In this document: positions 1 to 64,000 of the stretch, one piece after another
Position numbering within the stretch: the first letter of the stretch is position 1
Layout of the letters: each line of letters starts with the position of its first letter
Source: a virus
Lineage: Duplodnaviria > Heunggongvirae > Uroviricota > Caudoviricetes
Direction: 5' to 3' (one strand)
IMG/VR virus record: IMGVR_UViG_3300048672_001143
Location: 11,884 to 75,883 of that record
DNA length: 64,000 bases
Notes under the pieces: generated by a model
The model's database searches: none
What the model was told of the DNA's origin: nothing
What the model saw: only the letters and a program-made list of their open reading frames with translations
Made by a program: the position numbers and the translations under genes

Positions 1-872
1 ATTGCGATACCTTCTGCAACTGTGTCCGCACCCATGAAGAAGATCCAGTCAGATTTCGCGTTGTTCCACACGTCGGCAGTGCCTGCTTGTGGGTCGAAAG
101 TCGTGGAATCCGCTGCACCGCCGGCCGGGATATGTGTTTGTTCGATAAATCGAATACCACGGTATCTGCCGATTTCGCCGTTTTTAATCTGTGCCAAACC
201 GGTTTCAGTGTACGTCTGGATACCTTCCAGGTCAGATTTCAGCTGGACGTAAGTGGATGGTCTTGCAACCGCCAAATAGTCGCCTGCTTCATAAGCCGGG
301 ATACCACGTTCTTTCATCATGGTTGCGATTGGCTCGACATGGCCTTTGCCAAAGGCAACGTTGTTGGCGATAGTTGAAACGCCATTGGTGTCCAATGCAC
401 CGATTGCTGTGGTACTGGTACCCGCGTTTGCGCCGACTCTTAAAGGAGTTTGGTTGAACTGGTTCCAAGCCGCCACGTCAAAGGTTTCTGCAACGTCGAT
501 TTTCAACAACTTGCGGATGATTTCTTTGATCGGCTGCTCAGACAAATCGTCCAATTTACCAGAGTAAGGAACCGATTGGCCGTACTCAGTCATGGTGCCT
601 GAGTATTGAGCAATTTTGAAGCCAGATTCTGGCATTCTTTCGGTTTCGTCCAACGCGCGGCCTTTGGTAGACAGCTTGTTATAAACGTTCCAATACCATT
701 TTTCGCCGCGAGATTTACCCACTAACGGTTTACCGTCAGCATCGTTTTCCCTTACGTCGCACAATTGGCGCCATTTAACGACAGGCAAGTTCTGTAAACG
801 GAGATACTCCGACAGATTGGGTGCCCACATGTATCCGCCTTCATCGGCTACTGACCAGATTTGACCGCTCAT
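1..872 (-). CDS. putative major capsid protein (HK97-fold?), C-terminus truncated by window start
   Basis: Own translation of the minus strand from ATG at 870-872 (MSGQIWSVADEGGYMWAPNLSEY...). Open frame to position 1, so it is absent from the ORF track. It lies immediately downstream of the scaffold-like gene in portal-scaffold-capsid order. Confidence 0.5.
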   Translation of the reverse strand, partial: MSGQIWSVADEGGYMWAPNLSEYLRLQNLPVVKWRQLCDVRENDADGKPLVGKSRGEKWYWNVYNKLSTKGRALDETERMPESGFKIAQYSGTMTEYGQSVPYSGKLDDLSEQPIKEIIRKLLKIDVAETFDVAAWNQFNQTPLRVGANAGTSTTAIGALDTNGVSTIANNVAFGKGHVEPIATMMKERGIPAYEAGDYLAVARPSTYVQLKSDLEGIQTYTETGLAQIKNGEIGRYRGIRFIEQTHIPAGGAADSTTFDPQAGTADVWNNAKSDWIFFMGADTVAEGIA

Positions 873-955
873 ATTTTTCTACCTACTTGTTTCGTGGAAG
901 AATTAACTTCCTGTTGGTTTATAGCCGCCGGATAGGCGGAGTTAAATAAATCTTT

Positions 956-2089
956 TTACAACTGCCCGCGTTTCGCTTTCATTTGCATAATCGCATCTGA
1001 TCGCGTTGCTTGCTTAGGTGCAGGTGCTTCTTCTTTTCTTGCGTTAGCGCTCGGCAAAGTCACTATCTTACGTTTGTTCGCCATCCTATCTTCCATCGGT
1101 GGGACAACAGGCTCTTCCGCAGGAGCTTCTTCCGCTGCCGGTTCTTCAGCAGGAGCTTCTTCAGCCATAGGCTCTTCAGCTGCAGGCTCTTCAGACGGCA
1201 TTTCTGGAGGCATTTCCGGCACCTGCATAGCCGCCCCTTCCGGATATAAATCCGCTACTGCTTTTTGAATGGCCTCCACTGCAGACAAACCTTCTTGTCG
1301 GTATACATCCGAAAGCGCTAAAACTTTATTAGCTTCCAGGCCGTCTTCGCCCAATTCCGGGTGCTTAGCAACGATGGCGTCGGTAGCATCCAGGAATGCT
1401 TGCGCTTCTTGCTCTGCTTGCGCTTCGCTTTTACCGCGGTGCTTATTTTCCTGAAACCGGTGCTCTTGCATCTGCTTATATAACTGCTTGGCCTGTTCAA
1501 GATCTCCAAAAGCCACCGCTTCGTGATACTTGTCGATCAACTCGTCGTGAGATACACCTTCTGGCGGGACGTATTCCCCAACCGGCTGCATCTTTTTTTG
1601 ATGCTGTGGTTCGGAAGCTTCTTCCTTCGCGAATTGCTCAACTGCGCCTGAGTCTTTATGTTCTGGCTCAGTCATTTCTTCTTTGGCAAATTCTTCAACT
1701 GCTGTGGTTGGCTCTTCACCTTCCGCTTTTTCCTCTTCAGGAGCGCCAGTACCGCCTTCTGCAGCTTCTTCAGCCGCTTCGCCACCGTCTTCTTTATCCG
1801 CTTGTACAGCGTCCAATTCTTTTTGGGCTTCTGCAACGATGCCTCCTTCAGCTTTAACTTCTCCGCCTTCTGCAAAACCTTCCGGTTCTTTCTCAGGGGC
1901 CACTGCTTCAGGTTCCAACATGTTGTCTTTAACGCCTTCATACAAATCGGTTTTGCCCGCATTCTTGTTTGAACTGCGTTTACCAGCACGTAACCGCGCC
2001 TGCACGTTATCGTCTTTTGAATAATCGGGTTTAGGAAGTGCTGCAGATTCGCTCTCGCCTTCGTCTTTAACTTTATCTTCTTCGTTCAT
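956..2089 (-). CDS. putative scaffolding protein (acidic, Glu/Ala/Pro-rich, coiled-coil-like)
   Basis: Track ORF 956..2128. Preferred start is MNEEDK at 2089, which has AGGA 8 nt upstream. Extreme E/A/K/P low complexity; sits between portal and capsid. Confidence 0.5.
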   Translation of the reverse strand: MNEEDKVKDEGESESAALPKPDYSKDDNVQARLRAGKRSSNKNAGKTDLYEGVKDNMLEPEAVAPEKEPEGFAEGGEVKAEGGIVAEAQKELDAVQADKEDGGEAAEEAAEGGTGAPEEEKAEGEEPTTAVEEFAKEEMTEPEHKDSGAVEQFAKEEASEPQHQKKMQPVGEYVPPEGVSHDELIDKYHEAVAFGDLEQAKQLYKQMQEHRFQENKHRGKSEAQAEQEAQAFLDATDAIVAKHPELGEDGLEANKVLALSDVYRQEGLSAVEAIQKAVADLYPEGAAMQVPEMPPEMPSEEPAAEEPMAEEAPAEEPAAEEAPAEEPVVPPMEDRMANKRKIVTLPSANARKEEAPAPKQATRSDAIMQMKAKRGQL

Positions 2090-2178
2090 ATTTCTGTCCT
2101 GATTTCGAGAAGGGTTTTTACACAACACTACGTTACCTTAATTCAATATCATGAAGTGTAGACGAGTGTCAACTTTTT

Positions 2179-2646
2179 TCAAATAAATTGTTCTTCTTCC
2201 GGTATTTTTACCGGTTGCGCGATTTGTAATTTCGCTATCCGTTCTTTTGCTATCCGTTTAGGCAGTTCGCGAATTTTATTTCGTAAAGTGCTTTCGGCCT
2301 TAAACCGTACTACACAACTGTGTGGTATTAATATCTCTTTTTTATGTAAAGGGTTATACGCCATAAAATCCGTTTTAATATCCGGTGTTAGATTGCCGAC
2401 GCCTGGAATTATTACCTTTCTGCCGTACACTAATTCGCAATGAATTACCGCGCAAAAAGCATCGAAGAAAAATCGGCTTTCGTACGGAGTGTACCCAGTC
2501 ATATCGCCTATTATCTTAACCATTTCCATGGTGGTTAATGGCCGTTTCTCATCCGGTTTCCGGTACCGCTTTGGTATAACTTCTCCCTCGCCGAAGATTC
2601 TCTTTGGCCGGCCTCGCCCCCTTTTTACTGGCGTCTCCTCAAACAT
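2179..2646 (-). CDS. HU/IHF-family DNA-binding protein with N-terminal AT-hook-like RGRGRPKR
   Basis: C-terminal ~90 aa match the HU pattern: GRKVIIPGVGNL ... YNPLHKKEILIPHSCVVRFKAESTLRNKI (compare HU GDAVQLVGFGTF ... [29 protein letters not shown]). Confidence 0.5.
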   Translation of the reverse strand: MFEETPVKRGRGRPKRIFGEGEVIPKRYRKPDEKRPLTTMEMVKIIGDMTGYTPYESRFFFDAFCAVIHCELVYGRKVIIPGVGNLTPDIKTDFMAYNPLHKKEILIPHSCVVRFKAESTLRNKIRELPKRIAKERIAKLQIAQPVKIPEEEQFI

Positions 2647-2648
2647 AC

Positions 2649-2954
2649 CTAAATCCCCAAGGATTCTTCTTGGTGTATGATCTCTTCCGCGGCACGGCCT
2701 TCACCTACTGCCTCATCCAACCACTGTAGAAACATATCAGGTATCTTAGCTTTCCACTGCAGTGCCATTATGCCCTCCGGGCTATTGGGATCCGCCAATA
2801 CCAGCGCTTCTAAGGCTTCTATCCGGCATTGGTGCGCCCGGTCTATCAAGTACTGCCCAACCTTATCGTGCGCAATGAAGTGCTCTATGTCCAAGCCTAA
2901 AGAAACTGCCCGCATGGACGGGTCGTTTTGATACTTTCCTGCTAAATCAACCAT
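2649..2954 (-). CDS. hypothetical protein
   Basis: ORF-track frame packed tightly between the portal and HU-like genes. Confidence 0.3.
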   Translation of the reverse strand: MVDLAGKYQNDPSMRAVSLGLDIEHFIAHDKVGQYLIDRAHQCRIEALEALVLADPNSPEGIMALQWKAKIPDMFLQWLDEAVGEGRAAEEIIHQEESLGI

Positions 2955-2976
2955 TTAATCTCTCCAGTTTAAATTA

Positions 2977-5358
2977 TTAGTCGCCTAAAGTTGGTGTTTC
3001 TATTCCTGATTTTGCGCCTAATACCGGAGAAACGGGTTGCGGCGGTAAATTAGGGTGCGTTCCGGTATTTTGCACAACTGGAGCCGCCTGCGGGGTAACC
3101 GCTTGCATTACCGGAGCCGCATTACGGTCGATAAACCCGACGGATTTCAAAATTTCATCTGTAACTGGCGCCATTCCTGGGTTCTGTGCAGCCACTCCCG
3201 CTGCTTGCGCGGCTTCGTAGACGGCCGTAACGTTCGTCGTCGTGGTTTGGGCCTGAATGAGCGCTATTTTTGCGTCCATTTCCAGTAAAGATTTTTGGAT
3301 TTTTGCGTTTTCCATCTCTAATCGGGTATTTTCCAGCTGTAACTTACCTTGGGCAATTTCCATTTTGCCCTGTTCTATCTGCATTTTCATTTCCATTTGC
3401 TGCTGCGCCAACTGCTGAGCTGGGTCTGGTGGTGGGCTTTGCTCCATAGCATCGACTTTAGCAAAATCGAAGAACCGGGATCCATTATCGTAACCAGCAG
3501 CTCCGAATATCTCGTTAGCAATTTCTGCTCCTCGTATCGCTGCTCCTGCTTTAGGAACTAAACTGACTGTCGTCGCGACCGCGCTCTGTATTTTCTGCAT
3601 TCTTTGTGTCGGACTTACCGCGCCCATGCCGACGTTAACCGATACCGAGAATTTATAATTGAAATATTCTGGTAAGACTTTCAACAACTTAGCTTTCTTA
3701 GCCGCTACGGTTAGTGCCGTTGCATCCGTTTCATACATTGCCACGAGTTGTACTAGCTGTCTAAGAACCGGTTCGATCCAAGTTTCGGTAAAGGTTCTTA
3801 ACTCCATTTCCCGTACTTGGTTGCCCGCCTCGTTCATCAAATTCATGCCGGTTGCGGTTTCGTGCAACTTCCGGTTTGCATTAACAGTAGACCCGGCCGT
3901 TGACCCTGACAGGTCGTCCATAGCCAACGAGAGTCTGTCCATCTCCTGGTAGCTTGAAGCCGTTACGTCTTGTACTGGTAATGGCTCTACATGGCTGGAT
4001 AGAGCTCCGGGAGCACTAACACCTATTAACCCTCCTGGTACGTTTCGGCTCAAGGCCCTAACGTCGACTTGGTTCCCTTGGCGGTATAAATACCGGCGGT
4101 TTAATACTTGCCGAACGTTATCGTAACGTTGGTTATTTAATTCGTTGACCGCTTTCTGAAGTCCTGAAGTTAGCTCAACCGGGCTGCTTGGGAATGGCCG
4201 GTCCGTTTCGACTTCCATTTTCCCGAGTACATAGTCCCGTTGTCCTCCGGCCCAAGGTATTACCTGAGTAAGAGGTACCGGTTCTGACAATAAAACATTT
4301 ACACCGGCGGTATAGTAAAGCCAATCAATCCCGTCATATCGGACAATATTCCTGTGAATCCAGACTATGCGGAATTCGTCCACGACTTCCATCATGTTGG
4401 ATTTAGGATCCAGCCGGCGTGAACCTGACCGGGCACGACGTGTGGTATCTAAGTTATCCCGGTTACCCGCGGATAAAAGCTGTCCGGCTCCCAGTTCTTT
4501 CCAGGCGGGTTCCCCGTTTTTAGAATCCCTGCCCTTACGTAATTTTATCTCTGTTAAAACATCCCCTAAGAACATCGGCATCAGTTCTATCAGGTAGGGG
4601 GAAGAATTTGCTGGGTCCAGCCAGTCGGCTGCAGGGGATATTCGGATATTTTCTATCGGTACTACTCGGACCGTTGGTTCGTCTTTTATAATCCGCGTTT
4701 CATAAAGTTCTGTAACCGCACCGGTCTCAGGATCCACTTCTCTGCCGACTAAAATCTCGGCTTCCTTAAAGTTCCACGATTGATGTGACGCAATGGTGCC
4801 AAGTACTGCGGTCTCACCGATTCCGCCTAGGACCAATTGGTACCAAGGAATCGTGTGTGTTAACCGGTAATTTAATAAGTTTTTGATCAGGTCTGCTGCA
4901 TCTCGCTGCTCCGAGTTATCCGAGTCTTCGGCTTCAATAGCGACAACGTCGGAGCTGGTAAAGTAAGCAGAAGCCGCTGCGGCCTGGATTGCCCGTACCA
5001 AAGTACGTGTTTTTGGCCAAAAATAATTTGCCCGGTGCTTATTGGCGTCCGCCAAAATAGGTGAATCCGGCGCATGCTCTGACCGGTAATGCGCAAAGTT
5101 TCTAGCCCAGATAGCCCTTTGATTAACTTGCAACCACGATTCGCTTGACTCGTAAGCGTTTCTTGCCATTCGCACCCAATCCGTTGCTTCTCCAAAAGTT
5201 GATGAGTCACCCTGACTTATCTTCGGCCTTCCAGCCGCATAATTGGGGTTATTCCCTAGCCCATCAACTGAATTGACTTGTGGGGCGGATACCGCAGAGG
5301 AGGGTCTGTAATCTCCCCCTGCTAACGAAGGCTGTGGATCAAATGGCGCAAGCAGCAT
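2977..5358 (-). CDS. putative portal protein (793 aa; C-terminal Q/A/E-rich coiled-coil like barrel-forming portals)
   Basis: Size, position downstream of terminase and upstream of scaffold/capsid; C-terminal MEMKMQIEQGKMEIAQGKLQLENTRLEMENAKIQ coiled coil. Confidence 0.55.
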   Translation of the reverse strand: MLLAPFDPQPSLAGGDYRPSSAVSAPQVNSVDGLGNNPNYAAGRPKISQGDSSTFGEATDWVRMARNAYESSESWLQVNQRAIWARNFAHYRSEHAPDSPILADANKHRANYFWPKTRTLVRAIQAAAASAYFTSSDVVAIEAEDSDNSEQRDAADLIKNLLNYRLTHTIPWYQLVLGGIGETAVLGTIASHQSWNFKEAEILVGREVDPETGAVTELYETRIIKDEPTVRVVPIENIRISPAADWLDPANSSPYLIELMPMFLGDVLTEIKLRKGRDSKNGEPAWKELGAGQLLSAGNRDNLDTTRRARSGSRRLDPKSNMMEVVDEFRIVWIHRNIVRYDGIDWLYYTAGVNVLLSEPVPLTQVIPWAGGQRDYVLGKMEVETDRPFPSSPVELTSGLQKAVNELNNQRYDNVRQVLNRRYLYRQGNQVDVRALSRNVPGGLIGVSAPGALSSHVEPLPVQDVTASSYQEMDRLSLAMDDLSGSTAGSTVNANRKLHETATGMNLMNEAGNQVREMELRTFTETWIEPVLRQLVQLVAMYETDATALTVAAKKAKLLKVLPEYFNYKFSVSVNVGMGAVSPTQRMQKIQSAVATTVSLVPKAGAAIRGAEIANEIFGAAGYDNGSRFFDFAKVDAMEQSPPPDPAQQLAQQQMEMKMQIEQGKMEIAQGKLQLENTRLEMENAKIQKSLLEMDAKIALIQAQTTTTNVTAVYEAAQAAGVAAQNPGMAPVTDEILKSVGFIDRNAAPVMQAVTPQAAPVVQNTGTHPNLPPQPVSPVLGAKSGIETPTLGD

Positions 5359-5362
5359 GGTG

Positions 5363-5809
5363 TTAACCTTTCAAAATATCAAATTGTTGCTTTATCTTAC
5401 CATACCCAGGATTTATTTCAGGCATAGCTGCGCTATCTGGAATAATAAGGCCCGCCGGGGTACGTTTAATACCGTGAATCTCATCCTGCCGGTGCCGGGT
5501 TCTGGATAGCCCGAGGGCTTCTAAAAATTCTCCCCCTGCTCGCATGATGCAGGACATTTTATCCCGATCCATATCCAGATACTTAACCAAATACACCACA
5601 TCAGTCGGGACATCCTGTAAACGGATGATCAACGCGCCTAAAACTCCCCCTACCGTTTCGGTCCACTCAAGCCCCCATTTCCAACCAGGATAGTGCCGGG
5701 TCAGTATAGCCATGGCCTCGTTCGCTATCGTTTTTTGCTCGGGTAGCCATTCGGTCGGCATCGACTCTACGACCGGGTCTCTTGCGTGTTGAAAGTTTAG
5801 GTTCGCCAT
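5363..5809 (-). CDS. hypothetical protein
   Basis: ORF track; starts 5 nt after the portal stop in the same transcriptional direction. Confidence 0.35.
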   Translation of the reverse strand: MANLNFQHARDPVVESMPTEWLPEQKTIANEAMAILTRHYPGWKWGLEWTETVGGVLGALIIRLQDVPTDVVYLVKYLDMDRDKMSCIMRAGGEFLEALGLSRTRHRQDEIHGIKRTPAGLIIPDSAAMPEINPGYGKIKQQFDILKG

Positions 5810-5833
5810 CTTATCTCCAGATTAATGTTTTTG

Positions 5834-6106
5834 TTAAAGGCACAACTGCCCAATTTCGGTAGGGCCGTCCAGTTCAGGTGGGACCATCTGCCGCCAATGC
5901 GCGGGGCTGACTATTTTTACCGGTAACCCTTCTACTTCTAAAACTTCCCCTACTACTGCGCCGATACCGTTTGCCGCCAAGTGAATTACTTTTGGCCGGC
6001 AGTCAGAGGTTTTCATGTATTCACTAATGATACTGAATGCGCAGCGCTCAACGGACAAAGGATCATCCGGTTGGTGCTCTAAATTAATTTGCCAGATAAC
6101 AGACAT
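5834..6106 (-). CDS. hypothetical protein
   Basis: ORF track, co-directional tightly packed operon. Confidence 0.3.
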   Translation of the reverse strand: MSVIWQINLEHQPDDPLSVERCAFSIISEYMKTSDCRPKVIHLAANGIGAVVGEVLEVEGLPVKIVSPAHWRQMVPPELDGPTEIGQLCL

Positions 6107-6115
6107 TTTTATTTC

Positions 6116-6349
6116 CTATGGGTTAGTTGATACAAGATCAGGATCCGGTAAATGCGTCGTATGGCCGCCGGAAATAGAAACGGGTTTGCCGTAAAAACCT
6201 TCCGGTTGTAGATTACTCCAGAACATCTTCCGGCTGTTGCCAAAAATATAGGTAGGGTACGGTTCTTCCGGCCCCATACGCGCTCCTTGTACCAAAGTTT
6301 CGTATTCGATTATTGTTTCTGTTACTTTGTTGAGTGGTATGGAGGCCAT
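6116..6349 (-). CDS. hypothetical protein
   Basis: ORF track, co-directional. Confidence 0.3.
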   Translation of the reverse strand: MASIPLNKVTETIIEYETLVQGARMGPEEPYPTYIFGNSRKMFWSNLQPEGFYGKPVSISGGHTTHLPDPDLVSTNP

Positions 6350-6386
6350 AAAAATATCCCGTTAGGCAATTCGTTTGATATTTATA

Positions 6387-6596
6387 TCACAGAATGCGTT
6401 GCATACCAAAAAGCGTTAGTCGTTTCGCTAAAATATCGGAGTATTTCCCCATTACTTCGGCCTGTTCGGTCAGTAGCAATTTCATCTCTTCAGATAAACC
6501 CAGGTAATAATTACTGATCAAAAACGCTTTCAACTTGACAAGTTTACCGTCGAGTTCTTCCTTCTCGAATTCTACCCGTTGTGCATGTGTCAGCAT
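6387..6596 (-). CDS. hypothetical protein
   Basis: ORF track, co-directional; stop abuts next gene start. Confidence 0.3.
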   Translation of the reverse strand: MLTHAQRVEFEKEELDGKLVKLKAFLISNYYLGLSEEMKLLLTEQAEVMGKYSDILAKRLTLFGMQRIL

Positions 6597-6597
6597 G

Positions 6598-7080
6598 CTA
6601 TTTCACCAGTTTTTTCCACCAGGATTCAACTTTCTCCCCGGCTTCCTCTATTTCCTCAATTACTTCGTCCAGTACTTCTTCTACTGGATTCCGGTATTGG
6701 TGTTCCTTTAACAGGTAGCCTTCCAAAGCCCAGACTTTATCCCGCGCCATGTTAAACGCCAATTTTTCCCCTATCTCCTTACTGAAATTCTCAGCGTAGG
6801 CGCAGGCGGAATATCCCACCGTGGTAAAACCGTTTTCCAATACTAGTAGGCAAACAATCGTTGTGGTGCCAGGGAATTGGTGAAAATGTATTTCAGCAAT
6901 TTTGGAATCCAACTGCTCCGCAGTAACGCGGGGTGCGGTGCTATGGGCTTTCAGTTCTTGTTCTGTTACGTGATCTTTCATGTATTTCTCCAGTATAAAC
7001 GGTAAGGTTGTTAAGTTAAAATTCTCGGCATAAAAGAGATGTCGATAAAACATTCCCCGAAAGATATGCTTATGGTCCAA
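6598..7080 (-). CDS. hypothetical protein, possibly N4 Gp49/Sf6 gp66-like family
   Basis: Segment TTIVCLLVLENGFTTVGYSACAYAENFSKEIGEKLAFNMARDKVWALEGYLL recalls that phage family from memory; weak. Start may be the internal M at ~7053. Confidence 0.3.
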   Translation of the reverse strand: MDHKHIFRGMFYRHLFYAENFNLTTLPFILEKYMKDHVTEQELKAHSTAPRVTAEQLDSKIAEIHFHQFPGTTTIVCLLVLENGFTTVGYSACAYAENFSKEIGEKLAFNMARDKVWALEGYLLKEHQYRNPVEEVLDEVIEEIEEAGEKVESWWKKLVK

Positions 7081-7331
7081 GCTTCTCTTCCATGGGCTTT
7101 TATTTCCGGTTCTCCTACCGTTCGCAGTGCAAAAGTAGTTGTTATATCACGAACTACTTTTTCCGGTTCGCTTGGCGATTCTGTCCACGGTACGCATATT
7201 AAATCAAAATCCCTAGCTAAGCTACCGTGTACCGCTAGGGCATACCCGTGCGATTTAGCTATCTCAGCTAAGCCTGGATATAAACCACAATAGATAGGAG
7301 CGAAGCTAGGGTTCGGTTTTTTACTTGCCAT
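7011..7331 (-). CDS. hypothetical protein (contains HGSLARDFDLICV, weak NTase-like motif)
   Basis: ORF track; 3' end overlaps the next gene. Confidence 0.3.
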   Translation of the reverse strand: MASKKPNPSFAPIYCGLYPGLAEIAKSHGYALAVHGSLARDFDLICVPWTESPSEPEKVVRDITTTFALRTVGEPEIKAHGREAWTISISFGECFIDISFMPRILT

Positions 7332-7333
7332 TT

Positions 7334-9037
7334 TTAAAATCCTAAATTAGGGGCCTCAAAATAACTGTCCCCATAGTCATTACCAAAGGCTCCCCCTGAG
7401 TTTCCAACAGCGGAGAAAAATCCCGCCGCTTTGGCCTGGGCGGCCTGTAGAAAAGCGTCGGCGCCGTTACTTTCTGGTCCGTGCTTCGGCGTATTTCGCC
7501 ACGTTCCGGTTCGTGGGTTCCACTCTTTCCGGTACGCTTCGAGTCTTTTTAACCCGACTGAGCAGTGCTTCTGATCAAATACGCATTGACTTAACAAAAT
7601 TCTCCCCTGCTGTATGGCCATCTGCTTGTCCGGGGTTTTCGGTACCAACCAGAATCGCCAGTGCGGGGCTACGCTTTGAAACATTTCTTCCGGAGTCATG
7701 TTTCGATCAGCCCCCTGGCGCCTGTGGTTAGCGTCGTGGGGTAAATATACATACTCGAGGACATAGTTTAACGCATCCACTTCTTTAACGAAATAAGAAA
7801 ACGGTTCGCCGCTCGCCTCCATGTAGTTGATCACCGCATAATGCGTCCGCTTCGGTTGGAAAAACCATAGCGCCGTCTCGTCGTTTTGCCCTATATCACA
7901 GAAAATGCTAACCGGAAACATCGGGTCGTATGGGCACAACCCTATTCGTTGCTCTTTCCGCATCTGACTAAATTGCTCTTTAAAGTACGCCCCTTCCATA
8001 GATACCTTAAACGCTTCATCCGGTGTCGACGGCATTTCCGCCCACATCAATTCCTGATCGCCTGAATACGTAACGTCCCGGTACTTGACGTACCATGCTC
8101 GTTGCCCGTCCGTTATCGGGCGTTTTATCTTCAATTCCAAATCGTTGAAGTACTGCTCGTCCCGAGCAGAAACAATAACGGATCCGGGTGGCATGACGTA
8201 CGCCGGGTCTTCCCACCAGCCAAAGAAGTGGAATTTGAAATCCAGTTTCCACAACGCTTCGCCGGTTTCCTGCATCTTCTGCGCGGTATCCACTAAATCG
8301 TAGAAAGCTCCCTCTTGCCCTTCCGCGGTCGACTCGACGAATACTAAACCGTCTTCCGCTACCGCAGTAATGGATCCCGTCACAATTTCCCGTGCTTTGC
8401 CTGGATCCTTTGCCGCTATCTTTCCAAATTCTGAAATGTGCAGGAAGGAAGGTGTCGTTCCCCGTGCTGAGGTTCGAACTTCTACTCGGCTGCCGTTCTT
8501 AAAAGCGATGCTACTTTTTGATGTCGAGCCTTCCAATGATACCGGGTCGGCGAACTTAAACGGTTCCGGTAAGTTATCGTATGCAAACTTAAACACGTCC
8601 CTGAAAATCGCTTCTGCAATCTCCCGGTCCTGCGCAATTACTACACAGCTTTCATTAGGGGAGAAAAGCGCCGTATCCAACATGAAAATCTGAATGAACG
8701 TCGAGAAGCCCATCTTACGAGCTTTCAGAATAACGTTCCGGGTGTGAAACGAGGATAAGAGTTTTTTCTGTGCGACGTTTGGTTTAAACGTAATAACTTT
8801 CTTTTTCTTATCGACGATCTTGTACAGGTGCGCCATCCGCCAGATTGGGTCGCCCAGATGGTGCGCTAAGTCGTCTTCCGTAAAGTCAAATGACGTCAAG
8901 TCCATAATCGGTTTCCGAGTCGGCTGACTCGGCGGTGCGCTTGCCTGCTGACTCGATTGTGCTGAGGGGTTTTTTCTAGGTCTGCCGGGAGACCGGGTTA
9001 TCTTTTTGTTTTTTGCCTTTGCTTTAGCTGCGGTCAT
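7334..9037 (-). CDS. terL: terminase large subunit
   Basis: Walker A-like ILKARKMGFST, then FIQIFMLDTALFSPNESCVVIAQDRE..., typical of Terminase_6-type large terminases. Immediately follows terS. The true start may be the internal MDLTSF. Confidence 0.85.
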   Translation of the reverse strand: MTAAKAKAKNKKITRSPGRPRKNPSAQSSQQASAPPSQPTRKPIMDLTSFDFTEDDLAHHLGDPIWRMAHLYKIVDKKKKVITFKPNVAQKKLLSSFHTRNVILKARKMGFSTFIQIFMLDTALFSPNESCVVIAQDREIAEAIFRDVFKFAYDNLPEPFKFADPVSLEGSTSKSSIAFKNGSRVEVRTSARGTTPSFLHISEFGKIAAKDPGKAREIVTGSITAVAEDGLVFVESTAEGQEGAFYDLVDTAQKMQETGEALWKLDFKFHFFGWWEDPAYVMPPGSVIVSARDEQYFNDLELKIKRPITDGQRAWYVKYRDVTYSGDQELMWAEMPSTPDEAFKVSMEGAYFKEQFSQMRKEQRIGLCPYDPMFPVSIFCDIGQNDETALWFFQPKRTHYAVINYMEASGEPFSYFVKEVDALNYVLEYVYLPHDANHRRQGADRNMTPEEMFQSVAPHWRFWLVPKTPDKQMAIQQGRILLSQCVFDQKHCSVGLKRLEAYRKEWNPRTGTWRNTPKHGPESNGADAFLQAAQAKAAGFFSAVGNSGGAFGNDYGDSYFEAPNLGF

Positions 9038-9837
9038 ATGAAGTCTTCATCGTCCGGAGTCTGCGTTAAGGGGGTTTTTGGCGCCGGTACTAACCCTTCC
9101 GCTATGGCCCAGTCATCGTCTGCAAAAAACTCTTCAAAGGTTTCTGTCTCGAGCATCGTGTGGTCTTCCCAATATTCTTCAGACTCCCCATCGTCCCCGT
9201 CCTCGTCGGTTTCCTCTTCTTCCGTAAATTCCCCGTCTTCAATCTCGTCCTCCATAGATTTTCCCTCTATCGTCGGCCGTAAAATATTCCCCTGTAGCGC
9301 GAGTAACAGACGGGATAAAGAATCTCCCGTATCTACTGTTTGTGTGGTCTGTGATTTCTCCGCCCAGCCGTGGTTGTTCTTCAAATCAAATATCACTCCG
9401 GACGATGAACCCTTAGTCTCCAACAACATGGTGTTTTTCCATTCTTCAATTCGGGTACGTGCCGTTTCCACCACGTGCGAATATTCATCCCCTTTCTCCT
9501 CGTACGACTTTAAAGCTTTTGGACTCTTAAAGCCCAGCGCCAAGGTAAGCCCTGCGATTGTCGGTGGTCGACTGCGTGTGGTTTCCCCGTCAAGGTACGT
9601 CAACTGATCGAAGTACATATTGACTGCGTGCTGCAAATGCTGTGGGGATTGGTAGAAAGGTAATGCTCCTAGGGAGGCTTTGACTTCTGGAGAATCTTGC
9701 ATACCTAATCCTAATTTTAATCTTGGTTTAAACGCTGCACCGCTGTCTTTATCCGATACTTTTTTACGGGGTGCCGGTAAAACGCGTTGCTGTGTTTTTG
9801 CTGTCTTTGCGTAGAACTCTGATCTGAAATCGCTCAT
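9034..9837 (-). CDS. terS: terminase small subunit
   Basis: PPTIAGLTLALGFKSPKALKSYEEKGDEYSHVVETARTRIEEWKNTML matches the Terminase_2 signature; acidic C-terminal tail; overlaps the terL start by 4 nt. Confidence 0.65.
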   Translation of the reverse strand: MSDFRSEFYAKTAKTQQRVLPAPRKKVSDKDSGAAFKPRLKLGLGMQDSPEVKASLGALPFYQSPQHLQHAVNMYFDQLTYLDGETTRSRPPTIAGLTLALGFKSPKALKSYEEKGDEYSHVVETARTRIEEWKNTMLLETKGSSSGVIFDLKNNHGWAEKSQTTQTVDTGDSLSRLLLALQGNILRPTIEGKSMEDEIEDGEFTEEEETDEDGDDGESEEYWEDHTMLETETFEEFFADDDWAIAEGLVPAPKTPLTQTPDDEDFI

Positions 9838-9934
9838 AAGTTTGTGGCAGGGTAAATGCTATTGGGTAATTGTGGTGGTTTGTTTAAGCATATACCAACT
9901 GCTACGAATGGTCAAGGCGAGGTATAGTCGATAG

Positions 9935-10008
9935 TGGAGCGGGTACGGGGAATCGAACCCCGTCCCTCAGTTTGGAAGACTGGCGCTCTACCTTAGAGCT
10001 GTACCCGC
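9935..10008 (-). tRNA. tRNA-Gly (anticodon UCC), CCA encoded
   Basis: Manual cloverleaf: acceptor GCGGGTA/TACCCGC, D-arm GCTC-TAAGGTA-GAGC, anticodon loop CTTCCAA, T-arm CGGGG-TTCGATT-CCCCG, 3' CCA. Confidence 0.8.
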
Positions 10009-10016
10009 GAGGTGTT

Positions 10017-10093
10017 TGGTCGGAATAGCAGGATTCGAACCTACGGCCTCACCCTCCCAAGGGGCGCGCTCTACCAAACTGAGCTACATTCCG
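10017..10093 (-). tRNA. tRNA-Pro (anticodon UGG), CCA encoded
   Basis: Manual cloverleaf: acceptor CGGAATG/TATTCCG, D-arm GCTC-AGTTTGGTA-GAGC, anticodon arm CGCCC-CTTGGGA-GGGTG, T-arm GTAGG-TTCGAAT-CCTGC, discriminator A plus CCA. Confidence 0.8.
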
Positions 10094-10387
10094 ATTCTGA
10101 AAATAATAACCCCGAAAACTTTGCACCTGGAGAAATACACAGTATCGGGGGCAGCAAGGAATGCCGGATGAGTGGCGCTGCAACGCTAGTATACTTCGAG
10201 GTGGATGTTTTCAAAAATATTTTTTAAATTTTTTATTCGCGGTTATCTGACAGAACAGGGGAGGGGTGGGTTTTTGCGTGTCGCGTGTTGGTGTTAACGG
10301 TTTCATATCAAATTACGTTGCTTATCAAAAATACGTGTTTCTGAGGGACAAACGATATCTGAGTATTAGATAACTAATCGTTTGGGT

Positions 10388-10475
10388 ATCGGTTTATTAG
10401 ATCTGATAAATCCTGCATATCGGTTTATTAGATCTGCTAAATCCTGCATATCGGTTTATTAGATCTGCTAAATCC
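10388..10475. repeat. three tandem 31-bp direct repeats ATCGGTTTATTAGATCTG(A/C)TAAATCCTGCAT
   Basis: Read directly; copies 2 and 3 identical, copy 1 has one mismatch; followed by a T6 run. Confidence 0.85.
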
Positions 10476-10721
10476 TTTTTTCTAATAGCTTGTTGCAGGT
10501 GACACGCTATTTTCTAAAAACTTTTTGCGGATATCTTTTGGGGTTGCCAGGGGTAGTCTGTGCTTCCCGCTCCCCCGATTTCCGATGGTAGTACCCAGCC
10601 TACCCCACCCCCATAAAATCAAAAAGTTGTCCGCGTTAAGCGGACTCATTATCGCTTGTTTCTTATTAGCTTGTCGCGTAGCGACTCCTTACTAGATATT
10701 ATCAATAAGCTTTAATCTTCC

Positions 10722-11345
10722 TTATTCGAGCGGAGCGAGCCGATTTTTTTCAAGCATTAAGCTCAACACATGCCATTCCCGGCCTGTTACATATCGCTCT
10801 GTAAATGCCTGCTCGTACTGTTTTAAACGTTCAGCGTATACACTAGCAGCGGCCTTTTTTCTCCACTCTTCCCGGCTCAATCTATCGCTGCGCTTGTTTC
10901 TTTCTTTCGGCCTGCGTACTTTTCTAGCCTTCTTCCGTTCATCCGATAAGCGCCAAGCGATAAACTTTAATCGATGCCCCCTTTTATCCCCCTTTGCCCT
11001 AGTTTTGGCCAGCTGATAGTTATGTTTTGTTAGCTGTATACCGACTGGCGTATCAGGAACGATAAAAGCGCAATAAAAAGCTCCGTTAGTAGCTTGTTTC
11101 AAGTGGCCGTGAGGTAAAAAGCCGTTATCTTTCAATCGGTCGCGCATTTTATACAGCAACATGTATGAATGCGTTACTATAACCGCATAACGAGCTTTTT
11201 TATACTTTTCATTATCTAATTGGTTGCTAAACAGTAGTGTAGTCATCGAATTTTTAGATTTAAGGGAGTTTGCCGGATTGGAGTTTTTAAAACTCGGGCA
11301 GAGTTTTAGCCTTAATATTACCAGAAAACCGCAAATAGCTACCAT
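10722..11345 (-). CDS. hypothetical protein, first gene of the minus-strand unit (basic C-terminal tail)
   Basis: ORF track; no clear SD at either candidate start (11345 or internal M at 11246); function unknown. Confidence 0.3.
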   Translation of the reverse strand: MVAICGFLVILRLKLCPSFKNSNPANSLKSKNSMTTLLFSNQLDNEKYKKARYAVIVTHSYMLLYKMRDRLKDNGFLPHGHLKQATNGAFYCAFIVPDTPVGIQLTKHNYQLAKTRAKGDKRGHRLKFIAWRLSDERKKARKVRRPKERNKRSDRLSREEWRKKAAASVYAERLKQYEQAFTERYVTGREWHVLSLMLEKNRLAPLE

Positions 11346-11349
11346 TCAC

Positions 11350-12165
11350 AGGTTGAAATTATCCGTTGTCTGGTAGCGTAGTCTATTGCGCTTGGCCGCT
11401 TTTTGTCCGTCCATGTCCTACGTAATCACGTTGTTTTTGTAATTTCCCCCTACGCGTATTTTTTGCGGGTACGGTTTGACCGTGTAACCCGTAAAAAATA
11501 CGCGTTGTACCGTCCGTATTTTTTACGGGTTGCTCTTCGATTGAGTTGCACTTTCGCAAGTGTCCAGGGGTAGCCGTCTTTTTGTCCTGTCGTTGTCCTG
11601 TGGTGGTGGACACAAAAAACAGCGCTAAGTTTTTGTTTTAACTCTCTTATTTTTTCTGTCCTGTCCTGTCCTGTCAAAAATAAAGATATAATAATAACAC
11701 AAAAGTATAGTAAGTATTACGTCTCTGTATAAGGATTATAAAGAAGGTATTATAAAAAAGAGTAAAGAAAATAAAAACGACTTGAGGGGGGTACCCAGGA
11801 CAGCACCCAAAAAACGCCTTTTTTCCCTTATAAATCAATAGCTTACGAGCCGTCCACCACCCAAGGACAGGAGGACAGGACAAAAAAAAGTTGTTATAAA
11901 TCAAGCACTTAAATTACCACCCCATAGCCTTCAGCGTGGCCACCCCAGGACAGAAAGGGGCTAATTTTTGCGAGTTAACTGCAAAAAAGCGAAAAACCAC
12001 AAAATAATTGCAAATAACCCGCAAAAAATACGAGTTTAGATAAAAAAGCACTTGACACACGCGCAAATTGCGCGGATAATGGAACCCGTAGACAGAGAAA
12101 CACCCAAACCGATTTTTTAACCTGCCAATTTAGGCAATTTTAACTTTTTAAAGGATACCGCAATC
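11350..12165. promoter_or_regulatory. divergent control region / candidate replication origin: inverted repeats, GTCCTGTCC/GGACAGGAC iterons, AT-rich block
   Basis: Near-perfect inverted repeat CGCGTATTTTTTGCGGG...CCCGTAAAAAATACGCG at ~11455-11515. Multiple GTCCTGTCC copies in both orientations at ~11575-11960. >80% AT block at ~11680-11790. Separates the minus-strand late unit from the plus-strand early genes. Confidence 0.55.
12052..12080 (+). promoter_or_regulatory. sigma70-type promoter TTGACA-17-GATAAT with perfect palindrome CGCGCAAATTGCGCG in the spacer
   Basis: Read directly; 85 nt upstream of the first plus-strand gene. Confidence 0.6.
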
Positions 12166-12990
12166 ATGGCCACACTTTCAGCTCGTTATAACAACAATTC
12201 AGGCCGCGCTTTAGACAATGGCACTTTGCACGCGTTAGCACCATCAATATTCGCAGAGCAGGCCGCGCACGACCGCTCGGAAAAATACACATTTATACCC
12301 ACAATTCAAGTAGTCGAAGCTTTACGTAGTGAAGGCTTTTATCCAGTGGCCGCGGCTGAATCAAAAGCCCGCAAGGAAGAAAAGCACGGTTACACGAAAC
12401 ACGTTATACGCTTCCGACAACATGACGGGTTTACAACAGTAGGCGAAACAAAGCCCGAAATTGTCTTATTGAACAGCCATGACGGCACGTCTAGTTATCA
12501 GCTAAGCGCGGGCCTTTTTCGCCTTGTTTGCTCAAACGGTTTAATTGTTGCGGATGGGGCAGCACTAGAAACTATCAAATGTCGTCATAGTGGTAATGTG
12601 GTCGATAACGTAATAGAGGGCACATATAAAATTATCGAAGAAATGCCCAACGTTTTACAAAGCGTTGAAGAAATGAAAGCGTTGATAGTACCCGAAAAAA
12701 TACAGACCGCTTTCGCTAGGCACGCGGCTGGCTTGCGATGGGATGCCGAAACAATGCCGATTGATCCAGACCGCTTAAACCGGGCAAATCGCCGGGAAGA
12801 CTTAGCGAGTGATTTGTTTACCACAATGAACCGAGTGCAAGAAAACATTATACGCGGCGGTATCCGCGGCCGTAACGCGAACGGCGGACGGTTGACCACA
12901 CGGGCAGTCAATTCCGTAACCGAAAATGTAAGATTAAACAAAGCCGTTTGGGCAATGGCGGAGGAAATAAAAACCCTATTGGCCGCTTAA
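12166..12990 (+). CDS. DUF932-like phage/plasmid protein
   Basis: LLNSHDGTSSYQLSAGLFRLVCSNGL resembles the conserved NSHDGSS core of DUF932 (from memory); first gene after the promoter; leader TAAAGGATACCGCAATCATG. Confidence 0.45.
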   Translation: MATLSARYNNNSGRALDNGTLHALAPSIFAEQAAHDRSEKYTFIPTIQVVEALRSEGFYPVAAAESKARKEEKHGYTKHVIRFRQHDGFTTVGETKPEIVLLNSHDGTSSYQLSAGLFRLVCSNGLIVADGAALETIKCRHSGNVVDNVIEGTYKIIEEMPNVLQSVEEMKALIVPEKIQTAFARHAAGLRWDAETMPIDPDRLNRANRREDLASDLFTTMNRVQENIIRGGIRGRNANGGRLTTRAVNSVTENVRLNKAVWAMAEEIKTLLAA

Positions 12991-13057
12991 ACAAACACCC
13001 GGCCATGGATGGCCAAAACTGCAAACCCTAAACGATAACTAACTAAAAGGAAATACT

Positions 13058-13222
13058 ATGTTACAGCGCGCTAAGTTTACACACGACAATAAAACCGGCT
13101 ATGTAGATAAAGAAGGCTTTGTTTTGTGGGCGGGTTTAGGCTTCCAATTTGAAGCCGCTAAAAATAACCTAAAAACAAAAATACTCGAAGCGGCCAAAAA
13201 GGCCGGTTTTTCAATCAACTAA
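13058..13222 (+). CDS. small hypothetical protein (54 aa)
   Basis: Own ORF, below track cutoff; AAAGGAAATACT-ATG leader. Confidence 0.3.
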   Translation: MLQRAKFTHDNKTGYVDKEGFVLWAGLGFQFEAAKNNLKTKILEAAKKAGFSIN

Positions 13223-13239
13223 AAACAGGATACAAAACC

Positions 13240-13431
13240 ATGAAAGCACAAATTAAAAAACCAGAACAAATTGAAAATGGCTACTTTCTAACCGATTCAG
13301 ACGAACCGCTTGATTTATTGCCGGTTCAAACATTCGAACGCGTCAACTATTCAGACTTCGACTTACCACGCCCGCGCGATCAATTCGACGAAAGCCGTGA
13401 TTGGTATTTCACCGCGTTTGATTTTCACTAA
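13240..13431 (+). CDS. hypothetical protein
   Basis: ORF track. Confidence 0.3.
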   Translation: MKAQIKKPEQIENGYFLTDSDEPLDLLPVQTFERVNYSDFDLPRPRDQFDESRDWYFTAFDFH

Positions 13432-13476
13432 CACGGGGCCGCGTTTGACCCGATACACTAACCTGGAGCCGCGCAC

Positions 13477-13647
13477 ATGGAAAACTTAACAGTAGACCAA
13501 AAAACAAAACTCGGCGCTTTAGTGATCGAATTATTAAACCTTAAAGAAAAAGGCGGGCGAATAGAAACCCGATACGGCCCAAAAACTCCGCAAGGCTTAG
13601 GTGCGACAATCGAACGCTTTATAAACGACGTGGTTAACGATGACTAA
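13477..13647 (+). CDS. small hypothetical protein (56 aa)
   Basis: Own ORF starting MENLTVDQKTKLGALVIELL. Confidence 0.3.
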   Translation: MENLTVDQKTKLGALVIELLNLKEKGGRIETRYGPKTPQGLGATIERFINDVVNDD

Positions 13648-13748
13648 ACAAAGCAATTTTTAAGCTACCCATATAGCGCCCCGGTTCAGAAAATCGCACC
13701 ACGGCGCTAAATTGGGCCTTAATTAACATTTTAAAAGGATACCTAGCC

Positions 13749-13883
13749 ATGATTTTTAACAAAGATTTAAAAAACAACGGACACCGGCACCCATTCGACG
13801 GCGGCAACGTTGTGAAAGGTTTACAGCTAGTTTTTATCGCCACAGTTTTTGCAATCGTTTTACTTGGTTGTTTAACCGCTTAA
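13749..13883 (+). CDS. small putative membrane protein (44 aa)
   Basis: Own ORF; conserved leader TTTTAAAAGGATACCTAGCCATG; hydrophobic C-terminus. Confidence 0.3.
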   Translation: MIFNKDLKNNGHRHPFDGGNVVKGLQLVFIATVFAIVLLGCLTA

Positions 13884-13897
13884 GGGGAGTTTTTAAA

Positions 13898-14050
13898 ATG
13901 GTTTTTTACGCGACACGATACCAAGCCAAAAAAGAGAATCCAAACGCTAAAATCTGCCGGATAATCGCGGGCAGTAACAAAGGGGATTTTACCGCCTTTT
14001 ATGATTGGATAACTTACAACAGTTATAAACGATCTGGATTAGTCCGCTAA
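13898..14050 (+). CDS. small hypothetical protein (50 aa)
   Basis: Start ATG at 13898 preceded by GGGGAG; inside track ORF 13868..14050. Confidence 0.3.
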   Translation: MVFYATRYQAKKENPNAKICRIIAGSNKGDFTAFYDWITYNSYKRSGLVR

Positions 14051-14076
14051 ACAACACAACACTAGGAATAAAGAAA

Positions 14077-14238
14077 ATGGCCACGATTAAAAGATATGAA
14101 TTTACTTTAACCTTATCAGGAGAAGGCGAAACAGAGTTACAAGCCTGGATAGATGTATGCGACTCGTTCAGTGTGGATTATGGGCTACCACCGAACCAAG
14201 GGGAATTAATAGAAGAGTTTGACGGGGACCTGGATTAG
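14077..14238 (+). CDS. small hypothetical protein (53 aa)
   Basis: Own ORF, AGGAATAAAGAAA-ATG; ends with the same 18-nt sequence CTGGATTAGTCCGCTAAA as the previous gene. Confidence 0.3.
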   Translation: MATIKRYEFTLTLSGEGETELQAWIDVCDSFSVDYGLPPNQGELIEEFDGDLD

Positions 14239-14298
14239 TCCGCTAAAAACCTGAAAGCCTAACAATTAACCAAAACATTTTTAAAAGGATAGCAAGCC

Positions 14299-14706
14299 AT
14301 GACCACTAAAACAGACTACAAAAGAGAAACCATAGAAGAACTGGCAAAAAATTTAATAGCGGCCGGTTATCGAGTTTTCATCAGTAAAACAGGTACGTAT
14401 GGCTTTTACACCGACAAGGAAGGGACAAAAATTATAAGTTTTCAAATGGATTTATTGAGTGTTTCGGCCAGTGGTAACTATAAGACATCAGAACCGAGCA
14501 GAACGGGAGGCGGATGGCAAATAACAGATTGCTTTAGCTGCTTTAATAGGTATCCCAGCGTAAACAAAGTAGAAGCCGATAAAGTTTTTAACGCGTACCC
14601 GCCAAGCTGGGCGCTAGGTAGCGCAACATTCAAGTACACGACACTCGAACAGCATTTAAAACAATACGGACAGTCGAGCGGGTATGTGGAATTTTTTGTT
14701 AATTGA
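14299..14706 (+). CDS. hypothetical protein
   Basis: ORF track; conserved leader TTTTTAAAAGGATAGCAAGCCATG. Confidence 0.4.
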   Translation: MTTKTDYKRETIEELAKNLIAAGYRVFISKTGTYGFYTDKEGTKIISFQMDLLSVSASGNYKTSEPSRTGGGWQITDCFSCFNRYPSVNKVEADKVFNAYPPSWALGSATFKYTTLEQHLKQYGQSSGYVEFFVN

Positions 14707-14754
14707 TACCGACTACAAAACCCTTAATCAAACATTTTTAAAAGGATAGCAAAC

Positions 14755-15528
14755 ATGGCACCGAACCAAGCCTTAAAACAAAGATTAGCAGATTATAAAA
14801 AATACGCACGCGTGGTTAACAGTGACAACTTAATAGCACGATGCATAGGCCCGGTACATGAGAAACCAATAAGCTGGCAGCAAGCGCGCCAAGAATGGCC
14901 GCTAAACAAAACCAGACCGGCAGCGCTTAAAAAAGTCGACACTACGCGCGCATTATCAGACGACAAAAGCCGATTTTTTGCCGATGCATTCGAAAAAATG
15001 CCCGGATATGTTGACCACGTTGACGCGCACGAAGTCAGCCACCGTTTACCGTTAGGCTGGTATTGTGATACTTTTCAGCACCAAACAATCAAAGCCGCGG
15101 TTATATCAATCCGGCACCCGCAAAAACTAAACACGGATAATGATAGCCACGTTTTTTATTTGGCCGGGACTTATTCAGAAGACTATGACGGCGTGACAAT
15201 TTACACTGATAAACTTTTCGAAAGTCAAAATAGCGCCGCGTATTATGCCGACAGATTGGCAGAAAAGGAAGCCGAACAATCAAGGGAAGACGATGAAAAA
15301 TTTCACGCTGAACAGAAAATTGAACAGTTAAAAGCCGATTATCACGAATTAAATATCGATGGCTTAGCCTTGATAAAAGAAATTAAACAAGCCGCGGGCA
15401 GTTTCACGCCACACATTTGCGCCACGCTGAAAAACGAAATAATGGCGACGGTTCGAGAAAAAAAGCAATTGCTAAAATCTATAAAAAAGCTAATCGAACA
15501 GCCCTGGACAATCGCAGAAAACTATTAA
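14755..15528 (+). CDS. hypothetical protein
   Basis: ORF track; conserved leader. Confidence 0.4.
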   Translation: MAPNQALKQRLADYKKYARVVNSDNLIARCIGPVHEKPISWQQARQEWPLNKTRPAALKKVDTTRALSDDKSRFFADAFEKMPGYVDHVDAHEVSHRLPLGWYCDTFQHQTIKAAVISIRHPQKLNTDNDSHVFYLAGTYSEDYDGVTIYTDKLFESQNSAAYYADRLAEKEAEQSREDDEKFHAEQKIEQLKADYHELNIDGLALIKEIKQAAGSFTPHICATLKNEIMATVREKKQLLKSIKKLIEQPWTIAENY

Positions 15529-15564
15529 TCAACACTTAACAATTCACTAAAAGGATAAAACGAA

Positions 15565-15990
15565 ATGACTACAAAAATATTTTTAGGCCGAACAGCAAGC
15601 GATTTTACAGAGTTACCAGACGAACCGCTTTTTATTGCTAAACATTCTTTTGATTGTGGTTGGTATTGGGGCTTTGGTTACATAGGTAATAAAAATTTAC
15701 ATATGCACATTGAAAGTTTGATTAATTCAAAAGTTTATAAAGCTAGTGAAATTTTTTCATCGACAAAAATAACGGATTCTGAATGGCGGATAGTTCGTGA
15801 TTTATTTATCCAAGCCTACGCCTTAAAAGCGGCCGCGGAAGTTTACCGGATAGGCGGACACCAGACAACGCGCACGGGCGTTACAGACATAATAAAAAAC
15901 CCGGATATGGCCGACAAGCTTAACGCGGATTTAAAAACGGTATTAGATACCGTATGGAATTTATTAATGGAAATTAACGCACGGAGTTAA
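15565..15990 (+). CDS. hypothetical protein
   Basis: ORF track; leader AACACTTAACAATTCACTAAAAGGATAAAACGAAATG. Confidence 0.4.
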   Translation: MTTKIFLGRTASDFTELPDEPLFIAKHSFDCGWYWGFGYIGNKNLHMHIESLINSKVYKASEIFSSTKITDSEWRIVRDLFIQAYALKAAAEVYRIGGHQTTRTGVTDIIKNPDMADKLNADLKTVLDTVWNLLMEINARS

Positions 15991-16048
15991 AACAAGGGGC
16001 CTCACGAGTTAAACAACACTTAACAATTCACTAAAAGGATAAGCGAAC

Positions 16049-16435
16049 ATGAACAAAGTAACATTACCAAAAGAAAAATACATTTCAAACGCCAAAAACT
16101 ATGACGGGGGTAAAGAACTCGTTTACAGGTTAACCGCGCTGGATTCAGAAACAGGTAAAACCTTGGTAGATATAAGGGCATGGGTATCACGTGGCAATCG
16201 CTTCGGGCCCGTTTACGCTTCAGCCTGGATAACGGATAGCGATAAAGAATTATGGTTATCGGGAAAAGGCCGCGCCGCGGGCGGTAATTACTTTAAGCGG
16301 GGCGTGGCGATACAGTTAGCAATTAAAAACGCGGGTATCCATTGCGGGGTATCCATTGAAGCGTATGGCGTCAAAGCGGCCGCGGTTGAAATTTGTAAAG
16401 CATTGGGATATCCAAAAGTATTCATTGTCGAGTAG
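16049..16435 (+). CDS. hypothetical protein
   Basis: ORF track; near-identical leader to the previous gene. Confidence 0.4.
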   Translation: MNKVTLPKEKYISNAKNYDGGKELVYRLTALDSETGKTLVDIRAWVSRGNRFGPVYASAWITDSDKELWLSGKGRAAGGNYFKRGVAIQLAIKNAGIHCGVSIEAYGVKAAAVEICKALGYPKVFIVE

Positions 16436-16444
16436 GGGGTAAAA

Positions 16445-16675
16445 ATGAGTATCGAAAACTTCACAGAGCCAACTAACATTGAACGCGCCGCGCGGATTAT
16501 AAAAGCGACAGACGAATACCTACACGAACTAGGCGAAGATATAGAAGATGCTACCGAGTACGAGTGCGCTTTCTTAGTGGCTGACATGATGCACGCGTGC
16601 AAAATCAAAAAACTCGACTTTAGCAAAGTTTTAACAATCGCTGAAAGCCATTTTCAGGAAGAGCAAGAATTTTAA
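16445..16675 (+). CDS. hypothetical acidic protein
   Basis: ORF track. Confidence 0.35.
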   Translation: MSIENFTEPTNIERAARIIKATDEYLHELGEDIEDATEYECAFLVADMMHACKIKKLDFSKVLTIAESHFQEEQEF

Positions 16676-16724
16676 AAACTAAAAACCTAACGAACCACTT
16701 TAACTTTTAAAAGGATAAAACACC

Positions 16725-17444
16725 ATGCCCGCATTTTTATTAAACATCGATAAAAACCCCAAAACAGTCAAAGGCCAGAAAAAAGGCTATTTAACCGGCA
16801 TGCTATACCTTGTCCCCGGCAATCTATCCGGGCGTAATGTTTGCCCGTCCGCGAAGCAAGCCGGATGTTTAACAGGCTGTCTGAATACCGCCGGGCGGGG
16901 GGCTTTTAATAACGTGCAAGCGGCCAGAATACGTAAAACACAGTGGCTACACAATGACCAACAAACTTTTTTAGAAAGACTTGTAAAAGATATTATTTTC
17001 TTGCAGAAAAAAGCTGAGAAACTAGGCTTAATACCTGTTGTCAGATTGAACGGGACTAGCGATATATGTTTCGAAAAAATGGGTTTTATATCGCCCCTCG
17101 ATAACAAGCACTATAAAAATATATTTGACGTATTCCCGGACATACAGTTTTATGACTACACTAAACTTCCGAACCGCCGAAATATTCCCACGAATTATGA
17201 TTTAACTTTCAGCTATTCTGGCAAGCCAGCTTATCAACGATTCATTGCGCAGGCTATAGAAAACGGTATGAGAATCGCGGCCGTATTCCGTAACGCTTCA
17301 ATGATCCCGGCGGAATTCTTAAACCGCGCAACAGTGGACGGCGACAGTTCGGACTTACGTTTTTTAGATCCGGTTAACTCAGTAGTAGCGCTATACGCAA
17401 AAGGGCGCGCTCGAAAGGATTTTAGCGGTTTTGTAGTCGGGTAA
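16725..17444 (+). CDS. conserved hypothetical phage protein with N-terminal Cys cluster (CPSAKQAGCLTGC)
   Basis: ORF track; conserved leader; family not recognised with certainty. Confidence 0.4.
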   Translation: MPAFLLNIDKNPKTVKGQKKGYLTGMLYLVPGNLSGRNVCPSAKQAGCLTGCLNTAGRGAFNNVQAARIRKTQWLHNDQQTFLERLVKDIIFLQKKAEKLGLIPVVRLNGTSDICFEKMGFISPLDNKHYKNIFDVFPDIQFYDYTKLPNRRNIPTNYDLTFSYSGKPAYQRFIAQAIENGMRIAAVFRNASMIPAEFLNRATVDGDSSDLRFLDPVNSVVALYAKGRARKDFSGFVVG

Positions 17445-17485
17445 TAAAACCTAACAACCAACCAGCGAAAAGAGGATAGGCGGAC

Positions 17486-17683
17486 ATGACTAAGAAAGAA
17501 TTAAAAAGCTTTAAGAAAGAATTAGCAATCCTACTTGAAAAATACAATGTGATGATAGGTGTTGATGTCACGGGCGACACTCACGGCGTTTCAACGAACA
17601 CCGTAATTTATGATCCAGTTAGTCAAAAAACTACAATCATAGAAGAGTATCAGTCTTACATCTGGCCGGATAGCCTGAAATGA
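17486..17683 (+). CDS. hypothetical protein
   Basis: ORF track; AAAAGAGGATAGG leader. Confidence 0.35.
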   Translation: MTKKELKSFKKELAILLEKYNVMIGVDVTGDTHGVSTNTVIYDPVSQKTTIIEEYQSYIWPDSLK

Positions 17684-17907
17684 CACAAGCCGAAAATGAA
17701 GCCCGTAGGGTAATGAAAAACATGTTTAATCGGCTAAAGTTAATTAACCGATTGCCAAAAGGTGCAACGACGGTTTATCTATTCGCAAAAAGCGTAGTCG
17801 ATGACAATGCCGCGTATTCGGTTTACGCATCAGTTTTTATAGAGTGGCACGATAATTTGGAATCGATAAAAGCCCACCGGGCTGAAAACTGGCAAGTTAA
17901 AAGCTAA
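17680..17907 (+). CDS. hypothetical protein
   Basis: ORF track; ATGA overlap with the upstream gene. Confidence 0.35.
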   Translation: MTQAENEARRVMKNMFNRLKLINRLPKGATTVYLFAKSVVDDNAAYSVYASVFIEWHDNLESIKAHRAENWQVKS

Positions 17908-17946
17908 AACAAAACCTAACAACTAACACAAAAGAGGATATCAAAA

Positions 17947-18165
17947 ATGTTTAGCCTTGAATTAACAAACGATGAAGTATACGCACTATTGAAAGCAGTC
18001 AACGAATGCAAAGCGGGTATACGAGACAAAACAAGCCGGTACGCGGTCCCGAAGCTATCTCCAATTGAGAAAAATTTCTCGATGGCATGTTATGAGCATT
18101 TAGACCGCTCACACACAAAAGCCTTAGATTTAGTGCAATCCGAAATGTTTACGGCGGGCGAATAA
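17947..18165 (+). CDS. hypothetical protein
   Basis: ORF track; AAAAGAGGATATCAAAA-ATG. Confidence 0.35.
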   Translation: MFSLELTNDEVYALLKAVNECKAGIRDKTSRYAVPKLSPIEKNFSMACYEHLDRSHTKALDLVQSEMFTAGE

Positions 18166-18404
18166 TGTCCCCCTCACAGCTTAAAAATTTACACTTACTC
18201 CATTTTCCGACTAGCACTATTTTTAACCGGGCAAATCTACGCTTTACCGGGGACAGTATGAGCAATTACGCGGTACGCAATTACGCGATAGGCTCGGGCG
18301 TAGAATGCTGGGAATTGTACCGAAAAAAGCCGGTTAAAAACGGCCAAACAGCTAGCAAGTATTTTGACAAAACAACGTATAAGCAATTGTTTTTAAATAA
18401 CTAA
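18165..18404 (+). CDS. hypothetical protein
   Basis: ORF track; translationally coupled to the upstream gene. Confidence 0.3.
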   Translation: MSPSQLKNLHLLHFPTSTIFNRANLRFTGDSMSNYAVRNYAIGSGVECWELYRKKPVKNGQTASKYFDKTTYKQLFLNN

Positions 18405-18419
18405 AAGGAATCCGAACCG

Positions 18420-18566
18420 ATGACCGTGAAAATAATTAAAAATCAACGTCAGGTTTCTAAAATACGATTGAAAAAAGTAACTATGGCAGCGCTAGGCGTT
18501 TATTTTGTTAATGGCTTTCAAGTCATTGACCGAGACGGGAACGATTTAACCGAACGTTTTAAATAA
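18420..18566 (+). CDS. small hypothetical protein (48 aa)
   Basis: Own ORF; AAAAGGAATCCGAACCG-ATG. Confidence 0.3.
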   Translation: MTVKIIKNQRQVSKIRLKKVTMAALGVYFVNGFQVIDRDGNDLTERFK

Positions 18567-18590
18567 AACCTAACACCGGGATGAAATAAA

Positions 18591-18860
18591 ATGAAAGACA
18601 ATTTACCAAAGTTAATTTTAGGAGCGGCACTAAGCTTATTTGCAGCTGGCGCCGTATGGGTTACACACAAGGCAGGAGAGGATGAAAAATACTGGAAGAA
18701 CTATAAAACAGAACACCATTGCCTCACGGTGGATAAGGAACAAGACTTCATTAGTGTGCTTCCAGTGTATACAAACGGGAATAATTTCACCATGTTCACA
18801 ACAGTACTACCGGGAAAAATCATCTATAAGTGTGATAACGAGGAAATTATTAAAAGGTAG
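18591..18860 (+). CDS. small secreted/membrane-anchored protein
   Basis: N-terminal hydrophobic segment LILGAALSLFAAGAVWV. Confidence 0.4.
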   Translation: MKDNLPKLILGAALSLFAAGAVWVTHKAGEDEKYWKNYKTEHHCLTVDKEQDFISVLPVYTNGNNFTMFTTVLPGKIIYKCDNEEIIKR

Positions 18861-18894
18861 TAAACCAAACACCACAGCAAAAGAGGTAATAGAA

Positions 18895-19005
18895 ATGGCT
18901 AAGAAAACGCTCACAATCATCGCAGTTTTAGGGATGCTTTTGTGGTACGGATTAATAGCGGGCATTAAATTTACGATAGCGCATTTTCTTCTAGCTATAC
19001 AGTAG
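18895..19005 (+). CDS. small membrane protein (36 aa)
   Basis: MAKKTLTIIAVLGMLLWYGLIAGIKF, preceded by AAAGAGG; preferred over the overlapping out-of-frame track ORF 18640..19005. Confidence 0.3.
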   Translation: MAKKTLTIIAVLGMLLWYGLIAGIKFTIAHFLLAIQ

Positions 19006-19008
19006 CAA

Positions 19009-19037
19009 TTGACACAGAGGTACCTGTGCGGTATAAT
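19009..19037 (+). promoter_or_regulatory. sigma70-type promoter TTGACA-17-TATAAT
   Basis: Perfect consensus hexamers with 17-nt spacer, read directly. Confidence 0.6.
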
Positions 19038-19065
19038 TTTATCCTGAAAATAGGAAATGCTGAAC

Positions 19066-19206
19066 ATGAAAAATATAGATGTCGCGTATTTAGTTTTGTT
19101 AATAGTTCAATTGGTAGGCCTTGTCTTTGTCAGCTACGTTACTGGAGTTAAAGACGGAATAGAAACACCACATTCTAAAATAGTTCAATACATCTCGGAG
19201 CACTAA
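19066..19206 (+). CDS. small membrane protein (46 aa)
   Basis: Own ORF MKNIDVAYLVLLIVQLVGLVFVSY, 28 nt downstream of the promoter. Confidence 0.3.
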   Translation: MKNIDVAYLVLLIVQLVGLVFVSYVTGVKDGIETPHSKIVQYISEH

Positions 19207-19210
19207 CAAT

Positions 19211-19459
19211 ATGGCTAACCTAAAACTTTATTTATTAACCCCATCCAAAGGGACGTTTAGTTATGATGTTTATCACGGGGCCGTAGTAGCGGCTAGAAAC
19301 ACCCACGATGCTAGGCACATTCACCCAAACGGGATAGAACCGTGGGAACCGTCTTCTGATTGGGCTAAAAACCGCGAGGAGATAGATGTGACTTTACTTG
19401 GAACCGCTATTGCCGGAACTGAAAGAGGCGTAATACTCGCCGATTTCTTCGGCGGTTAA
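19211..19459 (+). CDS. hypothetical protein
   Basis: ORF track. Confidence 0.35.
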   Translation: MANLKLYLLTPSKGTFSYDVYHGAVVAARNTHDARHIHPNGIEPWEPSSDWAKNREEIDVTLLGTAIAGTERGVILADFFGG

Positions 19460-19734
19460 ACAACCCGTAACGCCATAAACTTTTATTCTGGAGAATAGAA
19501 AATGCCTTTATTACCGACCGCCTTTATCGCTTTCTTTGCCTTCAAAGTGTGGCAAGCGCTTTACCAAACACCAAAGTCGAACAATTTTCTGGTAAAATTG
19601 AACGAATTGTTTTACAAAATTCATAGGTAAGCTCATGTTAAAACGAATACCAGATTTCTTTAGAGCCGTCGTTTCAATTGCAACGCTGGCGTATTTAGTT
19701 TTAAAGCTGAAAGAATACAACGAGGTTAATAGGC

Positions 19735-20037
19735 ATGAGTAAACTATCCAGACTGGTAGAAGGGCTACACCAAGCTATCAGTAATGTAGGCCCGATACTT
19801 GTTTTTATTCTGTTAGTGGCGATAGCCTGTAAGATCGCGGACAGCGGTAACCCTTGTTCGCAGTTCAGCCCCCCAGAATCATGGAGCCAGTGCGGCAAGA
19901 CAACAATAGACGGATTTGAAAAAGATGTCGAAACAAGAAGAGAAGATAATTTTGGCCCTGTGCATAAGTATGTTCTTACTGATCAGCGCGACCGCTCGAC
20001 AATTCGGCCTGTTCGACTCAGCCGGTCCCGAACGTAG
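19735..20037 (+). CDS. hypothetical membrane protein
   Basis: ORF track; TM-like segment ILVFILLVAIACKIA. Confidence 0.3.
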   Translation: MSKLSRLVEGLHQAISNVGPILVFILLVAIACKIADSGNPCSQFSPPESWSQCGKTTIDGFEKDVETRREDNFGPVHKYVLTDQRDRSTIRPVRLSRSRT

Positions 20038-20149
20038 CTGTTCCATTCGTGAGCATTAATTTAATTATAAAAGCGCTAGCCGCTTTTTTAATAACTTGCT
20101 GGTTAGTATCGTTAATCTGTACACTGTCCCATATTCTGGAGAATACCCC

Positions 20150-20416
20150 ATGTTTTCAATATCTAAATTTTTAAGGAGATTTACTAAAATGCAAAACCAC
20201 CTAACCGAAGAGTTTTTTGAGCAGTTATTGCACAAGCACCACCATCGGGATTTTATCCGGGAAGCTATCAGGCGCTACATTAAAGAGAAGCACATCGGCC
20301 CTGAGCAGCTTTACTGCCTGCAGGATATCACCGCCGCCCTTACCGATGCCGAACTTATCAACGAGTTTGAGCGCCGTAATCTGGGCTGCTGTGATGACGA
20401 CGGGATGTACTGCTAA
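20150..20416 (+). CDS. hypothetical protein
   Basis: ATG at 20150 preceded by CTGGAGAATACCCC; inside track ORF 20096..20416. Confidence 0.35.
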   Translation: MFSISKFLRRFTKMQNHLTEEFFEQLLHKHHHRDFIREAIRRYIKEKHIGPEQLYCLQDITAALTDAELINEFERRNLGCCDDDGMYC

Positions 20417-20448
20417 ATTTTAAAACTAAGTAGACTGGAGACTACGCA

Positions 20449-21120
20449 ATGGCAAATAAAAAAACCACTGAAGAAGAGGTCAAAGAACAGTTTTTAAAAG
20501 ACGTTTCAGACCACAAACTGCAGATTTATCTAAGCCATGGTGTTTACAGGCACCTGCGCTTAGCAGATCCTAAGACAAATTGCTACAGCTTTCACTTAAT
20601 TACCGGCCCTGGCTTTTTATTGTACCGGGGAGATATGGGAACTTTTGAGTTCGAAAGAGTTCACGATATGCTTCAATTCTTTGAGCCAGATGATTGTGAA
20701 AAGTTAACCGTTAATCCGGGATACTGGGCCGAAAAAATTCAGGCTACGGATAAAGACGGAGGGCACCAAGAATTTGACAGGGAGTATTTTGAAGAAGTGG
20801 TACGAGAGGAAGGTGCTAGCTACCTCGATAACAAAGAAGCTACAGACGAAGTGTACGAAGATTTCGTAACACAAGTCGAAGGTGATATCCTGAGCAGGCT
20901 TTATGACGTGGATATAAGTGAAGCCATCCAAGCAGCGATGGATTTTAGGTACAAGGGCAAAAGACCATTCGCCGATATCTACGAATATAACTTCCACAGA
21001 CCAACCTACCATTATCTGTGGGCCTGTTACGCGATTGTCTGGGGTATACAGCAGTACCGAAAGTACCAGAACGACGGAGCGGCTGCGTATACGGAAGTTA
21101 TGAACGGGGGGAGAGTGTGA
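20449..21120 (+). CDS. hypothetical acidic protein
   Basis: ORF track; CTGGAGACTACGCA-ATG. Confidence 0.4.
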   Translation: MANKKTTEEEVKEQFLKDVSDHKLQIYLSHGVYRHLRLADPKTNCYSFHLITGPGFLLYRGDMGTFEFERVHDMLQFFEPDDCEKLTVNPGYWAEKIQATDKDGGHQEFDREYFEEVVREEGASYLDNKEATDEVYEDFVTQVEGDILSRLYDVDISEAIQAAMDFRYKGKRPFADIYEYNFHRPTYHYLWACYAIVWGIQQYRKYQNDGAAAYTEVMNGGRV

Positions 21121-21275
21121 TTAAATTCTTAGTCTTAATGAACGCGCTCATAGATTCTAGCCTACTGACGATCGCTTTTTTCGAGCATCCAAAGTCGGCA
21201 ACGCTTTGGATAATCTTTTTAACAGTAAAGCTGGTAATAGAAATATTAGCTTTGTTATTAGGAGAGTAAGCAATA

Positions 21276-21697
21276 TGAAAACGGATAGAGAACTACTTAA
21301 AGAATTGTTAACTTTCGTTACTGACAACAAGTATCACTTCTTTATGGACGAAGTAAAGGCTAGACTTGCAAGTCCAGAACCGGACCCGCCTACTTTGCGC
21401 AAGATGGCCAACTTCACCACTTGGTTGGCCTTTATTTGGAACGATCATAACTTCCGGCATACGAAACTTTACGCAGAAGAACTGTGCGAGTGTTTAGGCA
21501 TACGATCTTTTGCACATGCCAAAAGTTGGGCAAATAGAGAATGGATAGATTTTTTACCCCCGTTAAATAGGGAGCCAGTTGCTTGGCTTTACAGGCAGCA
21601 CTGTGACGTATCTAATATAACCCTGGAAGCAGTTACTAGGTATAGAGATTACGCCTTGCTGAAGGACCCCTATCCGATACCGCTTTATAAGAGATAA
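21276..21697 (+). CDS. hypothetical protein
   Basis: ATG at 21276 with TAGGAGAGTAAGCAAT upstream; inside track ORF 21206..21697. Confidence 0.4.
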
Positions 21698-21699
21698 AA

Positions 21700-21891
21700 A
21701 TGAGCAACACGATTAACTTTTACCTACCCTCCCCTCGCCACCATCTTAAAATGGTACATTTCGGACCAGAACGGGAAACGGAACTTTCATATACACGACT
21801 AGTTATTTTTAAAGACGGCGGGAGTGAAATTGAACGGGTTTTTAAACCTATCGAACCCATCGGCGAGGGAGATTCGCCTCGTAACAGATAA
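21700..21891 (+). CDS. hypothetical protein
   Basis: ORF track. Confidence 0.3.
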   Translation: MSNTINFYLPSPRHHLKMVHFGPERETELSYTRLVIFKDGGSEIERVFKPIEPIGEGDSPRNR

Positions 21892-21898
21892 GTATCAC

Positions 21899-21927
21899 TT
21901 GACACAACTAGTAAGTATCTGTATAAT
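21899..21927 (+). promoter_or_regulatory. sigma70-type promoter TTGACA-17-TATAAT
   Basis: Perfect hexamers, 17-nt spacer. Confidence 0.6.
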
Positions 21928-21954
21928 AGATGGCCTAAACAGGAGAACAGAAAA

Positions 21955-22197
21955 ATGAATTGGTTTAAAAAATGGCGAGAAGCCAAAAGGAAAAAAGAAG
22001 CAGCCCGCCAATTTGATGCGGGCTTTCTTTCGGCTTGCAAACAGGTATTACTGGAGGGACGGTCCCCTAGCGTAGACTTTGTGTTTATGTATAACGGGGA
22101 CGCTAGCTGGGACTATGAGGACGGGGTAAGAATGGCGATATCGAAGCTGGCTAAGCTTTTACACAACCAGCCGGGAACCACAGGGAAATTACAATGA
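21955..22197 (+). CDS. hypothetical protein
   Basis: ORF track; first gene after the promoter. Confidence 0.35.
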   Translation: MNWFKKWREAKRKKEAARQFDAGFLSACKQVLLEGRSPSVDFVFMYNGDASWDYEDGVRMAISKLAKLLHNQPGTTGKLQ

Positions 22198-22487
22198 GTG
22201 ACGAAGCGGATTTTTCGAGCGAACAGGAAATCGTAGACAATGCCAGGGCCCTAAAAGAGTGGCAACGGCAGAAACAAGGAGGGTTTATACGGCTGGAGTA
22301 CGGAGTAGTCTGGTCGACGAACCCGGAGGAAAGTAAAAACTGGATGCCGGTAGTTGATAAAGGTACCTTGAAAGTATGCTTCGACTGCGACGAAGAAATA
22401 CTGCCGCAGGCCAGAGCCGACATACCGCACGTAATACGGTGCCTGGATTGCCAACAAGACTTTGAGAGGCGGAGCAAATGTGAATGA
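22194..22487 (+). CDS. TraR/DksA-family C4 zinc-finger protein
   Basis: C-terminal CFDCDEEILPQARADIPHVIRCLDCQ matches the TraR/DksA C4 finger (CxxC-x17-CxxC). Confidence 0.55.
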   Translation: MSDEADFSSEQEIVDNARALKEWQRQKQGGFIRLEYGVVWSTNPEESKNWMPVVDKGTLKVCFDCDEEILPQARADIPHVIRCLDCQQDFERRSKCE

Positions 22488-22872
22488 TTCAAAGCTTACC
22501 GATATAGACCTCGCGGAAGCGGGGAGTCAAATCACCGAGTCAAAACGTGCGATAGAAGAATTAGGCTGTGTTCACGTAGATAAAATATATGACGAGTCCG
22601 TATACAAGTTTAAAATCGTACCGCAAGAACCGACTCCCGCAATCAAAAAACGGGATGTCGCTATTTACCGGCGCGGAGGTAAGACTGTACAATTAGCCGC
22701 GTTACTAGCTGCCAGTTTAGGAAGTTCAGGCGCTGCGGCATTCAACCAATTATTCGATGGGGTGGTGGACACCGAATTCCCTAAGTACAAAGAGAAAACC
22801 TTGGAAGACATTGCCCGATTAGCGAAGGCAGAACAGAAAAGAGCCAGAAAAATGGCGCGGAGAAAATCATGA
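22462..22872 (+). CDS. hypothetical protein
   Basis: ORF track; real start may be the GTG at ~22480. Confidence 0.35.
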   Translation: MRGGANVNDSKLTDIDLAEAGSQITESKRAIEELGCVHVDKIYDESVYKFKIVPQEPTPAIKKRDVAIYRRGGKTVQLAALLAASLGSSGAAAFNQLFDGVVDTEFPKYKEKTLEDIARLAKAEQKRARKMARRKS

Positions 22873-23111
22873 AATCATCGGTAATCGAATTACGGAAAGA
22901 AAAAAGCGAAGCCTTACGCAGTGAAGCTTTTAACCGCTACATAGACGAAGTCGAAGGCGAGATAGATCGAGTTCATAAGCTGTATACCGGTTTCACATGG
23001 CGAGTGTTTACCGTAATGTCGGTGTTATTAAGTATTAGTATAGGGGCTAATTTATATCTTGGGTATAAGGTTCATGAGAGCAGCAAGCCGGCCTGGAGCA
23101 ACAAGAAATGA
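22869..23111 (+). CDS. hypothetical membrane protein
   Basis: ORF track; TM segment VFTVMSVLLSISIGANLYLG. Confidence 0.35.
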   Translation: MKSSVIELRKEKSEALRSEAFNRYIDEVEGEIDRVHKLYTGFTWRVFTVMSVLLSISIGANLYLGYKVHESSKPAWSNKK

Positions 23112-23238
23112 GCGAATACGCGATCTTGGGTGTTATAGTGCTGGGCCTTATTTCGTTGGGCTCATAGTGGCTATGTTCCAGGAAGGGCTCTGCGGTAAAC
23201 CCCAAAATGCAAATGAACCACCTTGTCAAGATATAGAA

Positions 23239-23472
23239 ATGAGCGAATACGCAGAAAGGGACCCCGTAGCAGAAGAGCTTGCTAGACGGGCTAGGGAGAT
23301 AGACCGCTTAACACAACAATTAAAGACGGTACCCATTGTTGAAAGATCTGCTTACCGCCAAGAAGAACTCGATGCCATTCGGGAAGACGGCCGAAAGCAG
23401 GGATATCAGGAAGCTCTTAACGACATGAAAAAGCAACTAGAAGCTTTACAGGAAAAGAGGAGAAATACATGA
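23239..23472 (+). CDS. hypothetical coiled-coil protein
   Basis: Start MSEYAERDP inside track ORF 23059..23472; the same MSEYA start sequence is duplicated 130 nt upstream. Confidence 0.35.
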   Translation: MSEYAERDPVAEELARRAREIDRLTQQLKTVPIVERSAYRQEELDAIREDGRKQGYQEALNDMKKQLEALQEKRRNT

Positions 23473-23690
23473 ACTGGAAACCTTTAGAAACAGCTCCTAC
23501 GGATACCCTTATAGCGGTCTCTGGGCACATCTTCGGGGATAAGAAATGTAGTAGGTTTTATATTTTTGCGAAGAAACGAAAGATGCCCGATAGTACCGGA
23601 ATTTACCACTTCTACGACACTTTAACAGGAGACTATCTGGACGCGGAACAACTAACCCACTTTATGTTAATAGACGAGGTGCCAGAATGA
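23469..23690 (+). CDS. hypothetical protein
   Basis: ORF track. Confidence 0.3.
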   Translation: MNWKPLETAPTDTLIAVSGHIFGDKKCSRFYIFAKKRKMPDSTGIYHFYDTLTGDYLDAEQLTHFMLIDEVPE

Positions 23691-23905
23691 AGCACCGAGT
23701 CGATTTAAGCAAAGAGTACACCACTAAAAGCGGGCTACAGGTTCGGCTTACTGGCATAGACCACACTCTTTTTTACCCCGTACAAGGGGAAGTTTTAGAG
23801 GGTGGATCCTGGCAGCGGGAATACTGGGGGGTATTTGGAAATTACTTCGGGGATAGCTCCCAGGGATTAGATTCTCTCGACTTAGTCGAGGTTAAATATG
23901 ACTGA
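23687..23905 (+). CDS. hypothetical protein
   Basis: ORF track. Confidence 0.3.
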   Translation: MKHRVDLSKEYTTKSGLQVRLTGIDHTLFYPVQGEVLEGGSWQREYWGVFGNYFGDSSQGLDSLDLVEVKYD

Positions 23906-24239
23906 TACGACAGGGTTAACCGTAGCGAAAGTACGGGAGCAGTTGTCTGTGTTACGGACCGAAAAAGTACGGCATAGCAGAGAAATCAGTAGACTAGACG
24001 CGGAGATAGAGGCGCTTCAAGCTGAATTTAATGCGATGACCAACGACTTAGCGGAAAGAGTTTCAGACCACGCGGTGATGAGATACTTTGAAAGAAAACT
24101 CGACATAAACATCGATGAGTTAAAAGTATCACTGATAAAAGAGCACATACATAAAGCCAAGACAAACATGAAATTTCAGGTAAAAACTATACACGGGACG
24201 TTAGTGTTTAAAAACGGGTTCTTAGTAACAATAATATAG
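23898..24239 (+). CDS. hypothetical coiled-coil protein
   Basis: ORF track. Confidence 0.35.
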   Translation: MTDTTGLTVAKVREQLSVLRTEKVRHSREISRLDAEIEALQAEFNAMTNDLAERVSDHAVMRYFERKLDINIDELKVSLIKEHIHKAKTNMKFQVKTIHGTLVFKNGFLVTII

Positions 24240-24254
24240 ATTCGGGTGTGAAAA

Positions 24255-24458
24255 ATGGCGGATATACTTACTGGTACCCCGGAAGGGGAGTTGCAACCTT
24301 TTATGGCCATGGCGCAAGGAGAGGTAGATTACGCTGTAAAAGTAATCCCTATGAAGTCCGAGCAGTACGGCGATCTTATGGTTGTAATGGCTACTGAAGA
24401 AGCGGTATACGTAACGAAAGATCAAGCCAAACGGTTTTTTAACTTAGTGGAGAAATAA
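24255..24458 (+). CDS. hypothetical protein
   Basis: ORF track. Confidence 0.3.
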   Translation: MADILTGTPEGELQPFMAMAQGEVDYAVKVIPMKSEQYGDLMVVMATEEAVYVTKDQAKRFFNLVEK

Positions 24459-24461
24459 CAA

Positions 24462-24848
24462 ATGAGTATTTTTAAAGACCAAGCCGATTTCATGGCGGCG
24501 GGTAAGCAAACTGTAAAACCTGGATGCAGACCACAAATTAAGCTATACGAAAATTTAGTTGGGGAGGAATCGGGTGAATTTTTACTAGCGACTAACGAAG
24601 TCGAAAGGATAAAAGAGTGCGTCGACACAATGGTCACTTGCGCGGGGTACTTAATCAGTACCCTAGGGGTAGAAGGCGCCCAAAAAGCTTGGAACTTAGT
24701 GCACGAAGGGAACTTGTCAAAAGTATCTGGTATCGTAGAGCACCGGGAGGATGGAAAGGTTTTAAAAAGTGCTAAATATAAAAAGTTATCAAGACTTAGG
24801 ATCCTGGCAGGGCTAGAAGCGTTGTTAATCGAAGCGGGAAAGCAATGA
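24462..24848 (+). CDS. MazG-like nucleotide pyrophosphohydrolase (putative)
   Basis: LVGEESGEFLLATNEVE resembles the EExxE/D metal-binding helix of MazG-family all-alpha NTP-PPases; size is typical. Confidence 0.4.
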   Translation: MSIFKDQADFMAAGKQTVKPGCRPQIKLYENLVGEESGEFLLATNEVERIKECVDTMVTCAGYLISTLGVEGAQKAWNLVHEGNLSKVSGIVEHREDGKVLKSAKYKKLSRLRILAGLEALLIEAGKQ

Positions 24849-25027
24849 AAATTCCTGGTATAACAGCGGAAAAATTACGAAAAGTAGCACAAGAGCGCTG
24901 CATGGGGATTACCGACGCCAAAAGATACCTGATGAATGAGTATTGCGAAAGCGTACTTAGCCGGGAAAAGAATGTTTCCGAGGAGTTAAAATTTGTTATA
25001 CGAGTGCTTTTGCACAGAGGAGATTAG
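24845..25027 (+). CDS. hypothetical protein
   Basis: ORF track. Confidence 0.3.
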   Translation: MKIPGITAEKLRKVAQERCMGITDAKRYLMNEYCESVLSREKNVSEELKFVIRVLLHRGD

Positions 25028-25028
25028 T

Positions 25029-25349
25029 ATGACCGCTAACATGAGCATAAGTCTAGAAGATCAAGCGCGGGCTGTATTAGCACGAGCTGGAGTTCGGTAT
25101 TCTGAAGAGTATTCAGCGGGCGCTTTAGCAGAGATAGTCGCATTACTGAAATCTGAAGGCCAACAATTAGACCCGAGGATCAATGAGCTGGCTAAAAGTA
25201 ATAATGCAGTCTACGGCAGCCTACATGTTTTACTATCACAGGGGGCAACGACTCTAGAGATGACCGTACAGGTAGCTTTAATTTTAAATGCGCAGTGTGA
25301 AGCATACCGTAAACTCTGTATGGATATGGCCGCTGGGATACCGAAGTAA
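25029..25349 (+). CDS. hypothetical protein
   Basis: ATG at 25029 inside track ORF 24993..25349. Confidence 0.35.
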   Translation: MTANMSISLEDQARAVLARAGVRYSEEYSAGALAEIVALLKSEGQQLDPRINELAKSNNAVYGSLHVLLSQGATTLEMTVQVALILNAQCEAYRKLCMDMAAGIPK

Positions 25350-25367
25350 AGTATCCCACACACCGAT

Positions 25368-25402
25368 AAAAGCGCTTCAGCCTCCCGCTAAGCGCTTTTT
25401 TA
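25368..25402 (+). terminator. rho-independent terminator hairpin (AAAGCGCTT...AAGCGCTTTTTT), partly bidirectional
   Basis: GC-rich stem followed by T6 on the plus strand; overlaps the 3' end of the convergent minus-strand gene. Confidence 0.55.
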
Positions 25403-25592
25403 ATGCCTTCAGATCCCGTCGTTTGCAGTTACGAGCGTGAATAATTCGTGTCAGCCAATTCTGGCGAGCAGGAGTTAAAGCCTTTACCTTTTTATCTTCC
25501 AAAGTATCATCTATCCTGGCACACATATCCAGAATAATCTCTTCCAGTTCTTTGATTTCATCTACTAGATTTAAACGATCTTCAGAATTCAT
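25377..25592 (-). CDS. hypothetical protein
   Basis: ORF track; overlaps primase-helicase stop/start by 4 nt. Confidence 0.35.
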   Translation of the reverse strand: MNSEDRLNLVDEIKELEEIILDMCARIDDTLEDKKVKALTPARQNWLTRIIHARNCKRRDLKALKKRLAGG

Positions 25593-28177
25593 ATCAAGCC
25601 CTCCCTGGCATCGTACTCGCCCAATCGGTTTAGCACCGTTTGTTTAGCCTCTTCAAGGGACATAACGGTATCCGCAGAACGTTTGGCCCACAGGCAATGC
25701 CGGTCACCTTGTATACGAACGCGGTCTAGCTTGACGTATCCCAAAGAGAGCAAAGCACTGGTTAGGCGATAAGTATTTTTAGCTTCGAGAGTTCTATTTG
25801 ACTGCGCCACGATGCGATCCCATAGCGGCGTGAAAGAAACTACGTCACCCATAAATAACGGGTTTTTATCGTCCTCTATTATCTCTGAGACAACTTCTGC
25901 CAGTTCGTCTTTGCAAACCTTAATGATATTCTTTTTAGCGTCCGTAGTAGGAGCATGGCCATTTGGGTTGAAATCCGGATGCTTAGGGATATCCAACACC
26001 CAACGCAGCATGTCGCCGCACTGATCCGAAACAATAGCCTCGTGCAGGATGTCAAAGTAATCCGGCTCTTCTAAGTGAATTCGTTTCAATGGGAAAGAAG
26101 ATTTTAAGACAAAATACCGGCGGTCTTTATCGCCTAGGGGTATGGCGTCTTCAAAGTTAGTTGTGAGAATATAGTTTGCCGTATTAGCGACAGTTCGGGT
26201 TTCTTTGCCTTTTTCATGACATTCAATCACATCATTCGTCAGAACATCTTTGATAGAGTTAGTGATCTCATGCCGATTGTGGCCGTGCCACTTAATTTCC
26301 TCGATGAAACCCAGGCAATGCCCCTCTACCCATCCGCTGAAAGAAGTTTTCGCGCTGTTTGCGATCGTAGAGCCTTTTATGGCTTTAGTGTTACTCGGAC
26401 CCAGTGCACGCATCAGCAGCTTAAAGAATAAGCTTTTTCCGTCCCCTTCATCACCGAGTAAGAGTAAAGCCCAGCGGATCTTGATTGGTGGTCGACCAAC
26501 ACAGGAAGCTAAAAAATTACAAAGCAGCTGCGCTTCTCGATTCCAGCCACCACAGACTAACTCGATGTGGCGACGCAAAATATTAGCTGCCTTTTCTCCG
26601 GCAGGAGTTTCAATAGCTTCAGGTATAGGGCAACGGAATCTATCGGTGTACGTATTAACGCACGTAACACCACGATCGACAAAAAACATATCGCAAGCGG
26701 GCATATATTTCTTGGCCATGACTTTTTGTACAAAATAGCTATCACGTACAAAATCAGCGGAAGATGTCGGGCTGCCTTCTCCCCGTGGTAAACGAGAATC
26801 GAAATACCCGTTAAACCCGCGAGTTGTAAGTTTTACGCCAGTAATAACGTTGAAAAATATTTCTTCTGATGAAACCCAAACCCAATTCCTAGCCCAGTCC
26901 GGGGCATTACCGTTGACGAATTCTGGAGCATCTGGAACTTCAGTATGGTCCCGAGTATCTTGGCGAACCCGCATTGCTCGTCTGGCATTGGCTACAGATA
27001 AAACATGCCCTTCGCGCAATGCGGCGTAGCGTGTTCTGAGGCCTTCCAAAAAATCTTGTTCTAACGATACGTTCTCGTTAGCTAATCGCCATAAACGGGG
27101 GGCGACGTCCCGTATTAATACTAAATGGTCCGTACAGCTTTCCAAGAGAGCGCCTGCTTGCTCAATAGCCTCGGCATCACGAGTTTTTTTTACTTCGACT
27201 TGTAAAGCTTTGTGCTCTTTGATCAGTGTTCTAAAGGTGACTTCCGGTCCAGAGGTTCGTTTACCAAAACTTGCCCAAGACTTTGATACATCCTCGAATC
27301 CTTGGTATTCCCGGACGTTTTGGGACCATTTATCGAACATCAGTAAGGCTTCATAGCTGCCTTGAAACTGGTGGTGTAGAATCATGCCTATATCACGCCA
27401 CTGCGCGTAGGACTGATTTCCTGGTTCGGGTAGGTACTGTTCAGCGTTATCGAGGGTAATATCCGGTAGCGGCGCGTATTTAGTATCCTCTTCAGATAAT
27501 GGGATATAATCGCCTTCTATCGTTTCTTGCGCAGCAGGTGGGGGTAGAACCGCCTGTTTGACTAGTACGGGGAATTTTTCTGTGGGAAAAATTTCGGACA
27601 ACTGCTCAGCAGTGTACGGTTCTGCACCAGATTCGTGGATGAGCTTTACTAAAAAAGGAGCTCCTTTACAATGATAAAAACCCGGCACGCGTAAAACGCG
27701 AGCCAGATCTTTTGCGTTAGGGTCAGATCCAAAATGATCTACTAAAACTTGCTGTAAACGTTGATGCTCTTCGTTTGAAATACCAGATACCAAGATAATC
27801 TTGTGAAACTTTCCGGGACTGGTTTCGGTAATTATGTGAGGCTCTACGGGCAATTGTATGCCCAAACCCTCGTCATCTTCAACCCAAATAGCACGAGCCC
27901 GAACGATATTTTTGAGTGTAGCGCCTTGCATATCGGTTTCGTTAATCGTCACGAAAACCCCGGCACGTTTTTTATTTTTCTCCCAGAGCGCCGCTGAAAG
28001 CTGATCGAAAGTCCCGTGTCTAGTCATAGCTAAATCACGGTCTTTTCTGGTCTTTATGTCATCAAATGTTCTGAAAGAAAAGCCATCAGAGGTACCATCT
28101 AACAGGGACCGGTATTCTGCGGAAGGGTCTAATATCTGTAAAAATCTAGCTGCTTGTAAAAAATCAGGTTGAGCCAT
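25589..28177 (-). CDS. primase-polymerase (prim-pol) fused to SF3 (D5/P4-alpha-like) helicase
   Basis: N-terminal VFVTINETD ... ARAIWVEDDEG prim-pol motifs; C-terminal Walker A GDEGDGKSLF and Walker B-like RYFVL, typical of the SF3 helicase layout. Confidence 0.7.
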   Translation of the reverse strand: MAQPDFLQAARFLQILDPSAEYRSLLDGTSDGFSFRTFDDIKTRKDRDLAMTRHGTFDQLSAALWEKNKKRAGVFVTINETDMQGATLKNIVRARAIWVEDDEGLGIQLPVEPHIITETSPGKFHKIILVSGISNEEHQRLQQVLVDHFGSDPNAKDLARVLRVPGFYHCKGAPFLVKLIHESGAEPYTAEQLSEIFPTEKFPVLVKQAVLPPPAAQETIEGDYIPLSEEDTKYAPLPDITLDNAEQYLPEPGNQSYAQWRDIGMILHHQFQGSYEALLMFDKWSQNVREYQGFEDVSKSWASFGKRTSGPEVTFRTLIKEHKALQVEVKKTRDAEAIEQAGALLESCTDHLVLIRDVAPRLWRLANENVSLEQDFLEGLRTRYAALREGHVLSVANARRAMRVRQDTRDHTEVPDAPEFVNGNAPDWARNWVWVSSEEIFFNVITGVKLTTRGFNGYFDSRLPRGEGSPTSSADFVRDSYFVQKVMAKKYMPACDMFFVDRGVTCVNTYTDRFRCPIPEAIETPAGEKAANILRRHIELVCGGWNREAQLLCNFLASCVGRPPIKIRWALLLLGDEGDGKSLFFKLLMRALGPSNTKAIKGSTIANSAKTSFSGWVEGHCLGFIEEIKWHGHNRHEITNSIKDVLTNDVIECHEKGKETRTVANTANYILTTNFEDAIPLGDKDRRYFVLKSSFPLKRIHLEEPDYFDILHEAIVSDQCGDMLRWVLDIPKHPDFNPNGHAPTTDAKKNIIKVCKDELAEVVSEIIEDDKNPLFMGDVVSFTPLWDRIVAQSNRTLEAKNTYRLTSALLSLGYVKLDRVRIQGDRHCLWAKRSADTVMSLEEAKQTVLNRLGEYDAREGLI

Positions 28178-28259
28178 ATAGACAAGTTCTTCGTATTGTG
28201 TGACAAAAAACCCCGCGGATAGCGAGGTGGCCTCCCCATTACGGGGTGTAAAGTACTGC

Positions 28260-28553
28260 CTAAATCGTAGTTATATCGGTATAAAACGGACATTTGCGGC
28301 AAGCTTCGCAGAGATCGCCCCTCAATAAAGGTTCCGGTGCTTCTGGATATTGCTGCTTTATTTCGGCCATAGCTACTTCCAAGGCCCCTGCTTTATCGGC
28401 AGATATACCTCGACGACCAGCTACCCATTGGCGATACATAGCCTCAGAGGTTCCAGCTGTTTTACTAAGCAGCTGCTTCAGAGCAGGAGTCGCTTCTTTC
28501 AGCCAACCTTGCAGCTTAGTAACTGGAGTGTATTTATTTTTCACAGATTGCAT
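28260..28553 (-). CDS. small regulatory-like protein (C-terminal CEACRKC)
   Basis: Track ORF 28260..28640; its GTG start overlaps the -35 of the divergent promoter, so the internal ATG (MQSVKNKY) at 28553 is preferred. Confidence 0.35.
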   Translation of the reverse strand: MQSVKNKYTPVTKLQGWLKEATPALKQLLSKTAGTSEAMYRQWVAGRRGISADKAGALEVAMAEIKQQYPEAPEPLLRGDLCEACRKCPFYTDITTI

Positions 28554-28633
28554 ATCGAAAAGTATCAAGTTAAAGTAGTGGTGCAGCAAATGATAACACG
28601 TCTGTAAAACTGCTGCAAGTAGAAATTTAGCAC

Positions 28634-28662
28634 TTGACACAATAAAAACAAACCTGTAGAAT
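28634..28662 (+). promoter_or_regulatory. sigma70-type promoter TTGACA-17-TAGAAT
   Basis: Read directly; preceded by the conserved GCAC. Confidence 0.55.
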
Positions 28663-28725
28663 ATCTCACATCGAGTCGGGTAACTGATCTCGGTTTTTTA
28701 ATCTTTAAATCCTGGAGAATAATAA

Positions 28726-29223
28726 ATGGCCCTAGAAAATGAAGTCTCGGAATTACGAAATTCTATAAATCTTTTAACCAGCGCAATCAATAAGCTGATC
28801 AATTCTGCGCCGGTAAGCGGTACATCTACGGCTGCGGCAGCCGCTAAAGAACCGGCGGCAAAGCCGGAAGCTGTTAAAGAAGAACCGGCCAAGAAAGCAG
28901 CGCCGGCAAAAGCGAAGACCGCAGAAAGCGAACAGCTTGACGCGATGAAGGAAGTCATCGAAGAAGCTGGCGAACCGGAATTCCCGGAATTACCCGCCGG
29001 AACGCGCGATGAAGCGTATTGTAAAAAGCATGTTACCCCGGTATTCCTCCAATTGGTGGCCGCCGCGGATAAAGATACCGCTGTAGCATTGATAAAGAGT
29101 TTCAAGAAATCTGACGGCACCTCAGCTGCCAACACTCTGGAAATACCCACTAAAGAGTGGGATAAAGCGGTAGACATGGCCAAGAAAGCCATCGAAAAAG
29201 CAAAATCGGCCGAAGTAATCTAG
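28726..29223 (+). CDS. hypothetical protein (A/K/E/P-rich centre)
   Basis: ORF track; CTGGAGAATAATAA-ATG. Preferred over the antisense track ORF 28698..29192, which is pure Ala/Ser low complexity. Confidence 0.45.
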   Translation: MALENEVSELRNSINLLTSAINKLINSAPVSGTSTAAAAAKEPAAKPEAVKEEPAKKAAPAKAKTAESEQLDAMKEVIEEAGEPEFPELPAGTRDEAYCKKHVTPVFLQLVAAADKDTAVALIKSFKKSDGTSAANTLEIPTKEWDKAVDMAKKAIEKAKSAEVI

Positions 29224-29224
29224 T

Positions 29225-29521
29225 ATGGCCGAAGACGCACAGCATCACCAATATGGGGCCTCAGGCGCCGAAAAATGGGTGACTTGCGCGGGAGCCCTTG
29301 CTATGGAGCAGGGGCAGCCTGATACGTATAGCCCGTACGCGGATGAAGGTAGCGCAGCGCATTTTTTAGGGGCGGAGTGTTTAATTAACGGCACGAACCC
29401 GAAAGATTACAAAGGCCGTACCATTGTTTGCTGGGAAAAAGAAGGCGAACGTGACGGGCAAGTTTTCTTAGACGTGAACTGGCCAACCGACGAGGAGGAG
29501 GTAAGCGATGATTTCATCTGA
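29225..29521 (+). CDS. Cas4/DUF2800-like PD-(D/E)XK nuclease, N-terminal fragment
   Basis: YGASGAEKWVTCAG (N-terminal Cys of the Fe-S cluster) and EGSAAH motif. Frame ends at 29521; continuation is in the +1 frame. Confidence 0.45.
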   Translation: MAEDAQHHQYGASGAEKWVTCAGALAMEQGQPDTYSPYADEGSAAHFLGAECLINGTNPKDYKGRTIVCWEKEGERDGQVFLDVNWPTDEEEVSDDFI

Positions 29522-30848
29522 GAAAGCCATACCACCCGGTTCTAAGGAAAGAAGCCGTTGGGAAGTTACGGATGAGATGATCTACGAGGTAGAGAAGTAC
29601 GTTGAGGGCATACGAAATAAAGCTAAAGGCGGTACGCTTTTTGTCGAAAAGCGAGTCGAATTTGGACATGCTATTGGCTTAGAAGGTGCTTTTGGGACTA
29701 CAGATGCTGCGATACTGTCGGCAAACGGGGAAGAAATCAGCGTAGACGATCTAAAGTATGGCTATACCCCCGTCGGCGCCGAGTTGAATCCACAGCTGAT
29801 GCATTACGCAATCGGTACTATTTCCGATTTAGCTAAGCAGGGCTTTGATTTATCAAAGCTAAAGACGCTGAAGTTGAGTATATGGCAGCCTCGTATTAAT
29901 AATTTTCCAGAGTGGGAAGTTAGCCTTACCGAAAAGAACGAAGACGGTGAGACCATTCTCGAATGGTTTGCTAAAAAATCTCAGGAAGCAGTCGCCCGAT
30001 CTGAGGAAGCATTCTCGGCTTTGGACGTTATTAACGCACTGCCTTCCTCTGAAATAATGGGCGCGCAACGCGTCTGGATAAAAAAGTATCTGACACCCAG
30101 TTATAAAGGTTGCCAATGGTGCAAAGCCAAAGGTTTCTGTGCAGCACGTACGGAAGATGCTTTGAAAAGCATAATCGCCGTTCCAGAGGCTAATTTGGAC
30201 GGTTTGGAAGACTTAGATACTCCTGTCTTAGGGGCGGATACGGATTTAGTGAAAGGCGTTGAGGATGCTATTGCCAGAATACCGACGCTAGCTTTTAGCG
30301 ATCTGGAAAAAGCGTACATGGCTTTGGGTAAAATCAAAGACTGGAGCGCCGGGATAGCCGAGCAGATGCACGCGGAAATGATGGCCGGGGAAAGAAGTAA
30401 GCAGTATAAACTGGTTATGGGCCGAGAGGGTGACCGCAAATGGTCGAGCGAAGTGGAAGCAGAAGAACTTATGAAAAGCATGCGTCTAAAAGTAGACGAA
30501 ATGTACAATAAAAAAGTAATTACTGCCCCACAGGCCGAAAAGGTACTCGCGAAGAGCCGACCTAAACTATGGGCTAAACTAACGCCGTTAATCGGTAGAA
30601 CCCCAGGAAAACCGGTAATAGCGGACATTTCTGATAAACGCCCTTCGATAGACCCTTATCGAGATGCTTTAGATGACCTTACCAACCTTGACGATGGTTC
30701 TAGGATGGTACAAACCCTAGAGGATTTAGATCCTTCTTTGAATGTCCCTGGAATTTCAGGGAAAGAGAGTACCGCGAATATGCGGGCACGGAAAAAAACC
30801 AAACCTAAAACGGAACCAGTAACGGTTTCTGAAATAGATTTTATTTGA
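29508..30848 (+). CDS. Cas4/DUF2800-like PD-(D/E)XK nuclease, main part (motifs II-III, QxxxY, CxxCx5C)
   Basis: TTDAAIL ... EISVDDLKYGY (D ... D-x-K) and CQWCKAKGFC C-terminal cysteines. +1 frame relative to the upstream fragment, open only from 29505. Confidence 0.5.
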   Translation: MISSEKAIPPGSKERSRWEVTDEMIYEVEKYVEGIRNKAKGGTLFVEKRVEFGHAIGLEGAFGTTDAAILSANGEEISVDDLKYGYTPVGAELNPQLMHYAIGTISDLAKQGFDLSKLKTLKLSIWQPRINNFPEWEVSLTEKNEDGETILEWFAKKSQEAVARSEEAFSALDVINALPSSEIMGAQRVWIKKYLTPSYKGCQWCKAKGFCAARTEDALKSIIAVPEANLDGLEDLDTPVLGADTDLVKGVEDAIARIPTLAFSDLEKAYMALGKIKDWSAGIAEQMHAEMMAGERSKQYKLVMGREGDRKWSSEVEAEELMKSMRLKVDEMYNKKVITAPQAEKVLAKSRPKLWAKLTPLIGRTPGKPVIADISDKRPSIDPYRDALDDLTNLDDGSRMVQTLEDLDPSLNVPGISGKESTANMRARKKTKPKTEPVTVSEIDFI

Positions 30849-30868
30849 CCAACCGGAGTAAAAATAAC

Positions 30869-31453
30869 ATGGCAATAGTAACCATTAGAAACGCAAGATT
30901 GGCTTTCCCGGATCTTTTTGAACCGGTACAATTTCAAGGTTCGGGCCCGTTTAATTGGCGGTGCACCTTCTTAATAGACCCAGAAAACCCTGCAAAAGCG
31001 GCCATAGAAGCAGCTTTTAAACAAGTAGCTGCAGAAAAATGGGGGGCTAAAGCACAACAATTTCTGCCATCTATTTTATCGGCCCCGAATAAATGTTGCT
31101 TATCTGACGGCAATCTGAAAGCCTACAACGGCTTCGCTGGAAATTGGGCCGTTACCGCGACTCGCGCCCAAGATTTTACAAAAAAGAACGCCAATGCTCC
31201 TGAGATAGTCGACCGGAACCGCTCCATTTTGACGGGGATCGAAGGTAAAATTTATGCGGGCGCTTTTGTGAACGGCACCGTAGACGTCTGGGCGCAAGAC
31301 AATTCCTATGGTAAAGGGCTACGCGCGACATTAATAAACGTCCAATACGTAAAGAACGGGGATTCTTTCGGTGGCTCTGCACCGGCCACGTCCTTGAACT
31401 TGGAAGATTTATCATTCGAAGACGATGACGAAGGGGATATCGACAGTATATGA
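30869..31453 (+). CDS. DUF2815-like ssDNA-binding protein (acidic C-terminal tail)
   Basis: ATG at 30869 with CCGGAG SD (track TTG start at 30845). Start pattern MAIVTIRNARLAFPDLFEP and SSB-like tail LEDLSFEDDDEGDIDSI. Known to travel with DUF2800 and PolA in phage replication modules. Confidence 0.5.
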   Translation: MAIVTIRNARLAFPDLFEPVQFQGSGPFNWRCTFLIDPENPAKAAIEAAFKQVAAEKWGAKAQQFLPSILSAPNKCCLSDGNLKAYNGFAGNWAVTATRAQDFTKKNANAPEIVDRNRSILTGIEGKIYAGAFVNGTVDVWAQDNSYGKGLRATLINVQYVKNGDSFGGSAPATSLNLEDLSFEDDDEGDIDSI

Positions 31454-31613
31454 AAAAAGGGCTCCGATATTACATAGGGGCCTTGGGTTTAGCGGTACTA
31501 CTGGGGGTTATTTTACCCGCATTAGTATCCGCTAGGTCTTACGAGGCCGTAGCCTTAGGGGTACTTATTATCCTAAGTATCCCTCCCTTTTTATACCATC
31601 TCTGGAGGAAAAA

Positions 31614-32468
31614 ATGAAACGATGCTTAATAGGCTTGTCCACAATTCTACTCGGCGCCTGCTCGTATGTCGAGCCGGGATATGTCGGAATAAAAGTAAAT
31701 CTACTTGGCGGGGATAAGGGGGTTGATACTACTGAATTATCAGTAGGTCGGTATTGGATAGGGATGAACGAAAAGTTGTACACTTTCCCAACATTCGCGC
31801 AGTCTATGGTATGGACAAAAGATAAGACCGAGGGTAGCGTTAACGACGACTCGATGACTTTTCAGACCAAAGAGGGCCTGAGCGTTAATACTGACATAGG
31901 TATTACTTACTCGCTTGACCCTAAAAAAGTATCCGTAATCTTCCAAAAATACCGAAAAGGCGTTGAAGAAATTACTGCTGTCTACCTACGCAGTATGGTG
32001 CGGGATGCCTTAGTACAAGAAGCATCCAGCCGAGCGATTGAAAGCGTGTATGGGGAAGGTAAAGCAGACCTAATAACCAGAGTGCAGAATCGGGTACAGG
32101 AGCAAACAAAAGATATCGGGATAATAATTGAAAAGATATATTTCGTCGGGGATTTACGCCTCCCTGAAGTAGTCACAACGGCTATAAACGCTAAAATAAC
32201 GGCTACGCAAATGGCCGCGCAACGAGAGAATGAAGTCGCGCAGTCAAAAGCTGAAGCAGATAAATTAGTGGCCGAAGCTAGAGGTAGAGCAGATTCTCGT
32301 TTATTGGAAGCAAAAGCGGAAGCTGAAGCCATTAAAATTAAAGGCGACGCCCTTAGTCAAAATCCAAAATTGGTGGAGCTAAGCGCTGTAGAAAAGTGGG
32401 ATGGTAAGTTACCAACGTACATGTTGGGAAGCTCTACCCCGTTTATTCAGGTGCCGAGCACAAAGTAA
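31614..32468 (+). CDS. SPFH/Band-7 (prohibitin/HflC-like) lipoprotein
   Basis: Lipoprotein signal MKRCLIGLSTILLGAC; SPFH core GYVGIKVNLLGG ... and a long Ala/Glu coiled coil AEADKLVAEARGRADSRLLEAKAEAEAIKIKGDAL. Confidence 0.6.
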   Translation: MKRCLIGLSTILLGACSYVEPGYVGIKVNLLGGDKGVDTTELSVGRYWIGMNEKLYTFPTFAQSMVWTKDKTEGSVNDDSMTFQTKEGLSVNTDIGITYSLDPKKVSVIFQKYRKGVEEITAVYLRSMVRDALVQEASSRAIESVYGEGKADLITRVQNRVQEQTKDIGIIIEKIYFVGDLRLPEVVTTAINAKITATQMAAQRENEVAQSKAEADKLVAEARGRADSRLLEAKAEAEAIKIKGDALSQNPKLVELSAVEKWDGKLPTYMLGSSTPFIQVPSTK

Positions 32469-32520
32469 AGTTTCAAACCGCTAACAGACCGGGATATAGT
32501 CTGCAATCCTCCCTCACTAT

Positions 32521-32544
32521 CCCGGAGAAATCCGGGGGTTTTTT
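32521..32544 (+). terminator. rho-independent terminator CCCGGAGAAATCCGGGGGTTTTTT
   Basis: 6-bp GC stem, GAAA loop, T6 tail, 53 nt after the SPFH stop. Confidence 0.65.
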
Positions 32545-32740
32545 GAATGGCTCTGGGCACTGGGGATTCCCGGTGCAAGCAAACAGAACCATTCACAAAG
32601 CAGAAGCCTGTTAGTCAGGCAGGGTAACGCAAAAGCAAGATAGGCGGTTGTGATCTTGTGCCCGGTACGGTTAATGCGATAGTGCGGCGAGCAGAGTCCT
32701 CTTCCGTCGGGATGACCGCAAACATCTTTCAGGGGTTAAA

Positions 32741-33049
32741 ATGACGACTCTGATCCGTACCAATAGCCGGAGTAACGCCCGGCCTACTTTATCCAACCTT
32801 TTACGGAGAAATATTTTGAGCACTGCACAAACAGACAAAATAATCGAAGCACTATTAGAAAACAGACGCGAAACCCCAGAAGCTTTACAGACTCTTAACG
32901 AGAGGCTCCAGTCGCTAGGTGAAGTTTCCCTAGAGTATGAAAAGCTGGGGAAAAACGTAGTACGCTTGACGAACGTTATGGGGCTGATGGCAGATAGAAT
33001 AGTTACGTTGGAAAATAAAGTACGCGAACTTGAATTCCCCTTGGAGTAG
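32741..33049 (+). CDS. hypothetical protein
   Basis: ORF track. Its 5' region carries a 25-nt motif repeated at 49217 and may overlap a noncoding element. Confidence 0.3.
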   Translation: MTTLIRTNSRSNARPTLSNLLRRNILSTAQTDKIIEALLENRRETPEALQTLNERLQSLGEVSLEYEKLGKNVVRLTNVMGLMADRIVTLENKVRELEFPLE

Positions 33050-33051
33050 CC

Positions 33052-33375
33052 ATGTCCGACATTTTCGACCACGAACTCGACGCTTGGGAATCCTACGATA
33101 GAGTCTACGATGACCGAGAATATAGTGGGCTGGCCTATAACCCAGACTACTACCATTCCTGGATACGCGTACACGAAATACTTTCGGATACCGCTACTGG
33201 ATTATCGGTATCTGTGGTTCCAGGGTTTCAAGTGTTTATACCCAATAAACTAATTCGCGGGAAACGGAAAGTAACCCGTGGGTGGGAGATCTTCGTACAC
33301 CCGGGGACTCTCTTTAAAATTTTAAAAAGGGAACGCGCAAGTTTGGTTTGCGAATTACCGGTTTATGAGGATTGA
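33052..33375 (+). CDS. hypothetical protein
   Basis: ORF track. Confidence 0.35.
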   Translation: MSDIFDHELDAWESYDRVYDDREYSGLAYNPDYYHSWIRVHEILSDTATGLSVSVVPGFQVFIPNKLIRGKRKVTRGWEIFVHPGTLFKILKRERASLVCELPVYED

Positions 33376-33377
33376 TT

Positions 33378-33830
33378 ATGGAACTTGATGGAAAACAGTA
33401 TTATTTTACTCATGGGCGAAATCCGGGAAGTTGTACGGGGTGCGCTTTTTTTTTGGATGTCAGAACCTGTGCGCGGGCCAGGGAATTGCAAAATTGCGCG
33501 CAGGAAGGAATAATCTGGAAACGAGATAACGGCACAGTAGAAAACGATGCTGTTTCCAGTGACGTCAGAGCTTTATCCGAGCAAGAAAAGAAGTGCCTGG
33601 AAAAATATCCGCACTATTTTAAAGACGTGCGTCACCTGAATATCCTGGACGTATACCGAGTTTTAGATTTATTCTCGACGGGCGATGCAGCTCTAGATCA
33701 CGCTGCGAAGAAGATCCTGGCAGCTGGCAAACGCGGCGCCAAGGATAAAACAAAAGACATCAAAGAAGCCATCGATGCGCTTCAACGTAGATTATCAATG
33801 TTAGAGGAGGATGAAAAATGTGGCCAATGA
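33378..33830 (+). CDS. hypothetical protein
   Basis: ATG at 33378 (track TTG at 33372). Confidence 0.35.
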   Translation: MELDGKQYYFTHGRNPGSCTGCAFFLDVRTCARARELQNCAQEGIIWKRDNGTVENDAVSSDVRALSEQEKKCLEKYPHYFKDVRHLNILDVYRVLDLFSTGDAALDHAAKKILAAGKRGAKDKTKDIKEAIDALQRRLSMLEEDEKCGQ

Positions 33831-34021
33831 TTTGCTTAGCGCTTTATGTTTGGGCCGGATTTACAACCGCGATAAGTGTGTACAACAGCGCAGAATTTTG
33901 GGAATTTAACGCCTCCTCCAGGCGACCTTTTATCGAAAATCTCTTCCCTTTAAGTCTCTGTTTTATTCTGTGGCCGCTGGTAGGCTTAGGCGAACTAATA
34001 GGAATGCGAAATGACCCCTAA
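33818..34021 (+). CDS. small membrane protein
   Basis: ORF track; two hydrophobic segments. Confidence 0.3.
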   Translation: MWPMICLALYVWAGFTTAISVYNSAEFWEFNASSRRPFIENLFPLSLCFILWPLVGLGELIGMRNDP

Positions 34022-34256
34022 AAAGATTCTATTTCCAGAAGACCCAGAAACCGCGCGTTTCGATTCACCATCTAGTTTGTGGATTAGCCGACATGGACGA
34101 AAGTATATTCGCGAACATCTGGCCAGATATGCTGGAGCTACGCATGTCCGATGTAAAAGCTGTCTTAAGATAATACCCAAAGATAGAGTTTTGGATTATG
34201 GGAACAACGGGAATTGCTTTGAATGTACGGAACGTGAGGAACATAGCCATGGCTAG
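34011..34256 (+). CDS. zinc-ribbon-like protein (CKSC ... CFEC)
   Basis: ORF track. Confidence 0.3.
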   Translation: MTPKKILFPEDPETARFDSPSSLWISRHGRKYIREHLARYAGATHVRCKSCLKIIPKDRVLDYGNNGNCFECTEREEHSHG

Positions 34257-34467
34257 TAAAGAATTAGTTATGCTTGCAAGGAAAGCCGCGGGGTTACATT
34301 CGAAAGCCGCAGCCGCTAATATGGTATGGGTCGAAGCGTTTAAGCGAGAATACGGACACGATGATATCGATGATGCTTTGGTCGAGCTAATTGACTATTC
34401 GACAGGTGATTTATCTTTGGTTACGAGCGATTTTATTGAGGAGCACTCTGGGCGTGGAAAATCGTAA
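34249..34467 (+). CDS. hypothetical protein
   Basis: Internal ATG (MASKEL) of track ORF 34198..34467. Confidence 0.3.
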   Translation: MASKELVMLARKAAGLHSKAAAANMVWVEAFKREYGHDDIDDALVELIDYSTGDLSLVTSDFIEEHSGRGKS

Positions 34468-34576
34468 CGATAACTCCCTTCTGTGGTTAATTATTTATCT
34501 GTTGATTTGGAAAGTTCTAGGCCCTCCTATTGCCATACTGTTATTTCTAGCAAGGGTGTTCCTATAGAAGTAGCAC

Positions 34577-34605
34577 TTGACTCACAGGCGTGTACCTGAT
34601 AAAAT
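34577..34605 (+). promoter_or_regulatory. sigma70-type promoter TTGACT-17-TAAAAT
   Basis: Read directly; preceded by GCAC. Confidence 0.55.
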
Positions 34606-34633
34606 AGAGGCTCTTAAAAATTAGGGGACGTAA

Positions 34634-34810
34634 ATGAATAAGGTGTATTTAGTAGAAGATACTGGCAACAGCCCTGGAAAAATATACGCGATATTTGCTA
34701 ACGAAGACGATGCAATATCCTTTAAAGAAAGTCTACAACCGCGAAGAGTAGAAGTAGTGGAAAGGTCTCTTTTTTATGGGCAACCGGATTATAGGGGGAT
34801 TAACTGGTGA
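34634..34810 (+). CDS. small hypothetical protein (58 aa)
   Basis: Own ORF MNKVYLVEDTGNSPGKIYAIF after AAATTAGGGGACGTAA. Confidence 0.3.
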   Translation: MNKVYLVEDTGNSPGKIYAIFANEDDAISFKESLQPRRVEVVERSLFYGQPDYRGINW

Positions 34811-35055
34811 AAACTACAGTAAATATAATGCCAGCTTCAATTGGTAGGCCGGTTGAGGTACGAGGTCCGTCGTATGCCATTAACGGGAAAGAACAAGCAA
34901 CGTCCGTTAGAGTAGGCACGTTCCACACGTTCACTACGGATTATGAGCAACTTGAGGGCGGCGTAGGCCAATATCCGGCGGCAGTAGTCGAATTCGGAGA
35001 CGGAACAGTAGAAATTTTCCCGGTGTGGAGAATCAAATTTTTGGATCGGGTATGA
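34807..35055 (+). CDS. hypothetical protein
   Basis: ORF track (GTG start). Confidence 0.3.
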   Translation: MKTTVNIMPASIGRPVEVRGPSYAINGKEQATSVRVGTFHTFTTDYEQLEGGVGQYPAAVVEFGDGTVEIFPVWRIKFLDRV

Positions 35056-35387
35056 GCGAACGCGGGTCCTTTGTGACAGAATTTATTTACTGCGAGGATT
35101 GTTTCGAAGCAGCCAAAAAAGTACTCCTGAGCGCTGAAAAATATTTTTGTAGCCAAGTGTTAATAGGTTGGGATTTTACGCATCCTGAGCTTCCTATAAT
35201 AGCAGGAAAAATAGGTGGTATGTACCCAGGGGAAGAAATAGATCAATTCCGCAATAACCTAATTCCTAAATTAGAAAAAGCCATTTGCTGCGATATGCGA
35301 ATAGTTGTTTTGGCGGAAAAAGGGGAGGCTATATTCCTTATAAAACCAGATGATGACCGCGAAGAGGTAGCTAATGACCCCGCATGA
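35052..35387 (+). CDS. hypothetical protein
   Basis: Internal ATG (MSERGS) of track ORF 35025..35387. Confidence 0.35.
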   Translation: MSERGSFVTEFIYCEDCFEAAKKVLLSAEKYFCSQVLIGWDFTHPELPIIAGKIGGMYPGEEIDQFRNNLIPKLEKAICCDMRIVVLAEKGEAIFLIKPDDDREEVANDPA

Positions 35388-35601
35388 GTTACTTAAGAAG
35401 CTGCAGGCGGATTTCAGCATAGACGTAAAGCAGTACGAATACACATCACCGCCCGGGGTGATTTATTTTTCTCCGATTAAAAAGCAATGGGCCGCTATTT
35501 TAGAGGCTAAAGACGGTATACGGCACATAGGTTTTTTCCCTACGCGGCGAGAAGCACGGGAAGCGCATAAAGAAGCAGTAGAACAATTTAGAGGGTATTA
35601 A
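35374..35601 (+). CDS. hypothetical protein
   Basis: ORF track. Confidence 0.3.
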   Translation: MTPHELLKKLQADFSIDVKQYEYTSPPGVIYFSPIKKQWAAILEAKDGIRHIGFFPTRREAREAHKEAVEQFRGY

Positions 35602-35602
35602 A

Positions 35603-35842
35603 ATGGCTTATGTACGTTATGAATGGCGGGAATTAACTGAACAGGGTCTTCTCGTGAAGATTCCTTCGCTTTTATCCTATGCATCCGGTGATGGGGAATC
35701 GGTAGTAGACGAAACACTATGCTTCAGCTTTTGTACGGAAGAAGAAGCCTTGGAAGCTTTATTTAATGTGTCCGGCAACCAGCACAATTACGTGGAGAGG
35801 GTGCCAGATAATTTAACTCTGGTTAAATTAGTAGATGCGTAA
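35603..35842 (+). CDS. hypothetical protein
   Basis: ORF track. Confidence 0.3.
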   Translation: MAYVRYEWRELTEQGLLVKIPSLLSYASGDGESVVDETLCFSFCTEEEALEALFNVSGNQHNYVERVPDNLTLVKLVDA

Positions 35843-36047
35843 GCTTATGAAAAAGCTCCGGGCCATTAGTTTAAACCTTATTTATTACCCCGTAGCCGCT
35901 TTATGTGGAATTATTTGCGCCATCCTGATTTTAGTGGCGATTATAAGCGCCCAGTATAGCTGGGTATGCTCAGAAGATACGAAGAGCTGCTTTGATTTTT
36001 TGGCTACCCTTAATCTAAATTTACCGGATTTTAGGAAACTTTTATGA
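35835..36047 (+). CDS. small membrane protein
   Basis: ORF track; TM segment YYPVAALCGIICAILILVAIISA. Confidence 0.3.
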   Translation: MRKLMKKLRAISLNLIYYPVAALCGIICAILILVAIISAQYSWVCSEDTKSCFDFLATLNLNLPDFRKLL

Positions 36048-36439
36048 CAGACATAGAAATAATGCAAGAGATGGTCGAGAGCCGTGGCATAGGCCTTTTG
36101 ACGTATCCATGCGGCAGCAACGTTACCTGTTCTGGACCCAACAAAGGTCGGGATATTGATTTGTTGGTCCATGTTTTTGATCCGGACAGTTGCACATCTT
36201 TAATAGATTCTCTGGTATTGGAGCGGAGCGGTATCGTAGGTGGTGCTATGCACGATGCTTATGATAGCAAATATTTTACAAACGTAAAGGTTCCGCCAAA
36301 CTATGATTTTATCATCACTACGGACTGGTCCTTTTACCAAAACTTTGTGCTGGCAACAGAAGTCGCTAAAGAGCTCGACATCGCTGATAAAGCAAAACGG
36401 ATAACTTTGTTCAAAGCTATTCTTTACGGGAGATTATAA
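36044..36439 (+). CDS. minimal nucleotidyltransferase (Pol-beta superfamily MNT domain)
   Basis: hG[GS]-x9-13-DhD motif: YPCGSNVTCSGPNKGRDIDLLVHVFD. Confidence 0.55.
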   Translation: MTDIEIMQEMVESRGIGLLTYPCGSNVTCSGPNKGRDIDLLVHVFDPDSCTSLIDSLVLERSGIVGGAMHDAYDSKYFTNVKVPPNYDFIITTDWSFYQNFVLATEVAKELDIADKAKRITLFKAILYGRL

Positions 36440-36696
36440 TGCCTCTGATGCACAAAGCCACCAAAATATTGCCGTTTTTCGTAGTCGAATGGCTAGCTAA
36501 ACGTAATCCAAATTTATGGGTATATTTCCCTGCCAATGGTCTTACATATTCATGCCCCTACCCAGGGGTATTATTATACGTACGCTTCCCTTGGCACAGC
36601 TTCGGATTAAAATTTGAAATACAAAACGCGTGGGCCGGGTATAAGTGCAAGATTCTGGATAGGATACAAAACCGGAGGTTTCCGTGGCAAAAATAA
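36439..36696 (+). CDS. hypothetical protein
   Basis: ORF track; translationally coupled to the MNT gene. Confidence 0.3.
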   Translation: MPLMHKATKILPFFVVEWLAKRNPNLWVYFPANGLTYSCPYPGVLLYVRFPWHSFGLKFEIQNAWAGYKCKILDRIQNRRFPWQK

Positions 36697-37070
36697 ATTT
36701 AAAATCTCCTCTCGTAGAGCGGTTCAATGCCGTTCCGACAGGGGTTCGGTATCCTACAGCGTTTGAAAGTTTCTCTAGAAATAGCAGATACGGTGTAGAA
36801 GAGAGTACGGGCCTCACCAGTTTGTATGAAACAGAATACGCCTTAGAATTAGTACTCCGGCAGACTTTTACAGTTCCTAATAGCTGCCGGATTGGAACAA
36901 TTGAGTTCGATAGCGCTTTGCGTACCGCTAGGATTTGCACGGCTAGAAAATTATATGCGGATCTGGTAGTTGAGCTTAATAAAGTTCTAGAAGTAATAAA
37001 CCATGGGGAAAGAGGATCGGCCACAGACTTGATCCTGGGCTTAATCCAAGCTATCGACAGGAGTGTATGA
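36684..37070 (+). CDS. hypothetical protein
   Basis: ORF track. Confidence 0.3.
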   Translation: MAKINLKSPLVERFNAVPTGVRYPTAFESFSRNSRYGVEESTGLTSLYETEYALELVLRQTFTVPNSCRIGTIEFDSALRTARICTARKLYADLVVELNKVLEVINHGERGSATDLILGLIQAIDRSV

Positions 37071-37270
37071 TGGAGAAAAGAACAACCACCAAAACGATCG
37101 TAGAAAAAACGATGGTATTTGGAGATTCAGAATTAGAAATTATTTTGCGCCAGCATTTTAATATGCCCAAAGGCAAGTTAGAAGTGGAACACGGCGAGGG
37201 AAATTACCTAACTGAATACACTTTTACAGAAACGCACACTACTGCAGAAACCGTCCCTGATGACATCTGA
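37067..37270 (+). CDS. hypothetical protein
   Basis: ORF track. Confidence 0.3.
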   Translation: MMEKRTTTKTIVEKTMVFGDSELEIILRQHFNMPKGKLEVEHGEGNYLTEYTFTETHTTAETVPDDI

Positions 37271-39671
37271 AACTATTCTCTGGTCCGATACGGAAACTAA
37301 ATCGGAATGCGATCTTAGGTCTGCGGGAACGGCCAAGTACGCAGAACATCCCTCTACCCGGATTCAACTGTACTCGTTCGCGTTTAACGAAGACCTAGTT
37401 AAGATCTGGAGTCCCGAAGAACGCGAGATTATTCCGATAGAACTGGAAGAAGCTTTCGAGGATCCTGAGGTTATCCTGCAGTTCCACAATACTTGGTTTG
37501 ATAGATCGGTGATGCTCAAAACAAAGCGCCACCTGCAAGCTTTATCGCGCCGTAAAAGGGACTGGGATTTCCGTATAGAGCGCTTCCGTTGCTCTATGGC
37601 GCAAGCTTTGTCACACGGCCTGCCGGGCGGCCTCGATCATCTCGGAGAGATTTTAGGAATCCGGGAGGAAGCTAAAAAAGTCCGTGATGGTAAACGTCTG
37701 GTACAGAAATTTTGCAAACCTTGTGGTTTTGAACGGGACGGCACTACGTATAAGTGGAATACCCCGGAAAACGCCCCTGAGGATTGGGCCGCTTATAAAG
37801 TATACGCTATGGGCGATACAACGGCCATGCGTGAAATTGTCAAAAAGATACCCAGATATAATTACCCAGGAAATGCCACAGAACGTAAACTTTGGTTCAT
37901 GGATCAAACGGTAAATAGCCGGGGGATGGCTATAGACCTGGAATTGGCAAATGCCGCTATGGATACAATAGTTCTTACGCAGGCGCAATTATCGGTAAAA
38001 ACGAAAGAAATGACTGACGGTGCTGTTGGGTCTGCGTCGCAAAGGGACGAGCTGTTAAAGCACATCCTGGAGGAGTACGGCATCGAGTTACCGAACATGC
38101 AAAAAGCTACGTTGACTCGGTTGGTAGACAATGACGATACTCCGCCAGCTTTGCGCGAATTGCTGGAAGTTAGGCTGAGTACTAGCACCACGTCTACGGC
38201 CAAGTATAAACGGATAGTCCAGTCCACCTGTGAAGATGGCCGCTTGCGCGGGACTATCCAATTTTCAGGAGCGCAACGAACTCAGAGGGATGCCGGACGT
38301 ATTACCCAGGTTCAGAATTACCCGTCTAAAGGACTACTGCCGGTAGATGAAACGAAAATGGGGATAGAAGCGTTAAAACTAAACGCCGCAGATATCCTGG
38401 GTTTCGATATCATGCACTTAACCAAGTCAACTTTGCGTTATACGATAAAAGCTGAACCGGGTAAAAAACTCTTGGTAGCGGATTTATCAAATATTGAGGG
38501 GAGGTGTTTGGCATGGCTTGCGGGAGAAAAATGGAAGCTCCAGGCTTTTAGAGAATTCGATGCTGGCACGGGGCCGGACCTCTATAAACTAGCGTATGCA
38601 AAAGCCTTTGGCGTGCATCATTCTGAAGTAACTAAAGAGCAGCGTAACTATATTGGGAAAATTTTGGAACTCGCCCTAGGTTACCAGGGAGGAGCTTCTG
38701 CTATCGTTACTTTTGCCCTATCGTTCGGTTTAGAACTGCAGGTTCTAGCGGAACAGGTTATGCCAACACTACCTGAATGGGCCATAGAAAAATCAGAAAG
38801 TCTGTACGACTGGTTTAACGATATGGACATAGCGGAGGCCAAGAAACGAGCTAAAAAAGAGACCGAATCTGAGGCCACCTGGGAAGAATATTACGTACCG
38901 AAGAGAACAAAACACCTTAGTAAATTTGTGTTTACTGCGCTTGATAGCTTGAAACGGTTGTGGCGGAAAGAACATCCGCAAACTGAAAAATTGTGGGCTG
39001 ACGCTGAAAACGCTTGTAAAAATGCGGTTGAAATACCTAACAAGGAATTCTACTTCGGAAATGGTTGCTCTGCAAAAAGACTGGGCAAATGGGTACGTAT
39101 TAAGCTGCCGAGTGGGCACAGTCTATGCTACCCAAATATGGAGATCTGCGGGGAAGATACCACCCTCGTTGAAATTCGAAAAGTGGCTAATTCCGATAAT
39201 GTGAGCATTTGGCGTAACAGTAAAGAAGCGGCCCCGAAAGAAATATTCGAATCCGTAGACTTGGCCAGAGCCAAGATATTCAAGGATTGCGCTAATGCGG
39301 AAAAGTTAGTATCTTCAGCGGATGCCGTCTTAGAAGCTTACCAGACTCGAAGTGATAAAAGCGGCCTTCGCTTCAAGGGGGTTAACCAGTTCACGAAAAA
39401 ATGGGGCTGGATTTGGACTCACGGAGGAAAAATAATCGAAAACTGTACGCAAGGCCTAGCCCGCGACGTGTTTAAACACGGACAGCTCTTAGCGGAAGAA
39501 AACGGCTACCCGGTTATCCTACCGGTGCATGATGAATTGGTTTGCGAAGTGCCGGACTCTGAAGAGTATACCGTACATGGTTTAGAAGAGATGATGGCCA
39601 CAGTACCGGTATGCACTCCAGGATTACCCCTGGCCGCAGAAGGCTTCGAGGATTACGTTTACCATAAATAG
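37260..39671 (+). CDS. family A DNA polymerase with 3'-5' exonuclease domain
   Basis: Exo I WSDTETK; motif A LVADLSNIEGRCLAWLAG; motif B QRNYIGKILELALGYQGG; motif C ILPVHDELVCEV. Confidence 0.9.
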   Translation: MTSETILWSDTETKSECDLRSAGTAKYAEHPSTRIQLYSFAFNEDLVKIWSPEEREIIPIELEEAFEDPEVILQFHNTWFDRSVMLKTKRHLQALSRRKRDWDFRIERFRCSMAQALSHGLPGGLDHLGEILGIREEAKKVRDGKRLVQKFCKPCGFERDGTTYKWNTPENAPEDWAAYKVYAMGDTTAMREIVKKIPRYNYPGNATERKLWFMDQTVNSRGMAIDLELANAAMDTIVLTQAQLSVKTKEMTDGAVGSASQRDELLKHILEEYGIELPNMQKATLTRLVDNDDTPPALRELLEVRLSTSTTSTAKYKRIVQSTCEDGRLRGTIQFSGAQRTQRDAGRITQVQNYPSKGLLPVDETKMGIEALKLNAADILGFDIMHLTKSTLRYTIKAEPGKKLLVADLSNIEGRCLAWLAGEKWKLQAFREFDAGTGPDLYKLAYAKAFGVHHSEVTKEQRNYIGKILELALGYQGGASAIVTFALSFGLELQVLAEQVMPTLPEWAIEKSESLYDWFNDMDIAEAKKRAKKETESEATWEEYYVPKRTKHLSKFVFTALDSLKRLWRKEHPQTEKLWADAENACKNAVEIPNKEFYFGNGCSAKRLGKWVRIKLPSGHSLCYPNMEICGEDTTLVEIRKVANSDNVSIWRNSKEAAPKEIFESVDLARAKIFKDCANAEKLVSSADAVLEAYQTRSDKSGLRFKGVNQFTKKWGWIWTHGGKIIENCTQGLARDVFKHGQLLAEENGYPVILPVHDELVCEVPDSEEYTVHGLEEMMATVPVCTPGLPLAAEGFEDYVYHK

Positions 39672-39729
39672 GTTGATCCTTATAGTAGCACATGCTATAA
39701 TATTTGTTCAGCGTAGGGAAAAAATACGA

Positions 39730-39879
39730 ATGAAAACAACTAAAACAAAACAACGACATCCTTGGATGCGACTGTTTACTTTGGAAGGGCCTAAAAGCGA
39801 TGATGCCAGAAAAGCCCGTTTAGAAACTATCCGTGGAATTATGGATTACCGAAATACTTTAAAATTTAGGGGGAGATAG
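39730..39879 (+). CDS. small basic protein
   Basis: Internal ATG (MKTTKTKQR) of track ORF 39673..39879. Confidence 0.25.
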   Translation: MKTTKTKQRHPWMRLFTLEGPKSDDARKARLETIRGIMDYRNTLKFRGR

Positions 39880-40592
39880 TGACACAGCTAGTAACAAAAC
39901 TTTTGGATCACGGCTTCGTCAGGTTAAGTAATTTAGCTGGCCCAATTCGCAGACCAGACGCACCATTCGATGCCGACGATACTGATCCTGCACGTACCGC
40001 CAGGATATCCTTTGACAACCTGGATCTGGAAAGGACTCGGGAACAGGATTTAAAACTTTATGAATACCTTATGGCGCATCTTCACAATACGCCAATTGAG
40101 ATGATCGAGACGTGGTGGGAAATGAAGCTGCCTATATTTTTAGCCCGGCAATTCGTAAGACACAGAACCGCTACGATAAACGAAGTTTCTGGCCGCTATG
40201 CTATTTTACCGGCTGAATGGTATATTCCAGAAGTAATAGGTGGTAAACCTACAAATGGCGCGAAGCAAGGGCAAGAAGATAACCTTTCTGCGGAAGACCA
40301 GGAATGGTTTCGGACTAAACTGGATGTTGCCTGCGCTTCCAATTATGAAGATTACCTCGAATCAGTAAATAGGGGAGTGGCGCCAGAGCACGCCAGGATG
40401 TTCCTGCATGTTAACCACTACACTCACTGGATCTGGAAGCAGGATTTATCTAACCTGATGCATTTTTTGTCGCTTCGCCTTGACGCGCACGCGCAGATAG
40501 AAGCACGGGCTTTTTCAAAAGCCATGTACGACTGGCTAAAGGTATACCTTCCAGTATCTATGCAACTATTTGACGAATACAGGCGGAAATAA
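39879..40592 (+). CDS. thyX: flavin-dependent thymidylate synthase ThyX
   Basis: ThyX signature RHRTATINEVSGRY (RHR-x7-S-x-RY); GTG start preceded by GGGGGAGATA. Confidence 0.8.
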   Translation: MTQLVTKLLDHGFVRLSNLAGPIRRPDAPFDADDTDPARTARISFDNLDLERTREQDLKLYEYLMAHLHNTPIEMIETWWEMKLPIFLARQFVRHRTATINEVSGRYAILPAEWYIPEVIGGKPTNGAKQGQEDNLSAEDQEWFRTKLDVACASNYEDYLESVNRGVAPEHARMFLHVNHYTHWIWKQDLSNLMHFLSLRLDAHAQIEARAFSKAMYDWLKVYLPVSMQLFDEYRRK

Positions 40593-40594
40593 CC

Positions 40595-40870
40595 GTGGCC
40601 AGTCACGTAAGAAAACCGAAACGGTTAATACCCATTACCACTAGGGAAATAGATGTATATGCCCTGATACGCAAGCTTAAACGTACGACTCGATGCACTA
40701 ACCAAGACCTCGTTGACGCGACCGGTTTTTCTCCGAGTTTTATCGATGGAGTTTTGTGCGATCGACTAGACGCTAAGGATTTACATAAAGCTATGCGCCT
40801 AGTACAAGCGTACCAAGCTAATGTCGCTGGCCCTTTACCTCTACAAGGAGATTTTGACCCTGATGATTAG
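40595..40870 (+). CDS. hypothetical protein
   Basis: ORF track. Confidence 0.3.
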   Translation: MASHVRKPKRLIPITTREIDVYALIRKLKRTTRCTNQDLVDATGFSPSFIDGVLCDRLDAKDLHKAMRLVQAYQANVAGPLPLQGDFDPDD

Positions 40871-41054
40871 TTTATTACCAAACGACGTTTCCCGATGCTA
40901 TGGTAAAGACTGCGGTCAGAAAGAAACGCGTAAGCGTTTCGTAGCCATAGCGCAAGACGACCCTTTAAGATCTTATTGGTACATGGTCGCTTTTAATGTT
41001 CCCGGAAATCCGGATTGTATACACAGAATACCCCTGGAGAAAGAAAATGCTTGA
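40863..41054 (+). CDS. hypothetical protein
   Basis: Internal ATG (MISLLPN) of track ORF 40821..41054. Confidence 0.3.
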   Translation: MISLLPNDVSRCYGKDCGQKETRKRFVAIAQDDPLRSYWYMVAFNVPGNPDCIHRIPLEKENA

Positions 41055-41144
41055 AATATTCCATATGATCAAACACGGCGTAGAAGTTTTTGCTCTCGTA
41101 TTTTTTGTCTGCCACGCTGCGGCCTTTTGGAAAGGCCGGTCTAG

Positions 41145-41435
41145 ATGAAAGAACTTTCGGTAGAAAAGTATTTCGTAAATAAAATAGCGGAAGCTTTTCC
41201 GACAGCCGAAGTTCGAAAATATGAGTGCCAGATGCACGATCCGGATCGGATTCTGTTACTTCCAGGTAATCGATGCGTATTTGTAGAAGTGAAACGGCCC
41301 GGTAAAGACTTACGACCAGGGCAAGAGCGTGCCTTCAGGCGGTTACACAACTTAGGCTTTGAAGCCTATGTCGCGAACACGAAAGAAAAAGTTGACTTGC
41401 TTATAAGGCACCTTAAGATAGGCTACAACGTGTGA
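41145..41435 (+). CDS. VRR-NUC domain nuclease
   Basis: DRILLLPGNRCVFVEVKRPGKDLRPGQERAFRRLHNLGFEAYV fits the D..E.K core of the VRR-NUC (PD-(D/E)XK) family; size typical. Confidence 0.55.
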   Translation: MKELSVEKYFVNKIAEAFPTAEVRKYECQMHDPDRILLLPGNRCVFVEVKRPGKDLRPGQERAFRRLHNLGFEAYVANTKEKVDLLIRHLKIGYNV

Positions 41436-41518
41436 TAATCTTTGACGTAGCCTTTAGCCATCCTAAAGATGTTCTGTTAACTGTTCTCATACTAGGCGGA
41501 CTGCTATTTTGGAGCACA

Positions 41519-41695
41519 AGTGGAAGAAAAGAAAAAGAGACCCGAAAAAATAAGCACTAAAACTTGCCCGAAATGTGGTAATGAAAATCTGGGGCTTTTC
41601 ACATCTCTGAATAAAAAATATTGCGCTTCTAAAGAGTGCCATTTTTATTTCGATTGGTACCTGGATCCTGGGCAAGAAAAGATTTTTAAGTAGCA
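41519..41695 (+). CDS. small zinc-ribbon protein (CPKCG ... CASKEC), approximate coordinates
   Basis: Own GTG-start ORF, 58 aa; preferred over antisense track ORF 41487..41714, which is hydrophobic low complexity. Confidence 0.3.
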
Positions 41696-41764
41696 CGTGT
41701 AACGCAAAAGACATAAAAATGTTGTATACTAAGACTTTCTAATATTACTTATCCGGAGTACCCA

Positions 41765-42820
41765 ATGCTGTCCGCGCATTACGATTTACCTAGAGCCCTG
41801 TTCATCACTAAATTGCGTCACGAATACAGCGCCACACCACCTGCTGAGGGCTACGCAAAAGAATTAACTTCAGGTTTATATAACTCAGCACAATTCGTAG
41901 CTAATATGCTTATGCGTTCAGGGATAGAAGCTGAGACCGTAGCTGTCGTAGATAACAACAGTATTGAACGGGAAGTTGTCCGGTTTAAGCCTACTCACGT
42001 ATTCGTGGAGGCTTTGTGGGTAGTACCAGAAAAAATAGAGTTGCTGGCAAAAATGTACCCTAGGATTATCTGGGTCGTAAGGATACACAGCAATACGCCT
42101 TTTTTAGCTAACGAAGGTGTCGCTATGGCTTGGTTGAAAGGGTACTACAAAATAGCAACCCCGAACGTGGTTGTAGCCCCCAATTCGCCTAATTTGGTTG
42201 GAGATTTGATGGCATTGCCGGAATCCGAAGGAAAAACTGAATTGCTACCTAATTTTTACGAGTTTACCAGTGAAAGGGTTAGTAAAGCAGTATCTGAAAC
42301 GGAAGTACACATTGGCTGCTTCGGCGCTGTCCGCCCACTAAAGAACCAGCTTATCCAAGCGATGGCCGCTATGCGATTTGCTAATAAAATCGGTAAAACG
42401 TTATTTTTCCACATCAATAGCGGACGAGTTGAACAACGCGGGAATAACGTATTGAAGAATCTCCAGGCGTTATTTGTGGATAGCGGGCATGTTTTAGTAG
42501 AGCACGGCTGGCTAGTTCGTAAAGATTTCTTGGCCCTTATCCGTCAGATGGACGTCTGCCTCCAGGTTTCCTTAACTGAGACTTTCAATATCACCGCTGC
42601 AGATTCCGTCAACGAACTTGTCCCCATCGTAGCGGGTAAAGATATCAACTGGTTGCAGTCAGCGGCACACGCAGATACTTCTTCTTCGGATGATATTCTG
42701 GCCAAGCTGATGGATATCTACGAGGGTGGAAAGTTGAGTATGGTTAAACGCAATTGGTTGGATTTACATCGCAGTAATATCCAGGCGATGGGCAAATGGC
42801 TTAATTTTTTACTGAAATAG
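41765..42820 (+). CDS. hypothetical protein, possibly GT-B-like glycosyltransferase fold
   Basis: C-terminal HIGCFGAVRPLKN ... ETFNITAADSVNELVPIVAG loosely resembles the GT4 E-x7-E region; weak. Confidence 0.3.
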   Translation: MLSAHYDLPRALFITKLRHEYSATPPAEGYAKELTSGLYNSAQFVANMLMRSGIEAETVAVVDNNSIEREVVRFKPTHVFVEALWVVPEKIELLAKMYPRIIWVVRIHSNTPFLANEGVAMAWLKGYYKIATPNVVVAPNSPNLVGDLMALPESEGKTELLPNFYEFTSERVSKAVSETEVHIGCFGAVRPLKNQLIQAMAAMRFANKIGKTLFFHINSGRVEQRGNNVLKNLQALFVDSGHVLVEHGWLVRKDFLALIRQMDVCLQVSLTETFNITAADSVNELVPIVAGKDINWLQSAAHADTSSSDDILAKLMDIYEGGKLSMVKRNWLDLHRSNIQAMGKWLNFLLK

Positions 42821-42838
42821 TCGCACGACATTTTGCTT

Positions 42839-42866
42839 AAGCCGTACTTTTGTGCGGCTTTTTTAT
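42839..42866 (+). terminator. putative terminator AGCCGTACTTTTGTGCGGCTTTTTTATC
   Basis: 5-bp stem plus T6, just after the stop of 41765..42820. Confidence 0.4.
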
Positions 42867-42889
42867 CTTTAAAATCCGATAAAAGAGAT

Positions 42890-44305
42890 ATGCAACGTAA
42901 ACTCTACATTCCTCGTCCTTATGGGCGTAGCGGAACCAATTTCATCCTGGATACTCCTCGTTGTAATCTCCACGTCGACATGGGTCTTGGAAAAACCGTA
43001 ATGGCCTTGACTGCCCTGGACATTCTGTACTTGTGCGGCGAAACGCACCCCACTTTAATCTTGGCACCTAAGAGAGTGGCCACTTCAACCTGGGGTACTG
43101 AAGCGGCTAAATGGTCGCATTTATCGTCTTTGGAAATATCCCCCATCGTTGGTACACCGGAGCAGCGCATGGCCGCTTTGAAACGGGACGTACCTATCTA
43201 TACAATAAATTATGAAAATATCGTGTGGCTTATCAAATATCTGAAGATATGGCCGTTTCGGACGATAATAGCAGACGAGTCTACGAAGTTAAAAAGTCAC
43301 CGCGTCCACTGGCAGACTAACGATAAAGGTACGACTTTTCTAGTTAGAACCGGAGGGGAAAGGACCAATGCCCTCACGCATCTAGCCTGGAAAAAAACTT
43401 TACGCTGGATAAATTTATCCGGGACACCAGCTCCTAATTCTTTGGGCGATCTTTGGGGTCCGCAATGGTACGTGGACCAAGGTAAATCCCTCGGGCTTAA
43501 TTACACAGCCTTTGAAGATCGTTGGTATAAAAGGGGGTATAACAAATACGATCTCGTAATGTTGCCACACGCCGAGAGGGAGATCCGAGAAGCTATCGCC
43601 CCAACTACGTTCACTTTGCGCGCGGAAGATTATTTAACCCTCGGAGAAGAAGTAGTAAACACCATTTATGTGGATTTGCCCGAAAAAGCGCGTAAGCATT
43701 ACCGGGAAATGGAGCGGGACCTTTATACCGTCATAAACGCCGGGGAAGTAGAAGCGTTTACCGCGGCTACTAAGAGCATGAAATGCCACCAGTTGGCGAA
43801 CGGCGCCCTATACCATGACGATAAGGGGTCTTGGGAACCTATACACAATGAAAAGCTGGAAGCTTTGCAGGAAGTACTCGAAGAGTCCGGTGGCCTACCC
43901 GTTCTTGTCTGCTATAAATTTAAAAGCGATCTAGCACGGTTACTAAAAGCATTCCCTAGTGGAATACCACTTGACACGGTACTAAAAAACAAAGATAATA
44001 GTAGCCTTGGAAATGTTCCAATATTCATACATCCTGATAGCGCTGGCCACGGCGTAGATGGCCTACAAAAGGTAACCAATATCATATGTTTCTATTCCAT
44101 TGACTGGAATGCGGAAACGAGATTACAGGTAATTGCCCGGATAGGAAAAGTCCGGCAATTTCAGGCCGGGTTAGATAGACCCGTTTTTATTCACCAGATA
44201 GTGGCTCGAAATACGGTAGATGAAGATATTCTTCGTAGGATAGACTCCAAAATGACGGTACAAGACGCCTTAAAAGAAGGCTTAGCGAGGAGGAATTTGA
44301 AATGA
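42890..44305 (+). CDS. SNF2-family ATPase/helicase
   Basis: Motif I DMGLGKT; motif II IIADESTKLKS; motif III LSGTPAPNSLGDLWGPQ. ATG at 42890 after AAAAGAGAT (track TTG at 42833). Confidence 0.7.
   Translation: MQRKLYIPRPYGRSGTNFILDTPRCNLHVDMGLGKTVMALTALDILYLCGETHPTLILAPKRVATSTWGTEAAKWSHLSSLEISPIVGTPEQRMAALKRDVPIYTINYENIVWLIKYLKIWPFRTIIADESTKLKSHRVHWQTNDKGTTFLVRTGGERTNALTHLAWKKTLRWINLSGTPAPNSLGDLWGPQWYVDQGKSLGLNYTAFEDRWYKRGYNKYDLVMLPHAEREIREAIAPTTFTLRAEDYLTLGEEVVNTIYVDLPEKARKHYREMERDLYTVINAGEVEAFTAATKSMKCHQLANGALYHDDKGSWEPIHNEKLEALQEVLEESGGLPVLVCYKFKSDLARLLKAFPSGIPLDTVLKNKDNSSLGNVPIFIHPDSAGHGVDGLQKVTNIICFYSIDWNAETRLQVIARIGKVRQFQAGLDRPVFIHQIVARNTVDEDILRRIDSKMTVQDALKEGLARRNLK
43971..43999 (+). 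promoter_or_regulatory. internal sigma70-type promoter TTGACA-17-GATAAT inside the SNF2 gene
   Basis: Full extended motif CCACTTGACAC and 17-nt spacer. Confidence 0.4.
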
Positions 44306-44417
44306 AAATAGGTTGGCTAGTTTGGAATTACGAGGATACGGATTTTCCTACATTATTTCCGGAAGAACCGGATTGGCATTTCTTTAAAAGCGTTAAGATA
44401 GTGTACGCTGAGGTTAT

Positions 44418-44663
44418 CGAATGAAACAAACCCCGCAGATAATTTTAGCCAGGGATTTGGCTGACCGTATAGATCCTTGGCCAGAGACTTCTTACGTACC
44501 GGAAAAAGACGAAAACAACAACAACAACAACGTAGCGTTAACTTTTTCAGAAAATTGGTTCCCGGTACGCCCGAAACCGAAAGGCGGATTTTTTACGCGC
44601 TTGGAACTGGCCTGGGGCGTTTTTACCGGTAAGTACGACGCTTTGAAATGGGATAACCAATGA
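44418..44663 (+). CDS. hypothetical protein (contains N7 run)
   Basis: ORF track. Confidence 0.3.
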   Translation, partial: RMKQTPQIILARDLADRIDPWPETSYVPEKDENNNNNNVALTFSENWFPVRPKPKGGFFTRLELAWGVFTGKYDALKWDNQ

Positions 44664-44929
44664 ACGACACTAAAGAAATCCGTAAACTTTTCCATGAGTT
44701 ACGTTGTGGCAGACCGCTAGATCTTAACGGGGACGCGCTACCGCGCGGTAAAACGCTATTCACCCCCGTATTGATACGCGCGGTATTAGTACGAGCGCAG
44801 CACGAGGGCTTATCTGGGGAGGATTCTATGACGGTATTGGCGTATTCTGCACTTCAAGAGTTGGAAAAGCTCAAACAAGAAAAATACGATGTCTTTTTCA
44901 ACGCCCATTGGGAGAGCAGAAATGAATAA
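44660..44929 (+). CDS. hypothetical protein
   Basis: ORF track. Confidence 0.3.
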   Translation: MNDTKEIRKLFHELRCGRPLDLNGDALPRGKTLFTPVLIRAVLVRAQHEGLSGEDSMTVLAYSALQELEKLKQEKYDVFFNAHWESRNE

Positions 44930-45107
44930 AAAACTTCTTGAACTGATCCGTAGCAAATTTGAAGACCGTTTATCGTGTAAAACAGGATGGCGCTATTAAG
45001 TGGTCGGTATTGGCAACAGTCGCTGAGCATTCCGTCCCAGGAGCTACTTTACTTGAGGCCGCTATGCGAGCCTATGTATTATCAAAATTCAGAGAAGAGG
45101 TTCAAAA

Positions 45108-45917
45108 ATGCAAGACACGATAGTAATTTATCACGATGACTGTTTAGATGGGTATGGGGCAGCCTATGCGGCTTGGAAAAAATTTGGCGATTCTGCTGAG
45201 TATATTCCAGCGCATTATGGAAATCCTCCGCCAGACGTTACGGGCAAAGACGTGTACATTCTGGATTTCAGCTATCCTAGAGAGATATTGCTAAAGATAC
45301 GTATGCGGGCCAGGAATCTGTTAGTTATTGATCACCATAAGACCGCTCAAGCCGATCTTATAGAGCTGCCTTTTGCTAAGTTTGATATGTCCAAATCTGG
45401 CTGCATCTTAGCATGGGAGCATTTTCACCCGGAGGACAAGGCACCTTTCGGGCTAGAGCTTATCCAAGATAGAGATTTGTGGCAGTTTCACATACCCGAA
45501 ACTAAAGCTTACTGCGAAGGTCTGCGGAATCTAATAATCCGATCCTTTATCGCTTGGGATTTCCATCTGGCTACTGAAAATTGCTTTGAACTGGCTGAAA
45601 GAGGAGAAGATCTGCTAGCTGTGTTCAGTGCTGATATCACTTCACTGGCAAAGCGGGCGCATACTGCAAAATTCGTGGGAACTGAGTTCATGGCTTGTAA
45701 TGCTACTCCGAAATATGCTTCCGAATTGGGCAATTTATTGGCAAAAACTACCGGAAAGCCTGCCGCGATTTACTCCTATAACGGCGCTACTCAGCGTTGG
45801 GATTATTCACTGCGCTCGGTAGGTGACTTCGATGTTTCAGAAATTGCCAAAAACTTCGGTGGCGGAGGGCATAAAAACGCTGCTGGATTTTCAATATCAG
45901 GTACCCTAGACATATGA
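45108..45917 (+). CDS. DHH/DHHA1 phosphoesterase (NrnA/RecJ-core-like)
   Basis: Motif I IVIYHDDCLDGYGAAYAA; motif III LVIDHHKT; DHHA1 motif NFGGGGHKNAAGFSI. Confidence 0.8.
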   Translation: MQDTIVIYHDDCLDGYGAAYAAWKKFGDSAEYIPAHYGNPPPDVTGKDVYILDFSYPREILLKIRMRARNLLVIDHHKTAQADLIELPFAKFDMSKSGCILAWEHFHPEDKAPFGLELIQDRDLWQFHIPETKAYCEGLRNLIIRSFIAWDFHLATENCFELAERGEDLLAVFSADITSLAKRAHTAKFVGTEFMACNATPKYASELGNLLAKTTGKPAAIYSYNGATQRWDYSLRSVGDFDVSEIAKNFGGGGHKNAAGFSISGTLDI

Positions 45918-46369
45918 ACAAAATAGATAAAAAAATAACCGGATATAAAGTCGCTTCCGGCCAAGAAACAGCGCCGGATCCGATTACGCCAACGGGTATG
46001 CATGAAAGCATAGGCCGAGATGAGGTACTGGAAGGCGCTACGTATAAATTAAAAATCCCGTTGTCTGAGCATGCACTTTACATAACGATTAACGATATCG
46101 TTTTGAATGCCGGCACTGATCACGAATCCCGCCACATTTACGAGATATTTTTTAACTCGAAAAATATGGAGCATTTTCAGTGGGCAACGGCGTTAACAAG
46201 AGTGGTGTCCGCAGTTTTCCGCAAGGGTGGGGACGTCAGCTTCCTGGCGGATGAGCTAAAAGCCATTGAGGACCCGAAGGGTGGTTTCTGGCATAAGGGT
46301 AAGTTTATTCCTTCGCTGGTAGCCCTGATTGGGGAAACAATTGAAACACATTTGAAGAAAGGTGCATAA
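45914..46369 (+). CDS. hypothetical protein resembling the C-terminal region of class II ribonucleotide reductase, without the cysteines
   Basis: TYKLKIP ... LYITIN ... EIFFN ... FQWATALTRVVSAVFRKGG recalls the NrdJ C-terminal TYK.K..CG.LYVTIN ... EVF.N ... ALGRLISLALRSG. From memory, unverified. Confidence 0.3.
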   Translation: MNKIDKKITGYKVASGQETAPDPITPTGMHESIGRDEVLEGATYKLKIPLSEHALYITINDIVLNAGTDHESRHIYEIFFNSKNMEHFQWATALTRVVSAVFRKGGDVSFLADELKAIEDPKGGFWHKGKFIPSLVALIGETIETHLKKGA

Positions 46370-46747
46370 ATGTACGCCTTTGAAGCGGTTAAACGAGACC
46401 TAGATGCCAGCCTGCACCCAGGCTATCGCCCATCTTACCATAATCAAGAGAAACCAGTAGTCCACATAACAGCGTCAACGCTAATCACCTTGCTGGAAGA
46501 ATACGAAAAAATGGACGCAGAATTACGGAGCCTGCACTCAGCTAATCCCGATATTTCGGAGCCCGCAGGAAAGCGTCTGTTTGATAACATAATGGCTTGT
46601 TATTTTAATTGTGGAAAGAATTTCGAACAGACTTTCTTAGTGATAATGGACGCTCTGTACCCTCTGCTGCAAGATAAAATAAAGTCCGATATCGTGCGGC
46701 AACATGCCCCCTTTAACAGCCCTTATCCACCTGGGAGGAGTATCTAA
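46370..46747 (+). CDS. hypothetical protein
   Basis: ORF track. Confidence 0.3.
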   Translation: MYAFEAVKRDLDASLHPGYRPSYHNQEKPVVHITASTLITLLEEYEKMDAELRSLHSANPDISEPAGKRLFDNIMACYFNCGKNFEQTFLVIMDALYPLLQDKIKSDIVRQHAPFNSPYPPGRSI

Positions 46748-46998
46748 TGATCCACAACCTTAAAACTTTACCCTGCTTTTTTCGTGCTACCCTGGCAGGG
46801 GATAAATTATTCGAGATACGCGACAACCGGGACCGTGGATTTCAAAAAGGGGATACTGTTATTTTAAAAGAGTGGGTTCCCGGCGTTATGCAGGGCTCCT
46901 TTACCGGATGCGAAATCGCTGGCAAAATCACCTACGTGTGCGATTACGCGCAAAAAGAAGGATATGTAGTCTTTGGATTTGAGGTTGATGAAAGCTAA
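46747..46998 (+). CDS. ASCH/DUF3850-like (PUA-fold) small protein
   Basis: LPCFFRATLAGDKLFEIRDNRDRGFQKGDTVILKEW matches the DUF3850/ASCH pattern. Confidence 0.5.
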   Translation: MIHNLKTLPCFFRATLAGDKLFEIRDNRDRGFQKGDTVILKEWVPGVMQGSFTGCEIAGKITYVCDYAQKEGYVVFGFEVDES

Positions 46999-47288
46999 TG
47001 CGCTTCGATAACAAACACTACTCGCTGGCTACTATAGTTAAAAACGCAGAGGATATGCCCGTACCGGAAGGAATAACCAGAGCTCCCAGGCGTTTTTTGT
47101 GGGATGTAGCACGAGAACACCGACGGTGGGCGAAAATGGAGCGCAGAAAATGAGATTTCAGGGCAAACATTACTCCTGCAGCTCAATAGTTAAGATAGGA
47201 GAGAAAAACCCAGCTAACAGATCCCGCCGAAAGGCATTATGGGAGTTTGCTAGGGCGCACCGGTACTGGAGTAAATTGGAGAAACTAG

Positions 47289-47627
47289 ATGAAAAAACTT
47301 AAATTGTATATGGGCTATGACAGAACCGCTGGATCTAATTCTGGCGCTTTTCTGATATTCGCCAAGGATTATAAAGAAGCTAGAAAAGAAGGTCGACGAG
47401 TTCCACCGGCCATAAGCGGAGTACCCAGAAATACTTTGGAGGCCCGTTGGCTACGTAAAAACTTAGAAGCTTTGTCAAAAAACGCGGACCCGAAAAAGCT
47501 GGCCGCCGGAGAAGCGCACTGCGTTGTAGACGTAGCAGTTTGCCCAGTTTGCGAGCTGTGGGGTGAAGAAGGGCCGAGAGAAGATGGCTCTTGTGGGTAT
47601 TGTGCGCTGGAGGAGTGGTCGTTATGA
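47289..47627 (+). CDS. hypothetical zinc-binding protein (CPVC ... CGYC)
   Basis: ORF track. Confidence 0.3.
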   Translation: MKKLKLYMGYDRTAGSNSGAFLIFAKDYKEARKEGRRVPPAISGVPRNTLEARWLRKNLEALSKNADPKKLAAGEAHCVVDVAVCPVCELWGEEGPREDGSCGYCALEEWSL

Positions 47628-47920
47628 AGAACACGCCTTTAGAACTACAGGAGGCTGTTGATAAAGTAGTAAAAGCTCGGCATATTTGGTTTATGAACAA
47701 TAGGCCACCAAAAGAACCTGAGATTTATATCTACGTACGAGAGGACATTTGGAGAAAGATACTACAGCAAGCGGTTGGGTGCATATCGCCACCACTATTC
47801 GAGGCTTATGAGAATAAAACGATCTTAGGGCATCCCGTACACATTGTTCGGATGCCCGATTCGCGAGACGCAGGTAAAGCCGAATACGGAATAAAAGTCT
47901 TTGTCGGAGGGGGCGTTTAA
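47624..47920 (+). CDS. hypothetical protein
   Basis: Internal ATG (MKNTPLEL) of track ORF 47591..47920. Confidence 0.3.
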   Translation: MKNTPLELQEAVDKVVKARHIWFMNNRPPKEPEIYIYVREDIWRKILQQAVGCISPPLFEAYENKTILGHPVHIVRMPDSRDAGKAEYGIKVFVGGGV

Positions 47921-48019
47921 TGCCTAAATCTTTCTTTGACGGTTTTGTAATCGGTATATCATTGGGAGTTCTAGTAGCTTTTACGGTCTGGACAATTACC
48001 CTTCTTTTAAAGTACTTTT

Positions 48020-48253
48020 ATGTCGTTGCCTGATCAGATACTGAAGCTACCTCCGGCTAAGCTGCTGGAATTGCAGGATTCTTTAGTAGAAATAGGCCTT
48101 GTTTTAGAAATGGGTGGGGATTATAAAGCCTTGATACGTAAGAAGCTTTTACGACATCCAGTAGGTATATTGCGCAAGGTGCACAAAGCACTTCTGAAAG
48201 TAGAGCCAAAGGAATTGGACAAAATACTGGCCGAGATAGTAATTAGCACTTGA
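48020..48253 (+). CDS. hypothetical protein
   Basis: ORF track; stop overlaps the -35 of the next promoter. Confidence 0.3.
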   Translation: MSLPDQILKLPPAKLLELQDSLVEIGLVLEMGGDYKALIRKKLLRHPVGILRKVHKALLKVEPKELDKILAEIVIST

Positions 48254-48278
48254 CACACTATACGATAACCTGTAAAAT
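48250..48278 (+). promoter_or_regulatory. sigma70-type promoter TTGACA-17-TAAAAT
   Basis: Read directly; TAGCACTTGACAC. Confidence 0.55.
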
Positions 48279-48468
48279 AGTTGCATAGTTTAAGAAAACG
48301 AGCTGGGCGTATCCCGGACCCCGATGTCAGGTAGAGGTGTGGGGACATTGAAAAACACTACCAATAGCCGCCGGGTTTACTTTCCTTATGGATTCCTTTT
48401 ACCGGTGAGGTTATCGAGTGGTTCACGAGACGAACCCTAATTTTAAAGCGTAGACTGAACAGATACAC

Positions 48469-48861
48469 ATGTCGATTATTTTAGGGCAAAAACTAGGGAG
48501 AGAAGACAAGCCGTATTTGCAGCGGTGGGTAGTTGGAAATGCCAATTTTTCTATTCGGTTACACCATTGGTTTTACGGGGATGATCCGAGAGCTTTTCAC
48601 GACCATGCCTGGGATTTTATTTGCTTTGTAATAAAAGGCTCGTACTACGATGTTACAGAGTCGGGCGAGGAGTTCATGCCGAGAGGAACTATTCGGTTCC
48701 GAAAAGCAGGGCATAAACACACAGTAAAAACGGACGGATGTTGGACGATAGTTATAACAGGAAAAACTAAGCGTAAATGGGGATTCTGGGTTAAGAATAC
48801 CACAGGAAACCCAATTTGGCTTCGTGCCCGGCGGTATTTCTTTAAATACGGGCACCATTAA
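48469..48861 (+). CDS. hypothetical protein
   Basis: ORF track; about 190 nt of untranslated leader upstream. Confidence 0.35.
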   Translation: MSIILGQKLGREDKPYLQRWVVGNANFSIRLHHWFYGDDPRAFHDHAWDFICFVIKGSYYDVTESGEEFMPRGTIRFRKAGHKHTVKTDGCWTIVITGKTKRKWGFWVKNTTGNPIWLRARRYFFKYGHH

Positions 48862-48868
48862 AAGTTTT

Positions 48869-49001
48869 ACGGGGGTAGCTCAACGGGTTAGAGCGCTGTT
48901 AGGGGAAATAGTCATGAATAAAGTACCCGCGAGGTTCCGGCAGATCACCAGGACACGTAACGAAACAGAGGTTGGCGGTTCGAATCCCTCCCCTCGTACC
49001 A
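48869..49001 (+). tRNA. tRNA-like element with a ~57-nt insertion in the anticodon loop; ends in ACCA
   Basis: Acceptor ACGGGGG/CCCTCGT; D-arm GCTC-AACGGGTTA-GAGC; anticodon stem CTGTT ... AACAG separated by ~62 nt; T-arm GGCGG-TTCGAAT-CCCTC with one mismatch. Overlapping track ORF 48824..49051 judged noncoding. Confidence 0.4.
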
Positions 49002-49023
49002 ATTTCCTAAAGGGGAAAACACT

Positions 49024-49049
49024 CAAGCCCTTGCATGAGGGCTCTTTTT
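49024..49049 (+). terminator. rho-independent terminator AGCCCTTGCATGAGGGCTCTTTTT
   Basis: 6-bp stem plus T5. Confidence 0.55.
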
Positions 49050-49105
49050 AAATCGCTGGGACGGCTGCAAGCTAACGATTACTACAGCCCCAGCGATTTA
49101 AAAAG
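49046..49105. repeat. long inverted repeat TTTAAATCGCTGGG - 25 nt - CCCAGCGATTTAAA
   Basis: 14-bp perfect stem, read directly. Confidence 0.6.
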
Positions 49106-49460
49106 CAGCGATGTGGAAAGTAGACACATTCTTGAAGTCGCGTTGGCGCCTGTCTGTTGAGTCGCGATAAAACGCAGGTATAAACTCGGGTAATTGAAAC
49201 TGGAACGCGATTGAATCCCGAATAGCTGGAGTAACGCCCAGCCTGCTTTACAATCTAGCTTCCTGAACGCCCTTAACAGGGTTATTAGCTTCTCCGGCCT
49301 GAAATACGAAACAGGATAACTGCCGGACGCGAACTTAGCCGCGTGATGAAAGGTGAACGCCTCACCGGGAGACCGCTAAGAAAAAAGACTAAATTAGGAG
49401 GCCGAGGTAACTCTAAACTTGATTTAGCCGGTAGCGTGACAGCTCGGAGAGACGGCAAAC

Positions 49461-49538
49461 GCCACTTTAGCTTAGTCGGTTAAAGCAGGCCGCTCATAAC
49501 GGCAAGTGTGCTGGGTTCGAATCCCCCAAGTGGCACCA
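49461..49538 (+). tRNA. tRNA-Met/Ile2-like (anticodon CAU), CCA encoded; imperfect T-stem
   Basis: Acceptor GCCACTT/AAGTGGC perfect; D-arm GCTT-AGTCGGTTA-AAGC; anticodon arm GGCCG-CTCATAA-CGGCA; T-arm CTGGG-TTCGAAT-CCCCC has only 3 clean pairs. Confidence 0.55.
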
Positions 49539-49585
49539 ATTATTACTGAGCCCGCCAGTTGCGGGTATTTTTATCTGGAGAAACC

Positions 49586-50473
49586 ATGAAAAAACTGCTT
49601 ATCCTGGCCATTTTCTTATCGACGAGTGTTTTTGCGGACGATACGACGACGAATTCAAACAATACTAATACCTCGACGCAGACAAACACCATCGACCAGC
49701 ACGACACTGTGACCAATCAAACTACGGATACTTCTACACACGATTCGCATGCCGTAGATAATTCCGTTGACTCCGGCATTCACACAACTGAAGGCTCGTA
49801 TAATCAGGCGAACCAGTCTACTCAAACGATCAACAATACCAATACCGAAGGCGACTTAAGCCAATCTAAAAATACCGATTCGTTCAACACAAATTCTGGC
49901 AACAGTAACGGTTCAAATGTGCAACAAAGTGCGACCGGCGGTCAAAGTACTTCAGATGCGAAAGCGGGTGCAGCAGCGGTAGCTTTAGTAGGCGCTACAC
50001 AAGTCGGTGTAAGGACAGGGGCTACCCAGGTAAATACTGGCGGTACGAATGTTGCGTATACAAATAATCAAGTCCGCCAAACACCAATGGCTTGGGCACC
50101 CGCTATTGCTATGTCGCAGTCTCAAGAACTGTGTAATGTATCCGCTTCTCTTGGCTTAGCATTTGCGGGCGCAGCAGGTTCGGGCGGTATTCCTATCAAG
50201 GATGCGGATTGTAATCGACGCCGAGATGCTATTTTTTGGATGAACGTCGGCATGGCCGAGACAGCTTGCCAACGAATGATCCAGGATGACGCGAACAGAA
50301 AAGCGATGGAAGCTTCCGGCCAAAATTGCCATAGTGTGGCCCAAGCGCAAATTCGGCAAGTAATGGCCATCCCAAGCAATCTTAATGTCCCCAAGAACTC
50401 CTACTGGGATAAGATGGACCAAATCGCGGATGCGCAAATATCAGCGATACACACAAAATCGCTGACTAAATAA
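49586..50473 (+). CDS. secreted T/N/S-rich low-complexity protein with a Cys-containing C-terminal domain
   Basis: Signal peptide MKKLLILAIFLSTSVFA; ATG at 49586 after TCTGGAGAAACC (track TTG at 49559). Confidence 0.5.
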   Translation: MKKLLILAIFLSTSVFADDTTTNSNNTNTSTQTNTIDQHDTVTNQTTDTSTHDSHAVDNSVDSGIHTTEGSYNQANQSTQTINNTNTEGDLSQSKNTDSFNTNSGNSNGSNVQQSATGGQSTSDAKAGAAAVALVGATQVGVRTGATQVNTGGTNVAYTNNQVRQTPMAWAPAIAMSQSQELCNVSASLGLAFAGAAGSGGIPIKDADCNRRRDAIFWMNVGMAETACQRMIQDDANRKAMEASGQNCHSVAQAQIRQVMAIPSNLNVPKNSYWDKMDQIADAQISAIHTKSLTK

Positions 50474-50547
50474 AGCCTGTTTAAGCTATAAATATCCAGT
50501 ATCTCTTGTGATATACTAGATATTCTTTAAAACTGCCGAGAAAACAA

Positions 50548-52302
50548 ATGAAGAATTTTTTTATAACATCGATGCTATTTTCATTGGCATTTTCTGCAAA
50601 TGCAACTACCTACGGGCCGGTTGAAAACTTTGATACAACCAATACTACCGGGCATGACGCTCACGGCTTCGAAATCGAAGCTTGCGACGTACTGCCGTCT
50701 GATATTTCAAGTATTTTTGGTGATGTAAGCCGGTTTGGAACTGATCAGGTTGAGCGTTACGATGCGCCAACCGTTACCGAATACACTGACGCAGTTTGTC
50801 ACGGTACGCGTGTCAGCTACCGGGCAAAATTTGACGGCGTTAACTGGTCTGCAACCACGCCAAGCGGCGAACTACCTTATGCGCCTACGGATTCATGCTG
50901 GAAGTACGGCGATCCTAACTACAACACAACTACATATCCGTGTGATCATTTTGGTGTAAGCTTTAACAAAGCGCCGACTAAGCTTAAATACGCGTGGTTG
51001 ATCGAGTCAACACCGGGTAACTTAATTCAAACTGATGTTTACGTACCAAGCCCTATTTTCGACATTGTAACGCCTGCAGTCGTTGTACCTCCTGCCGCAC
51101 CTGGGGATGCGCCGATAATCATTAATCCGCCGGTTATCAATGTTCAGTTGGAAGCGGCTGAATTGCAGGCCGGTCAAGACTTTGGTACTCCATACTGGGT
51201 TAAAGTTAAAGCAACTTGCTTGAATGATAATGTTGCTGTTGAGCATCTTGTAAAAGACGGCGCAGTAATGGCTAACATGGAAACTGAGACAGAATGGCAG
51301 ATATTCCAGATCGACGCTGGCAATCCGGCCTCTGCGTTTCTTGATATGACGGCTACAAAAATCAGTAATTGTGCTGCCGGTGAAGCTTACACGATTGACG
51401 TATTTGAATATGCTGGCCCAGCCAAAGCGGGCGGAGAAATTGACTTGCAAGGTGCAAGCGATACGCCCGTTCTTGAACCTCCTACTTTAGGCAAATGGTT
51501 AGGCGCAAATAACGTTGGCGTTAACTACGTCGGTGATGTTCCAGTCGCTGCAATTGGCGGCCCTGCCGTTGTTCCTTCACCTACTCCAGCGCCTACTCCG
51601 TTGCCAACACCGGCTCCAGTCGCCTGCTCTGGTACTGATGTTGCAATTACAAGCATATCGGGAGCGTACCGGAATAGTAATATAGCCTTATTTGATGGCA
51701 CGATAATCCAGGCGCCTTACATAGGTACGGTGGACGGACTTGTGGCTATCCCGCAATTCGGACCTAATTATATACTTAACGGCGGGTTTGCAGTCGGTAA
51801 TACCGTAACTTTTACGGGTACTTTCGGCTCTGCAGTAGACGCTAATGGCGTGCCTGTGTTCTGTATCCCAGATACGGGATCTGATTTTACAGTTAATCCG
51901 GTAGCTACTCCAACCCCCGTGCCTACGCCAGTGCCTACGCCAGTGCCTACGCCAGTACCTACGCCAGTGCCTACGCCAGTACCTACGCCAGTACCTACGC
52001 CAGTACCTACGCCAGTACCTACGCCAGTACCTACGCCAGTACCTACACCAGTGCCTACGCCAGTGCCTACGCCAGTGCCTACGCCAGCCCCGGTATCCTG
52101 TGTAATAGCCGGTGCAAAAGTTGAAGGTAAAGGTGCTATTACTGCCGTTTCTGGAAACGTTGTAACGGTAAACGGAAAAACGATCACTGTTTTAGACTGC
52201 GCTGCAGTCGAATGGAATCGTGCAAACCACGCCTTCAAAGTCGGCGATAAGTTTGAATGGAAGGGCTTCGCAAATTCAGCAGTAAAAGTAACGCTTAACT
52301 AA
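50548..52302 (+). CDS. secreted protein with Pro/Thr linkers and a (PTPV)n tandem repeat
   Basis: Signal peptide [19 protein letters not shown]; [13 protein letters not shown] linker and about 20 PTPV repeats. Confidence 0.55.
51915..52088 (+). repeat. ~14 copies of a 12-nt tandem repeat CCTACGCCAGT(G/A) encoding (PTPV)n, approximate bounds
   Basis: Read directly; in-frame within CDS 50548..52302. Confidence 0.8.
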
Positions 52303-52305
52303 TCT

Positions 52306-52340
52306 TACCAAGCTAGGTCTACGGGCCTAGCTTTTTTTAG
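52306..52340 (+). terminator. rho-independent terminator AGCTAGGTCTACGGGCCTAGCTTTTTTT
   Basis: 7-bp stem plus T7, immediately after the stop. Confidence 0.6.
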
Positions 52341-52349
52341 GAGATAACG

Positions 52350-52499
52350 ATGGAAAAGACGGTAGAAGAACGATTAACGATGGTGGAAAATGCCCTGGCG
52401 CAATATTTTGCTTTTGGATGGACTAATTTCGGTGATCTGCCTTTAGCTGTACAAGAACTTGTCGAGTACGTGGAGTTAAGGAACGCACCCGACGAATAA
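52350..52499 (+). CDS. small hypothetical protein (49 aa)
   Basis: Own ORF MEKTVEERLTMVENALAQYFAFGW after TAGGAGATAACG. Confidence 0.3.
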   Translation: MEKTVEERLTMVENALAQYFAFGWTNFGDLPLAVQELVEYVELRNAPDE

Positions 52500-52519
52500 C
52501 CGAAGTACCTTATACATTC

Positions 52520-52548
52520 TAAGCGGGCTTAACGGCCCGCTTTTTTAC
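52520..52548 (+). terminator. rho-independent terminator AAGCGGGCTTAACGGCCCGCTTTTTT
   Basis: GC-rich stem plus T6. Confidence 0.6.
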
Positions 52549-52588
52549 CGCCGCTAGTCGGATACTAGTATCTTTCTGGAGAAATAAA

Positions 52589-54439
52589 ATGAAGAAAACC
52601 TTATTCCTAACCGCAGTAGCGCTTTTTACTGCCTTCCCCAATGCCTATGCCGTACAATGCTACGGAAATTCTAATTATCCAGGATGCCAATACGTCCCAG
52701 AAACTATTCCTACACCAGCCCCCGGTTCTCCTCCTATCCTACAAAGGGCTGTAATACCACTTCCGCCAGTTGTACCTAAGCCGCTACAGAACAAAATTTT
52801 ACGCCCGGATATAAGCGCCTTTAATAACGCTACTGTGGCTACTAACAATTTGCTTCCTAACGGCATACTATTCAAAGTTACGGCGGCGGATTGTAACAAT
52901 TCTATGGTGAACGAGGATATCGCCTCTATTAAGGCAACGCTAATAGCAGGACGTGAAATAGGTAGTTTTACCGATACAACAGTGGCTACCGTAAACAAAA
53001 CTGGCCTATTAGACAGGGTAAGTATTACTGCCGGTGCCGGAAGTTGGCAAGAAATCGTCCGAACGTACAATAATAGAATACTTACTGGAACCCCTATTCC
53101 ACCGGCTGTTACCGCAGCGTATGTAAATTTTTTGGCCGCAGTAAAGACTCTCGTAAATTCTACGTCGTGTTTAGAATATATGGGTCCTACTTCATACCAG
53201 ACAGAGACTTTATCCTCGCAGGGATTAGTAGACGTCGGCGCACTAACTAAGAATTTACGACTTGCTTCGTTTAGTTCAATCGTCAACTCTTTACGGGCCG
53301 ATCCCAATTATAAAGCCTTTGTTTCTACTGTGGCCACAATCGACGGCAAAAGAACGTATGCCAATACTTCAGCTGCTTATGTCGGGCGTTTACGCAAGGA
53401 ATTCAGCTTGATAAATGCGGAACCCGCAGTGGTTACAGGAACATCTTTTTTACATATGGATCTTTTAACGTCCATTTCCGGCATACTAGCGGATAGAAAT
53501 TGGCAGGTGCATTACGCCGTTCCTGGAGCTGCTGGTGACCATTTATACGGCGTAGCCGCAGGTATTTTTGACGCCGTTAATTGGCTCTATAAGGACGCCA
53601 TAGCTAGAAAGGTTCCGCAGAATAGCGTTATCGCCATACCAAGCGCTATGGATTATGTAGAGAGTAGAGCAGACGCGAACGTCGATGAATATGCAGCTTC
53701 AAGGGATATTGTTATTGTCCGATCTAGCAGTAATGTCAATCAAAAGAACGACGAGGCTTCTGTTAACAGTGCACAATCTATATCCGTCGGCTCATCGGTA
53801 AAAGGTATAGTTAGGGGAACAGTAGGACAAAATGGCCCCGACGTAGTAGTCCCATTGGATAGCGATTTACCCGCTTCAGCTAATGGGGGAAAAGTCCCTA
53901 AGATTTTCAATGGTGCTGCAGGAACTTTAATTTATACCGCTCCAGAAAACGTATCTAATAGCTATTCTACCGTGGTAGTAGCGCAATTACTTGGTACTAT
54001 ACGCGAAGTATGTCCGACAGCTTCTGCACAAGAGATAATTAATACTGCATGCGCCGCGGCTACAAAATTACCGCCCCTTGTTGGAAATACTGTTTCAACA
54101 AGGAATAATTTCGTCAAATGCGGTACTTTTAATCCCACATCTACCTTGCTGCAAGTAGTGCTTAAGAATTGCTCTGATAACATTACTAAAAAATGGACTC
54201 CATTAGTGATTGGCTTACGCTGGAATAACACATCGGTATCAAATGCTGTATTCGAAGCTATTAGCGCGGTCTGTGTAAACGCTGGGGGTTATGTGAAGAC
54301 CGAAGCCGGGAATATCGGTTCTTGTGTAAAACTGGTTGACCAATCTGTAAATATCCCAATAACTATCTACCAAACGCAAGCATTAGGATACTACGGGTAT
54401 TCGGCGTACCCAACTGGAAAATTCGCCAGATTCTTTTAA
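52589..54439 (+). CDS. secreted protein (616 aa)
   Basis: Signal peptide MKKTLFLTAVALFTAFPNAYA; leader TTTCTGGAGAAATAAA-ATG shared with neighbours. Confidence 0.5.
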   Translation: MKKTLFLTAVALFTAFPNAYAVQCYGNSNYPGCQYVPETIPTPAPGSPPILQRAVIPLPPVVPKPLQNKILRPDISAFNNATVATNNLLPNGILFKVTAADCNNSMVNEDIASIKATLIAGREIGSFTDTTVATVNKTGLLDRVSITAGAGSWQEIVRTYNNRILTGTPIPPAVTAAYVNFLAAVKTLVNSTSCLEYMGPTSYQTETLSSQGLVDVGALTKNLRLASFSSIVNSLRADPNYKAFVSTVATIDGKRTYANTSAAYVGRLRKEFSLINAEPAVVTGTSFLHMDLLTSISGILADRNWQVHYAVPGAAGDHLYGVAAGIFDAVNWLYKDAIARKVPQNSVIAIPSAMDYVESRADANVDEYAASRDIVIVRSSSNVNQKNDEASVNSAQSISVGSSVKGIVRGTVGQNGPDVVVPLDSDLPASANGGKVPKIFNGAAGTLIYTAPENVSNSYSTVVVAQLLGTIREVCPTASAQEIINTACAAATKLPPLVGNTVSTRNNFVKCGTFNPTSTLLQVVLKNCSDNITKKWTPLVIGLRWNNTSVSNAVFEAISAVCVNAGGYVKTEAGNIGSCVKLVDQSVNIPITIYQTQALGYYGYSAYPTGKFARFF

Positions 54440-54482
54440 TTTTATTGGGCCAAGGACGGCCTTCCTATCTGGAGAAATAAAA

Positions 54483-54698
54483 ATGCCCAACTCAAACAAC
54501 GACGCTTTTTTCGAAGAGCTACGCGAAAGAAACCGGTTTAAAAACGATACCTACTCAAACGAAGACCTGCAAAAGTTAATCGATGGTATGTATGAGCGCT
54601 ACGCTTCTCTTGGGGCTAACCAAGACAAGCACGCGTTGTTTAGAAAGATTTTAGAATTAATCGATGTGCAGATAGCGAGAGCAAAATCCGCTACCTAA
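54483..54698 (+). CDS. hypothetical protein
   Basis: ORF track; same CTGGAGAAATAAAA-ATG leader; stop overlaps the convergent giant ORF's stop. Confidence 0.35.
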   Translation: MPNSNNDAFFEELRERNRFKNDTYSNEDLQKLIDGMYERYASLGANQDKHALFRKILELIDVQIARAKSAT

Positions 54699-57600
54699 TC
54701 CCCATTTTCTTCCCGCAATCTGTTTTGTTCATAGAGGTACGCCAGTCTTGGATTTACGGCGTACCCTCTAATTCCTCTGGCCTGCTCGTTCTTAGCTGTT
54801 CTTACTGCCGATTTATGAATGCTTTCGTAAGTAATTGGCCACGATGGGTGATCTTTCTGCCACTTGCTCAACTCTTCCTGTGGAATCGGTTCGCCTTTTG
54901 TTACCGCTTTCTGGATCTTATTTACCAGTTTAGCGCGAGCATCGGATATCGCAGCTTCTGCGGCTTTATTATACCCGCGTTCAGCGTACAGCACTTCCAT
55001 ATTGGAACTACCCAACCCGATAGCCTGGAACAGTACTTCCATTGCAGAAGCGTCTTTCAATTGCTCCCCGTTCATACTTTCGTACCCAGACTGAGCTAAG
55101 CGGATAGCTTTCATTCCGTCGCCAATCGCTTTGGGCGTAGCGCTTTCTACCCCACGCCATATTTCCCCATCGCCTAGCATTTTTGCGCCATCAGCGATCT
55201 TCTTAACCATGCCACCGAATGGTCCTGCGACTTGTGAGAGATACTCAGTCGCAGCATCTTTCCCTTCCAGGTCTTTCAAAGGCTCTTGGAAGAAGATATT
55301 GCTCAAATTCATACGGGAGGCTAAGTTGACCGGGGTCAACGCATTGCCCAACCCTTTAATAACCGCCGTAGCGAAGGTTTCACCCCCGAGGGAAGTCAAT
55401 CCTACACGAACTTCCTTTTCTACGTCCCACGGCTCATCATCGTCGGATACGGCGTTGCCAAGAGCGTTTAGCACCATGGTTATCGCGCCCATCAAAGGCA
55501 TTCCAAATAAACCGGCAGCCGCACCCTGCATAACAAACAGCGCTGATAGCGATCTAGCTGCTTCTTTCGCTTCTGCTTTTCTGGCGTCGGCCAAAGCTAT
55601 TTCTTCCGGGGTATTTCTCGGCATTTTTTTCCAATACCCAAGCGTATCGACTGCGGTACGACCCCACAAATAAAGCATGGCCTGTGGATATTTTTTATAC
55701 TGCATAACCACGCCAGCTACAGGCCCGCGGAATATGCGAGCCGCGTTTTCAGTCGAGTAATCGCCGTGCGCATCATTGTTTAGCTTACGGGCATACTCCA
55801 AGGCTTCGTAGTGATTTTCTGGATCCCCGTTCAACGCTAAATCATAAGCCGCCAAGAGGGTAATTTCTCGGTTCATCCGCTCACCGTGGTGAAACATCCA
55901 ACCCATCTTTTTGTTGAATTCTTGCAGGCGACCGCCGTAATCTTCCCCTTCACGGCCGATGCCCAAAACATCGAAGAAGTTGGTCCTGGAAACATCACCC
56001 TCTTCTTTAAAATCGCGTAAAGCAGCTAAGCGCCTGGAGATGCGGAGCATTTCTCTAGGATCGCCGTTGTGCGCCCGGAGATAAGCTAATTTTTCTTCCA
56101 TTACCACTGAGATAGATACGTTCCCGTCTTCATCCCGGTAAATGTAATTTCCATTGGCGTCTTTCTTGTTGAAGTTGATAACCGCTTTAAGGAATTCATT
56201 TCTGGTATTTCCAAAAGCTTTTCGGGTTGCATTAACCCCGTATTTACCTACCGCAATGGGCATAGCCACAACGGGTGTTTGAAATAAGTTGACTAAACCA
56301 CTTGATAAACCGAAACCCATAGTCATAACGAAGTCGAATTGGCGAATAGCCGCAGCCACCTGATCCATGCCTGTACTAGAAGTGTTCACCATCGCATTGT
56401 AGGTCTTATTCAACTCTTCGATGGTGTATGCGGCTTTGTGGCTGTTCTCAGTGTTTATGTGGCTAGCAGCTTCTAAAGCTTCCTTATTGCGTACCGCTAC
56501 TCTTTCCAAAGATTCTTCCGGGGAACCTACGGATACCGTATTTTCCCACAACGTTTGCACTTTTCTAAAGCGTTTTACCTGCTCTGGAATTCCAGTAGCT
56601 ATAATATCTGCTATGGCTGCTTCCACTCGCTGTGGGTCTTGGTATTGAGCCCAAAAGCTGGCTATTTTTTCAGCGGTTTTAAGCGCGTCGGAAGCTTCTG
56701 CGCGTTCCCGTGCAGTAGTCGCTTCCGATAGGTTTTTCTGCGCTATGAATAAAGCTTTTGGAACTTTGTTAGCGATATCTAGATGGCTGAATTTATTGCG
56801 TAGCTTAATCGCTTCATCGTACAGATTCTGTTCTTCCGCCGGCGCGTTATCCCTGAGCTCCTCTAAGGCACCTTCTTGTTTCAACTCGTCCCAATTCGCC
56901 CCCAACATTTCAGCCGCTTGCATTTCAGTACGCTTTGCTTCACGAGCAGAAGTTTTAGTCGCTATGTCCAGTGCCAGCTTAGCATCTCGGAGAGATTCGC
57001 CCATGTTACGACCTTCCACCATATTGGCTAATTGGGAAGCTCCGTGGTGGATAGTGTTGGCAAAAGCCCGCATAGCATCTTCATCGAAGCCTTTTGTGCC
57101 TTTGCGGTGCATAGCGTTGTGCCGGACCGAAATATCTGGCAACGTTGCCAAATACATTTGGTGGATCTCATCTTGCAACTCTTTAGAAACCTCGATTGGG
57201 ATATCCGCCGCATCGATTTTCTCGTGAATATTTTTCAAGAAGTTGTCCGATACAGCATCCCCAATCTGCGCGTTTTGCATTTCGCTTAATGAAGTTCCCT
57301 GATCTCTTACCGTTCCACCTTCAGCTTCGAAGTTCTTTACCGCCCGTTTTCTAGCGGCTAAAGACTCATAAGTCATGAACCAGTTTTCGCCTTGGGCATC
57401 TTTTCCGTAAAACCAATGATCCCCGTAACGCTTCAACGGTGCGTAGTACCAGGATAGTGACTGGGATTCAAATTTTATCCGGAGTTGCGCGATCAATCCT
57501 GCCGCAGTTTGAGCATCGATCATCGACTCTTCGATCCGGTGTTCGAGTGCTTCCAGGCGGGCGTTGAATATCTCCTGGTGGAGTTCGTATGTGCCTGAAT

Positions 57601-60600
57601 AAATTTTAGCGGCTTCTGGATTGGTAGATACTAAGGTATCGTAAGCCGGTTTCAAGTTAGCATAAGACTGCCGGCGTAAAATGTTAGAATCTTTCCAGCC
57701 GTTTTTAGCGCGTTTTTCAGTTTGTTTTTGGTCAATCTCGTGCAGTTTGGTCAAGAACTGCTGGGCCTCTTCTTGCGTAGCGAAAGTCGCTGAATTCTTA
57801 TCTGATAAGATAGCACCGGCCTGATCAGCGGCTTCTGACAGCGCAGTTCGGCTTTCCCCGTTGAATTCTGTCATCGAGTACGCTTTAAATTGCCCGCGCA
57901 GTGTTCTCTCTACACCAAGCCAATCTTTGGAGACGTTAATGTCCCGAAGCGTCGACTGTTGCATTATACGACCAGTTTCTTTACGAGCTGGAATCGGTAA
58001 ACCCTTCCACTTGATCGTGGTAATCTGATTCGCTTTATGTAAGTACGGGTCCACCATCGCACGGCGACGCTGCATACCTTCTTCGTAAGTTTTTAGCCCC
58101 GGCAGATAGGATTTAGCGGACTCGATAATCTGGCGAACGGACAAGAACGCTAATTTTTCTTTAGAAAGCGTTTCGAGGAGATTGTCTTTTTTATCCTGTA
58201 ACTCACTTGCGGCTACTCTTAACCCTTCCGGCAGATATTCGGCTACTGCTTCACGCGTGCTGCGGGACGGCCTGCTGAACATCGGCATGCCTTCTGAAAG
58301 AATTTTCTCTTTCATTTCTGGCGTGATGATCAAAGCGGGTTGGTCCTTCAATCGCCCGCCGGCTTTCATTCGTTTTTGGTCTTCTGGGGTTAGGGATTTC
58401 CCTTGCAATGAATCTCGGTAAGGAATACCAATAACAACAGGAACCGATTCAATTTTCCCGCCCCTTTTACGCGCGATTTCCATAGCCGCTTGGGTAATCA
58501 GCGCTGGTTTTCCCTGCGCATTTAAACCGTTTCCGTCGCCGTACATGGCTTGCGTCCAAGCCCCGCCTATTTTAAGATCAAGGCCCGATAATTCTCTAGC
58601 TACGGGAGAAACTTCATCTTCCGGCTCAAAACCTACAGACCCCTGTGATTTAGTGCCTTCCATTCCGATTATCTTGCCCGCTAGGTCTTTCCCAACGTAC
58701 TCTTCAAGTTGCTCCGGGGACTGATCAAATCGGGTATCTACACTATCACCACCCATATCGAAAATGTTTATATCGAATTTTCCGTTGCGCTTTACGTACC
58801 TAATCTTACTAACTTGAGCGCTAAGATCATACCGATCTGCTTGTTGATCACCCGTTGTCCAGGCCACAGAATTGCTATCGCTGTCTATCGCTTGGCTGAT
58901 CGCTTTTTTCATCAGTAAAGAAATATAAGCGTTTGTTGCTTTAGTATTGGAATCGGTAACGAATGGCGCCGCTGGTATTCCTAGTTCTGGCATCCTTTCT
59001 AATTTTCGTATTTCATCTAGAATATCTTGCCTTTTAGACTGAAGACTGACGAATTCTTCGTCAAATTCCTCATCCATACCCGCCTTTAAAGCTAATTCAT
59101 GCATTCGCCCACGTAACTTCACATTTTGATCTTTTAATTCCAGAAGATGCCGTTCTTCGGCATCCGTTAAGGGCCTGTTAAATCCCAGTTTTCTGCCCGC
59201 TTGACTACGTTGGCTTTGTACTTCTTCCAAGAATAAAACTTTATTGCCGTTCGCGTCGATTCGGGTATTGTGTCGAATCCAGCCAATTTGCTTACCTTCT
59301 CCTGTATCACCAAAATGCGTGTGATCGTTCCGGTTGTAAGGCTCCGTAGTTGGTATGGTAACTACAAGTTCGCGGTAATCTACTCCGCCGGGAAGTGTTA
59401 ACTGTGCGTTATCGTGTTTAGGTTGTTGCTTCCGCTGCTGTTCTAAAATATTAACTGTATCCGATAAGTTCTGGTATCTGTCTTTTTCGCTTCTAGATAA
59501 ATCATCAAACTTTATTCTGCCGTATTTAGAATGCTGCTCTGCTCTAAAGTGGTTCATTTCTTCTAACGTAGAACGCAATTTATTTTCGAGCTGCGTATCG
59601 GTACCTAACACCTTATCCTCAACTTTCACGCCGTTAGCGTCCAGAAAATCGCTAACCTGTGCCCGAGACACTTTTCCGGAAAGAGAATCCAACCAATCCG
59701 TAATCCCTGACCAATAAATTTCGTCTTTCTTAACGTCAAATTTAGGCGCGTTGGCCACTAACCAGACTTTCACTTGCTGCGCGTTGCCAAAAACTTTCTC
59801 CGGTGCTTTTTCAACCGCTTTGCTTAGAGCCGAATAAAATCTTGGCGCAGGTTCAGAAGGTCGGCTAAACATTGGCGCTTCAATATCTGATTCGCTAAAC
59901 GGACTCGATTGCACATTCCTTCCGGTCCGTAATTGCGCCTCTGTTTCTGTGCGTTTTCCAGACCATACTGGAACCCCACCCCAGCGATTAGTGTTCGGCG
60001 CTGGGATGATAGAAACGACAGAGTAAACCTGCCCGCCGTTCTGCCTATCCGCTTGCTTACTGACAACCAAAGCCTGCTGCAGCCTAGAAGACCGAAATAT
60101 TAAATGTCCTTTGTCTCGGAATATCTGATCAAAGCCTTTGGCAATCGAACTGACGTGCCGGGCGTAATTTTCAGCGACTTCACTGGTATATCCCGGCACT
60201 GTTCTGCGATCTTTTTCACGAATCGCGTTATCGTGGATGTGCGTAATACCAAAACCTCTATGCTCGGCTGTGGCCACGCCTACCCGTAATTTGATCGGTA
60301 GTTGCTCTACCCCTTTAGAAACCGCTTCACGAGGCGTCATCGCAATAACGCCGTTCATATTACCTTCAAACTGCGGAGTTTCTGGCACAATGAAATCTTC
60401 TACCGATTTCCGAATCCCGTGTAACCGGCGAGATTGTTGCGCTTCTGAATTAAATACCCTTAGCGAAGTAGAATCTCGGTTAGCCGCGGAAGCTAGACTA
60501 GCGCGAAGTAAATCGTGGATATCTTTTTCGCCCATTTTACCGGTGATAAACCCCCGGCCAATACCGTGGGTTACCAAAAAGGATTTGATTTGAGAAATAA

Positions 60601-63600
60601 GGCGTTTAAACCAGCCAGCGTTGGGCGCGTACTCTCCCATCTTGGCGATAACTTCGGCAACGAAAGGTTCCCCGCCGACTTCTAAATGGTCGTAACTTTG
60701 CGCGACTTCGTTCCATATACGTTGCGCGTAGGACCCATCAATCTTGGCCAGATTAGTGATCTGTTTTTGCAGTGAGGAATACCCGTCAGTTCCGAGTATT
60801 CTGCGGAGGTTATAATGCTCCCCAATTTCGTGGAGTACGACTGCTGCCAATCGGTGCGCCGGAGTAGCCGCTAAGTCGATGTGCGCTTTACCCTTAAAAT
60901 AGATAGCCTCATCGTCCGATTGTAAGCTTTCCCCACCCGGCCAATCTTCTTTGCCCTGCGTAAAATTCAAAGTACCGTTGGCAACCAAGGTGTTTATGCC
61001 CGGTCCAAATTTATTTACGAGGTGCGCAATAGCCTCTTCCTGAGTAGCGAATCTCGATTTAAGGTACTCATGGACTTCAGGCTGCTGTAATAACGCTTCG
61101 GTTATCCCTGCTGGTTTTGCCTCAGTAGCCCCTTCGCTAGGAGTTGCTGCACCAGCTCGGCCTCTTTTTCCGCCTGTTGGGCTTTTAACTCTTTTAGCCT
61201 TTTTCGATGGTCCCCCATTATCCGTGCTGGGTGATCCGCTAGATGCGATATCCCCAGTCGTTCCAGTCTGGTTTCGTCTGACATACTCTTCTCCACGTTT
61301 ACCCGCATCTAATTCACGGCTAGATAATTCAAAAATCGATGATAAATCCGTTCCCGGAATAATCGGGCTTTGCCCAAGATAAAGGCCAACCCCATTAGGT
61401 TTTTCAGCCCCAGGCTTAGATTTCGGATGTGGAATGTGGCTTAAGCTAACGGTATTTATGTATTTAGATACCCGCTGTTTAGCGTTTTCCATCGCTTGCT
61501 TAATGGTCGCGTCAGTTCCACCTGTAACAACGGCGCTTAGTTCATCCCCGCCGTGACGGATTAAAACAGCATGCCCTGCTTTACGCATAGAATCCGCAAA
61601 AATATCGCTTATGTTTCGAAATGTGACATTCGCCAAGTGTGCGTTATTTCCAAATTCGGTATTCAATCCGCCTAGGTTTGCGATATCCGCCTCTATGAAA
61701 TGCGCGGGCTCGCCAGTTTCTGCGACATGCTCCATCGCAGCCTTGACAGTTGGCTCCTTATCATGTGGCATGTGAAAACCGGTAACCGCATCCATACTCT
61801 CATCAGGAACTATCTTCTCAATGGTAGCCTCGTCCTTTAATCCGGCCTCTCTGGCCAACTGCCGGCGTTCGGCTATCCGTCGTTCGCTAGGCGATAGAAA
61901 ATCTACCCGCCGCCGATCTTGTGATACTCGTTGCCCTACACTAGCTAAAGCGGCTTCGATATCGCTTGGGTGTTGCGCTTTTACTTTCTGAACGATATCC
62001 TGATTTGCTCTTGGTTTTATGCCTAGACTCTTCGCCACGCGAAGGATCGCTTCATTCGGGAGCGTGTCTATTTTAGCATCGAGTACCGCGTGTTTATCTT
62101 CTAAGCTTACTTCTTGCCCTTTTTCTGGTGATTCTTCTTGCGGGGCTGTGTTCTGGCTTTGGTCATTTAGTTGCTCTGTGGGTTGTGAAATGGGTGCTTC
62201 GGATGTTGCCGGTTCTGTATTCCCGATCCCTTGTCCGCTCGGTTGAAATCCTCCGCCACTGACTGCGGTATCCCCACCTTCTTGGCGAATTTCGGATTGT
62301 GCGCTGCTGCCGCCATCAGGCGTGCTTGGGCTGGACTCTTGGATGGCATTTTGGCTCTCCTGCGACTGGGATCTGCGCTGTATCTCTTCTAAAATAATCT
62401 GTTTTTGGATAGGGGACGTGCCATTTAATACATAATTTTTCAATAGGCTTTTCTTATCCATTCCGCGTATAGCCGTTTGATAAGCCGCATTGTCCGCATC
62501 GATAACCGATTGTTTTACATTTTCTACAGCTTCTATTTGCGGCTGCGCCACTTGATTATCTAAGGCAACAGAAGCCGCGCGATTAAAAATACCATCCGGG
62601 GCCGTTGCCAAATGCTCCTTTAAAGGCTCCGTTACGGCGCTTACTGCTTCAGAAGTTCTTTCTTCCGGTGTTGGTATTTTGTTAGCCGCAATGTGTGCTT
62701 CCATTGCGTCAAGGACTGATTGTGCGGAATCTCCGCGATTGGCCTGGATCCCTAGCTTAGAAGCGGCGTCCGCCAAACGTTTAGTAACTTGCTGCGTTCG
62801 TCCTGCAGGCGTATACGCTTTCTTATAAGCGTCAACGAAATCTTGACTCTCCCGTAGGATAGTCTGATCATCCGTATTTTCAGGTTCTTCTGCTTGCTCG
62901 GCTTCTACTACTTGTTCAGATGGCGTATTTTCTACAGTACCCGCTGGCAAGTAATCCGCTAATAAACTATCTACCTCTGGGGTACTGGGCTCTCCCGCAG
63001 TATTTTCAGGCTCCGCCAGTAACCCTTGTTGTTGATCAATTACCGCTTGTTCTTCAGGAGAAATATTACTCGGCTGCTCCGTCGCGTGCGTTAGCGCACC
63101 CGTAGGAGCGCCCATACCAAAACCGGCTACTGCTCCTAAAGCTGCGGCATTTCCTACACCTTCACCGATATCTTTTCCTAAAGCTAAATTAGAAGCCGCC
63201 TGCTCTTGCCCGGATTGCGCTGTTTCTTGTCCAGCTTCCACCAAGCCACTTTCAAGCCCACGTCTTACCGCATTTTTAGCGGTTGGCTCAATAGCATTCT
63301 GCCCGCCTATAAGCGCAGTGTTAACATCCCCAACGCCTAATTTATTGGCTAATCTTCCCGCACCACCGGTAATCGCACCAGTTAATGCGCCGCTACCGGC
63401 TAAGACCGCTGTTTGCTCCGGAGTTAATAATCCGTTTTCAGTCTGTTGGCGAACCTGCTCGACGTTTTGACCCGCAGTTACACCACCTTCTCCAATGGCG
63501 CCTGCCGCCGAGGGAGATAATTTAGGAGCTACACTCATAGCACCTTTAGCGAGGCCCGCCCCTCCCAGCATAGAAGGCGCAGATTCTAGGATAGTGTGTG

Positions 63601-63994
63601 CAGCAACGGAGGGATTCTCTGCGACGGCTTTTAGAGTGGGTACAAAGCCTTCCGCTTCTTGTACATTTTGAAAAGCTTTTTTCTGCGCCGGAGAATATTC
63701 TTCGGATAAAATATCTTTGGCGCGTTTGAAATCGACGCCGTTTTCTTGAAGGGTTTTACCTATCCGGCCACCTGTTGGTATGTCGGCTAATCCGACTGCA
63801 GTTTCCGGAACCGCGATAATACCTTTTAAAGCGGTGATCCCCGCATCTTTCGCCCTATCGCTGAGGGTTGTTTCGGGTTCTGGCTCCGGAGTCTTCGGCA
63901 TGTAATCTGCCAGTAGTGAGTCTACGTCCGGAGTCTGAGATTTAGGCAGGTAATCTGCCAGCAATGAATCTACGCCTGGTGCGGTAGCCGCCAT
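54695..63994 (-). CDS. giant multidomain (polyvalent) protein of at least 3099 aa with GGDEF-like palm domain and HExxH zincin motif; N-terminus may lie beyond the window
   Basis: Single uninterrupted frame. RHGGDEL preceded by EADIANLGGLNTEFGN (aa ~766-820). VVLHEIGEHYNL (aa ~1052-1063). N-terminal VDSLLADYLP x3; PMFSRPS x2. Antisense track ORFs inside it are artefacts. Confidence 0.7.
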   Translation of the reverse strand: MAATAPGVDSLLADYLPKSQTPDVDSLLADYMPKTPEPEPETTLSDRAKDAGITALKGIIAVPETAVGLADIPTGGRIGKTLQENGVDFKRAKDILSEEYSPAQKKAFQNVQEAEGFVPTLKAVAENPSVAAHTILESAPSMLGGAGLAKGAMSVAPKLSPSAAGAIGEGGVTAGQNVEQVRQQTENGLLTPEQTAVLAGSGALTGAITGGAGRLANKLGVGDVNTALIGGQNAIEPTAKNAVRRGLESGLVEAGQETAQSGQEQAASNLALGKDIGEGVGNAAALGAVAGFGMGAPTGALTHATEQPSNISPEEQAVIDQQQGLLAEPENTAGEPSTPEVDSLLADYLPAGTVENTPSEQVVEAEQAEEPENTDDQTILRESQDFVDAYKKAYTPAGRTQQVTKRLADAASKLGIQANRGDSAQSVLDAMEAHIAANKIPTPEERTSEAVSAVTEPLKEHLATAPDGIFNRAASVALDNQVAQPQIEAVENVKQSVIDADNAAYQTAIRGMDKKSLLKNYVLNGTSPIQKQIILEEIQRRSQSQESQNAIQESSPSTPDGGSSAQSEIRQEGGDTAVSGGGFQPSGQGIGNTEPATSEAPISQPTEQLNDQSQNTAPQEESPEKGQEVSLEDKHAVLDAKIDTLPNEAILRVAKSLGIKPRANQDIVQKVKAQHPSDIEAALASVGQRVSQDRRRVDFLSPSERRIAERRQLAREAGLKDEATIEKIVPDESMDAVTGFHMPHDKEPTVKAAMEHVAETGEPAHFIEADIANLGGLNTEFGNNAHLANVTFRNISDIFADSMRKAGHAVLIRHGGDELSAVVTGGTDATIKQAMENAKQRVSKYINTVSLSHIPHPKSKPGAEKPNGVGLYLGQSPIIPGTDLSSIFELSSRELDAGKRGEEYVRRNQTGTTGDIASSGSPSTDNGGPSKKAKRVKSPTGGKRGRAGAATPSEGATEAKPAGITEALLQQPEVHEYLKSRFATQEEAIAHLVNKFGPGINTLVANGTLNFTQGKEDWPGGESLQSDDEAIYFKGKAHIDLAATPAHRLAAVVLHEIGEHYNLRRILGTDGYSSLQKQITNLAKIDGSYAQRIWNEVAQSYDHLEVGGEPFVAEVIAKMGEYAPNAGWFKRLISQIKSFLVTHGIGRGFITGKMGEKDIHDLLRASLASAANRDSTSLRVFNSEAQQSRRLHGIRKSVEDFIVPETPQFEGNMNGVIAMTPREAVSKGVEQLPIKLRVGVATAEHRGFGITHIHDNAIREKDRRTVPGYTSEVAENYARHVSSIAKGFDQIFRDKGHLIFRSSRLQQALVVSKQADRQNGGQVYSVVSIIPAPNTNRWGGVPVWSGKRTETEAQLRTGRNVQSSPFSESDIEAPMFSRPSEPAPRFYSALSKAVEKAPEKVFGNAQQVKVWLVANAPKFDVKKDEIYWSGITDWLDSLSGKVSRAQVSDFLDANGVKVEDKVLGTDTQLENKLRSTLEEMNHFRAEQHSKYGRIKFDDLSRSEKDRYQNLSDTVNILEQQRKQQPKHDNAQLTLPGGVDYRELVVTIPTTEPYNRNDHTHFGDTGEGKQIGWIRHNTRIDANGNKVLFLEEVQSQRSQAGRKLGFNRPLTDAEERHLLELKDQNVKLRGRMHELALKAGMDEEFDEEFVSLQSKRQDILDEIRKLERMPELGIPAAPFVTDSNTKATNAYISLLMKKAISQAIDSDSNSVAWTTGDQQADRYDLSAQVSKIRYVKRNGKFDINIFDMGGDSVDTRFDQSPEQLEEYVGKDLAGKIIGMEGTKSQGSVGFEPEDEVSPVARELSGLDLKIGGAWTQAMYGDGNGLNAQGKPALITQAAMEIARKRGGKIESVPVVIGIPYRDSLQGKSLTPEDQKRMKAGGRLKDQPALIITPEMKEKILSEGMPMFSRPSRSTREAVAEYLPEGLRVAASELQDKKDNLLETLSKEKLAFLSVRQIIESAKSYLPGLKTYEEGMQRRRAMVDPYLHKANQITTIKWKGLPIPARKETGRIMQQSTLRDINVSKDWLGVERTLRGQFKAYSMTEFNGESRTALSEAADQAGAILSDKNSATFATQEEAQQFLTKLHEIDQKQTEKRAKNGWKDSNILRRQSYANLKPAYDTLVSTNPEAAKIYSGTYELHQEIFNARLEALEHRIEESMIDAQTAAGLIAQLRIKFESQSLSWYYAPLKRYGDHWFYGKDAQGENWFMTYESLAARKRAVKNFEAEGGTVRDQGTSLSEMQNAQIGDAVSDNFLKNIHEKIDAADIPIEVSKELQDEIHQMYLATLPDISVRHNAMHRKGTKGFDEDAMRAFANTIHHGASQLANMVEGRNMGESLRDAKLALDIATKTSAREAKRTEMQAAEMLGANWDELKQEGALEELRDNAPAEEQNLYDEAIKLRNKFSHLDIANKVPKALFIAQKNLSEATTARERAEASDALKTAEKIASFWAQYQDPQRVEAAIADIIATGIPEQVKRFRKVQTLWENTVSVGSPEESLERVAVRNKEALEAASHINTENSHKAAYTIEELNKTYNAMVNTSSTGMDQVAAAIRQFDFVMTMGFGLSSGLVNLFQTPVVAMPIAVGKYGVNATRKAFGNTRNEFLKAVINFNKKDANGNYIYRDEDGNVSISVVMEEKLAYLRAHNGDPREMLRISRRLAALRDFKEEGDVSRTNFFDVLGIGREGEDYGGRLQEFNKKMGWMFHHGERMNREITLLAAYDLALNGDPENHYEALEYARKLNNDAHGDYSTENAARIFRGPVAGVVMQYKKYPQAMLYLWGRTAVDTLGYWKKMPRNTPEEIALADARKAEAKEAARSLSALFVMQGAAAGLFGMPLMGAITMVLNALGNAVSDDDEPWDVEKEVRVGLTSLGGETFATAVIKGLGNALTPVNLASRMNLSNIFFQEPLKDLEGKDAATEYLSQVAGPFGGMVKKIADGAKMLGDGEIWRGVESATPKAIGDGMKAIRLAQSGYESMNGEQLKDASAMEVLFQAIGLGSSNMEVLYAERGYNKAAEAAISDARAKLVNKIQKAVTKGEPIPQEELSKWQKDHPSWPITYESIHKSAVRTAKNEQARGIRGYAVNPRLAYLYEQNRLREENGD

Positions 63995-64000
63995 GTACTG

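Follow-up and report, generated by a model that had tools for sequence, protein, structure and literature searches.

Opposed pentanucleotide repeats around an AT-rich core as a candidate replication origin with an early promoter in a lineage of uncultured phages

The origin of lactococcal phage c2 occupies an AT-rich, repeat-bearing gap between the divergent early and late units, together with early promoters; it acts through an early transcript and is not known to have arrays of opposed pentamers. In the origins of pSC101, R6K gamma and P1 (oriR), a compact gene-free region next to a small divergent gene contains the AT-rich DNA that unwinds, the repeated sites for the initiator and the sites bent by IHF; the iterons, about 17-22 bp long, are repeated directly, the Rep_3/RepA-type protein that reads them is encoded next door, and DnaA boxes are usually present. 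In the AT-rich origin of P4, the alpha protein recognizes short repeats that run in either direction, and a second repeat cluster, crr, is required kilobases off. A primase, an SF3 helicase and a C-terminal winged-helix origin-binding domain are joined in this protein (PDB 1KA8; PMC2777425). SaPI origins contain 6-12 penta- or hexanucleotide iterons and a central AT-rich region, with at least two iterons on either side, the two sets facing opposite ways; they sit immediately downstream of rep, and the iterons are bound by the winged-helix domain of the self-loading Rep/PriRep helicase (PMC9371898).

We analyzed a 64-kb window (the whole stretch of DNA considered here, 64,000 nucleotides) of a phage contig and found a gene-free region that resembles SaPI/PICI origins in having pentanucleotide iterons (14 here, 6-12 in SaPIs) opposed around an AT-rich center and in having no DnaA boxes. 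With pSC101, R6K gamma and P1 oriR, it shares the AT-rich element, repeated candidate initiator sites, IHF-consensus sites beside the AT-rich region and a compact location next to a small divergent gene, but its repeat core is only 5-7 nt long and arranged in opposed sets, and neither direct repeats of 17-22 bp, nor an adjacent Rep_3/RepA initiator, nor DnaA boxes were found. Its position in a gene-free gap between divergent early and late blocks recalls the origin of c2, which is transcript-driven and not known to carry opposed pentamer arrays like those described here. With moderate confidence, we read this region as the lytic replication origin of the phage, combined with what is probably its main early promoter.

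According to the ORF list, the region extends over about 0.9 kb (11247-12165), between a gene for a 174-aa protein on the minus strand (10722-11246) and a DUF932 gene on the plus strand (12166-12990; PF06067, E = 2e-44), the first early gene. An earlier note on this DNA had set the extent at 11350-12165; its right edge stands, and the left edge is corrected to 11247 by the gene start at 11246, which is backed by homologs 174 aa in length and by the gene calls on L012-L014. The corresponding region is free of gene calls in L002, L003, L004, L006, L012 and L013, and an Rfam scan gave no credible match, the inverted repeat described below yielding just microRNA-like noise under the threshold. The idea that the region separates late from early units fits roughly, but the adjacent minus-strand gene is small and stands alone, as a single-gene unit with its own terminator (10626-10645) and not as the start of the late operon. 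Its product is very basic, has no Pfam, PHROG, NCBIfam or PDB matches and gave an unusable structure model (pLDDT 54); a role of this neighbor as initiator or repressor was dropped, since it has no family or PDB match and the model is too poor for searching. One kilobase to the left, directly upstream of tRNA and terminase genes, there is a second conserved gene-free region (10094-10721) with a 31-nt sequence repeated three times in tandem. The GC-skew minimum near 11-13 kb is in the same place as the change of gene strand; because the two coincide, it is not independent evidence, and GC skew was set aside as an indicator of an origin, being confounded with gene strand.

The order of the elements is the same in four uncultured phages (L010, L002, L005, and L006, the relatives hereafter). 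L010 is 91% identical overall, and the proteins neighboring the region in the other three are 25-70% identical. The segment 11785-11960, which holds the right arm of iterons and IHF-like sites, is 94.9% identical to L010, compared with about 87% for the flanking coding DNA, and TGTCC is common to all four relatives. At the corresponding place in its genome, the more distant L009 carries a different repeat, GGAGAC/GTCTCC, whose opposed sets flank a short AT-rich stretch. Nucleotide searches of phage and plasmid records returned nothing beyond weak matches within the DUF932 gene, and IMG/VR scans with both flanking proteins and a region-specific DNA pattern gave no matches; in a metagenome collection, the pattern found one true relative, L010, and the hits in L011 (metagenome collection) and L019 (genome collection) were discarded as chance matches. 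The DUF932 family is typical of plasmid leading regions, and TGTCC/A-box arrays are absent upstream of the DUF932 gene in the comparison set, a Methylomonas plasmid (L001), a plasmid-like contig (L008), a conjugative element (L017), and an AT-rich phage (L015); hence, the element is specific to the lineage and not tied to DUF932. The hallmark proteins of the lineage share no more than 30-45% identity with their counterparts in cultured phages. The closest named DUF932 homologs are from Methylococcales; judging from these sequences, the hosts are possibly methanotrophs, and they are probably Gram-negative.

TGTCC/GGACA pentamers occur 14 times between 11404 and 11952, where about one is expected. 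Their density (17/kb, 14 in 0.82 kb) compares with 1.4/kb window-wide (Poisson P = 3e-12), and no second TGTCC cluster was found in the 64-kb window. The copies are opposed: 13 of the 14 have TGTCC on the plus strand if they lie left of the AT-rich core and on the minus strand if they lie right of it (8/9 and 5/5, respectively; two-sided P = 0.002). From left to right, they form an outlying pair 10 bp apart (11404-11418, plus strand), identical in L010; a left outer set (11561-11612, plus strand) with TGTCC at 11561, 11583, and 11594, the last two spaced 11 bp, and an inverted GGACA at 11608, all of it aligned in all relatives; a left inner set (11656-11675, plus strand), detected by a tandem repeat finder as four copies of CTGTC with TGTCC at 11657, 11662, and 11667, which is identical in L010 and corresponds to two TGTCC copies at that position in relatives; and a right arm (11798-11952, minus strand) with GGACA at 11798, 11865, 11873, 11878, and 11948. 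The spacing of the iterons is irregular (5, 8, 10, 11, and 22 bp). The earlier count of at least six GTCCTGTCC-type repeats in both orientations holds: the 7-mer TGTCCTG has eight copies in 11583-11952 of 11 window-wide (3.9 expected per window; 11 were reached in 0 of 100 shuffles), while the exact 9-mer occurs just three times. By comparison with the SaPI pattern of at least six short iterons, there are 14 here and 11-13 per relative, and the AT-rich center with at least two iterons on either side, the two sets facing opposite ways, is found here and, with few exceptions, in the relatives.

The AT-rich core between the arms (11676-11784) is, by composition and duplex stability, a proposed DNA-unwinding element. 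A stretch of more than 80% AT had been noticed before, and 11678-11777 is indeed 81% AT, the highest value of any 100 nt in the window; the core is also the least stable duplex of the window at scales of 60, 100, and 150 nt (about 4.9 SD from the mean at 100 nt). Relatives keep its composition (77-81% AT) but much less of its sequence, and a conserved promoter within it was dropped as a candidate, a consistent -35/-10 pair being absent across them. Its right edge carries a G-run (11786-11791, plus strand), which each of the five phages has in this position, with a length of 6-12 G. Further right, exact matches to the IHF consensus WATCAANNNNTTR are found at 11833-11845 (AATCAATAGCTTA, plus strand), which all four relatives share at the aligned position, and at 11899-11911 (AATCAAGCACTTA, plus strand), kept in L010 and loosely in the others. 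On the left, an IHF-like site at 11626-11638 (minus strand; reverse complement AAACAAAAACTTA) has one mismatch to the consensus, lies in a block conserved in the alignment, and has a perfect match as its equivalent in L005. Two of the nine IHF-consensus matches of the window fall within the 0.82-kb region (Poisson P = 0.006); 11833 and 11899 are candidate IHF sites beside the AT-rich region, as consensus matches. DnaA boxes (TTATCCACA at up to one mismatch) were not matched in any of the five phages, and TTWTNCACA had one match among them, in L006 only; this absence is expected, since the initiator would be independent of the host.

A second repeat family, the A-boxes (core CGYAAAAAATACG), is found toward the edges of the region. 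The near-perfect inverted repeat that had been described there is present as sequence: ACGCGTATTTTTTGCGGGT (11452-11470) pairs with ACCCGTAAAAAATACGCGT (11487-11505) through 19-nt arms, 95% complementary and 16 nt apart. The further copies of the arm are likewise found, a third at 11515-11531 and a fourth at 12017-12035. CCCGYAAAAAATACG has exactly four occurrences in the window, all in the region, and allowing up to two mismatches gives seven window matches against 0.74 expected, a number reached in 0 of 100 shuffles. The left-hand cluster alternates in orientation (11452-11470, minus; 11487-11505, plus; 11515-11531, minus) and, taken as a whole (11452-11531), is just 74% identical to L010; the promoter-proximal box (12017-12035, plus strand), 17-35 nt upstream of the -35 hexamer, has an identical core in L010. 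The repeat family search also found a degenerate box, GCTAATTTTTGCGAGT (11960-11975, minus strand), where L002, L005, and L006 retain the block ATTTTTTGCGACTTG. All relatives have the A-box core; the number, spacing, and orientation of the boxes vary. In L010, the arms of the inverted repeat lose complementarity and the changes are not compensatory, so they have the look of individual binding boxes and not of a hairpin; the triplet was rejected as a hairpin, cruciform, or attenuator on the same grounds. The CGCAAAAAATACG boxes at both edges are separate putative binding sites for some factor, and they probably tune the two promoters or the origin.

The early promoter (12052-12080, plus strand) matches the consensus at 11 of 12 positions, with TTGACA at 12052-12057, GATAAT at 12075-12080, and a 17-nt spacer. 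Across all relatives, its -35 hexamer is invariant and its -10 is kept, and the motif that contains it, GCACTTGACA, recurs on the plus strand at 28630 and 48246. The perfect palindrome in the spacer (CGCGCAAATTGCGCG, 12060-12074, 7-nt arms around one central base) is found together with the promoter, as the earlier note had described, but it is specific to this genome: 5 of its 15 positions are changed in L010 and it is absent from L002, L005, and L006, which speaks against the operator-like site proposed there. For the 174-aa gene, a weak candidate promoter, TAGACT-16-GATAAT (11358-11385, minus strand; 9 of 12 consensus positions), keeps its -10 hexamer in L010 and loses its -35, and leftward transcription from it is speculative. 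A genetic switch, the other function suggested for the region, finds no support, since the palindrome is not conserved, the arms of the inverted repeat do not stay complementary, about 670 nt separate the two candidate divergent promoters, and no repressor-like gene was recognized beside them (helix-turn-helix and repressor families were not found in the flanking genes). The conserved palindromic operators over promoters and the adjacent repressor gene of a lambda-like immunity switch are thus not found here.

A protein suited to read the iterons may be encoded 13.4 kb away, where a gene on the minus strand (25589-28177) codes for an 862-aa fused primase and SF3 helicase (RepB_primase, PriCT_2, and DUF5906 matches), the proposed trans-acting initiator. 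The model of its last 336 aa (pLDDT 81) ends in a helix-strand-helix-helix-strand-strand arrangement, a predicted winged-helix-like domain, and Foldseek matched this C-terminal model to the C-terminal region of NrS-1, SaPI5 PriRep (7OLA), and PriRep1 with dsDNA (7PDS), with E-values of 1e-9 to 1e-14 over about 280-370 columns (PDB ids 7OLA, 7PDS, and 6K9C). As in SaPIs/PICIs, a fused primase and SF3 helicase is therefore encoded, the modeled C-terminal part of which matches SaPI5 PriRep and PriRep1, and the C-terminal winged helix of SF3 Rep/PriRep proteins is predicted here as well. Primase, SF3 helicase, and (here predicted) C-terminal winged helix in one polypeptide are also a likeness to P4 and its ori/crr; however, the P4 primase is DnaG-like and that of the phage is of the RepB/prim-pol type, P4 needs crr while the window has no second TGTCC cluster, and no match between the primase-helicase and 1KA8 was found at the sequence level. 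An 805-aa protein near the L002 region was rejected as a primase-helicase. Unlike in SaPIs, the region is not directly downstream of the helicase gene, and no iteron array was found when the flanks of that gene were searched. The phage array is also larger (about 400-550 bp), it is interleaved with IHF-consensus sites, the conserved G-run, and a second motif, the A-box, and it belongs to a large phage (source contig 87.8 kb) with a probably Gram-negative host, whereas SaPIs are 15-kb satellites. The distance to the primase-helicase gene, where a SaPI origin adjoins rep, counts against an origin, as do the IHF sites and A-boxes, which are foreign to the SaPI type, and the irregularity of the iteron spacing.

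Of the functions proposed in the earlier note, a replication origin is nonetheless the best supported, by opposed iterons that flank the least stable DNA, by the IHF-consensus sites, by a layout shared with four relatives, by a right arm that is 95% identical when flanking coding DNA is about 87%, and by an encoded SF3 primase-helicase of the initiator type. In such a scheme, host RNA polymerase would fire the promoter at 12052-12080 and transcribe the plus-strand early and replication genes, and the primase-helicase (25589-28177) would be counted among the genes that this promoter supplies. The helicase, of the D5/SaPI-Rep type, would read TGTCC through its C-terminal winged-helix-like domain, recognizing the opposed pentamer sets at 11561-11675 (plus) and 11798-11952 (minus), and each flank of the 81%-AT core (11676-11784) would receive one ring. 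IHF, or an HU-like protein of the phage itself, may bend the arms at 11626, 11833, and 11899; the core would then melt, the primase domain would prime, and replication would proceed bidirectionally. With the early promoter on one side of the core and the weak candidate leftward one on the other, negative supercoiling would favor opening of the core if both fire.

The same elements could serve transcription only, with the TGTCC arrays and A-boxes as operator or enhancer sites for a phage regulator, looping of the DNA by this regulator together with IHF, and no start of replication; the early promoter and the 174-aa gene would be the targets, and the adjacent 174-aa protein possibly the regulator. 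We regard this as rather unlikely. The region does lie between a strong conserved promoter and a divergent single gene with its own terminator, A-boxes stand immediately upstream of both candidate promoters, the 174-aa protein is strongly basic, and the direct TGTCC copies 10-12 bp apart resemble the sites of tandem winged-helix activators. The iterons, however, keep a distance of 100-490 nt from the early promoter and leave its -35 and -10 hexamers free, opposed arrays centered on the least stable 100 nt are not needed to control a promoter, and the spacer palindrome is not conserved. As for the 174-aa protein, it has no recognizable DNA-binding fold and is just 25-30% identical to its counterparts in L002 and L006, where the TGTCC and A-box core motifs are unchanged, which makes it an unlikely reader of them.

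That the region holds the genome ends or a packaging site (direct terminal repeat, cos, or pac), its repeats being sites for terminase or concatemer processing, appears quite improbable. This alternative was modeled on the early/late junction of T7- or N4-like genomes, and it draws on the position, where the structural and packaging genes end on one side and the first early gene follows on the other, on the short repeat arrays and IHF sites that are known to occur next to cos sites and terminal repeats, and on the L005 contig, which starts within the A-box tandem repeat. Yet the region is internal to the 93.5-kb L002 contig and to the L012-L014 contigs, no contig ends in the iterons or the AT-rich core, the small terminase belongs to the P22 gp3 type, and the nearest large terminases, with about 45% identity, come from Bcep22-like and related phages, which have been described as terminally redundant, circularly permuted, or headful (PMC9144972, PMC10269572). 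Neither a fixed-end terminase clade nor contig ends at the site are thus found, and given the terminases, packaging ends within 11247-12165 are unlikely. Three independent Logan contigs break near 10.7 kb, at the edge of the other gene-free region (10094-10721), which is the better candidate for a packaging site; with its tandem repeat, that region could also be the origin instead. An attP, the partition centromere of a plasmid-prophage, or a telomere-resolution site is very improbable. Lambda attP arm-type sites and P1 parS boxes are short repeats in both orientations with IHF sites, which the repeats on the arms with IHF-like sites between them resemble, but no integrase, ParA/ParB, or protelomerase was found among the larger proteins scanned in the window (about 24 kb of the contig lie outside it), the sequence of the central core is not conserved among relatives, and there is no perfect palindrome in the center.

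Returning to the origin with its early promoter, the region represents a common type of element, encountered in a new lineage of phages, and general concepts are unchanged. To our knowledge, replication origins have been mapped in very few lytic phages, none of them of this lineage. If confirmed, the region would provide a defined minimal origin (about 11560-11960) and a candidate cognate initiator for a new group of phages, and it would indicate that the design of opposed pentamers around an AT core also works in large Gram-negative phages, far from the helicase gene. Its signature (opposed short repeats at a stability minimum, plus IHF sites) would then predict origins in metagenomic phages. 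A broader version, which we consider doubtful, is that of a composite entry-and-start hub specific to this lineage (uncultured, with contigs of about 88-95 kb), coupling the first early transcription to the initiation of replication, in which the primase-helicase, host IHF or the phage HU-like protein, and the A-box factor could act on a 0.7-kb scaffold. Were this the case, opposed-pentamer origins of the SaPI type would be in general use among large lytic phages and not a peculiarity of satellites, and the early operon led by DUF932 would be the phage counterpart of the leading region of plasmids.

The window spans most of one tailed-phage genome. On the minus strand, the first ~11.2 kb (from position 1) carry genes for an SU10-type portal, an HU-like protein, the large terminase and a P22-gp3-type small terminase, together with two tRNAs, and the plus strand holds early and replication genes between 12.2 and 54.4 kb (DUF932, GP88, DUF2800, Enc34-type SSB, family-A polymerase, ThyX and SNF2). 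The primase-helicase (25589-28177) is encoded on the minus strand, as is a polyvalent protein of 3099 aa (54695-63994) with weak LPD39 and GGDEF-like domain matches, which may correspond to the giant DarB-like virion protein known from Bcep22-like phages. The large terminase shares ~45% identity with those of Bcep22-like phages and of related Ralstonia and Pseudomonas phages, and the portal and primase-helicase show ~30% identity to any cultured counterpart. An 87.8-kb JGI contig carries an identical DUF932 protein, and among named DUF932 homologues the closest belong to Methylococcales.

Homologues and independent gene calls agree on a start at 11246 for the 174-aa gene (minus strand), so the gene-free gap that separates it from the DUF932 gene extends over 11247-12165, slightly more than the earlier note had allowed. 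Every element named in that note was found within it. A repeated box with the core CCCGYAAAAAATACG (A-box) occurs in exactly four copies and nowhere else in the window. The heptamer TGTCCTG is present 8 times within 370 nt, compared with 11 in the entire window, and its TGTCC/GGACA core (the iteron) 14 times in 0.82 kb, where ~1 would be expected (P = 3e-12). The iterons are arranged around an AT-rich core (81% AT, around 11676-11784) in which duplex stability reaches the minimum of the window on 60, 100 and 150-nt scales: to its left all copies but one are on the plus strand, and to its right all are on the minus strand (P = 0.002). Of nine sites in the window that match the IHF consensus WATCAANNNNTTR exactly, two are located here, at 11833 and 11899 (P = 0.006), and a copy with one mismatch lies in the opposite orientation at 11626-11638. 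The near-consensus promoter is TTGACA-17-GATAAT (12052-12080), matching 11 of 12 consensus positions. Neither DnaA boxes nor a credible Rfam match were found in the region.

Nucleotide comparison found no cultured phage or plasmid with this DNA, and its layout is present in four uncultured relatives. Over the region as a whole, L010 (whose contig is also that of L014) shows 91% identity, and L012 and L013 match it in gene order and carry its 174-aa gene unchanged. The DUF932 proteins of L002, L005 and L006 are 64-70% identical; the 174-aa homologues of L002 and L006 are only 25-30% identical, and the L005 stretch does not cover that gene. All four keep the same order of elements, namely A-boxes, plus-strand TGTCC copies, an inverted IHF-like site, two or three further TGTCC copies, the AT-rich core (77-81% AT in the relatives), a run of 6-12 G, GGACA, an IHF consensus site, GGACA copies, an A-box and the promoter. 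The right iteron/IHF arm of the window shares 94.9% identity with L010, compared with ~87% for the flanking coding DNA, 83% for the AT-rich core and 74% for the A-box cluster; these identities suggest selection for the iterons and IHF sites and, in the core, for base composition rather than sequence. In the more distant phage L009, a different short repeat, GGAGAC/GTCTCC, forms opposed sets on either side of a short AT-rich tract at the equivalent place in the genome. The TGTCC and A-box motifs were absent from the plasmid, ICE and other phage contexts of DUF932 that we compared.

The earlier note had also seen an operator or switch here, and this half of its interpretation is not supported. 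The perfect palindrome in the promoter spacer (CGCGCAAATTGCGCG) exists, but it is not conserved, differing at 5 of 15 positions in L010 and having no counterpart in L002, L005 or L006. Likewise, the near-perfect inverted repeat at 11452-11505 does have 19-nt arms, but their complementarity is lost in L010 with no compensating changes. The number and orientation of A-boxes also differ between relatives, and L005 has three in a 47-bp tandem repeat. All this speaks against hairpin, attenuator and conserved-operator readings, and for the A-boxes and repeat arms as candidate independent protein-binding boxes.

The layout matches the published description of the replication origins of staphylococcal pathogenicity islands (SaPIs), which have 6-12 penta- or hexanucleotide iterons and a central AT-rich region, with at least two iterons per side and the sides pointing in opposite directions (PMC9371898). 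There, iterons are read by the winged-helix C-terminal domain of a self-loading SF3 helicase (Rep/PriRep), thought to load one hexamer per side (PMC9371898). The phage primase-helicase is a protein of this class, with RepB-type primase, PriCT_2 and DUF5906 (SF3) domains, and its sequence resembles the NrS-1 helicase region. Its three-part organisation is shared by P4 alpha and pRN1 ORF904 (PMC2777425). In a model of the last 336 residues of the phage protein (pLDDT 81), the predicted terminal helix-strand-helix-helix-strand-strand unit is typical of a winged helix, and the structural matches include the NrS-1 C-terminal region, SaPI5 PriRep (7OLA) and PriRep1 with dsDNA (7PDS), with E values of 1e-9 to 1e-14. 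A weakness of this comparison is that the helicase gene is 13.4 kb from the candidate origin, with no iterons found in its flanks.

The SaPI-like layout, the encoded SaPI-class primase-helicase and the lack of DnaA boxes suggest how initiation might proceed. Early transcription from 12052 would lead to the primase-helicase, which would bind the opposed TGTCC sets, melt the core at 11676-11784 with the help of IHF or the phage HU-like protein, and then prime bidirectional replication. Firing from the weak candidate leftward promoter as well as from the early one would leave negative supercoiling between them, which would aid opening.

With the SaPI-like layout, the conserved array and the encoded primase-helicase, a replication origin, as the earlier note had proposed, is the best-supported explanation and on balance a probable one. 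GC skew cannot be separated here from the strand of the genes and adds no independent evidence. Control of transcription alone is an unlikely role: the iterons stand well away from the promoter, the arrangement has the stability minimum at its centre, and the motifs stay invariant beside a poorly conserved 174-aa protein. We consider a genome terminus or packaging site within 11247-12165 more doubtful still: the nearest terminase relatives are headful or permuted, the small terminase is of P22 type, and the region is internal in long contigs. An attP, partition or telomere site is very improbable, as no cognate genes were found among the larger window proteins scanned.

The main alternative site for the origin is a second conserved stretch without genes (10094-10721), bounded by tRNA-Pro and the 174-aa gene. 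It contains a 31-nt tandem repeat (x2.9, 10387-10476, 98% matches), the intrinsic terminator of the 174-aa gene (10626-10645) and two blocks that even the distant relative L002 retains, with no match in Rfam. Three independent short-read contigs from two studies (L003:1, L004:1 = L002:3851, and L006:1) begin at its edge, within ~12 nt of the stop codon of a 198/199-aa gene, as might be expected of a physical DNA end or of a hypervariable segment at which assemblies break. Because of these breaks and its position directly upstream of the tRNA and terminase genes, it seems more likely a packaging or late-transcription element than an origin, with a pac site, late promoter or ncRNA as candidates.

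The phage carries tRNA-Gly(TCC), tRNA-Pro(TGG) and tRNA-Met(CAT), at 9935-10093 and 49461-49538; tRNA-Gly is apparently absent from L012, whose neighbouring genes are ~87% identical. A 12-nt tandem repeat (CCTACGCCAGTA, x13.8, 96% matches, 51922-52087) lies within a 584-aa ORF (50548-52302) and would thus give a four-residue protein repeat.

The early promoter belongs to a class marked by GCACTTGACA, in which the -35 hexamer is embedded. The three exact copies (12048, 28630 and 48246) are all on the plus strand, each ahead of a gene block, and look like a phage-specific class of strong host-type promoters. Within the otherwise plus-strand block, the primase-helicase and the 126-aa ORF that lies upstream (25589-28640, minus strand) stand opposite the copy at 28630 in a small divergent unit.

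The DUF932 gene has in its 5' untranslated leader a short inverted repeat (TGCC-AATTTA-GGCA, 12121-12136), a candidate RNA hairpin or binding site; its L010 counterpart is the perfect palindrome GCCAAATTTGGC. The DUF932 promoter of the conjugative element L017 (4985-5010) has a 7+7 palindrome (ACGCCCC-AAT-GGGGCGT) directly after TTGACA, the same position as in the window (12052-12080) with a different sequence; in close phage relatives, the arms there are only ~4 nt. The shared position may be chance or a recurring operator position. The DUF932 protein is the first early gene product (12166-12990). Its family adjoins ~1-kb gene-free regions in a Methylomonas plasmid and in the T4SS-bearing L017, and in most jumbo phages with DUF932 the gene is near the left end of the deposited record; it appears to be an early-entry gene common to phages and conjugative elements.

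Genes diverge at the candidate origin (11.3-12.2 kb) and converge at ~54.5 kb, ~43 kb apart or about half of the 87.8-kb source contig, as expected if genes are co-oriented with bidirectional replication, on a contig that may not be a complete circle. The candidate origin would be of the iteron and AT-rich SaPI/P4 type, adjoining an early promoter, in a phage lineage not described before.

Follow-up and report, generated by a model that had tools for sequence, protein, structure and literature searches.

Probable fission of a phage DUF2800 exonuclease gene into two overlapping, translationally coupled cistrons

The Cas4/DUF2800-like nuclease encoded within the window (a 64,000-nucleotide stretch of a Caudoviricetes virus) is divided between two overlapping open reading frames, and this arrangement is very probably a fixed gene fission with translational coupling that yields a separately initiated, two-chain nuclease. 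The split is real and conserved among relatives, with purifying selection acting on both of its sides and initiation signals present at the junction.

ORF1 (29225..29521, + strand; ATG at 29225, TGA at 29519-29521) encodes the N-terminal fragment of the DUF2800 nuclease, consisting of 98 aa, and ORF2 (29508..30848, + strand; ATG at 29508, TGA at 30846-30848) encodes the 446-aa C-terminal fragment in the +1 frame relative to ORF1. The two frames overlap by 14 nt (ATGATTTCATCTGA, 29508..29521, + strand), a segment that begins with the ORF2 start codon (29508-29510), ends with the ORF1 stop codon 11 nt downstream of the ORF2 ATG, and is probably the site of translational coupling. The ORF2 frame is closed upstream by a TAA at 29502-29504, and any joining event must therefore fall within 29505-29521. 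The coordinates of both frames, their +1 relation and the opening of the second frame only from 29505 had been given correctly in the preliminary description. A strong Shine-Dalgarno sequence of the GGAGG type (GAGGAGGAGGT, 29492..29502, + strand), which that description had not noted, is located 5 nt upstream of the ORF2 ATG and is embedded in Glu codons of the ORF1 tail, an acidic and non-homologous C-terminal extension of 16 residues (DVNWPTDEEEVSDDFI) that comes after the EGSAAH helix. Each fragment is a complete open reading frame, and the downstream start and ribosome binding site overlap or adjoin the upstream stop, the configuration by which fission with coupling is recognized. The ORF1 tail ends in the acidic-hydrophobic residues SDDFI and in its amino acids resembles the C-terminus of the full-length DUF2800 family; this resemblance was not relied upon, being in part imposed by the Shine-Dalgarno (GAG GAG) and by the ATG within the overlap (GAT GAT).

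The Pfam DUF2800 profile (PF10926, gathering cut-off 21 bits) was matched by ORF1 over profile positions 1-59 (42.1 bits, E = 8.6e-11) and by ORF2 over profile positions 68-368 (164.6 bits, E = 4.9e-48). PHROG 69, annotated as 'exonuclease', matched both frames in the same complementary pattern. This complementary coverage indicates, at the level of profile comparison, that ORF1 and ORF2 are two halves of one family domain, and chance cannot explain it. ORF1 carries the first cysteine, and ORF2 the catalytic motifs and three further cysteines, as had been noticed beforehand, and the motifs then quoted are all present, with YGASGAEKWVTCAG and EGSAAH on ORF1 and GTTD, VDDLKYGY and CQWCKAKGFC on ORF2. 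Cys21 of ORF1 occupies the position of the first Fe-S ligand, which is at least 90% conserved in the family alignment, and ORF1 keeps H7, S13, C21, E28, E41, G42, A45, H46 and L53, all conserved across 77 family members. In ORF2, the residues of catalytic motifs II, III and IV (D66, D81-L82-K83 and Q96/Y100) lie in invariant columns of both the 12- and 77-sequence alignments. The invariant C202, C205 and C211 (CxxCx5C) complete, with C21 of ORF1, the four-cysteine set for a putative 4Fe-4S cluster, and ORF2 also carries a C-terminal helical domain. Every family-conserved residue is kept across the two pieces.

The AF2 model of an intact homologue, P0003, had a pLDDT of 87.7, and its best fold matches in the PDB were Cas4 SSO0001 (4ic1), MGME1, RecE, AdnAB and lambda exonuclease, with Foldseek probabilities of ~1.0 but E-values of only ~2e-3. 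A sequence search of the PDB with the family profile detected no relative, and its sole match, MIC60, was rejected as spurious. Profile matches to both halves and the fold match to Cas4 SSO0001 agree with the initial assignment of a Cas4/DUF2800-like nuclease in two frames, and the pair is predicted to have the activity of a Cas4/RecB-like PD-(D/E)XK nuclease of the DUF2800 family. The break site corresponds in the P0003 model to a loop (residues 82-90) between the strands at 78-81 and 91-97. An AlphaFold model of the concatenated ORF1 and ORF2 showed the same fold as the intact protein, with residues 83-110 as coil and pLDDT below 50 at residues 97-102, exactly the chain break. The models therefore suggest a break placed where the fold would tolerate it, within a disordered inter-strand loop.

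The same split was present in at least four other contigs, 84-89% identical in DNA and drawn from different JGI and ENA assemblies: L003 (84% nucleotide identity), L008 (88%), L090 (89%) and a 10,235-nt contig with P0127 and P0124. In this arrangement, referred to here as type A, fragments of 97/98 aa and 446/448 aa are encoded with an identical 14-nt overlap, which is invariant in all four type-A sequences that were aligned. In L003, L008 and L090 the Shine-Dalgarno survives as GAGGAGGT or GAGGGGGT even though the sequences differ by a 3-nt indel and substitutions, and in L090 the five changes found just after the overlap are all synonymous in the ORF2 frame. Searches of the phage collection with the DNA of the locus (megablast and blastn) gave no match, and homologues in that collection were found at the protein level only, at ≤36% identity. 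The type-A contigs are all metagenomic and form one fairly shallow clade (84-89% nucleotide identity), which may mean that the fission arose recently in evolution.

Homopolymer errors can occur in metagenomic contigs, and the singleton L017, a relative with an A7 run and no downstream start, is an example of just such an error. That an error of sequencing or assembly has introduced an indel into a gene that is really intact, as first considered for this locus, is nonetheless scarcely credible: the split recurs in at least five assemblies that diverge by 11-16% in DNA, the junction differs from that of intact genes by +49 nt and not by 1 nt, and no homopolymer was seen at the ORF1/ORF2 junction by inspection. 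Among the type-A relatives, moreover, the 3-nt indel is in frame and, with the nearby substitutions, leaves both frames intact.

Both ORF1 and ORF2 are under strong purifying selection. The dN/dS of ORF1 was 0.08 against L003, 0.10 against L008 and 0.03 between L003 and L008, with 11 synonymous and 4 non-synonymous differences from L003 (binomial p = 1e-5), and that of ORF2 was 0.075 against L003 at a dS of 0.77. When the ORF1 region was read in its other two frames, omega was >2 and 6-7 stops were encountered. These values bear on the possibility of a pseudogene, a nuclease that lost its function in an ancestor shared by these phages and is now decaying, in favour of which stand the interruption of a gene that is whole in 119 relatives and the shallowness of the split clade. 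Such decay is highly improbable given that the low dN/dS of both halves spans a post-split dS of 0.2-0.8, that further stops and out-of-frame indels are absent, that the family-invariant residues are all kept and that the Shine-Dalgarno and ATG are maintained in relatives. Since diverged contigs share the split and both halves are under selection, the pair represents an evolved gene split and neither a sequencing error nor a dead gene; the indel and the recent pseudogenisation proposed in the preliminary description are accordingly not upheld.

Programmed +1 ribosomal frameshifting had also been proposed, in which a shift within 29505-29521 would produce a full-length fusion with the aid of a Shine-Dalgarno-like stimulator, as in prfB. 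ORF2 does lie in the +1 frame, a 17-nt window is open in both frames, the TGA could act as a pause, and the invariance of the 14-nt overlap in four sequences would suit a recoding site. Frameshifting can in some systems be promoted by a strong Shine-Dalgarno within a gene, and coupling does not preclude recoding, as Antonov et al. (2013, PMC3711429) point out. The codons concerned (AGC GAT GAT TTC ATC TGA), however, include none that re-pairs the P-site tRNA in the +1 frame, and a site of the CUU-U, CCC-U or UUU-N type is absent from 29505-29521. The known +1 shift sites used for comparison were those of prfB, antizyme and Listeria phage PSA; stimulation in prfB involves a Shine-Dalgarno spacing of ~3 nt. 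Here 13 nt separate the end of the Shine-Dalgarno from the last sense codon, whereas its 5-nt spacing from the ATG is ideal for initiation, and the ORF2 frame in this way possesses an initiation signal of its own. Fissions that arose independently in the family place the downstream gene in the -1 frame and still possess, in every case, a Shine-Dalgarno and an ATG that overlaps the stop; conserved RNA structure was not found at the junction. Frameshifting is thus very unlikely at a junction that is 49 nt longer, contains Shine-Dalgarno, ATG and stop, and lacks a shift-prone codon, and we infer that ORF2 is initiated separately.

An RNA fold sequestering the Shine-Dalgarno and ATG was not significant in the single sequence (z = -1.4), and compensatory pairs were not found in a four-sequence consensus at the junction. 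By these two tests, significant or covarying RNA structure was found for no specific coupling mechanism.

The origin of the junction can be considered against intact genes. From RDGQ to SRW the distance is 112 nt at this locus, as against 63 nt in five intact relatives, the sister genes among them, and no Shine-Dalgarno/ATG arrangement was found at the junction position of the intact sister genes. In a neighbour-joining tree, type A is sister to the intact P0003, P0004 and L010 (bootstrap 90). The possibility that the junction was copied from the 3' end of the same gene together with the intergenic region was tested by local DNA alignment, which gave no significant result. In the proposed fission, a single-chain DUF2800 exonuclease gene would have gained a segment 49 nt longer in the loop between two beta-strands, providing an upstream stop codon, a strong Shine-Dalgarno and a downstream ATG. 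As the two resulting cistrons overlap by 14 nt, they would be translated as separate polypeptides. Coupling is probable in that ribosomes ending ORF1 at the TGA at 29519-29521 would pass over the Shine-Dalgarno, and could re-use it and the ATG 11 nt upstream. The 98-aa and 446-aa fragments would then reassemble as a heterodimer into the normal fold, a prediction drawn from the retained residues and from strand pairing in the single-chain models, with the first ORF2 strand paired to two strands from ORF1. An Fe-S cluster held by Cys21 of ORF1 and Cys202, Cys205 and Cys211 of ORF2 would bridge the chains as a staple.

The genes on either side are those that accompany intact nuclease genes. Upstream is a conserved gene of 165 aa (28726..29223, + strand), for which no Pfam or PHROG match above threshold was found, and a gene of 163-166 aa occupies the same position beside both split and intact relatives. 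Its TAG stop is 1 nt ahead of the ORF1 ATG (TAGTATG). The preliminary description had set its readings against the finding of related phages with the same split, each gene having its own ribosome binding site; this was found for ORF2, while ORF1 starts 1 nt past the stop of the upstream gene, just as intact nuclease genes do. Downstream, a Gp2.5-like, Enc34-type single-stranded DNA-binding (annealing) protein (30869..31453, + strand; PF10991, E = 4e-26; PHROG 112) is the conserved partner, with the same synteny in all relatives, and a duf2800-gp2.5-polA phage module has been described (PMC8093625). The two-chain enzyme would work with this adjacent annealing protein and PolA in phage recombination and replication.

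A two-gene locus under selection could also encode products that no longer form one enzyme, for example with ORF2 alone as the nuclease and ORF1 in a new role like that of TTV1 TP1. A precedent is known in a split viral Cas4 whose N-terminal piece became a nucleocapsid protein (PMC4625639), and the ORF1 tail is new sequence whose SDDFI end resembles the C-terminus of the full-length family. Subfunctionalisation of this kind is quite unlikely: ORF1 keeps all the residues conserved in the single-chain proteins, including Cys21 and EGSAAH, for which an unrelated function would have no need, its modelled strands are integral to the sheet that holds the first ORF2 strand, and the catalytic residues lost in TTV1 were not lost from the ORF1/ORF2 nuclease.

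Comparison of junction sequences indicates that fissions arose independently in other DUF2800 lineages, and every one of them has its own Shine-Dalgarno, with an ATG that overlaps the stop of the upstream piece. L006 and L007 are broken in the same loop as type A but at a different junction (GGGAGGGGAATGATGG) with ORF2 in the -1 frame; they are sister to the intact P0015 and L089 in the neighbour-joining tree (bootstrap 100) and differ from them by a diverged patch of ~120 nt. Fissions at two other sites, in L012/L095/L096 and in L121, likewise combine a Shine-Dalgarno with an ATG that overlaps the stop, and 119 surveyed loci were intact. A search of all libraries with ORF1 gave 1493 matches, most of them full-length; the short matches were largely contig-end truncations or adaptor chimeras and were excluded from the fission counts. 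The APSE-1 'P51 | P52' pair was rejected as a split nuclease, P52 being an antisense ORF inside an intact P51.

That fission has recurred within a single family may point to a structural predisposition, or else to some advantage under selection. A more speculative proposal, which we consider unlikely, is that the DUF2800/Cas4-like exonuclease is unusually prone to adaptive fission, with at least four independent junctions in three loops giving coupled two-chain enzymes, a type-A 4Fe-4S 'iron staple' between polypeptides, and a new C-terminus of the N-fragment (…SDDFI, or …LEDLI in another type) that may mimic by convergence the acidic-hydrophobic docking motif at the C-terminus of the family's own proteins. 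If true, the split would be favoured by selection and not merely tolerated, for instance because it allows separate stoichiometry or control of the two pieces, lets them dock with partners, or evades a host defence that recognizes the unsplit protein.

For annotation, the pair is best recorded as two genes of one enzyme and not as a frameshifted pseudogene or recoding site, and the same rule would hold wherever other DUF2800 lineages show a comparable junction of Shine-Dalgarno, ATG and stop. The pair also constitutes a natural experiment on where the Cas4/RecB-type Fe-S nuclease fold tolerates a chain break, and offers a candidate inter-subunit iron-sulfur 'staple'.

The closest known counterparts are the single-chain DUF2800 exonucleases, such as APSE-1 P51 and Bbp38 of Bordetella phage BPP-1, which have the same profile, catalytic motifs and four cysteines as ORF1 and ORF2 together and the same neighbours (a gene of ~165 aa upstream and an SSB of the Gp2.5/Enc34 type downstream, with PolA also encoded by the genome). 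They differ in that the enzyme is encoded here by a pair of overlapping cistrons (98 and 446 aa) whose junction is 49 nt longer, and the best homologues in the phage database are ~36% identical. The only other known viral split Cas4-like nuclease is TTV1 TP1/gp7, in which nuclease function was lost (Krupovic et al. 2015, PMC4625639). There too the first cysteine is on the first piece and the other three on the second, but the TTV1 gene is split inside the QhxxY motif with loss of catalytic residues, whereas the present split lies upstream of motif II and the catalytic and cysteine residues are kept. Both pieces are under purifying selection here, while TP1 represents exaptation to a nucleocapsid protein; the type-C fissions (L012/L096) are positionally closer to the TTV1 split than type A is. 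prfB (RF2) is similar in its +1 relation, in the in-frame stop that closes the overlap and in its upstream Shine-Dalgarno-like sequence; the locus described here differs in having no CUU-U-like codon, an initiation-type Shine-Dalgarno spacing, an ATG of its own and sister fissions in the -1 frame. The coupled gene pairs of Antonov et al. (2013, PMC3711429) have, as here, a conserved downstream ATG within ~10-20 nt of the upstream stop and a ribosome binding site, the three features used there to tell coupling from recoding. Those clusters are mostly distinct gene pairs, whereas a single Pfam domain is divided here, which was assumed in that study to denote a true frameshift. Essential phage enzymes of DNA metabolism that are made as two polypeptides and reassemble in active form are known among the T4-like 'genes in pieces', namely Aeh1 NrdA (with mobE), gp43A/B of Aeromonas phage 25 and of 44RR, and T4 gp39/gp60 (PMC2988022). 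The T4-like splits hold a homing-endonuclease gene or an untranslated spacer, whereas the present genes are separated by no inserted gene and share only a 14-nt stop/start overlap, and the few phage enzymes of replication and recombination known to be encoded in pieces thereby gain a case free of homing endonuclease and spacer.

A DUF2800 (Cas4/RecB-like) nuclease is encoded on the + strand of the window by two overlapping reading frames, ORF1 (29225–29521, 98 aa) and ORF2 (29508–30848, 446 aa), the latter in the +1 frame relative to the former. The preliminary description of this split was borne out in its coordinates, frame relation and every motif it quoted. The ORFs overlap by 14 nt (ATGATTTCATCTGA), and a TAA at 29502–29504 closes the ORF2 frame just upstream. 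A strong Shine-Dalgarno sequence (GAGGAGGAGGT, 29492–29502, + strand), absent from the preliminary description, lies 5 nt before the ORF2 ATG. The Pfam DUF2800 profile (PF10926, gathering score 21) matched ORF1 over profile positions 1–59 (42 bits) and ORF2 over positions 68–368 (165 bits). The PHROG 69 'exonuclease' profile gave the same complementary pattern, and the two ORFs were therefore assigned as halves of one family domain. By all sequence and fold criteria tested, their predicted product is a DUF2800 nuclease.

The AlphaFold2 model of an intact, single-chain homologue (P0003, pLDDT 87.7) had its best PDB fold matches in Cas4 SSO0001 (4ic1), MGME1, RecE, AdnAB and lambda exonuclease, with Foldseek probabilities of about 1.0 and E-values of only about 2e-3. 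The break of the window's arrangement (type A), and of a second fission described below (type B), falls in the loop at residues 82–90 of this model, between strands 78–81 and 91–97. In a model of concatenated ORF1 and ORF2 (pLDDT 85.2) the order of secondary structure is unchanged. Residues 83–110, comprising the ORF1 tail and ORF2 head, are modelled as coil, and the pLDDT drops below 50 at residues 97–102, exactly the chain break, placing the break within an expendable, lengthened loop. In the model the sheet that holds the first strand of ORF2 also contains the two strands of ORF1, an argument that the two chains must associate.

A sequencing indel, one of the explanations first proposed, was ruled out because several independent assemblies carry the same two-ORF architecture. 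One related locus (L003) encodes chains of 97 and 446 aa, with the ORF2 protein 89% and the DNA 84% identical to the window. A 779-nt ENA contig (L008) and a further locus (L090) are split as in the window, at 88% and 89% DNA identity respectively, and a 10,235-nt contig encoding P0127 (97 aa) and P0124 (448 aa) has the same architecture. The 14-nt overlap is invariant in 4/4 aligned type-A sequences, the Shine-Dalgarno reads GAGGAGGT or GAGGGGGT, and a 3-nt in-frame indel (one Glu codon) distinguishes the window from L003. Recent pseudogenisation, also raised initially, was rejected given a dN/dS (omega) of 0.03–0.10 in both ORFs and the retention of all conserved residues. By the Nei-Gojobori method, ORF1 of the window and L003 differ by 11 synonymous and 4 non-synonymous changes (omega 0.08; binomial p = 1e-5 against neutrality), with an omega of 0.10 between the window and L008 and 0.03 between L003 and L008. 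For ORF2 the window and L003 gave an omega of 0.075 (dS 0.77). The two other frames of the ORF1 region showed an omega above 2 and 6–7 stops. Because every compared sequence carries the split, this purifying selection post-dates the fission. All residues conserved across 77 members of the family are kept in ORF1 (H7, S13, C21, E28, E41, G42, A45, H46 and L53), and in ORF2 the catalytic motifs (D, DxK and QxxxY) and the cysteines of CxxCx5C are intact.

In intact sister proteins the junction reads ...RDGQSFLGQSMPEGAKERSRW..., and the span from RDGQ to SRW is 63 nt in 5/5 intact relatives. The window reads ...RDGQVFLDVNWPTDEEEVSDDFI followed by a stop, then MISSEKAIPPGSKERSRW..., with a span of 112 nt. 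A simple frameshift is ruled out by this 49-nt longer junction. The extra sequence supplies a stop, a Shine-Dalgarno and an ATG, exactly what two cistrons need, and no such Shine-Dalgarno/ATG arrangement was found at the junction position of intact genes. Programmed +1 frameshifting, which would join the two frames, was judged unlikely. Re-pairing of the P-site tRNA in the +1 frame is possible at none of the codons open to a shift (AGC GAT GAT TTC ATC TGA); known +1 shift sites follow a CUU-U or CCC-U pattern. The 13 nt from the end of the Shine-Dalgarno to the last sense codon are wrong for prfB-type stimulation, where the spacing is about 3 nt, whereas the Shine-Dalgarno is ideally placed for starting translation at the ATG. 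Neither significant nor covarying RNA structure was found at the junction, and some other members of the family have fissions in the opposite frame relation, each of them equipped with a Shine-Dalgarno and an ATG. The preliminary description had named relatives with the same split and their own ribosome-binding sites as evidence against its reading, and such relatives were found. Judged by the criteria that Antonov et al. 2013 set out (a start within ~10–20 nt of the upstream stop, a ribosome-binding site and conservation in homologues; PMC3711429), the junction sequence bears the signature of translational coupling. As coupling and recoding need not exclude each other (PMC3711429), a very small residual probability is kept for some frameshifting.

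About 140 related loci, drawn from IMG/VR, JGI/ENA metagenomes and GTDB genomes, were surveyed by applying HMMs of the N-part and C-part of the family to their stop-to-stop ORFs; 119 loci were intact. Type A (window, L003, L008 and L090) breaks in the loop before ERSRW, with GAGGAGG or GAGGGGG, an ATG, the 14-nt overlap and ORF2 in +1. Type B (L006/L007, two assemblies with 6 mismatches in 5.9 kb; 89 + 374 aa) breaks in the same loop, with GGGAGGGGAATGATGG and ORF2 in the -1 frame. An NJ tree built with 200 bootstraps placed type A as the sister of intact P0003/P0004/L010 (bootstrap 90) and type B as that of intact P0015/L089 (bootstrap 100); because each is sister to different intact genes, the two arose independently. 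Between L006 and L089 the flanking DNA is identical around a ~120-nt strongly diverged patch (L006:3340–3460 vs L089:690–800) holding a 12-nt insert with Shine-Dalgarno, stop and start. This comparison suggests that the type-B junction was gained via a short recombination or gene-conversion patch, not point mutation. Type C (GGAGGACTTATGCTAG and GGAGGACTTAATATGA) breaks beyond the QxxxY helix, in a lineage sharing ~40% identity with the window protein, and is conserved between L012/L095 and L096, the last being clearly more diverged (L012:3348–3372, L095:98–122, L096:170–206); its Shine-Dalgarno GGAGGA lies within Leu-Glu-Asp codons and its ATG overlaps the stop (ATGCTAG or ATATGA). Type D (GGGGGTGCAAAATGA), after QPR, was seen in one contig (L121:663–711), with GGGGGTG, 5 nt and then an ATGA stop/start overlap. 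Disruptions lacking a downstream start, in L017 (A7 homopolymer frameshift, 3854–3942), L101 (in-frame stop, 3553–3555) and L085, are probable errors or pseudogenes; the first two contrast with the Shine-Dalgarno/ATG-equipped fissions.

The N-fragments end in new C-termini (…SDDFI, …LEDLI, …LEDLC) that resemble the conserved acidic-hydrophobic ending of full-length family members (…EIDFI, …LDDLI, …LEDLA), as compared at window 29474–29521 and 30828–30848 and at L096:160–206 and 1040–1081. The neighbouring single-stranded DNA-binding protein likewise has an acidic tail (…DDDEGDIDSI). Such tails may be a partner-docking motif; alternatively, they may be a side effect of the constraints that a Shine-Dalgarno and an overlapping ATG impose, or of the loop having undergone a short tandem duplication. 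At the DNA level the similarity is not significant.

The window is a phage genome, encoding a portal (2977–5358, -), terminase (7334–9037, -), RepB/PriCT-type primase (25589–28177, -), PolA (37260–39671) and helicase (42833–44305). Downstream of the nuclease lies a Gp2.5/Enc34-type ssDNA-binding protein (30869–31453), and upstream a conserved 165-aa Ala/Lys/Glu-rich gene (28726–29223, +) without family assignment. The stop of the latter is 1 nt from the ORF1 ATG, and the three or four genes thus form a chain of tightly coupled cistrons. A 164-aa antisense ORF (28698–29192, -) overlapping the 165-aa gene almost entirely is probably spurious, a by-product of low-complexity sequence. The setting is that of the known duf2800-gp2.5-polA module (PMC8093625), and Steczkiewicz et al. 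2012 class DUF2800 as RecB-like PD-(D/E)XK, 'probable prophage proteins' (PMC3424549). No DNA-level relative of the locus was present in the phage collection, and the best isolated-phage homologues, from APSE phages and BPP-1, are single-chain at ~33–37% identity. The only moderately close reference-genome match, an intact gene in a Methylobacter sp. MAG (L135, JANYKK010000113.1; 44% identity), could be a hint that phages of this group infect methanotrophs or gammaproteobacteria. Elsewhere, a 3099-aa ORF (54695–63994, -), very long for a phage gene and reaching nearly to the end of the window, has weak Pfam matches to LPD39 (large polyvalent protein domain) and a GGDEF domain and may be a large injected 'polyvalent' protein. 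Three phage tRNAs (Gly-TCC, Pro-TGG, Met-CAT) are located at 9935–10093 (-) and 49461–49538 (+).

Both ORFs of the locus are complete cistrons under purifying selection, and their Shine-Dalgarno/ATG/stop overlap is conserved. ORF1 would be translated in coupling to the upstream gene through TAGTATG, and ORF2 initiated at the ATG at 29508, either directly, through its strong Shine-Dalgarno, or by ribosomes that re-initiate after terminating 11 nt downstream. Such initiation would give near-equimolar products, and the 98-aa and 446-aa chains would assemble into the usual Cas4/RecB-like fold. An 'iron staple' Fe-S arrangement is known from AddB and Cas4; here the predicted cluster ligands, Cys21 of ORF1 and Cys202/205/211 of ORF2, would join the two chains. 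The two-chain enzyme may be the exonuclease that partners the Gp2.5-like annealing protein.

The ORF1/ORF2 pair is most likely a fixed gene fission with translational coupling, a more ordinary explanation than recoding would be, and it represents a new architecture within a known family of phage nucleases. Also of note are the recurrence of independent fissions among DUF2800 genes and the implied inter-chain Fe-S cluster. The listed titles and abstracts of 18 papers mentioning DUF2800 contained no description of a split. The closest precedent is the split Cas4 of archaeal virus TTV1 (TP1 + gp7), in which the cysteines are partitioned 1+3, as in ORF1/ORF2 (PMC4625639); the type-C fission is close in position to this split. 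However, TTV1 lost the catalytic residues and its TP1 turned into a capsid protein (PMC4625639), whereas ORF2 keeps its catalytic motifs. Functional split phage enzymes include Aeh1 NrdA, gp43A/B and T4 gp39/60, whose splits contain an inserted homing-endonuclease gene or spacer (PMC2988022).

What the first reader, a model, noticed from the sequence alone, without database searches (positions are those of the whole stretch)
48869..49001. tRNA-like gene with ~57-nt insertion in the anticodon loop
Canonical acceptor stem (7 bp incl. one GU), D-arm, T-loop TTCGAAT and terminal ACCA are present. The anticodon stem halves CTGTT/AACAG are separated by 62 nt instead of 7. That is too short for a group I intron and resembles an archaeal-type intron or a tRNA-derived regulatory RNA. 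It sits in a ~600-nt noncoding stretch bracketed by strong hairpins.
Basis: seen in the sequence. Interest (0 to 1): 0.55.

Follow-up and report, generated by a model that had tools for sequence, protein, structure and literature searches.

The report
tRNA-like gene with expanded anticodon loop
A phage gene encodes a complete tRNA-shaped RNA whose anticodon loop is swollen by a 56-base insert; it belongs to a large, unannotated family of tRNA look-alikes that sit beside one small metal-binding protein gene in many phages and were probably never meant to read codons.

Summary
Window 48869-49001 (+) is a complete tRNA frame with encoded CCA, and 63 nt lie between the anticodon-stem halves (Rfam tRNA 39.4 bits, cut-off 29; default ARAGORN misses it). 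Relatives keep the frame almost unchanged, and the anticodon stem shows two compensatory double changes.

It is not an archaeal-type intron (no bulge-helix-bulge), not a group I intron, not tmRNA and not a Y-RNA-like YrlA.

It is co-transcribed with a 130-aa cupin gene (promoter 48250, terminator 49026). The same pairing recurs widely: of 152 phage loci carrying this cupin, 43 have a tRNA-like gene within 200 nt upstream on the same strand, and 25 of those carry 16-200-nt structured inserts. Cultured carriers include Caulobacter phages CcrColossus and CcrPW and a Paraglaciecola phage; in the two records I inspected (CcrColossus, Paraglaciecola) the genes are unannotated.

Family hallmarks are a non-G first base, an invariant A35 with C36/U36 and R37, frequent loss of U33, and odd loop sizes even in ordinary-length members.

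Best reading: a non-decoding tRNA mimic with an expansion segment, working with the cupin. The biochemical role is unknown. Splicing to tRNA-Val(AAC) remains a weaker rival. No published description was found.

The parts
48250..48278 (+). sigma-70-type promoter TTGACA-17-TAAAAT (11 of 12 consensus positions)
   Evidence: it is a consensus match only, and transcription was not measured
48279..48468 (+). 190-nt leader of the transcription unit
   Evidence: the fold is no more stable than shuffles (z = +0.40)
48469..48861 (+). 130-aa single-domain metal cupin gene, the conserved partner of the tRNA-like gene
   Evidence: phrog_4786 at E = 1.5e-33; no Pfam or NCBIfam family; AlphaFold pLDDT 95; closest solved fold is the Mn cupin TM1459; conserved H32, H44, H46, H84 and four Arg
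48869..49001 (+). tRNA-like RNA gene (133 nt) with a valine-type frame: A1-U72, G4.U69, encoded ACCA
   Evidence: Rfam tRNA 39.4 bits; ARAGORN intron mode calls tRNA-Val(aac) i(33,56); homologues in L033, L030 and L034/L035, plus L037 read by eye
48896..48900 (+). 5' strand of the anticodon stem (CTGTT)
   Evidence: pairs with 48964-48968; two compensatory double changes in L030
48901..48956 (+). 56-nt insert (expansion segment) at the 5' edge of the anticodon loop
   Evidence: no Rfam family matches it
48902..48928 (+). hairpin 1: GGG(G)/CCC stem with a 20-21-nt loop; the 27-nt block GGGGAAATAGTCATGAATAAAGTACCC is identical in window, L033 and L030 and resembles a translation-initiation region (SD, 7-8 nt spacer, ATG at 48914)
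   Evidence: the 20-mer occurs at gene starts in 9 bacterial genomes
48929..48958 (+). hairpin 2 with the conserved loop C(A/U)GAUCA; its stem differs between window/L033 and L030
   Evidence: only three sequences, so support is weak
48957..48963 (+). retained anticodon-loop-type nucleotides G-U33-A34-A35-C36-G37-A38; the last five are predicted single-stranded
   Evidence: A35 is invariant in 28 of 28 family members
48964..48968 (+). 3' strand of the anticodon stem (AACAG)
48974..48990 (+). T arm GGCGG-TTCGAAT-CCCTC (G50.U64, C51.C63 mismatch)
   Evidence: identical in L030 and L033
49026..49049 (+). intrinsic terminator (7-bp stem plus T run) that closes the cupin/tRNA-like unit

Best explanation
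The element is a gene for a tRNA-shaped but non-decoding RNA, a tRNA mimic. Shown: the full L-shape frame and the CCA end are under strong purifying selection. The frame carries a 56-nt expansion segment at the 5' edge of the anticodon loop, and A35-C36-R37 remain next to the 3' strand of the stem. It lies 8 nt downstream of a small metal-cupin gene, with a sigma-70-type promoter before the pair and an intrinsic terminator after it. The same pairing of a cupin gene with an aberrant tRNA-like gene recurs across very different phages. Inferred: the transcript is matured like a tRNA by RNase P and 3' trimming, and the insert is retained rather than spliced. The enlarged loop, and in many relatives the missing U33, would keep the RNA out of ribosomal decoding. 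The conserved A35/C36 plus A73 are the nucleotides that valyl-tRNA synthetase reads (established E. coli identity rules, from my own knowledge), so the RNA may still be recognised, and possibly charged, as tRNA-Val. It would then act together with the cupin protein as its substrate, cofactor or RNP partner, or as a decoy for a tRNA-directed host factor. In this clade the insert contributes a hairpin that displays a strictly conserved 20-nt loop resembling a translation-initiation region. The biochemical function of the pair is not known.
For: 1. The frame is real and constrained. Rfam gives 39.4 bits. Window against L030 shows 1 difference in 56 frame positions, 4 changes in the anticodon stem that are all compensated, and a retained CCA, against 81% identity over the aligned segment that includes the cupin gene.
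2. It is part of a family. Local ARAGORN in intron mode on 160 cupin-centred loci gave 79 calls, all on the cupin strand, against 0-1 in shuffled or reversed controls. Of 152 loci with upstream sequence, 43 have a tRNA-like gene within 200 nt upstream, and 25 of those are long-insert.
3. On 28 frames, 95.2% of cloverleaf cells are paired against 38-54% in slid controls, and 18 of 21 pairs change on both sides.
4. The family is not built for decoding. A35 is invariant, but in the Val class U33 is present in only about half of the members (by eye) and A34 is common. Ordinary-length tRNA-like genes that abut the cupin have U33 in 8 of 18 and 7-nt loops in 13 of 18, against 51 of 61 and 60 of 61 for other tRNAs in the same loci (p = 0.0017).
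5. The first base is G in 2 of 32 long-insert and 1 of 17 abutting genes, against 26 of 46 other tRNAs (p = 3e-6 and 4e-4). The window element has A1.
6. Long-insert frames are closest to the ordinary-length abutting ones: best match in 16 of 25, p = 2e-7. The window's best match is L133, whose loop is A-G-UAC-A-U. The insert is therefore an expansion of an already non-canonical loop that needs no splicing in its short form.
7. Inserts are structured and selected. The L043 group has 40 predicted pairs at -50 kcal/mol with compensatory changes, and a 27-nt block is invariant in the window clade.
8. No splicing signature was found: no BHB, no Rfam family including group I introns and ribozymes, no k-mer shared by the inserts, no intron-less allele, and no RNA ligase or repair gene in the window.
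9. In CcrColossus none of the 27 array tRNAs has an insert, and the two Phe-type long-insert genes lie about 170 kb away, beside the cupin.
Against: There are no expression, processing or aminoacylation data for any member. In the window clade itself the seven 3'-terminal loop nucleotides (GUAACGA; UUUACAU in L030) could form a canonical loop with U33 and R37 if the insert were removed exactly after position 31. The Phe class (AUGAAGA) is fully canonical, and the fetched 149 kb of CcrColossus contain no ordinary tRNA-Phe. Some members, perhaps including this one, could therefore be spliced decoders. The window insert is not more stable than shuffled sequence (z = +0.57). The cupin fold gives no hint of RNA binding, and 107 of 152 cupin loci have no tRNA-like gene within 200 nt that ARAGORN detects. 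The cloverleaf statistics are inflated because ARAGORN and my filter both select for pairing. The link to ValRS rests on textbook identity rules, not on a test, and L030 has C73 rather than A73.
Confidence: 0.5

Rival explanations
1. It is a genuine intron-containing tRNA-Val gene. The 56-nt insert is excised between positions 31/32 and the loop by an unknown host or phage activity and the halves are ligated, giving a decoding tRNA-Val(AAC). This would be like the 'enigmatic' introns predicted in Lak megaphage tRNAs.
For: The frame is intact with an encoded CCA. U33, an anticodon triplet and R37 are retained next to the 3' stem strand in window, L033 and L030. Insert length varies while the exons are conserved (63, 66, 132 and about 165 nt in relatives). 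The Phe-class members keep a perfect AUGAAGA loop in a phage whose fetched arrays lack tRNA-Phe. RNA ligase genes lie near the cupin in the Paraglaciecola phage and in L036. There is a published precedent (PMC6784885).
Against: There is no BHB (0 of 30), no group I or ribozyme match, no core shared among the inserts, no intron-less allele, and no ligase or endonuclease candidate in the window. AAC with A34 is not a normal bacterial valine anticodon (own knowledge). About half of the Val-class relatives cannot yield U33 from either side of the insert. Ordinary-length relatives are already non-canonical. Part of the insert is more conserved than the anticodon stem, which is unexpected for a passive intron.
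Confidence: 0.22
2. It is a tRNA-shaped processing or stability element. The frame only recruits RNase P and 3' processing enzymes to cut the cupin mRNA out of a longer transcript or to protect its 3' end (tRNA punctuation), and the loop is free to drift and expand.
For: It lies directly at the end of the cupin ORF in the N4-like clade, and directly at the ORF start in most other phages, on the same strand. A promoter and a terminator bracket the pair. The 5' side of the loop is clearly unconstrained in length.
Against: This does not explain the invariant A35 with conserved C36/U36 and R37, the structured and covarying inserts, the 27-nt invariant block, or why this one gene, in very different phages, keeps such an element.
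Confidence: 0.15
3. It is a tRNA-mRNA hybrid. The conserved block in the insert is a working ribosome-binding site and start codon (ATG 48914) that loads ribosomes or drives translation of a 45-codon ORF (48914-49051) running through the 3' half of the tRNA frame.
For: GGGG, a 7-8 nt spacer, then ATG AAT AAA is conserved 27 of 27 in three phages. The same 20-mer marks gene starts in about five independent bacterial lineages. The frame stays open in L030, helped by a 3-nt indel.
Against: Window against L033 shows three non-synonymous and no synonymous changes. The peptide in L030 is unrelated outside the part dictated by the tRNA T arm. An open frame has about a 10% chance of arising by itself (my estimate). 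L034, L037 and other family members have no comparable site. tmRNA detection is negative.
Confidence: 0.08
4. It is a decaying tRNA pseudogene disrupted by an insertion, or a chance match.
For: Default ARAGORN does not call it. The T stem has a C.C mismatch. The window insert folds no better than shuffles.
Against: The exons are far better conserved than the adjacent coding gene, the stem substitutions are compensatory and the CCA is retained. The family statistics also argue against it.
Confidence: 0.03

Closest known systems
YrlA / bacterial and phage Y RNA-like RNAs (Rfam RF02553), partners of Ro60/TROVE (Rsr)
   Same: Both are non-decoding tRNA mimics that keep D-arm, T-arm and acceptor-type helices, replace the anticodon end with another structured module, and are encoded next to a specific protein partner, including in phages. 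CcrColossus carries both systems: gp139 (TROVE) with YrlA-like modules, and the cupin with long-insert tRNA-like genes.
   Different: YrlA is circularly permuted (T arm, closed acceptor hairpin, D arm) with its ends in the Ro-binding stem and no free CCA end. The window RNA has normal tRNA order, an open acceptor stem and an encoded CCA. It also keeps anticodon nucleotides 35-37, gets no RF02553 hit even at E <= 10, and pairs with a cupin rather than a TROVE protein.
'Enigmatic' introns predicted in Lak megaphage tRNAs (Devoto et al. 2019, PMC6784885)
   Same: Both are phage tRNA genes that standard bacterial tRNA finders miss because of inserts of tens to about 100 nt in the anticodon loop. 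In both cases the insert sequence is conserved between related phages and the mechanism is unknown.
   Different: The Lak example that was read (tRNA-Tyr, Table S6) has G1, a canonical C-U-GUA-U 5' loop half and its insert at the canonical 37/38 site. The window element has A1, its insert at the 5' edge of the loop, an A34 'anticodon', and a cupin partner. Its relatives include ordinary-length members with non-canonical loops.
Archaeal and eukaryal protein-spliced tRNA introns (bulge-helix-bulge)
   Same: Insert size (tens of nucleotides) and location within the anticodon arm.
   Different: There is no BHB motif, the position is not 37/38, the context is a bacterial phage (sigma-70 promoter, intrinsic terminators, encoded CCA), and no splicing endonuclease or ligase is evident.
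Group I introns in bacterial tRNA anticodon loops
   Same: They interrupt the anticodon loop of bacterial-type tRNA genes.
   Different: Those introns are about 200 nt or more (own knowledge) with a conserved catalytic core. Here the insert is 56 nt, and no Rfam intron model matches it or the larger inserts of relatives.
tmRNA and valine-accepting viral tRNA-like structures (for example TYMV; own knowledge)
   Same: They are tRNA-like molecules recognised by tRNA enzymes but not used as ordinary decoders. The TYMV TLS is read by ValRS through anticodon-type A and C nucleotides. tmRNA combines a tRNA part with an mRNA-like part, which recalls the initiation-like block found here.
   Different: tmRNA lacks a D stem and an anticodon stem, needs G3.U70 (here G3-C70 and G4.U69) and is not detected. 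Plant-virus TLSs are 3' ends of RNA genomes built on pseudoknots, not stand-alone cloverleaf genes.

Membership tests
Canonical decoding tRNA (Rfam RF00005) | Cloverleaf frame with conserved tertiary nucleotides (U8, A14, G18G19, G53-T54-Psi55-C56, A58, C61) | tested here: met
   39.4 bits against a gathering score of 29; the invariant columns in the family alignment include these positions
Canonical decoding tRNA (Rfam RF00005) | 7-nt anticodon loop with U33 and a purine at 37 | tested here: not met
   The loop is 63 nt and default ARAGORN makes no call. A canonical loop would exist only after an exact excision that has not been shown.
Archaeal/eukaryal BHB tRNA intron | Bulge-helix-bulge (two 3-nt bulges separated by 4 bp) at the exon-intron junctions | tested here: not met
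   0 of 30 elements including the window; 0.85 expected from shuffles
Archaeal/eukaryal BHB tRNA intron | A splicing endonuclease and ligase are available | tested here: inconclusive
   No ligase, phosphatase or related homologue in the 64-kb window (tblastn). The host is unknown and its enzymes cannot be tested with these tools.
Group I intron in tRNA | Catalytic core (P3-P8), size about 200 nt or more | tested here: not met
   The insert is 56 nt. No Rfam intron hit at E <= 10 in the window region or at E <= 0.1 in 20 related loci.
tmRNA | tRNA-like domain without a D stem or anticodon stem, G3.U70, and an internal tag reading frame | tested here: not met
   ARAGORN tmRNA search negative; Rfam negative; D stem and anticodon stem are present; G3-C70
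YrlA / Y RNA-like | Match to RF02553; permuted order T arm, closed acceptor, D arm; adjacent Ro60/TROVE gene | tested here: not met
   No hit at E <= 10, while the same model does hit the CcrColossus modules. The order here is the normal tRNA order. No TROVE homologue in the window.
Lak-type phage tRNA introns | Phage tRNA frame with an insert in the anticodon loop, canonical loop half, insert at 37/38 | tested here: inconclusive
   The frame plus insert is met. The position (31/32-33) and A1 differ from the example that was read. That class has no defined mechanism to test against.
Cupin-associated tRNA-like RNAs (family proposed here) | Same strand as, and within 200 nt of, the phrog_4786-type cupin gene | tested here: met
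   8 nt downstream of the cupin stop codon. In most other phages the order is reversed.
Cupin-associated tRNA-like RNAs (family proposed here) | Non-G first nucleotide; A35 with C36 or U36 and R37 next to the 3' stem strand; aberrant 5' half of the loop | tested here: met
   A1-U72...U-A-A35-C36-G37-A38 directly before AACAG; 56-nt expansion. The nearest ordinary-length relative is a cupin-abutting gene.
Cupin-associated tRNA-like RNAs (family proposed here) | The RNA is stable, unspliced, possibly aminoacylated, and interacts with the cupin | not testable with these tools
   This needs Northern or tRNA-seq, charging assays and co-purification.

The most novel reading that the evidence does not exclude
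Many unrelated phages (N4-like podophages, phiCbK-like Caulobacter phages, a Paraglaciecola phage and several jumbo-phage contigs) carry a two-gene module. One gene is a small Mn/Fe-type cupin. The other is a dedicated non-decoding tRNA mimic with Val, Ile or Phe identity whose anticodon loop serves as a platform for expansion segments. The mimic would be charged by the host synthetase, and the cupin would act on it or with it, either through tRNA-dependent chemistry on the aminoacyl group or a nucleotide, or as an RNP that subverts a tRNA-directed host process such as anticodon-nuclease immunity. This would be a new class of phage RNP, hidden because tRNA finders skip these genes.
Probability: 0.3. 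Interest if true: 0.85.

Novelty: new variant of a known kind. Interest (0 to 1): 0.7.

Why it matters
Standard annotation skips these genes. Default ARAGORN misses them, and they lie in unannotated gaps in the two deposited records I inspected (CcrColossus and the Paraglaciecola phage). As a result, a common phage-encoded RNA class and its conserved protein partner have gone unnoticed in the literature I could search. If the RNAs are unspliced mimics, they add a second protein-partnered tRNA-mimic system to phages, alongside Ro/YrlA, and point to tRNA-directed chemistry or counter-defence involving valine, isoleucine and phenylalanine identity. If they are spliced, they reveal an unknown bacterial or phage tRNA-splicing pathway at an unprecedented site, the 5' edge of the loop. 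Either answer is directly testable in cultured systems (Caulobacter crescentus with CcrColossus or CcrPW, and Paraglaciecola with GD virus 1).

Tried and rejected
- Exact-pattern scans for the whole element or its conserved motif found little. IMG/VR gave only the L030 contig and the JGI metagenomes gave nothing.
- An antisense target for the conserved loop within the window: none at up to 3 mismatches.
- blastn against deposited phages: no relative of the region.
- Known RNA families for the insert or its surroundings: none.
- BHB motif: none.
- A sequence core shared among the inserts (possible ribozyme): none.
- Intron-less alleles: none.
- Phage-encoded ligase, phosphatase, methyltransferase or Ro protein in the window: none.
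- Host-sequence mimicry by the conserved block: rejected as a copy of any one gene. The 20-mer is a generic initiation-region sequence.
- Function of the cupin from sequence or fold: only a generic TM1459-like Mn cupin.
- Structured leader upstream of the cupin: none.
- Neighbouring ORFs: uninformative (DUF3850, TSCPD).
- Two ARAGORN 'intron' calls in CcrColossus beside gp139 were rejected as family members. They are tandem YrlA modules.
- Literature: seven searches and four papers read gave no description of the cupin/tRNA-like pairing. The held library is incomplete, so prior description elsewhere cannot be excluded.

Full report
**Context.** The window comes from an N4-like podophage. It has a 3,099-aa ORF (54695-63994, minus strand), a family A DNA polymerase, a primase, an SNF2 helicase and an SU10-type portal. 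It carries three ordinary tRNAs: Gly and Pro at about 10 kb, and Met at 49461.

**The observation.** Window 48869-49001 (+) reads ACGGGGG-TA-GCTC-AACGGGTTA-GAGC-G-CTGTT-[63 nt]-AACAG-AGGTT-GGCGG-TTCGAAT-CCCTC-CCCTCGT-ACCA.
The gap between the stem halves is 63 nt, not 62.
- The Rfam tRNA model spans the element at 39.4 bits (gathering score 29) with a 65-nt insertion state.
- Default ARAGORN does not call it. In intron mode it reports tRNA-Val(aac) i(33,56).
- An intrinsic terminator follows at 49026-49043. A promoter matching 11 of 12 sigma-70 consensus positions lies at 48250-48278.
- The promoter, a 130-aa ORF (48469-48861), the tRNA-like gene and the terminator therefore look like one transcription unit. 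This is inferred; no expression data exist.

**It is conserved, not a relic.** I reached relatives through the neighbouring protein.
- L033 (neighbour 94% identical) has the same element with A1 changed to G (still pairs, as G.U), one D-loop change and three changes in the insert.
- L030 (85% amino-acid identity) differs from the window at 1 of 56 frame positions. It has CCGCT/AGCGG in place of CTGTT/AACAG, two compensatory double substitutions. It keeps the CCA behind a changed discriminator. The first 27 nt of the insert (GGGGAAATAGTCATGAATAAAGTACCC) are identical, while the rest of the insert is only about half identical.
- The aligned segment that includes the flanking cupin gene (window 48484-49005) is 81% identical overall.
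- L034/L035 (73%) and L037 (60%) carry, at the same place, tRNA frames with about 130-nt and about 165-nt internal regions. The L037 element was read by eye.
- L038 has ordinary tRNA-Thr and tRNA-Cys genes in that slot.

**A much larger family.** An alignment of the neighbouring protein (A2) retrieved 160 further phage loci.
- Local ARAGORN found 93 ordinary tRNAs and 79 intron-mode calls. All are on the protein's strand, against 0-1 calls in five block-shuffled sets and 1 in the reversed set.
- After I removed calls that merge two ordinary tRNAs, about 60 long-insert genes remain.
- Of 152 loci with upstream sequence, 43 have a tRNA-type gene within 200 nt upstream of the protein gene, and 25 of those are long-insert.
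- About 480 kb of N4-like DNA chosen through a different gene yielded only the same L001/L030 element.
- Cultured carriers exist. Caulobacter phages CcrColossus and CcrPW each have two Phe-type genes of 249-276 nt. Paraglaciecola Antarctic GD virus 1 has a Val-type gene of 127 nt. In the two records inspected (CcrColossus and the Paraglaciecola phage) the genes lie in gaps left unannotated.
- In CcrColossus, none of the 27 tRNAs in the arrays at 59-69, 109 and 132-134 kb has an insert. The long-insert genes sit about 170 kb away, beside the partner protein.

**Anatomy of the family.**
- With the inserts removed, 28 frames fit the cloverleaf in 95.2% of cells, against 38-54% when the partners are slid. 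Changes on both sides occur in 18 of 21 pairs. ARAGORN and my filter both select for pairing, so these numbers overstate the case. The strand bias and the shuffle controls do not depend on that selection.
- In the largest class, which includes the window, the insert begins 0-1 nt after the 5' strand of the anticodon stem and folds back on itself. It leaves 5-9 unpaired nucleotides, N-A-C-R-N, before the 3' strand.
- A35 is invariant in 28 of 28 frames. C36 and R37 are strongly preferred. U33 is present in only about half of the Val class (by eye), and position 34 can be any base, often A.
- A Phe class keeps AUGAAGA at the 3' side. An Ile class keeps CUGAU at the 5' side.
- The first base of these RNAs is rarely G: 2 of 32 long-insert genes and 1 of 17 ordinary-length genes abutting the protein, against 26 of 46 other tRNAs in the same loci (p = 3e-6 and 4e-4).
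- The ordinary-length genes that abut the protein are themselves non-canonical. U33 is present in 8 of 18 and a 7-nt loop in 13 of 18, against 51 of 61 and 60 of 61 elsewhere (p = 0.0017). Loops include C-A-GAU-G-A and A-G-UAC-A-U, and loops of 6 and 8 nt occur.
- Long-insert frames resemble these abutting genes more than they resemble other tRNAs. The best match is an abutting gene for 16 of 25, although abutting genes are only 8 of 40 candidates (p = 2e-7). The window's best match is L133.

The simplest reading is a single family of tRNA-like RNAs in which positions 35-37 are constrained and the 5' half of the loop is free to change, shrink, or expand into a structured domain.

**Tests of the intron idea.**
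- No bulge-helix-bulge is anchored on the anticodon stem in any of 30 elements (0.85 expected by chance).
- No Rfam family matches the window insert at E <= 10, or the inserts of 20 related loci at E <= 0.1. That covers group I introns, small ribozymes, riboswitches and sRNAs. Three Ile-class long-insert genes are simply called tRNA at 44-52 bits.
- The 44 non-redundant inserts share no k-mer beyond shuffle expectation. A common ribozyme core is therefore unlikely.
- No ordinary tRNA in the data has exons at least 85% identical to those of a long-insert gene, so there is no intron-less allele.
- The window encodes no RNA ligase, phosphatase, methyltransferase or Ro homologue. RNA ligase genes do lie near the partner gene in the Paraglaciecola phage and in L036.
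- The inserts are structured and under selection. The L043/L046/L060 insert has 40 predicted pairs at -50 kcal/mol with compensatory changes.
- In the window clade the data are thin, with only three sequences. There are two hairpins with conserved loops, and the window insert is no more stable than shuffles.

**The conserved block in this clade.** GGGG, a 7-8 nt spacer, then ATG AAT AAA looks like a translation-initiation region.
- The 20-mer GGAAATAGTCATGAATAAAG occurs nine times in the genome collection, in about five independent lineages where roughly one hit is expected by chance. Every occurrence is at a gene start. The block is therefore initiation-like, but it is not copied from one host gene.
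- The 45-codon frame it opens (48914-49051) shows three non-synonymous and no synonymous differences between window and L033. Its peptide in L030 is unrelated. A conserved peptide is therefore unlikely.
- Whether ribosomes bind this block is unknown.

**The partner protein.** It is a confidently modelled single-domain cupin (pLDDT 95) with conserved His32, His44, His46 and His84 and four conserved Arg.
- Its closest solved relative is the Mn cupin TM1459.
- It has no Pfam or NCBIfam family.
- Deposited records call it 'cysteine dioxygenase' by remote similarity.
- Nothing in the fold indicates RNA binding. Its link to the RNA rests on gene neighbourhood alone.

**Comparison with known systems.**
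- The closest analogue in how it might work is YrlA, the Y RNA-like tRNA mimic that partners Ro60. CcrColossus carries that system as well: gp139 has a TROVE domain and is flanked by three YrlA-like modules. Those modules also explain two spurious ARAGORN intron-mode calls.
- The window RNA is not a YrlA. It gets no RF02553 hit, has normal rather than permuted order, has a free CCA end, and has no Ro gene nearby.
- The closest published observation is the 'enigmatic' tRNA introns of Lak megaphages. The example I read has G1, a canonical loop half and its insert at 37/38, which differs from the window element on all three points.
- tmRNA, BHB introns and group I introns each fail a defining feature (see the membership table).

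**Verdict.**
- I favour a non-decoding tRNA mimic with a retained expansion segment, co-expressed with and functionally tied to the cupin (confidence about 0.5). Possible recognition by ValRS through A35/C36 is an inference from textbook identity rules.
- Splicing to a decoding tRNA-Val(AAC) remains possible for this clade, which keeps U33 and R37 (about 0.2).
- A pure processing-signal role (about 0.15) and a tRNA-mRNA hybrid (about 0.08) are weaker.
- I found no description of the cupin/tRNA-like pairing in the searchable literature. That library is incomplete.
- Decisive experiments are straightforward in the cultured Caulobacter and Paraglaciecola systems.

Noticed in passing
window 49461-49538 (+); L033 about 2427-2441: The ordinary tRNA-Met(CAT) gene downstream of the element is absent from the closest relative L033. 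There, 14 unrelated bases sit between the same flanks, so a whole tRNA gene was recently gained or lost.
   Followed up: partly
window 49044-49060 / 49089-49105; L030 5776-5805: A 17-bp perfect inverted repeat lies directly after the terminator. Its 28-nt loop is 93% identical to a hairpin loop in L030, but that hairpin lies upstream of the cupin gene and has unrelated stem arms. The loop is conserved while the stem and the location change. Function unknown.
   Followed up: partly
window 49106-49460: A 355-nt stretch has no plausible ORF and no Rfam match at E <= 10. It is conserved in L033 but not in L030.
   Followed up: partly
window 48250-48278 (+): A near-consensus sigma-70 promoter (TTGACA-17-TAAAAT) occurs in an N4-like phage, a group known for its own RNA polymerases (own knowledge). 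In L037 the tRNA-like gene has its own TTGCAA-17-TATAAT promoter 6 nt upstream.
   Followed up: partly
L048, L050, L052, L055, L062, L069, L125, L126, L128, L137, L147 and others: Amber-suppressor-type tRNAs (anticodon CTA, which ARAGORN labels 'tRNA-Pyl') are frequent in the tRNA arrays around the cupin gene, with 11 or more calls. This hints at stop-codon recoding in several of these phages.
   Followed up: no
L206 9700-10450 (CcrColossus NC_019406 about 108.7-109.5 kb, minus strand): gp139, annotated 'RNA-binding protein', is a Ro60/TROVE protein flanked by three YrlA-like modules (30-42 bits, below the gathering score of 69). The record's 'tRNA-Gln' at 109217-109284 lies inside one of them and is probably mis-annotated.
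   Followed up: yes
L205 15561-15686 (CcrColossus 65061-65186, +): ARAGORN makes a further intron-mode call (126 nt, i(31,32)) in a 500-nt unannotated gap between gp101 and gp102, away from both the cupin and the tRNA arrays.
   Followed up: no
L202 1957-2502 (CcrColossus gp358); L203 432-1855 (Paraglaciecola phage gp191-192); L036 3074-4111: RNA-directed enzymes lie next to the module in some phages: an RsmD-like small methyltransferase directly before the cupin in CcrColossus, a T4 Rnl1-type RNA ligase plus a 'phosphatase' before it in the Paraglaciecola phage, and an RNA ligase in L036.
   Followed up: partly
window 46747-46998 (+): An 83-aa DUF3850 (ASCH/PUA-like, putative RNA-binding) protein is encoded 1.7 kb upstream on the same strand.
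   Followed up: no
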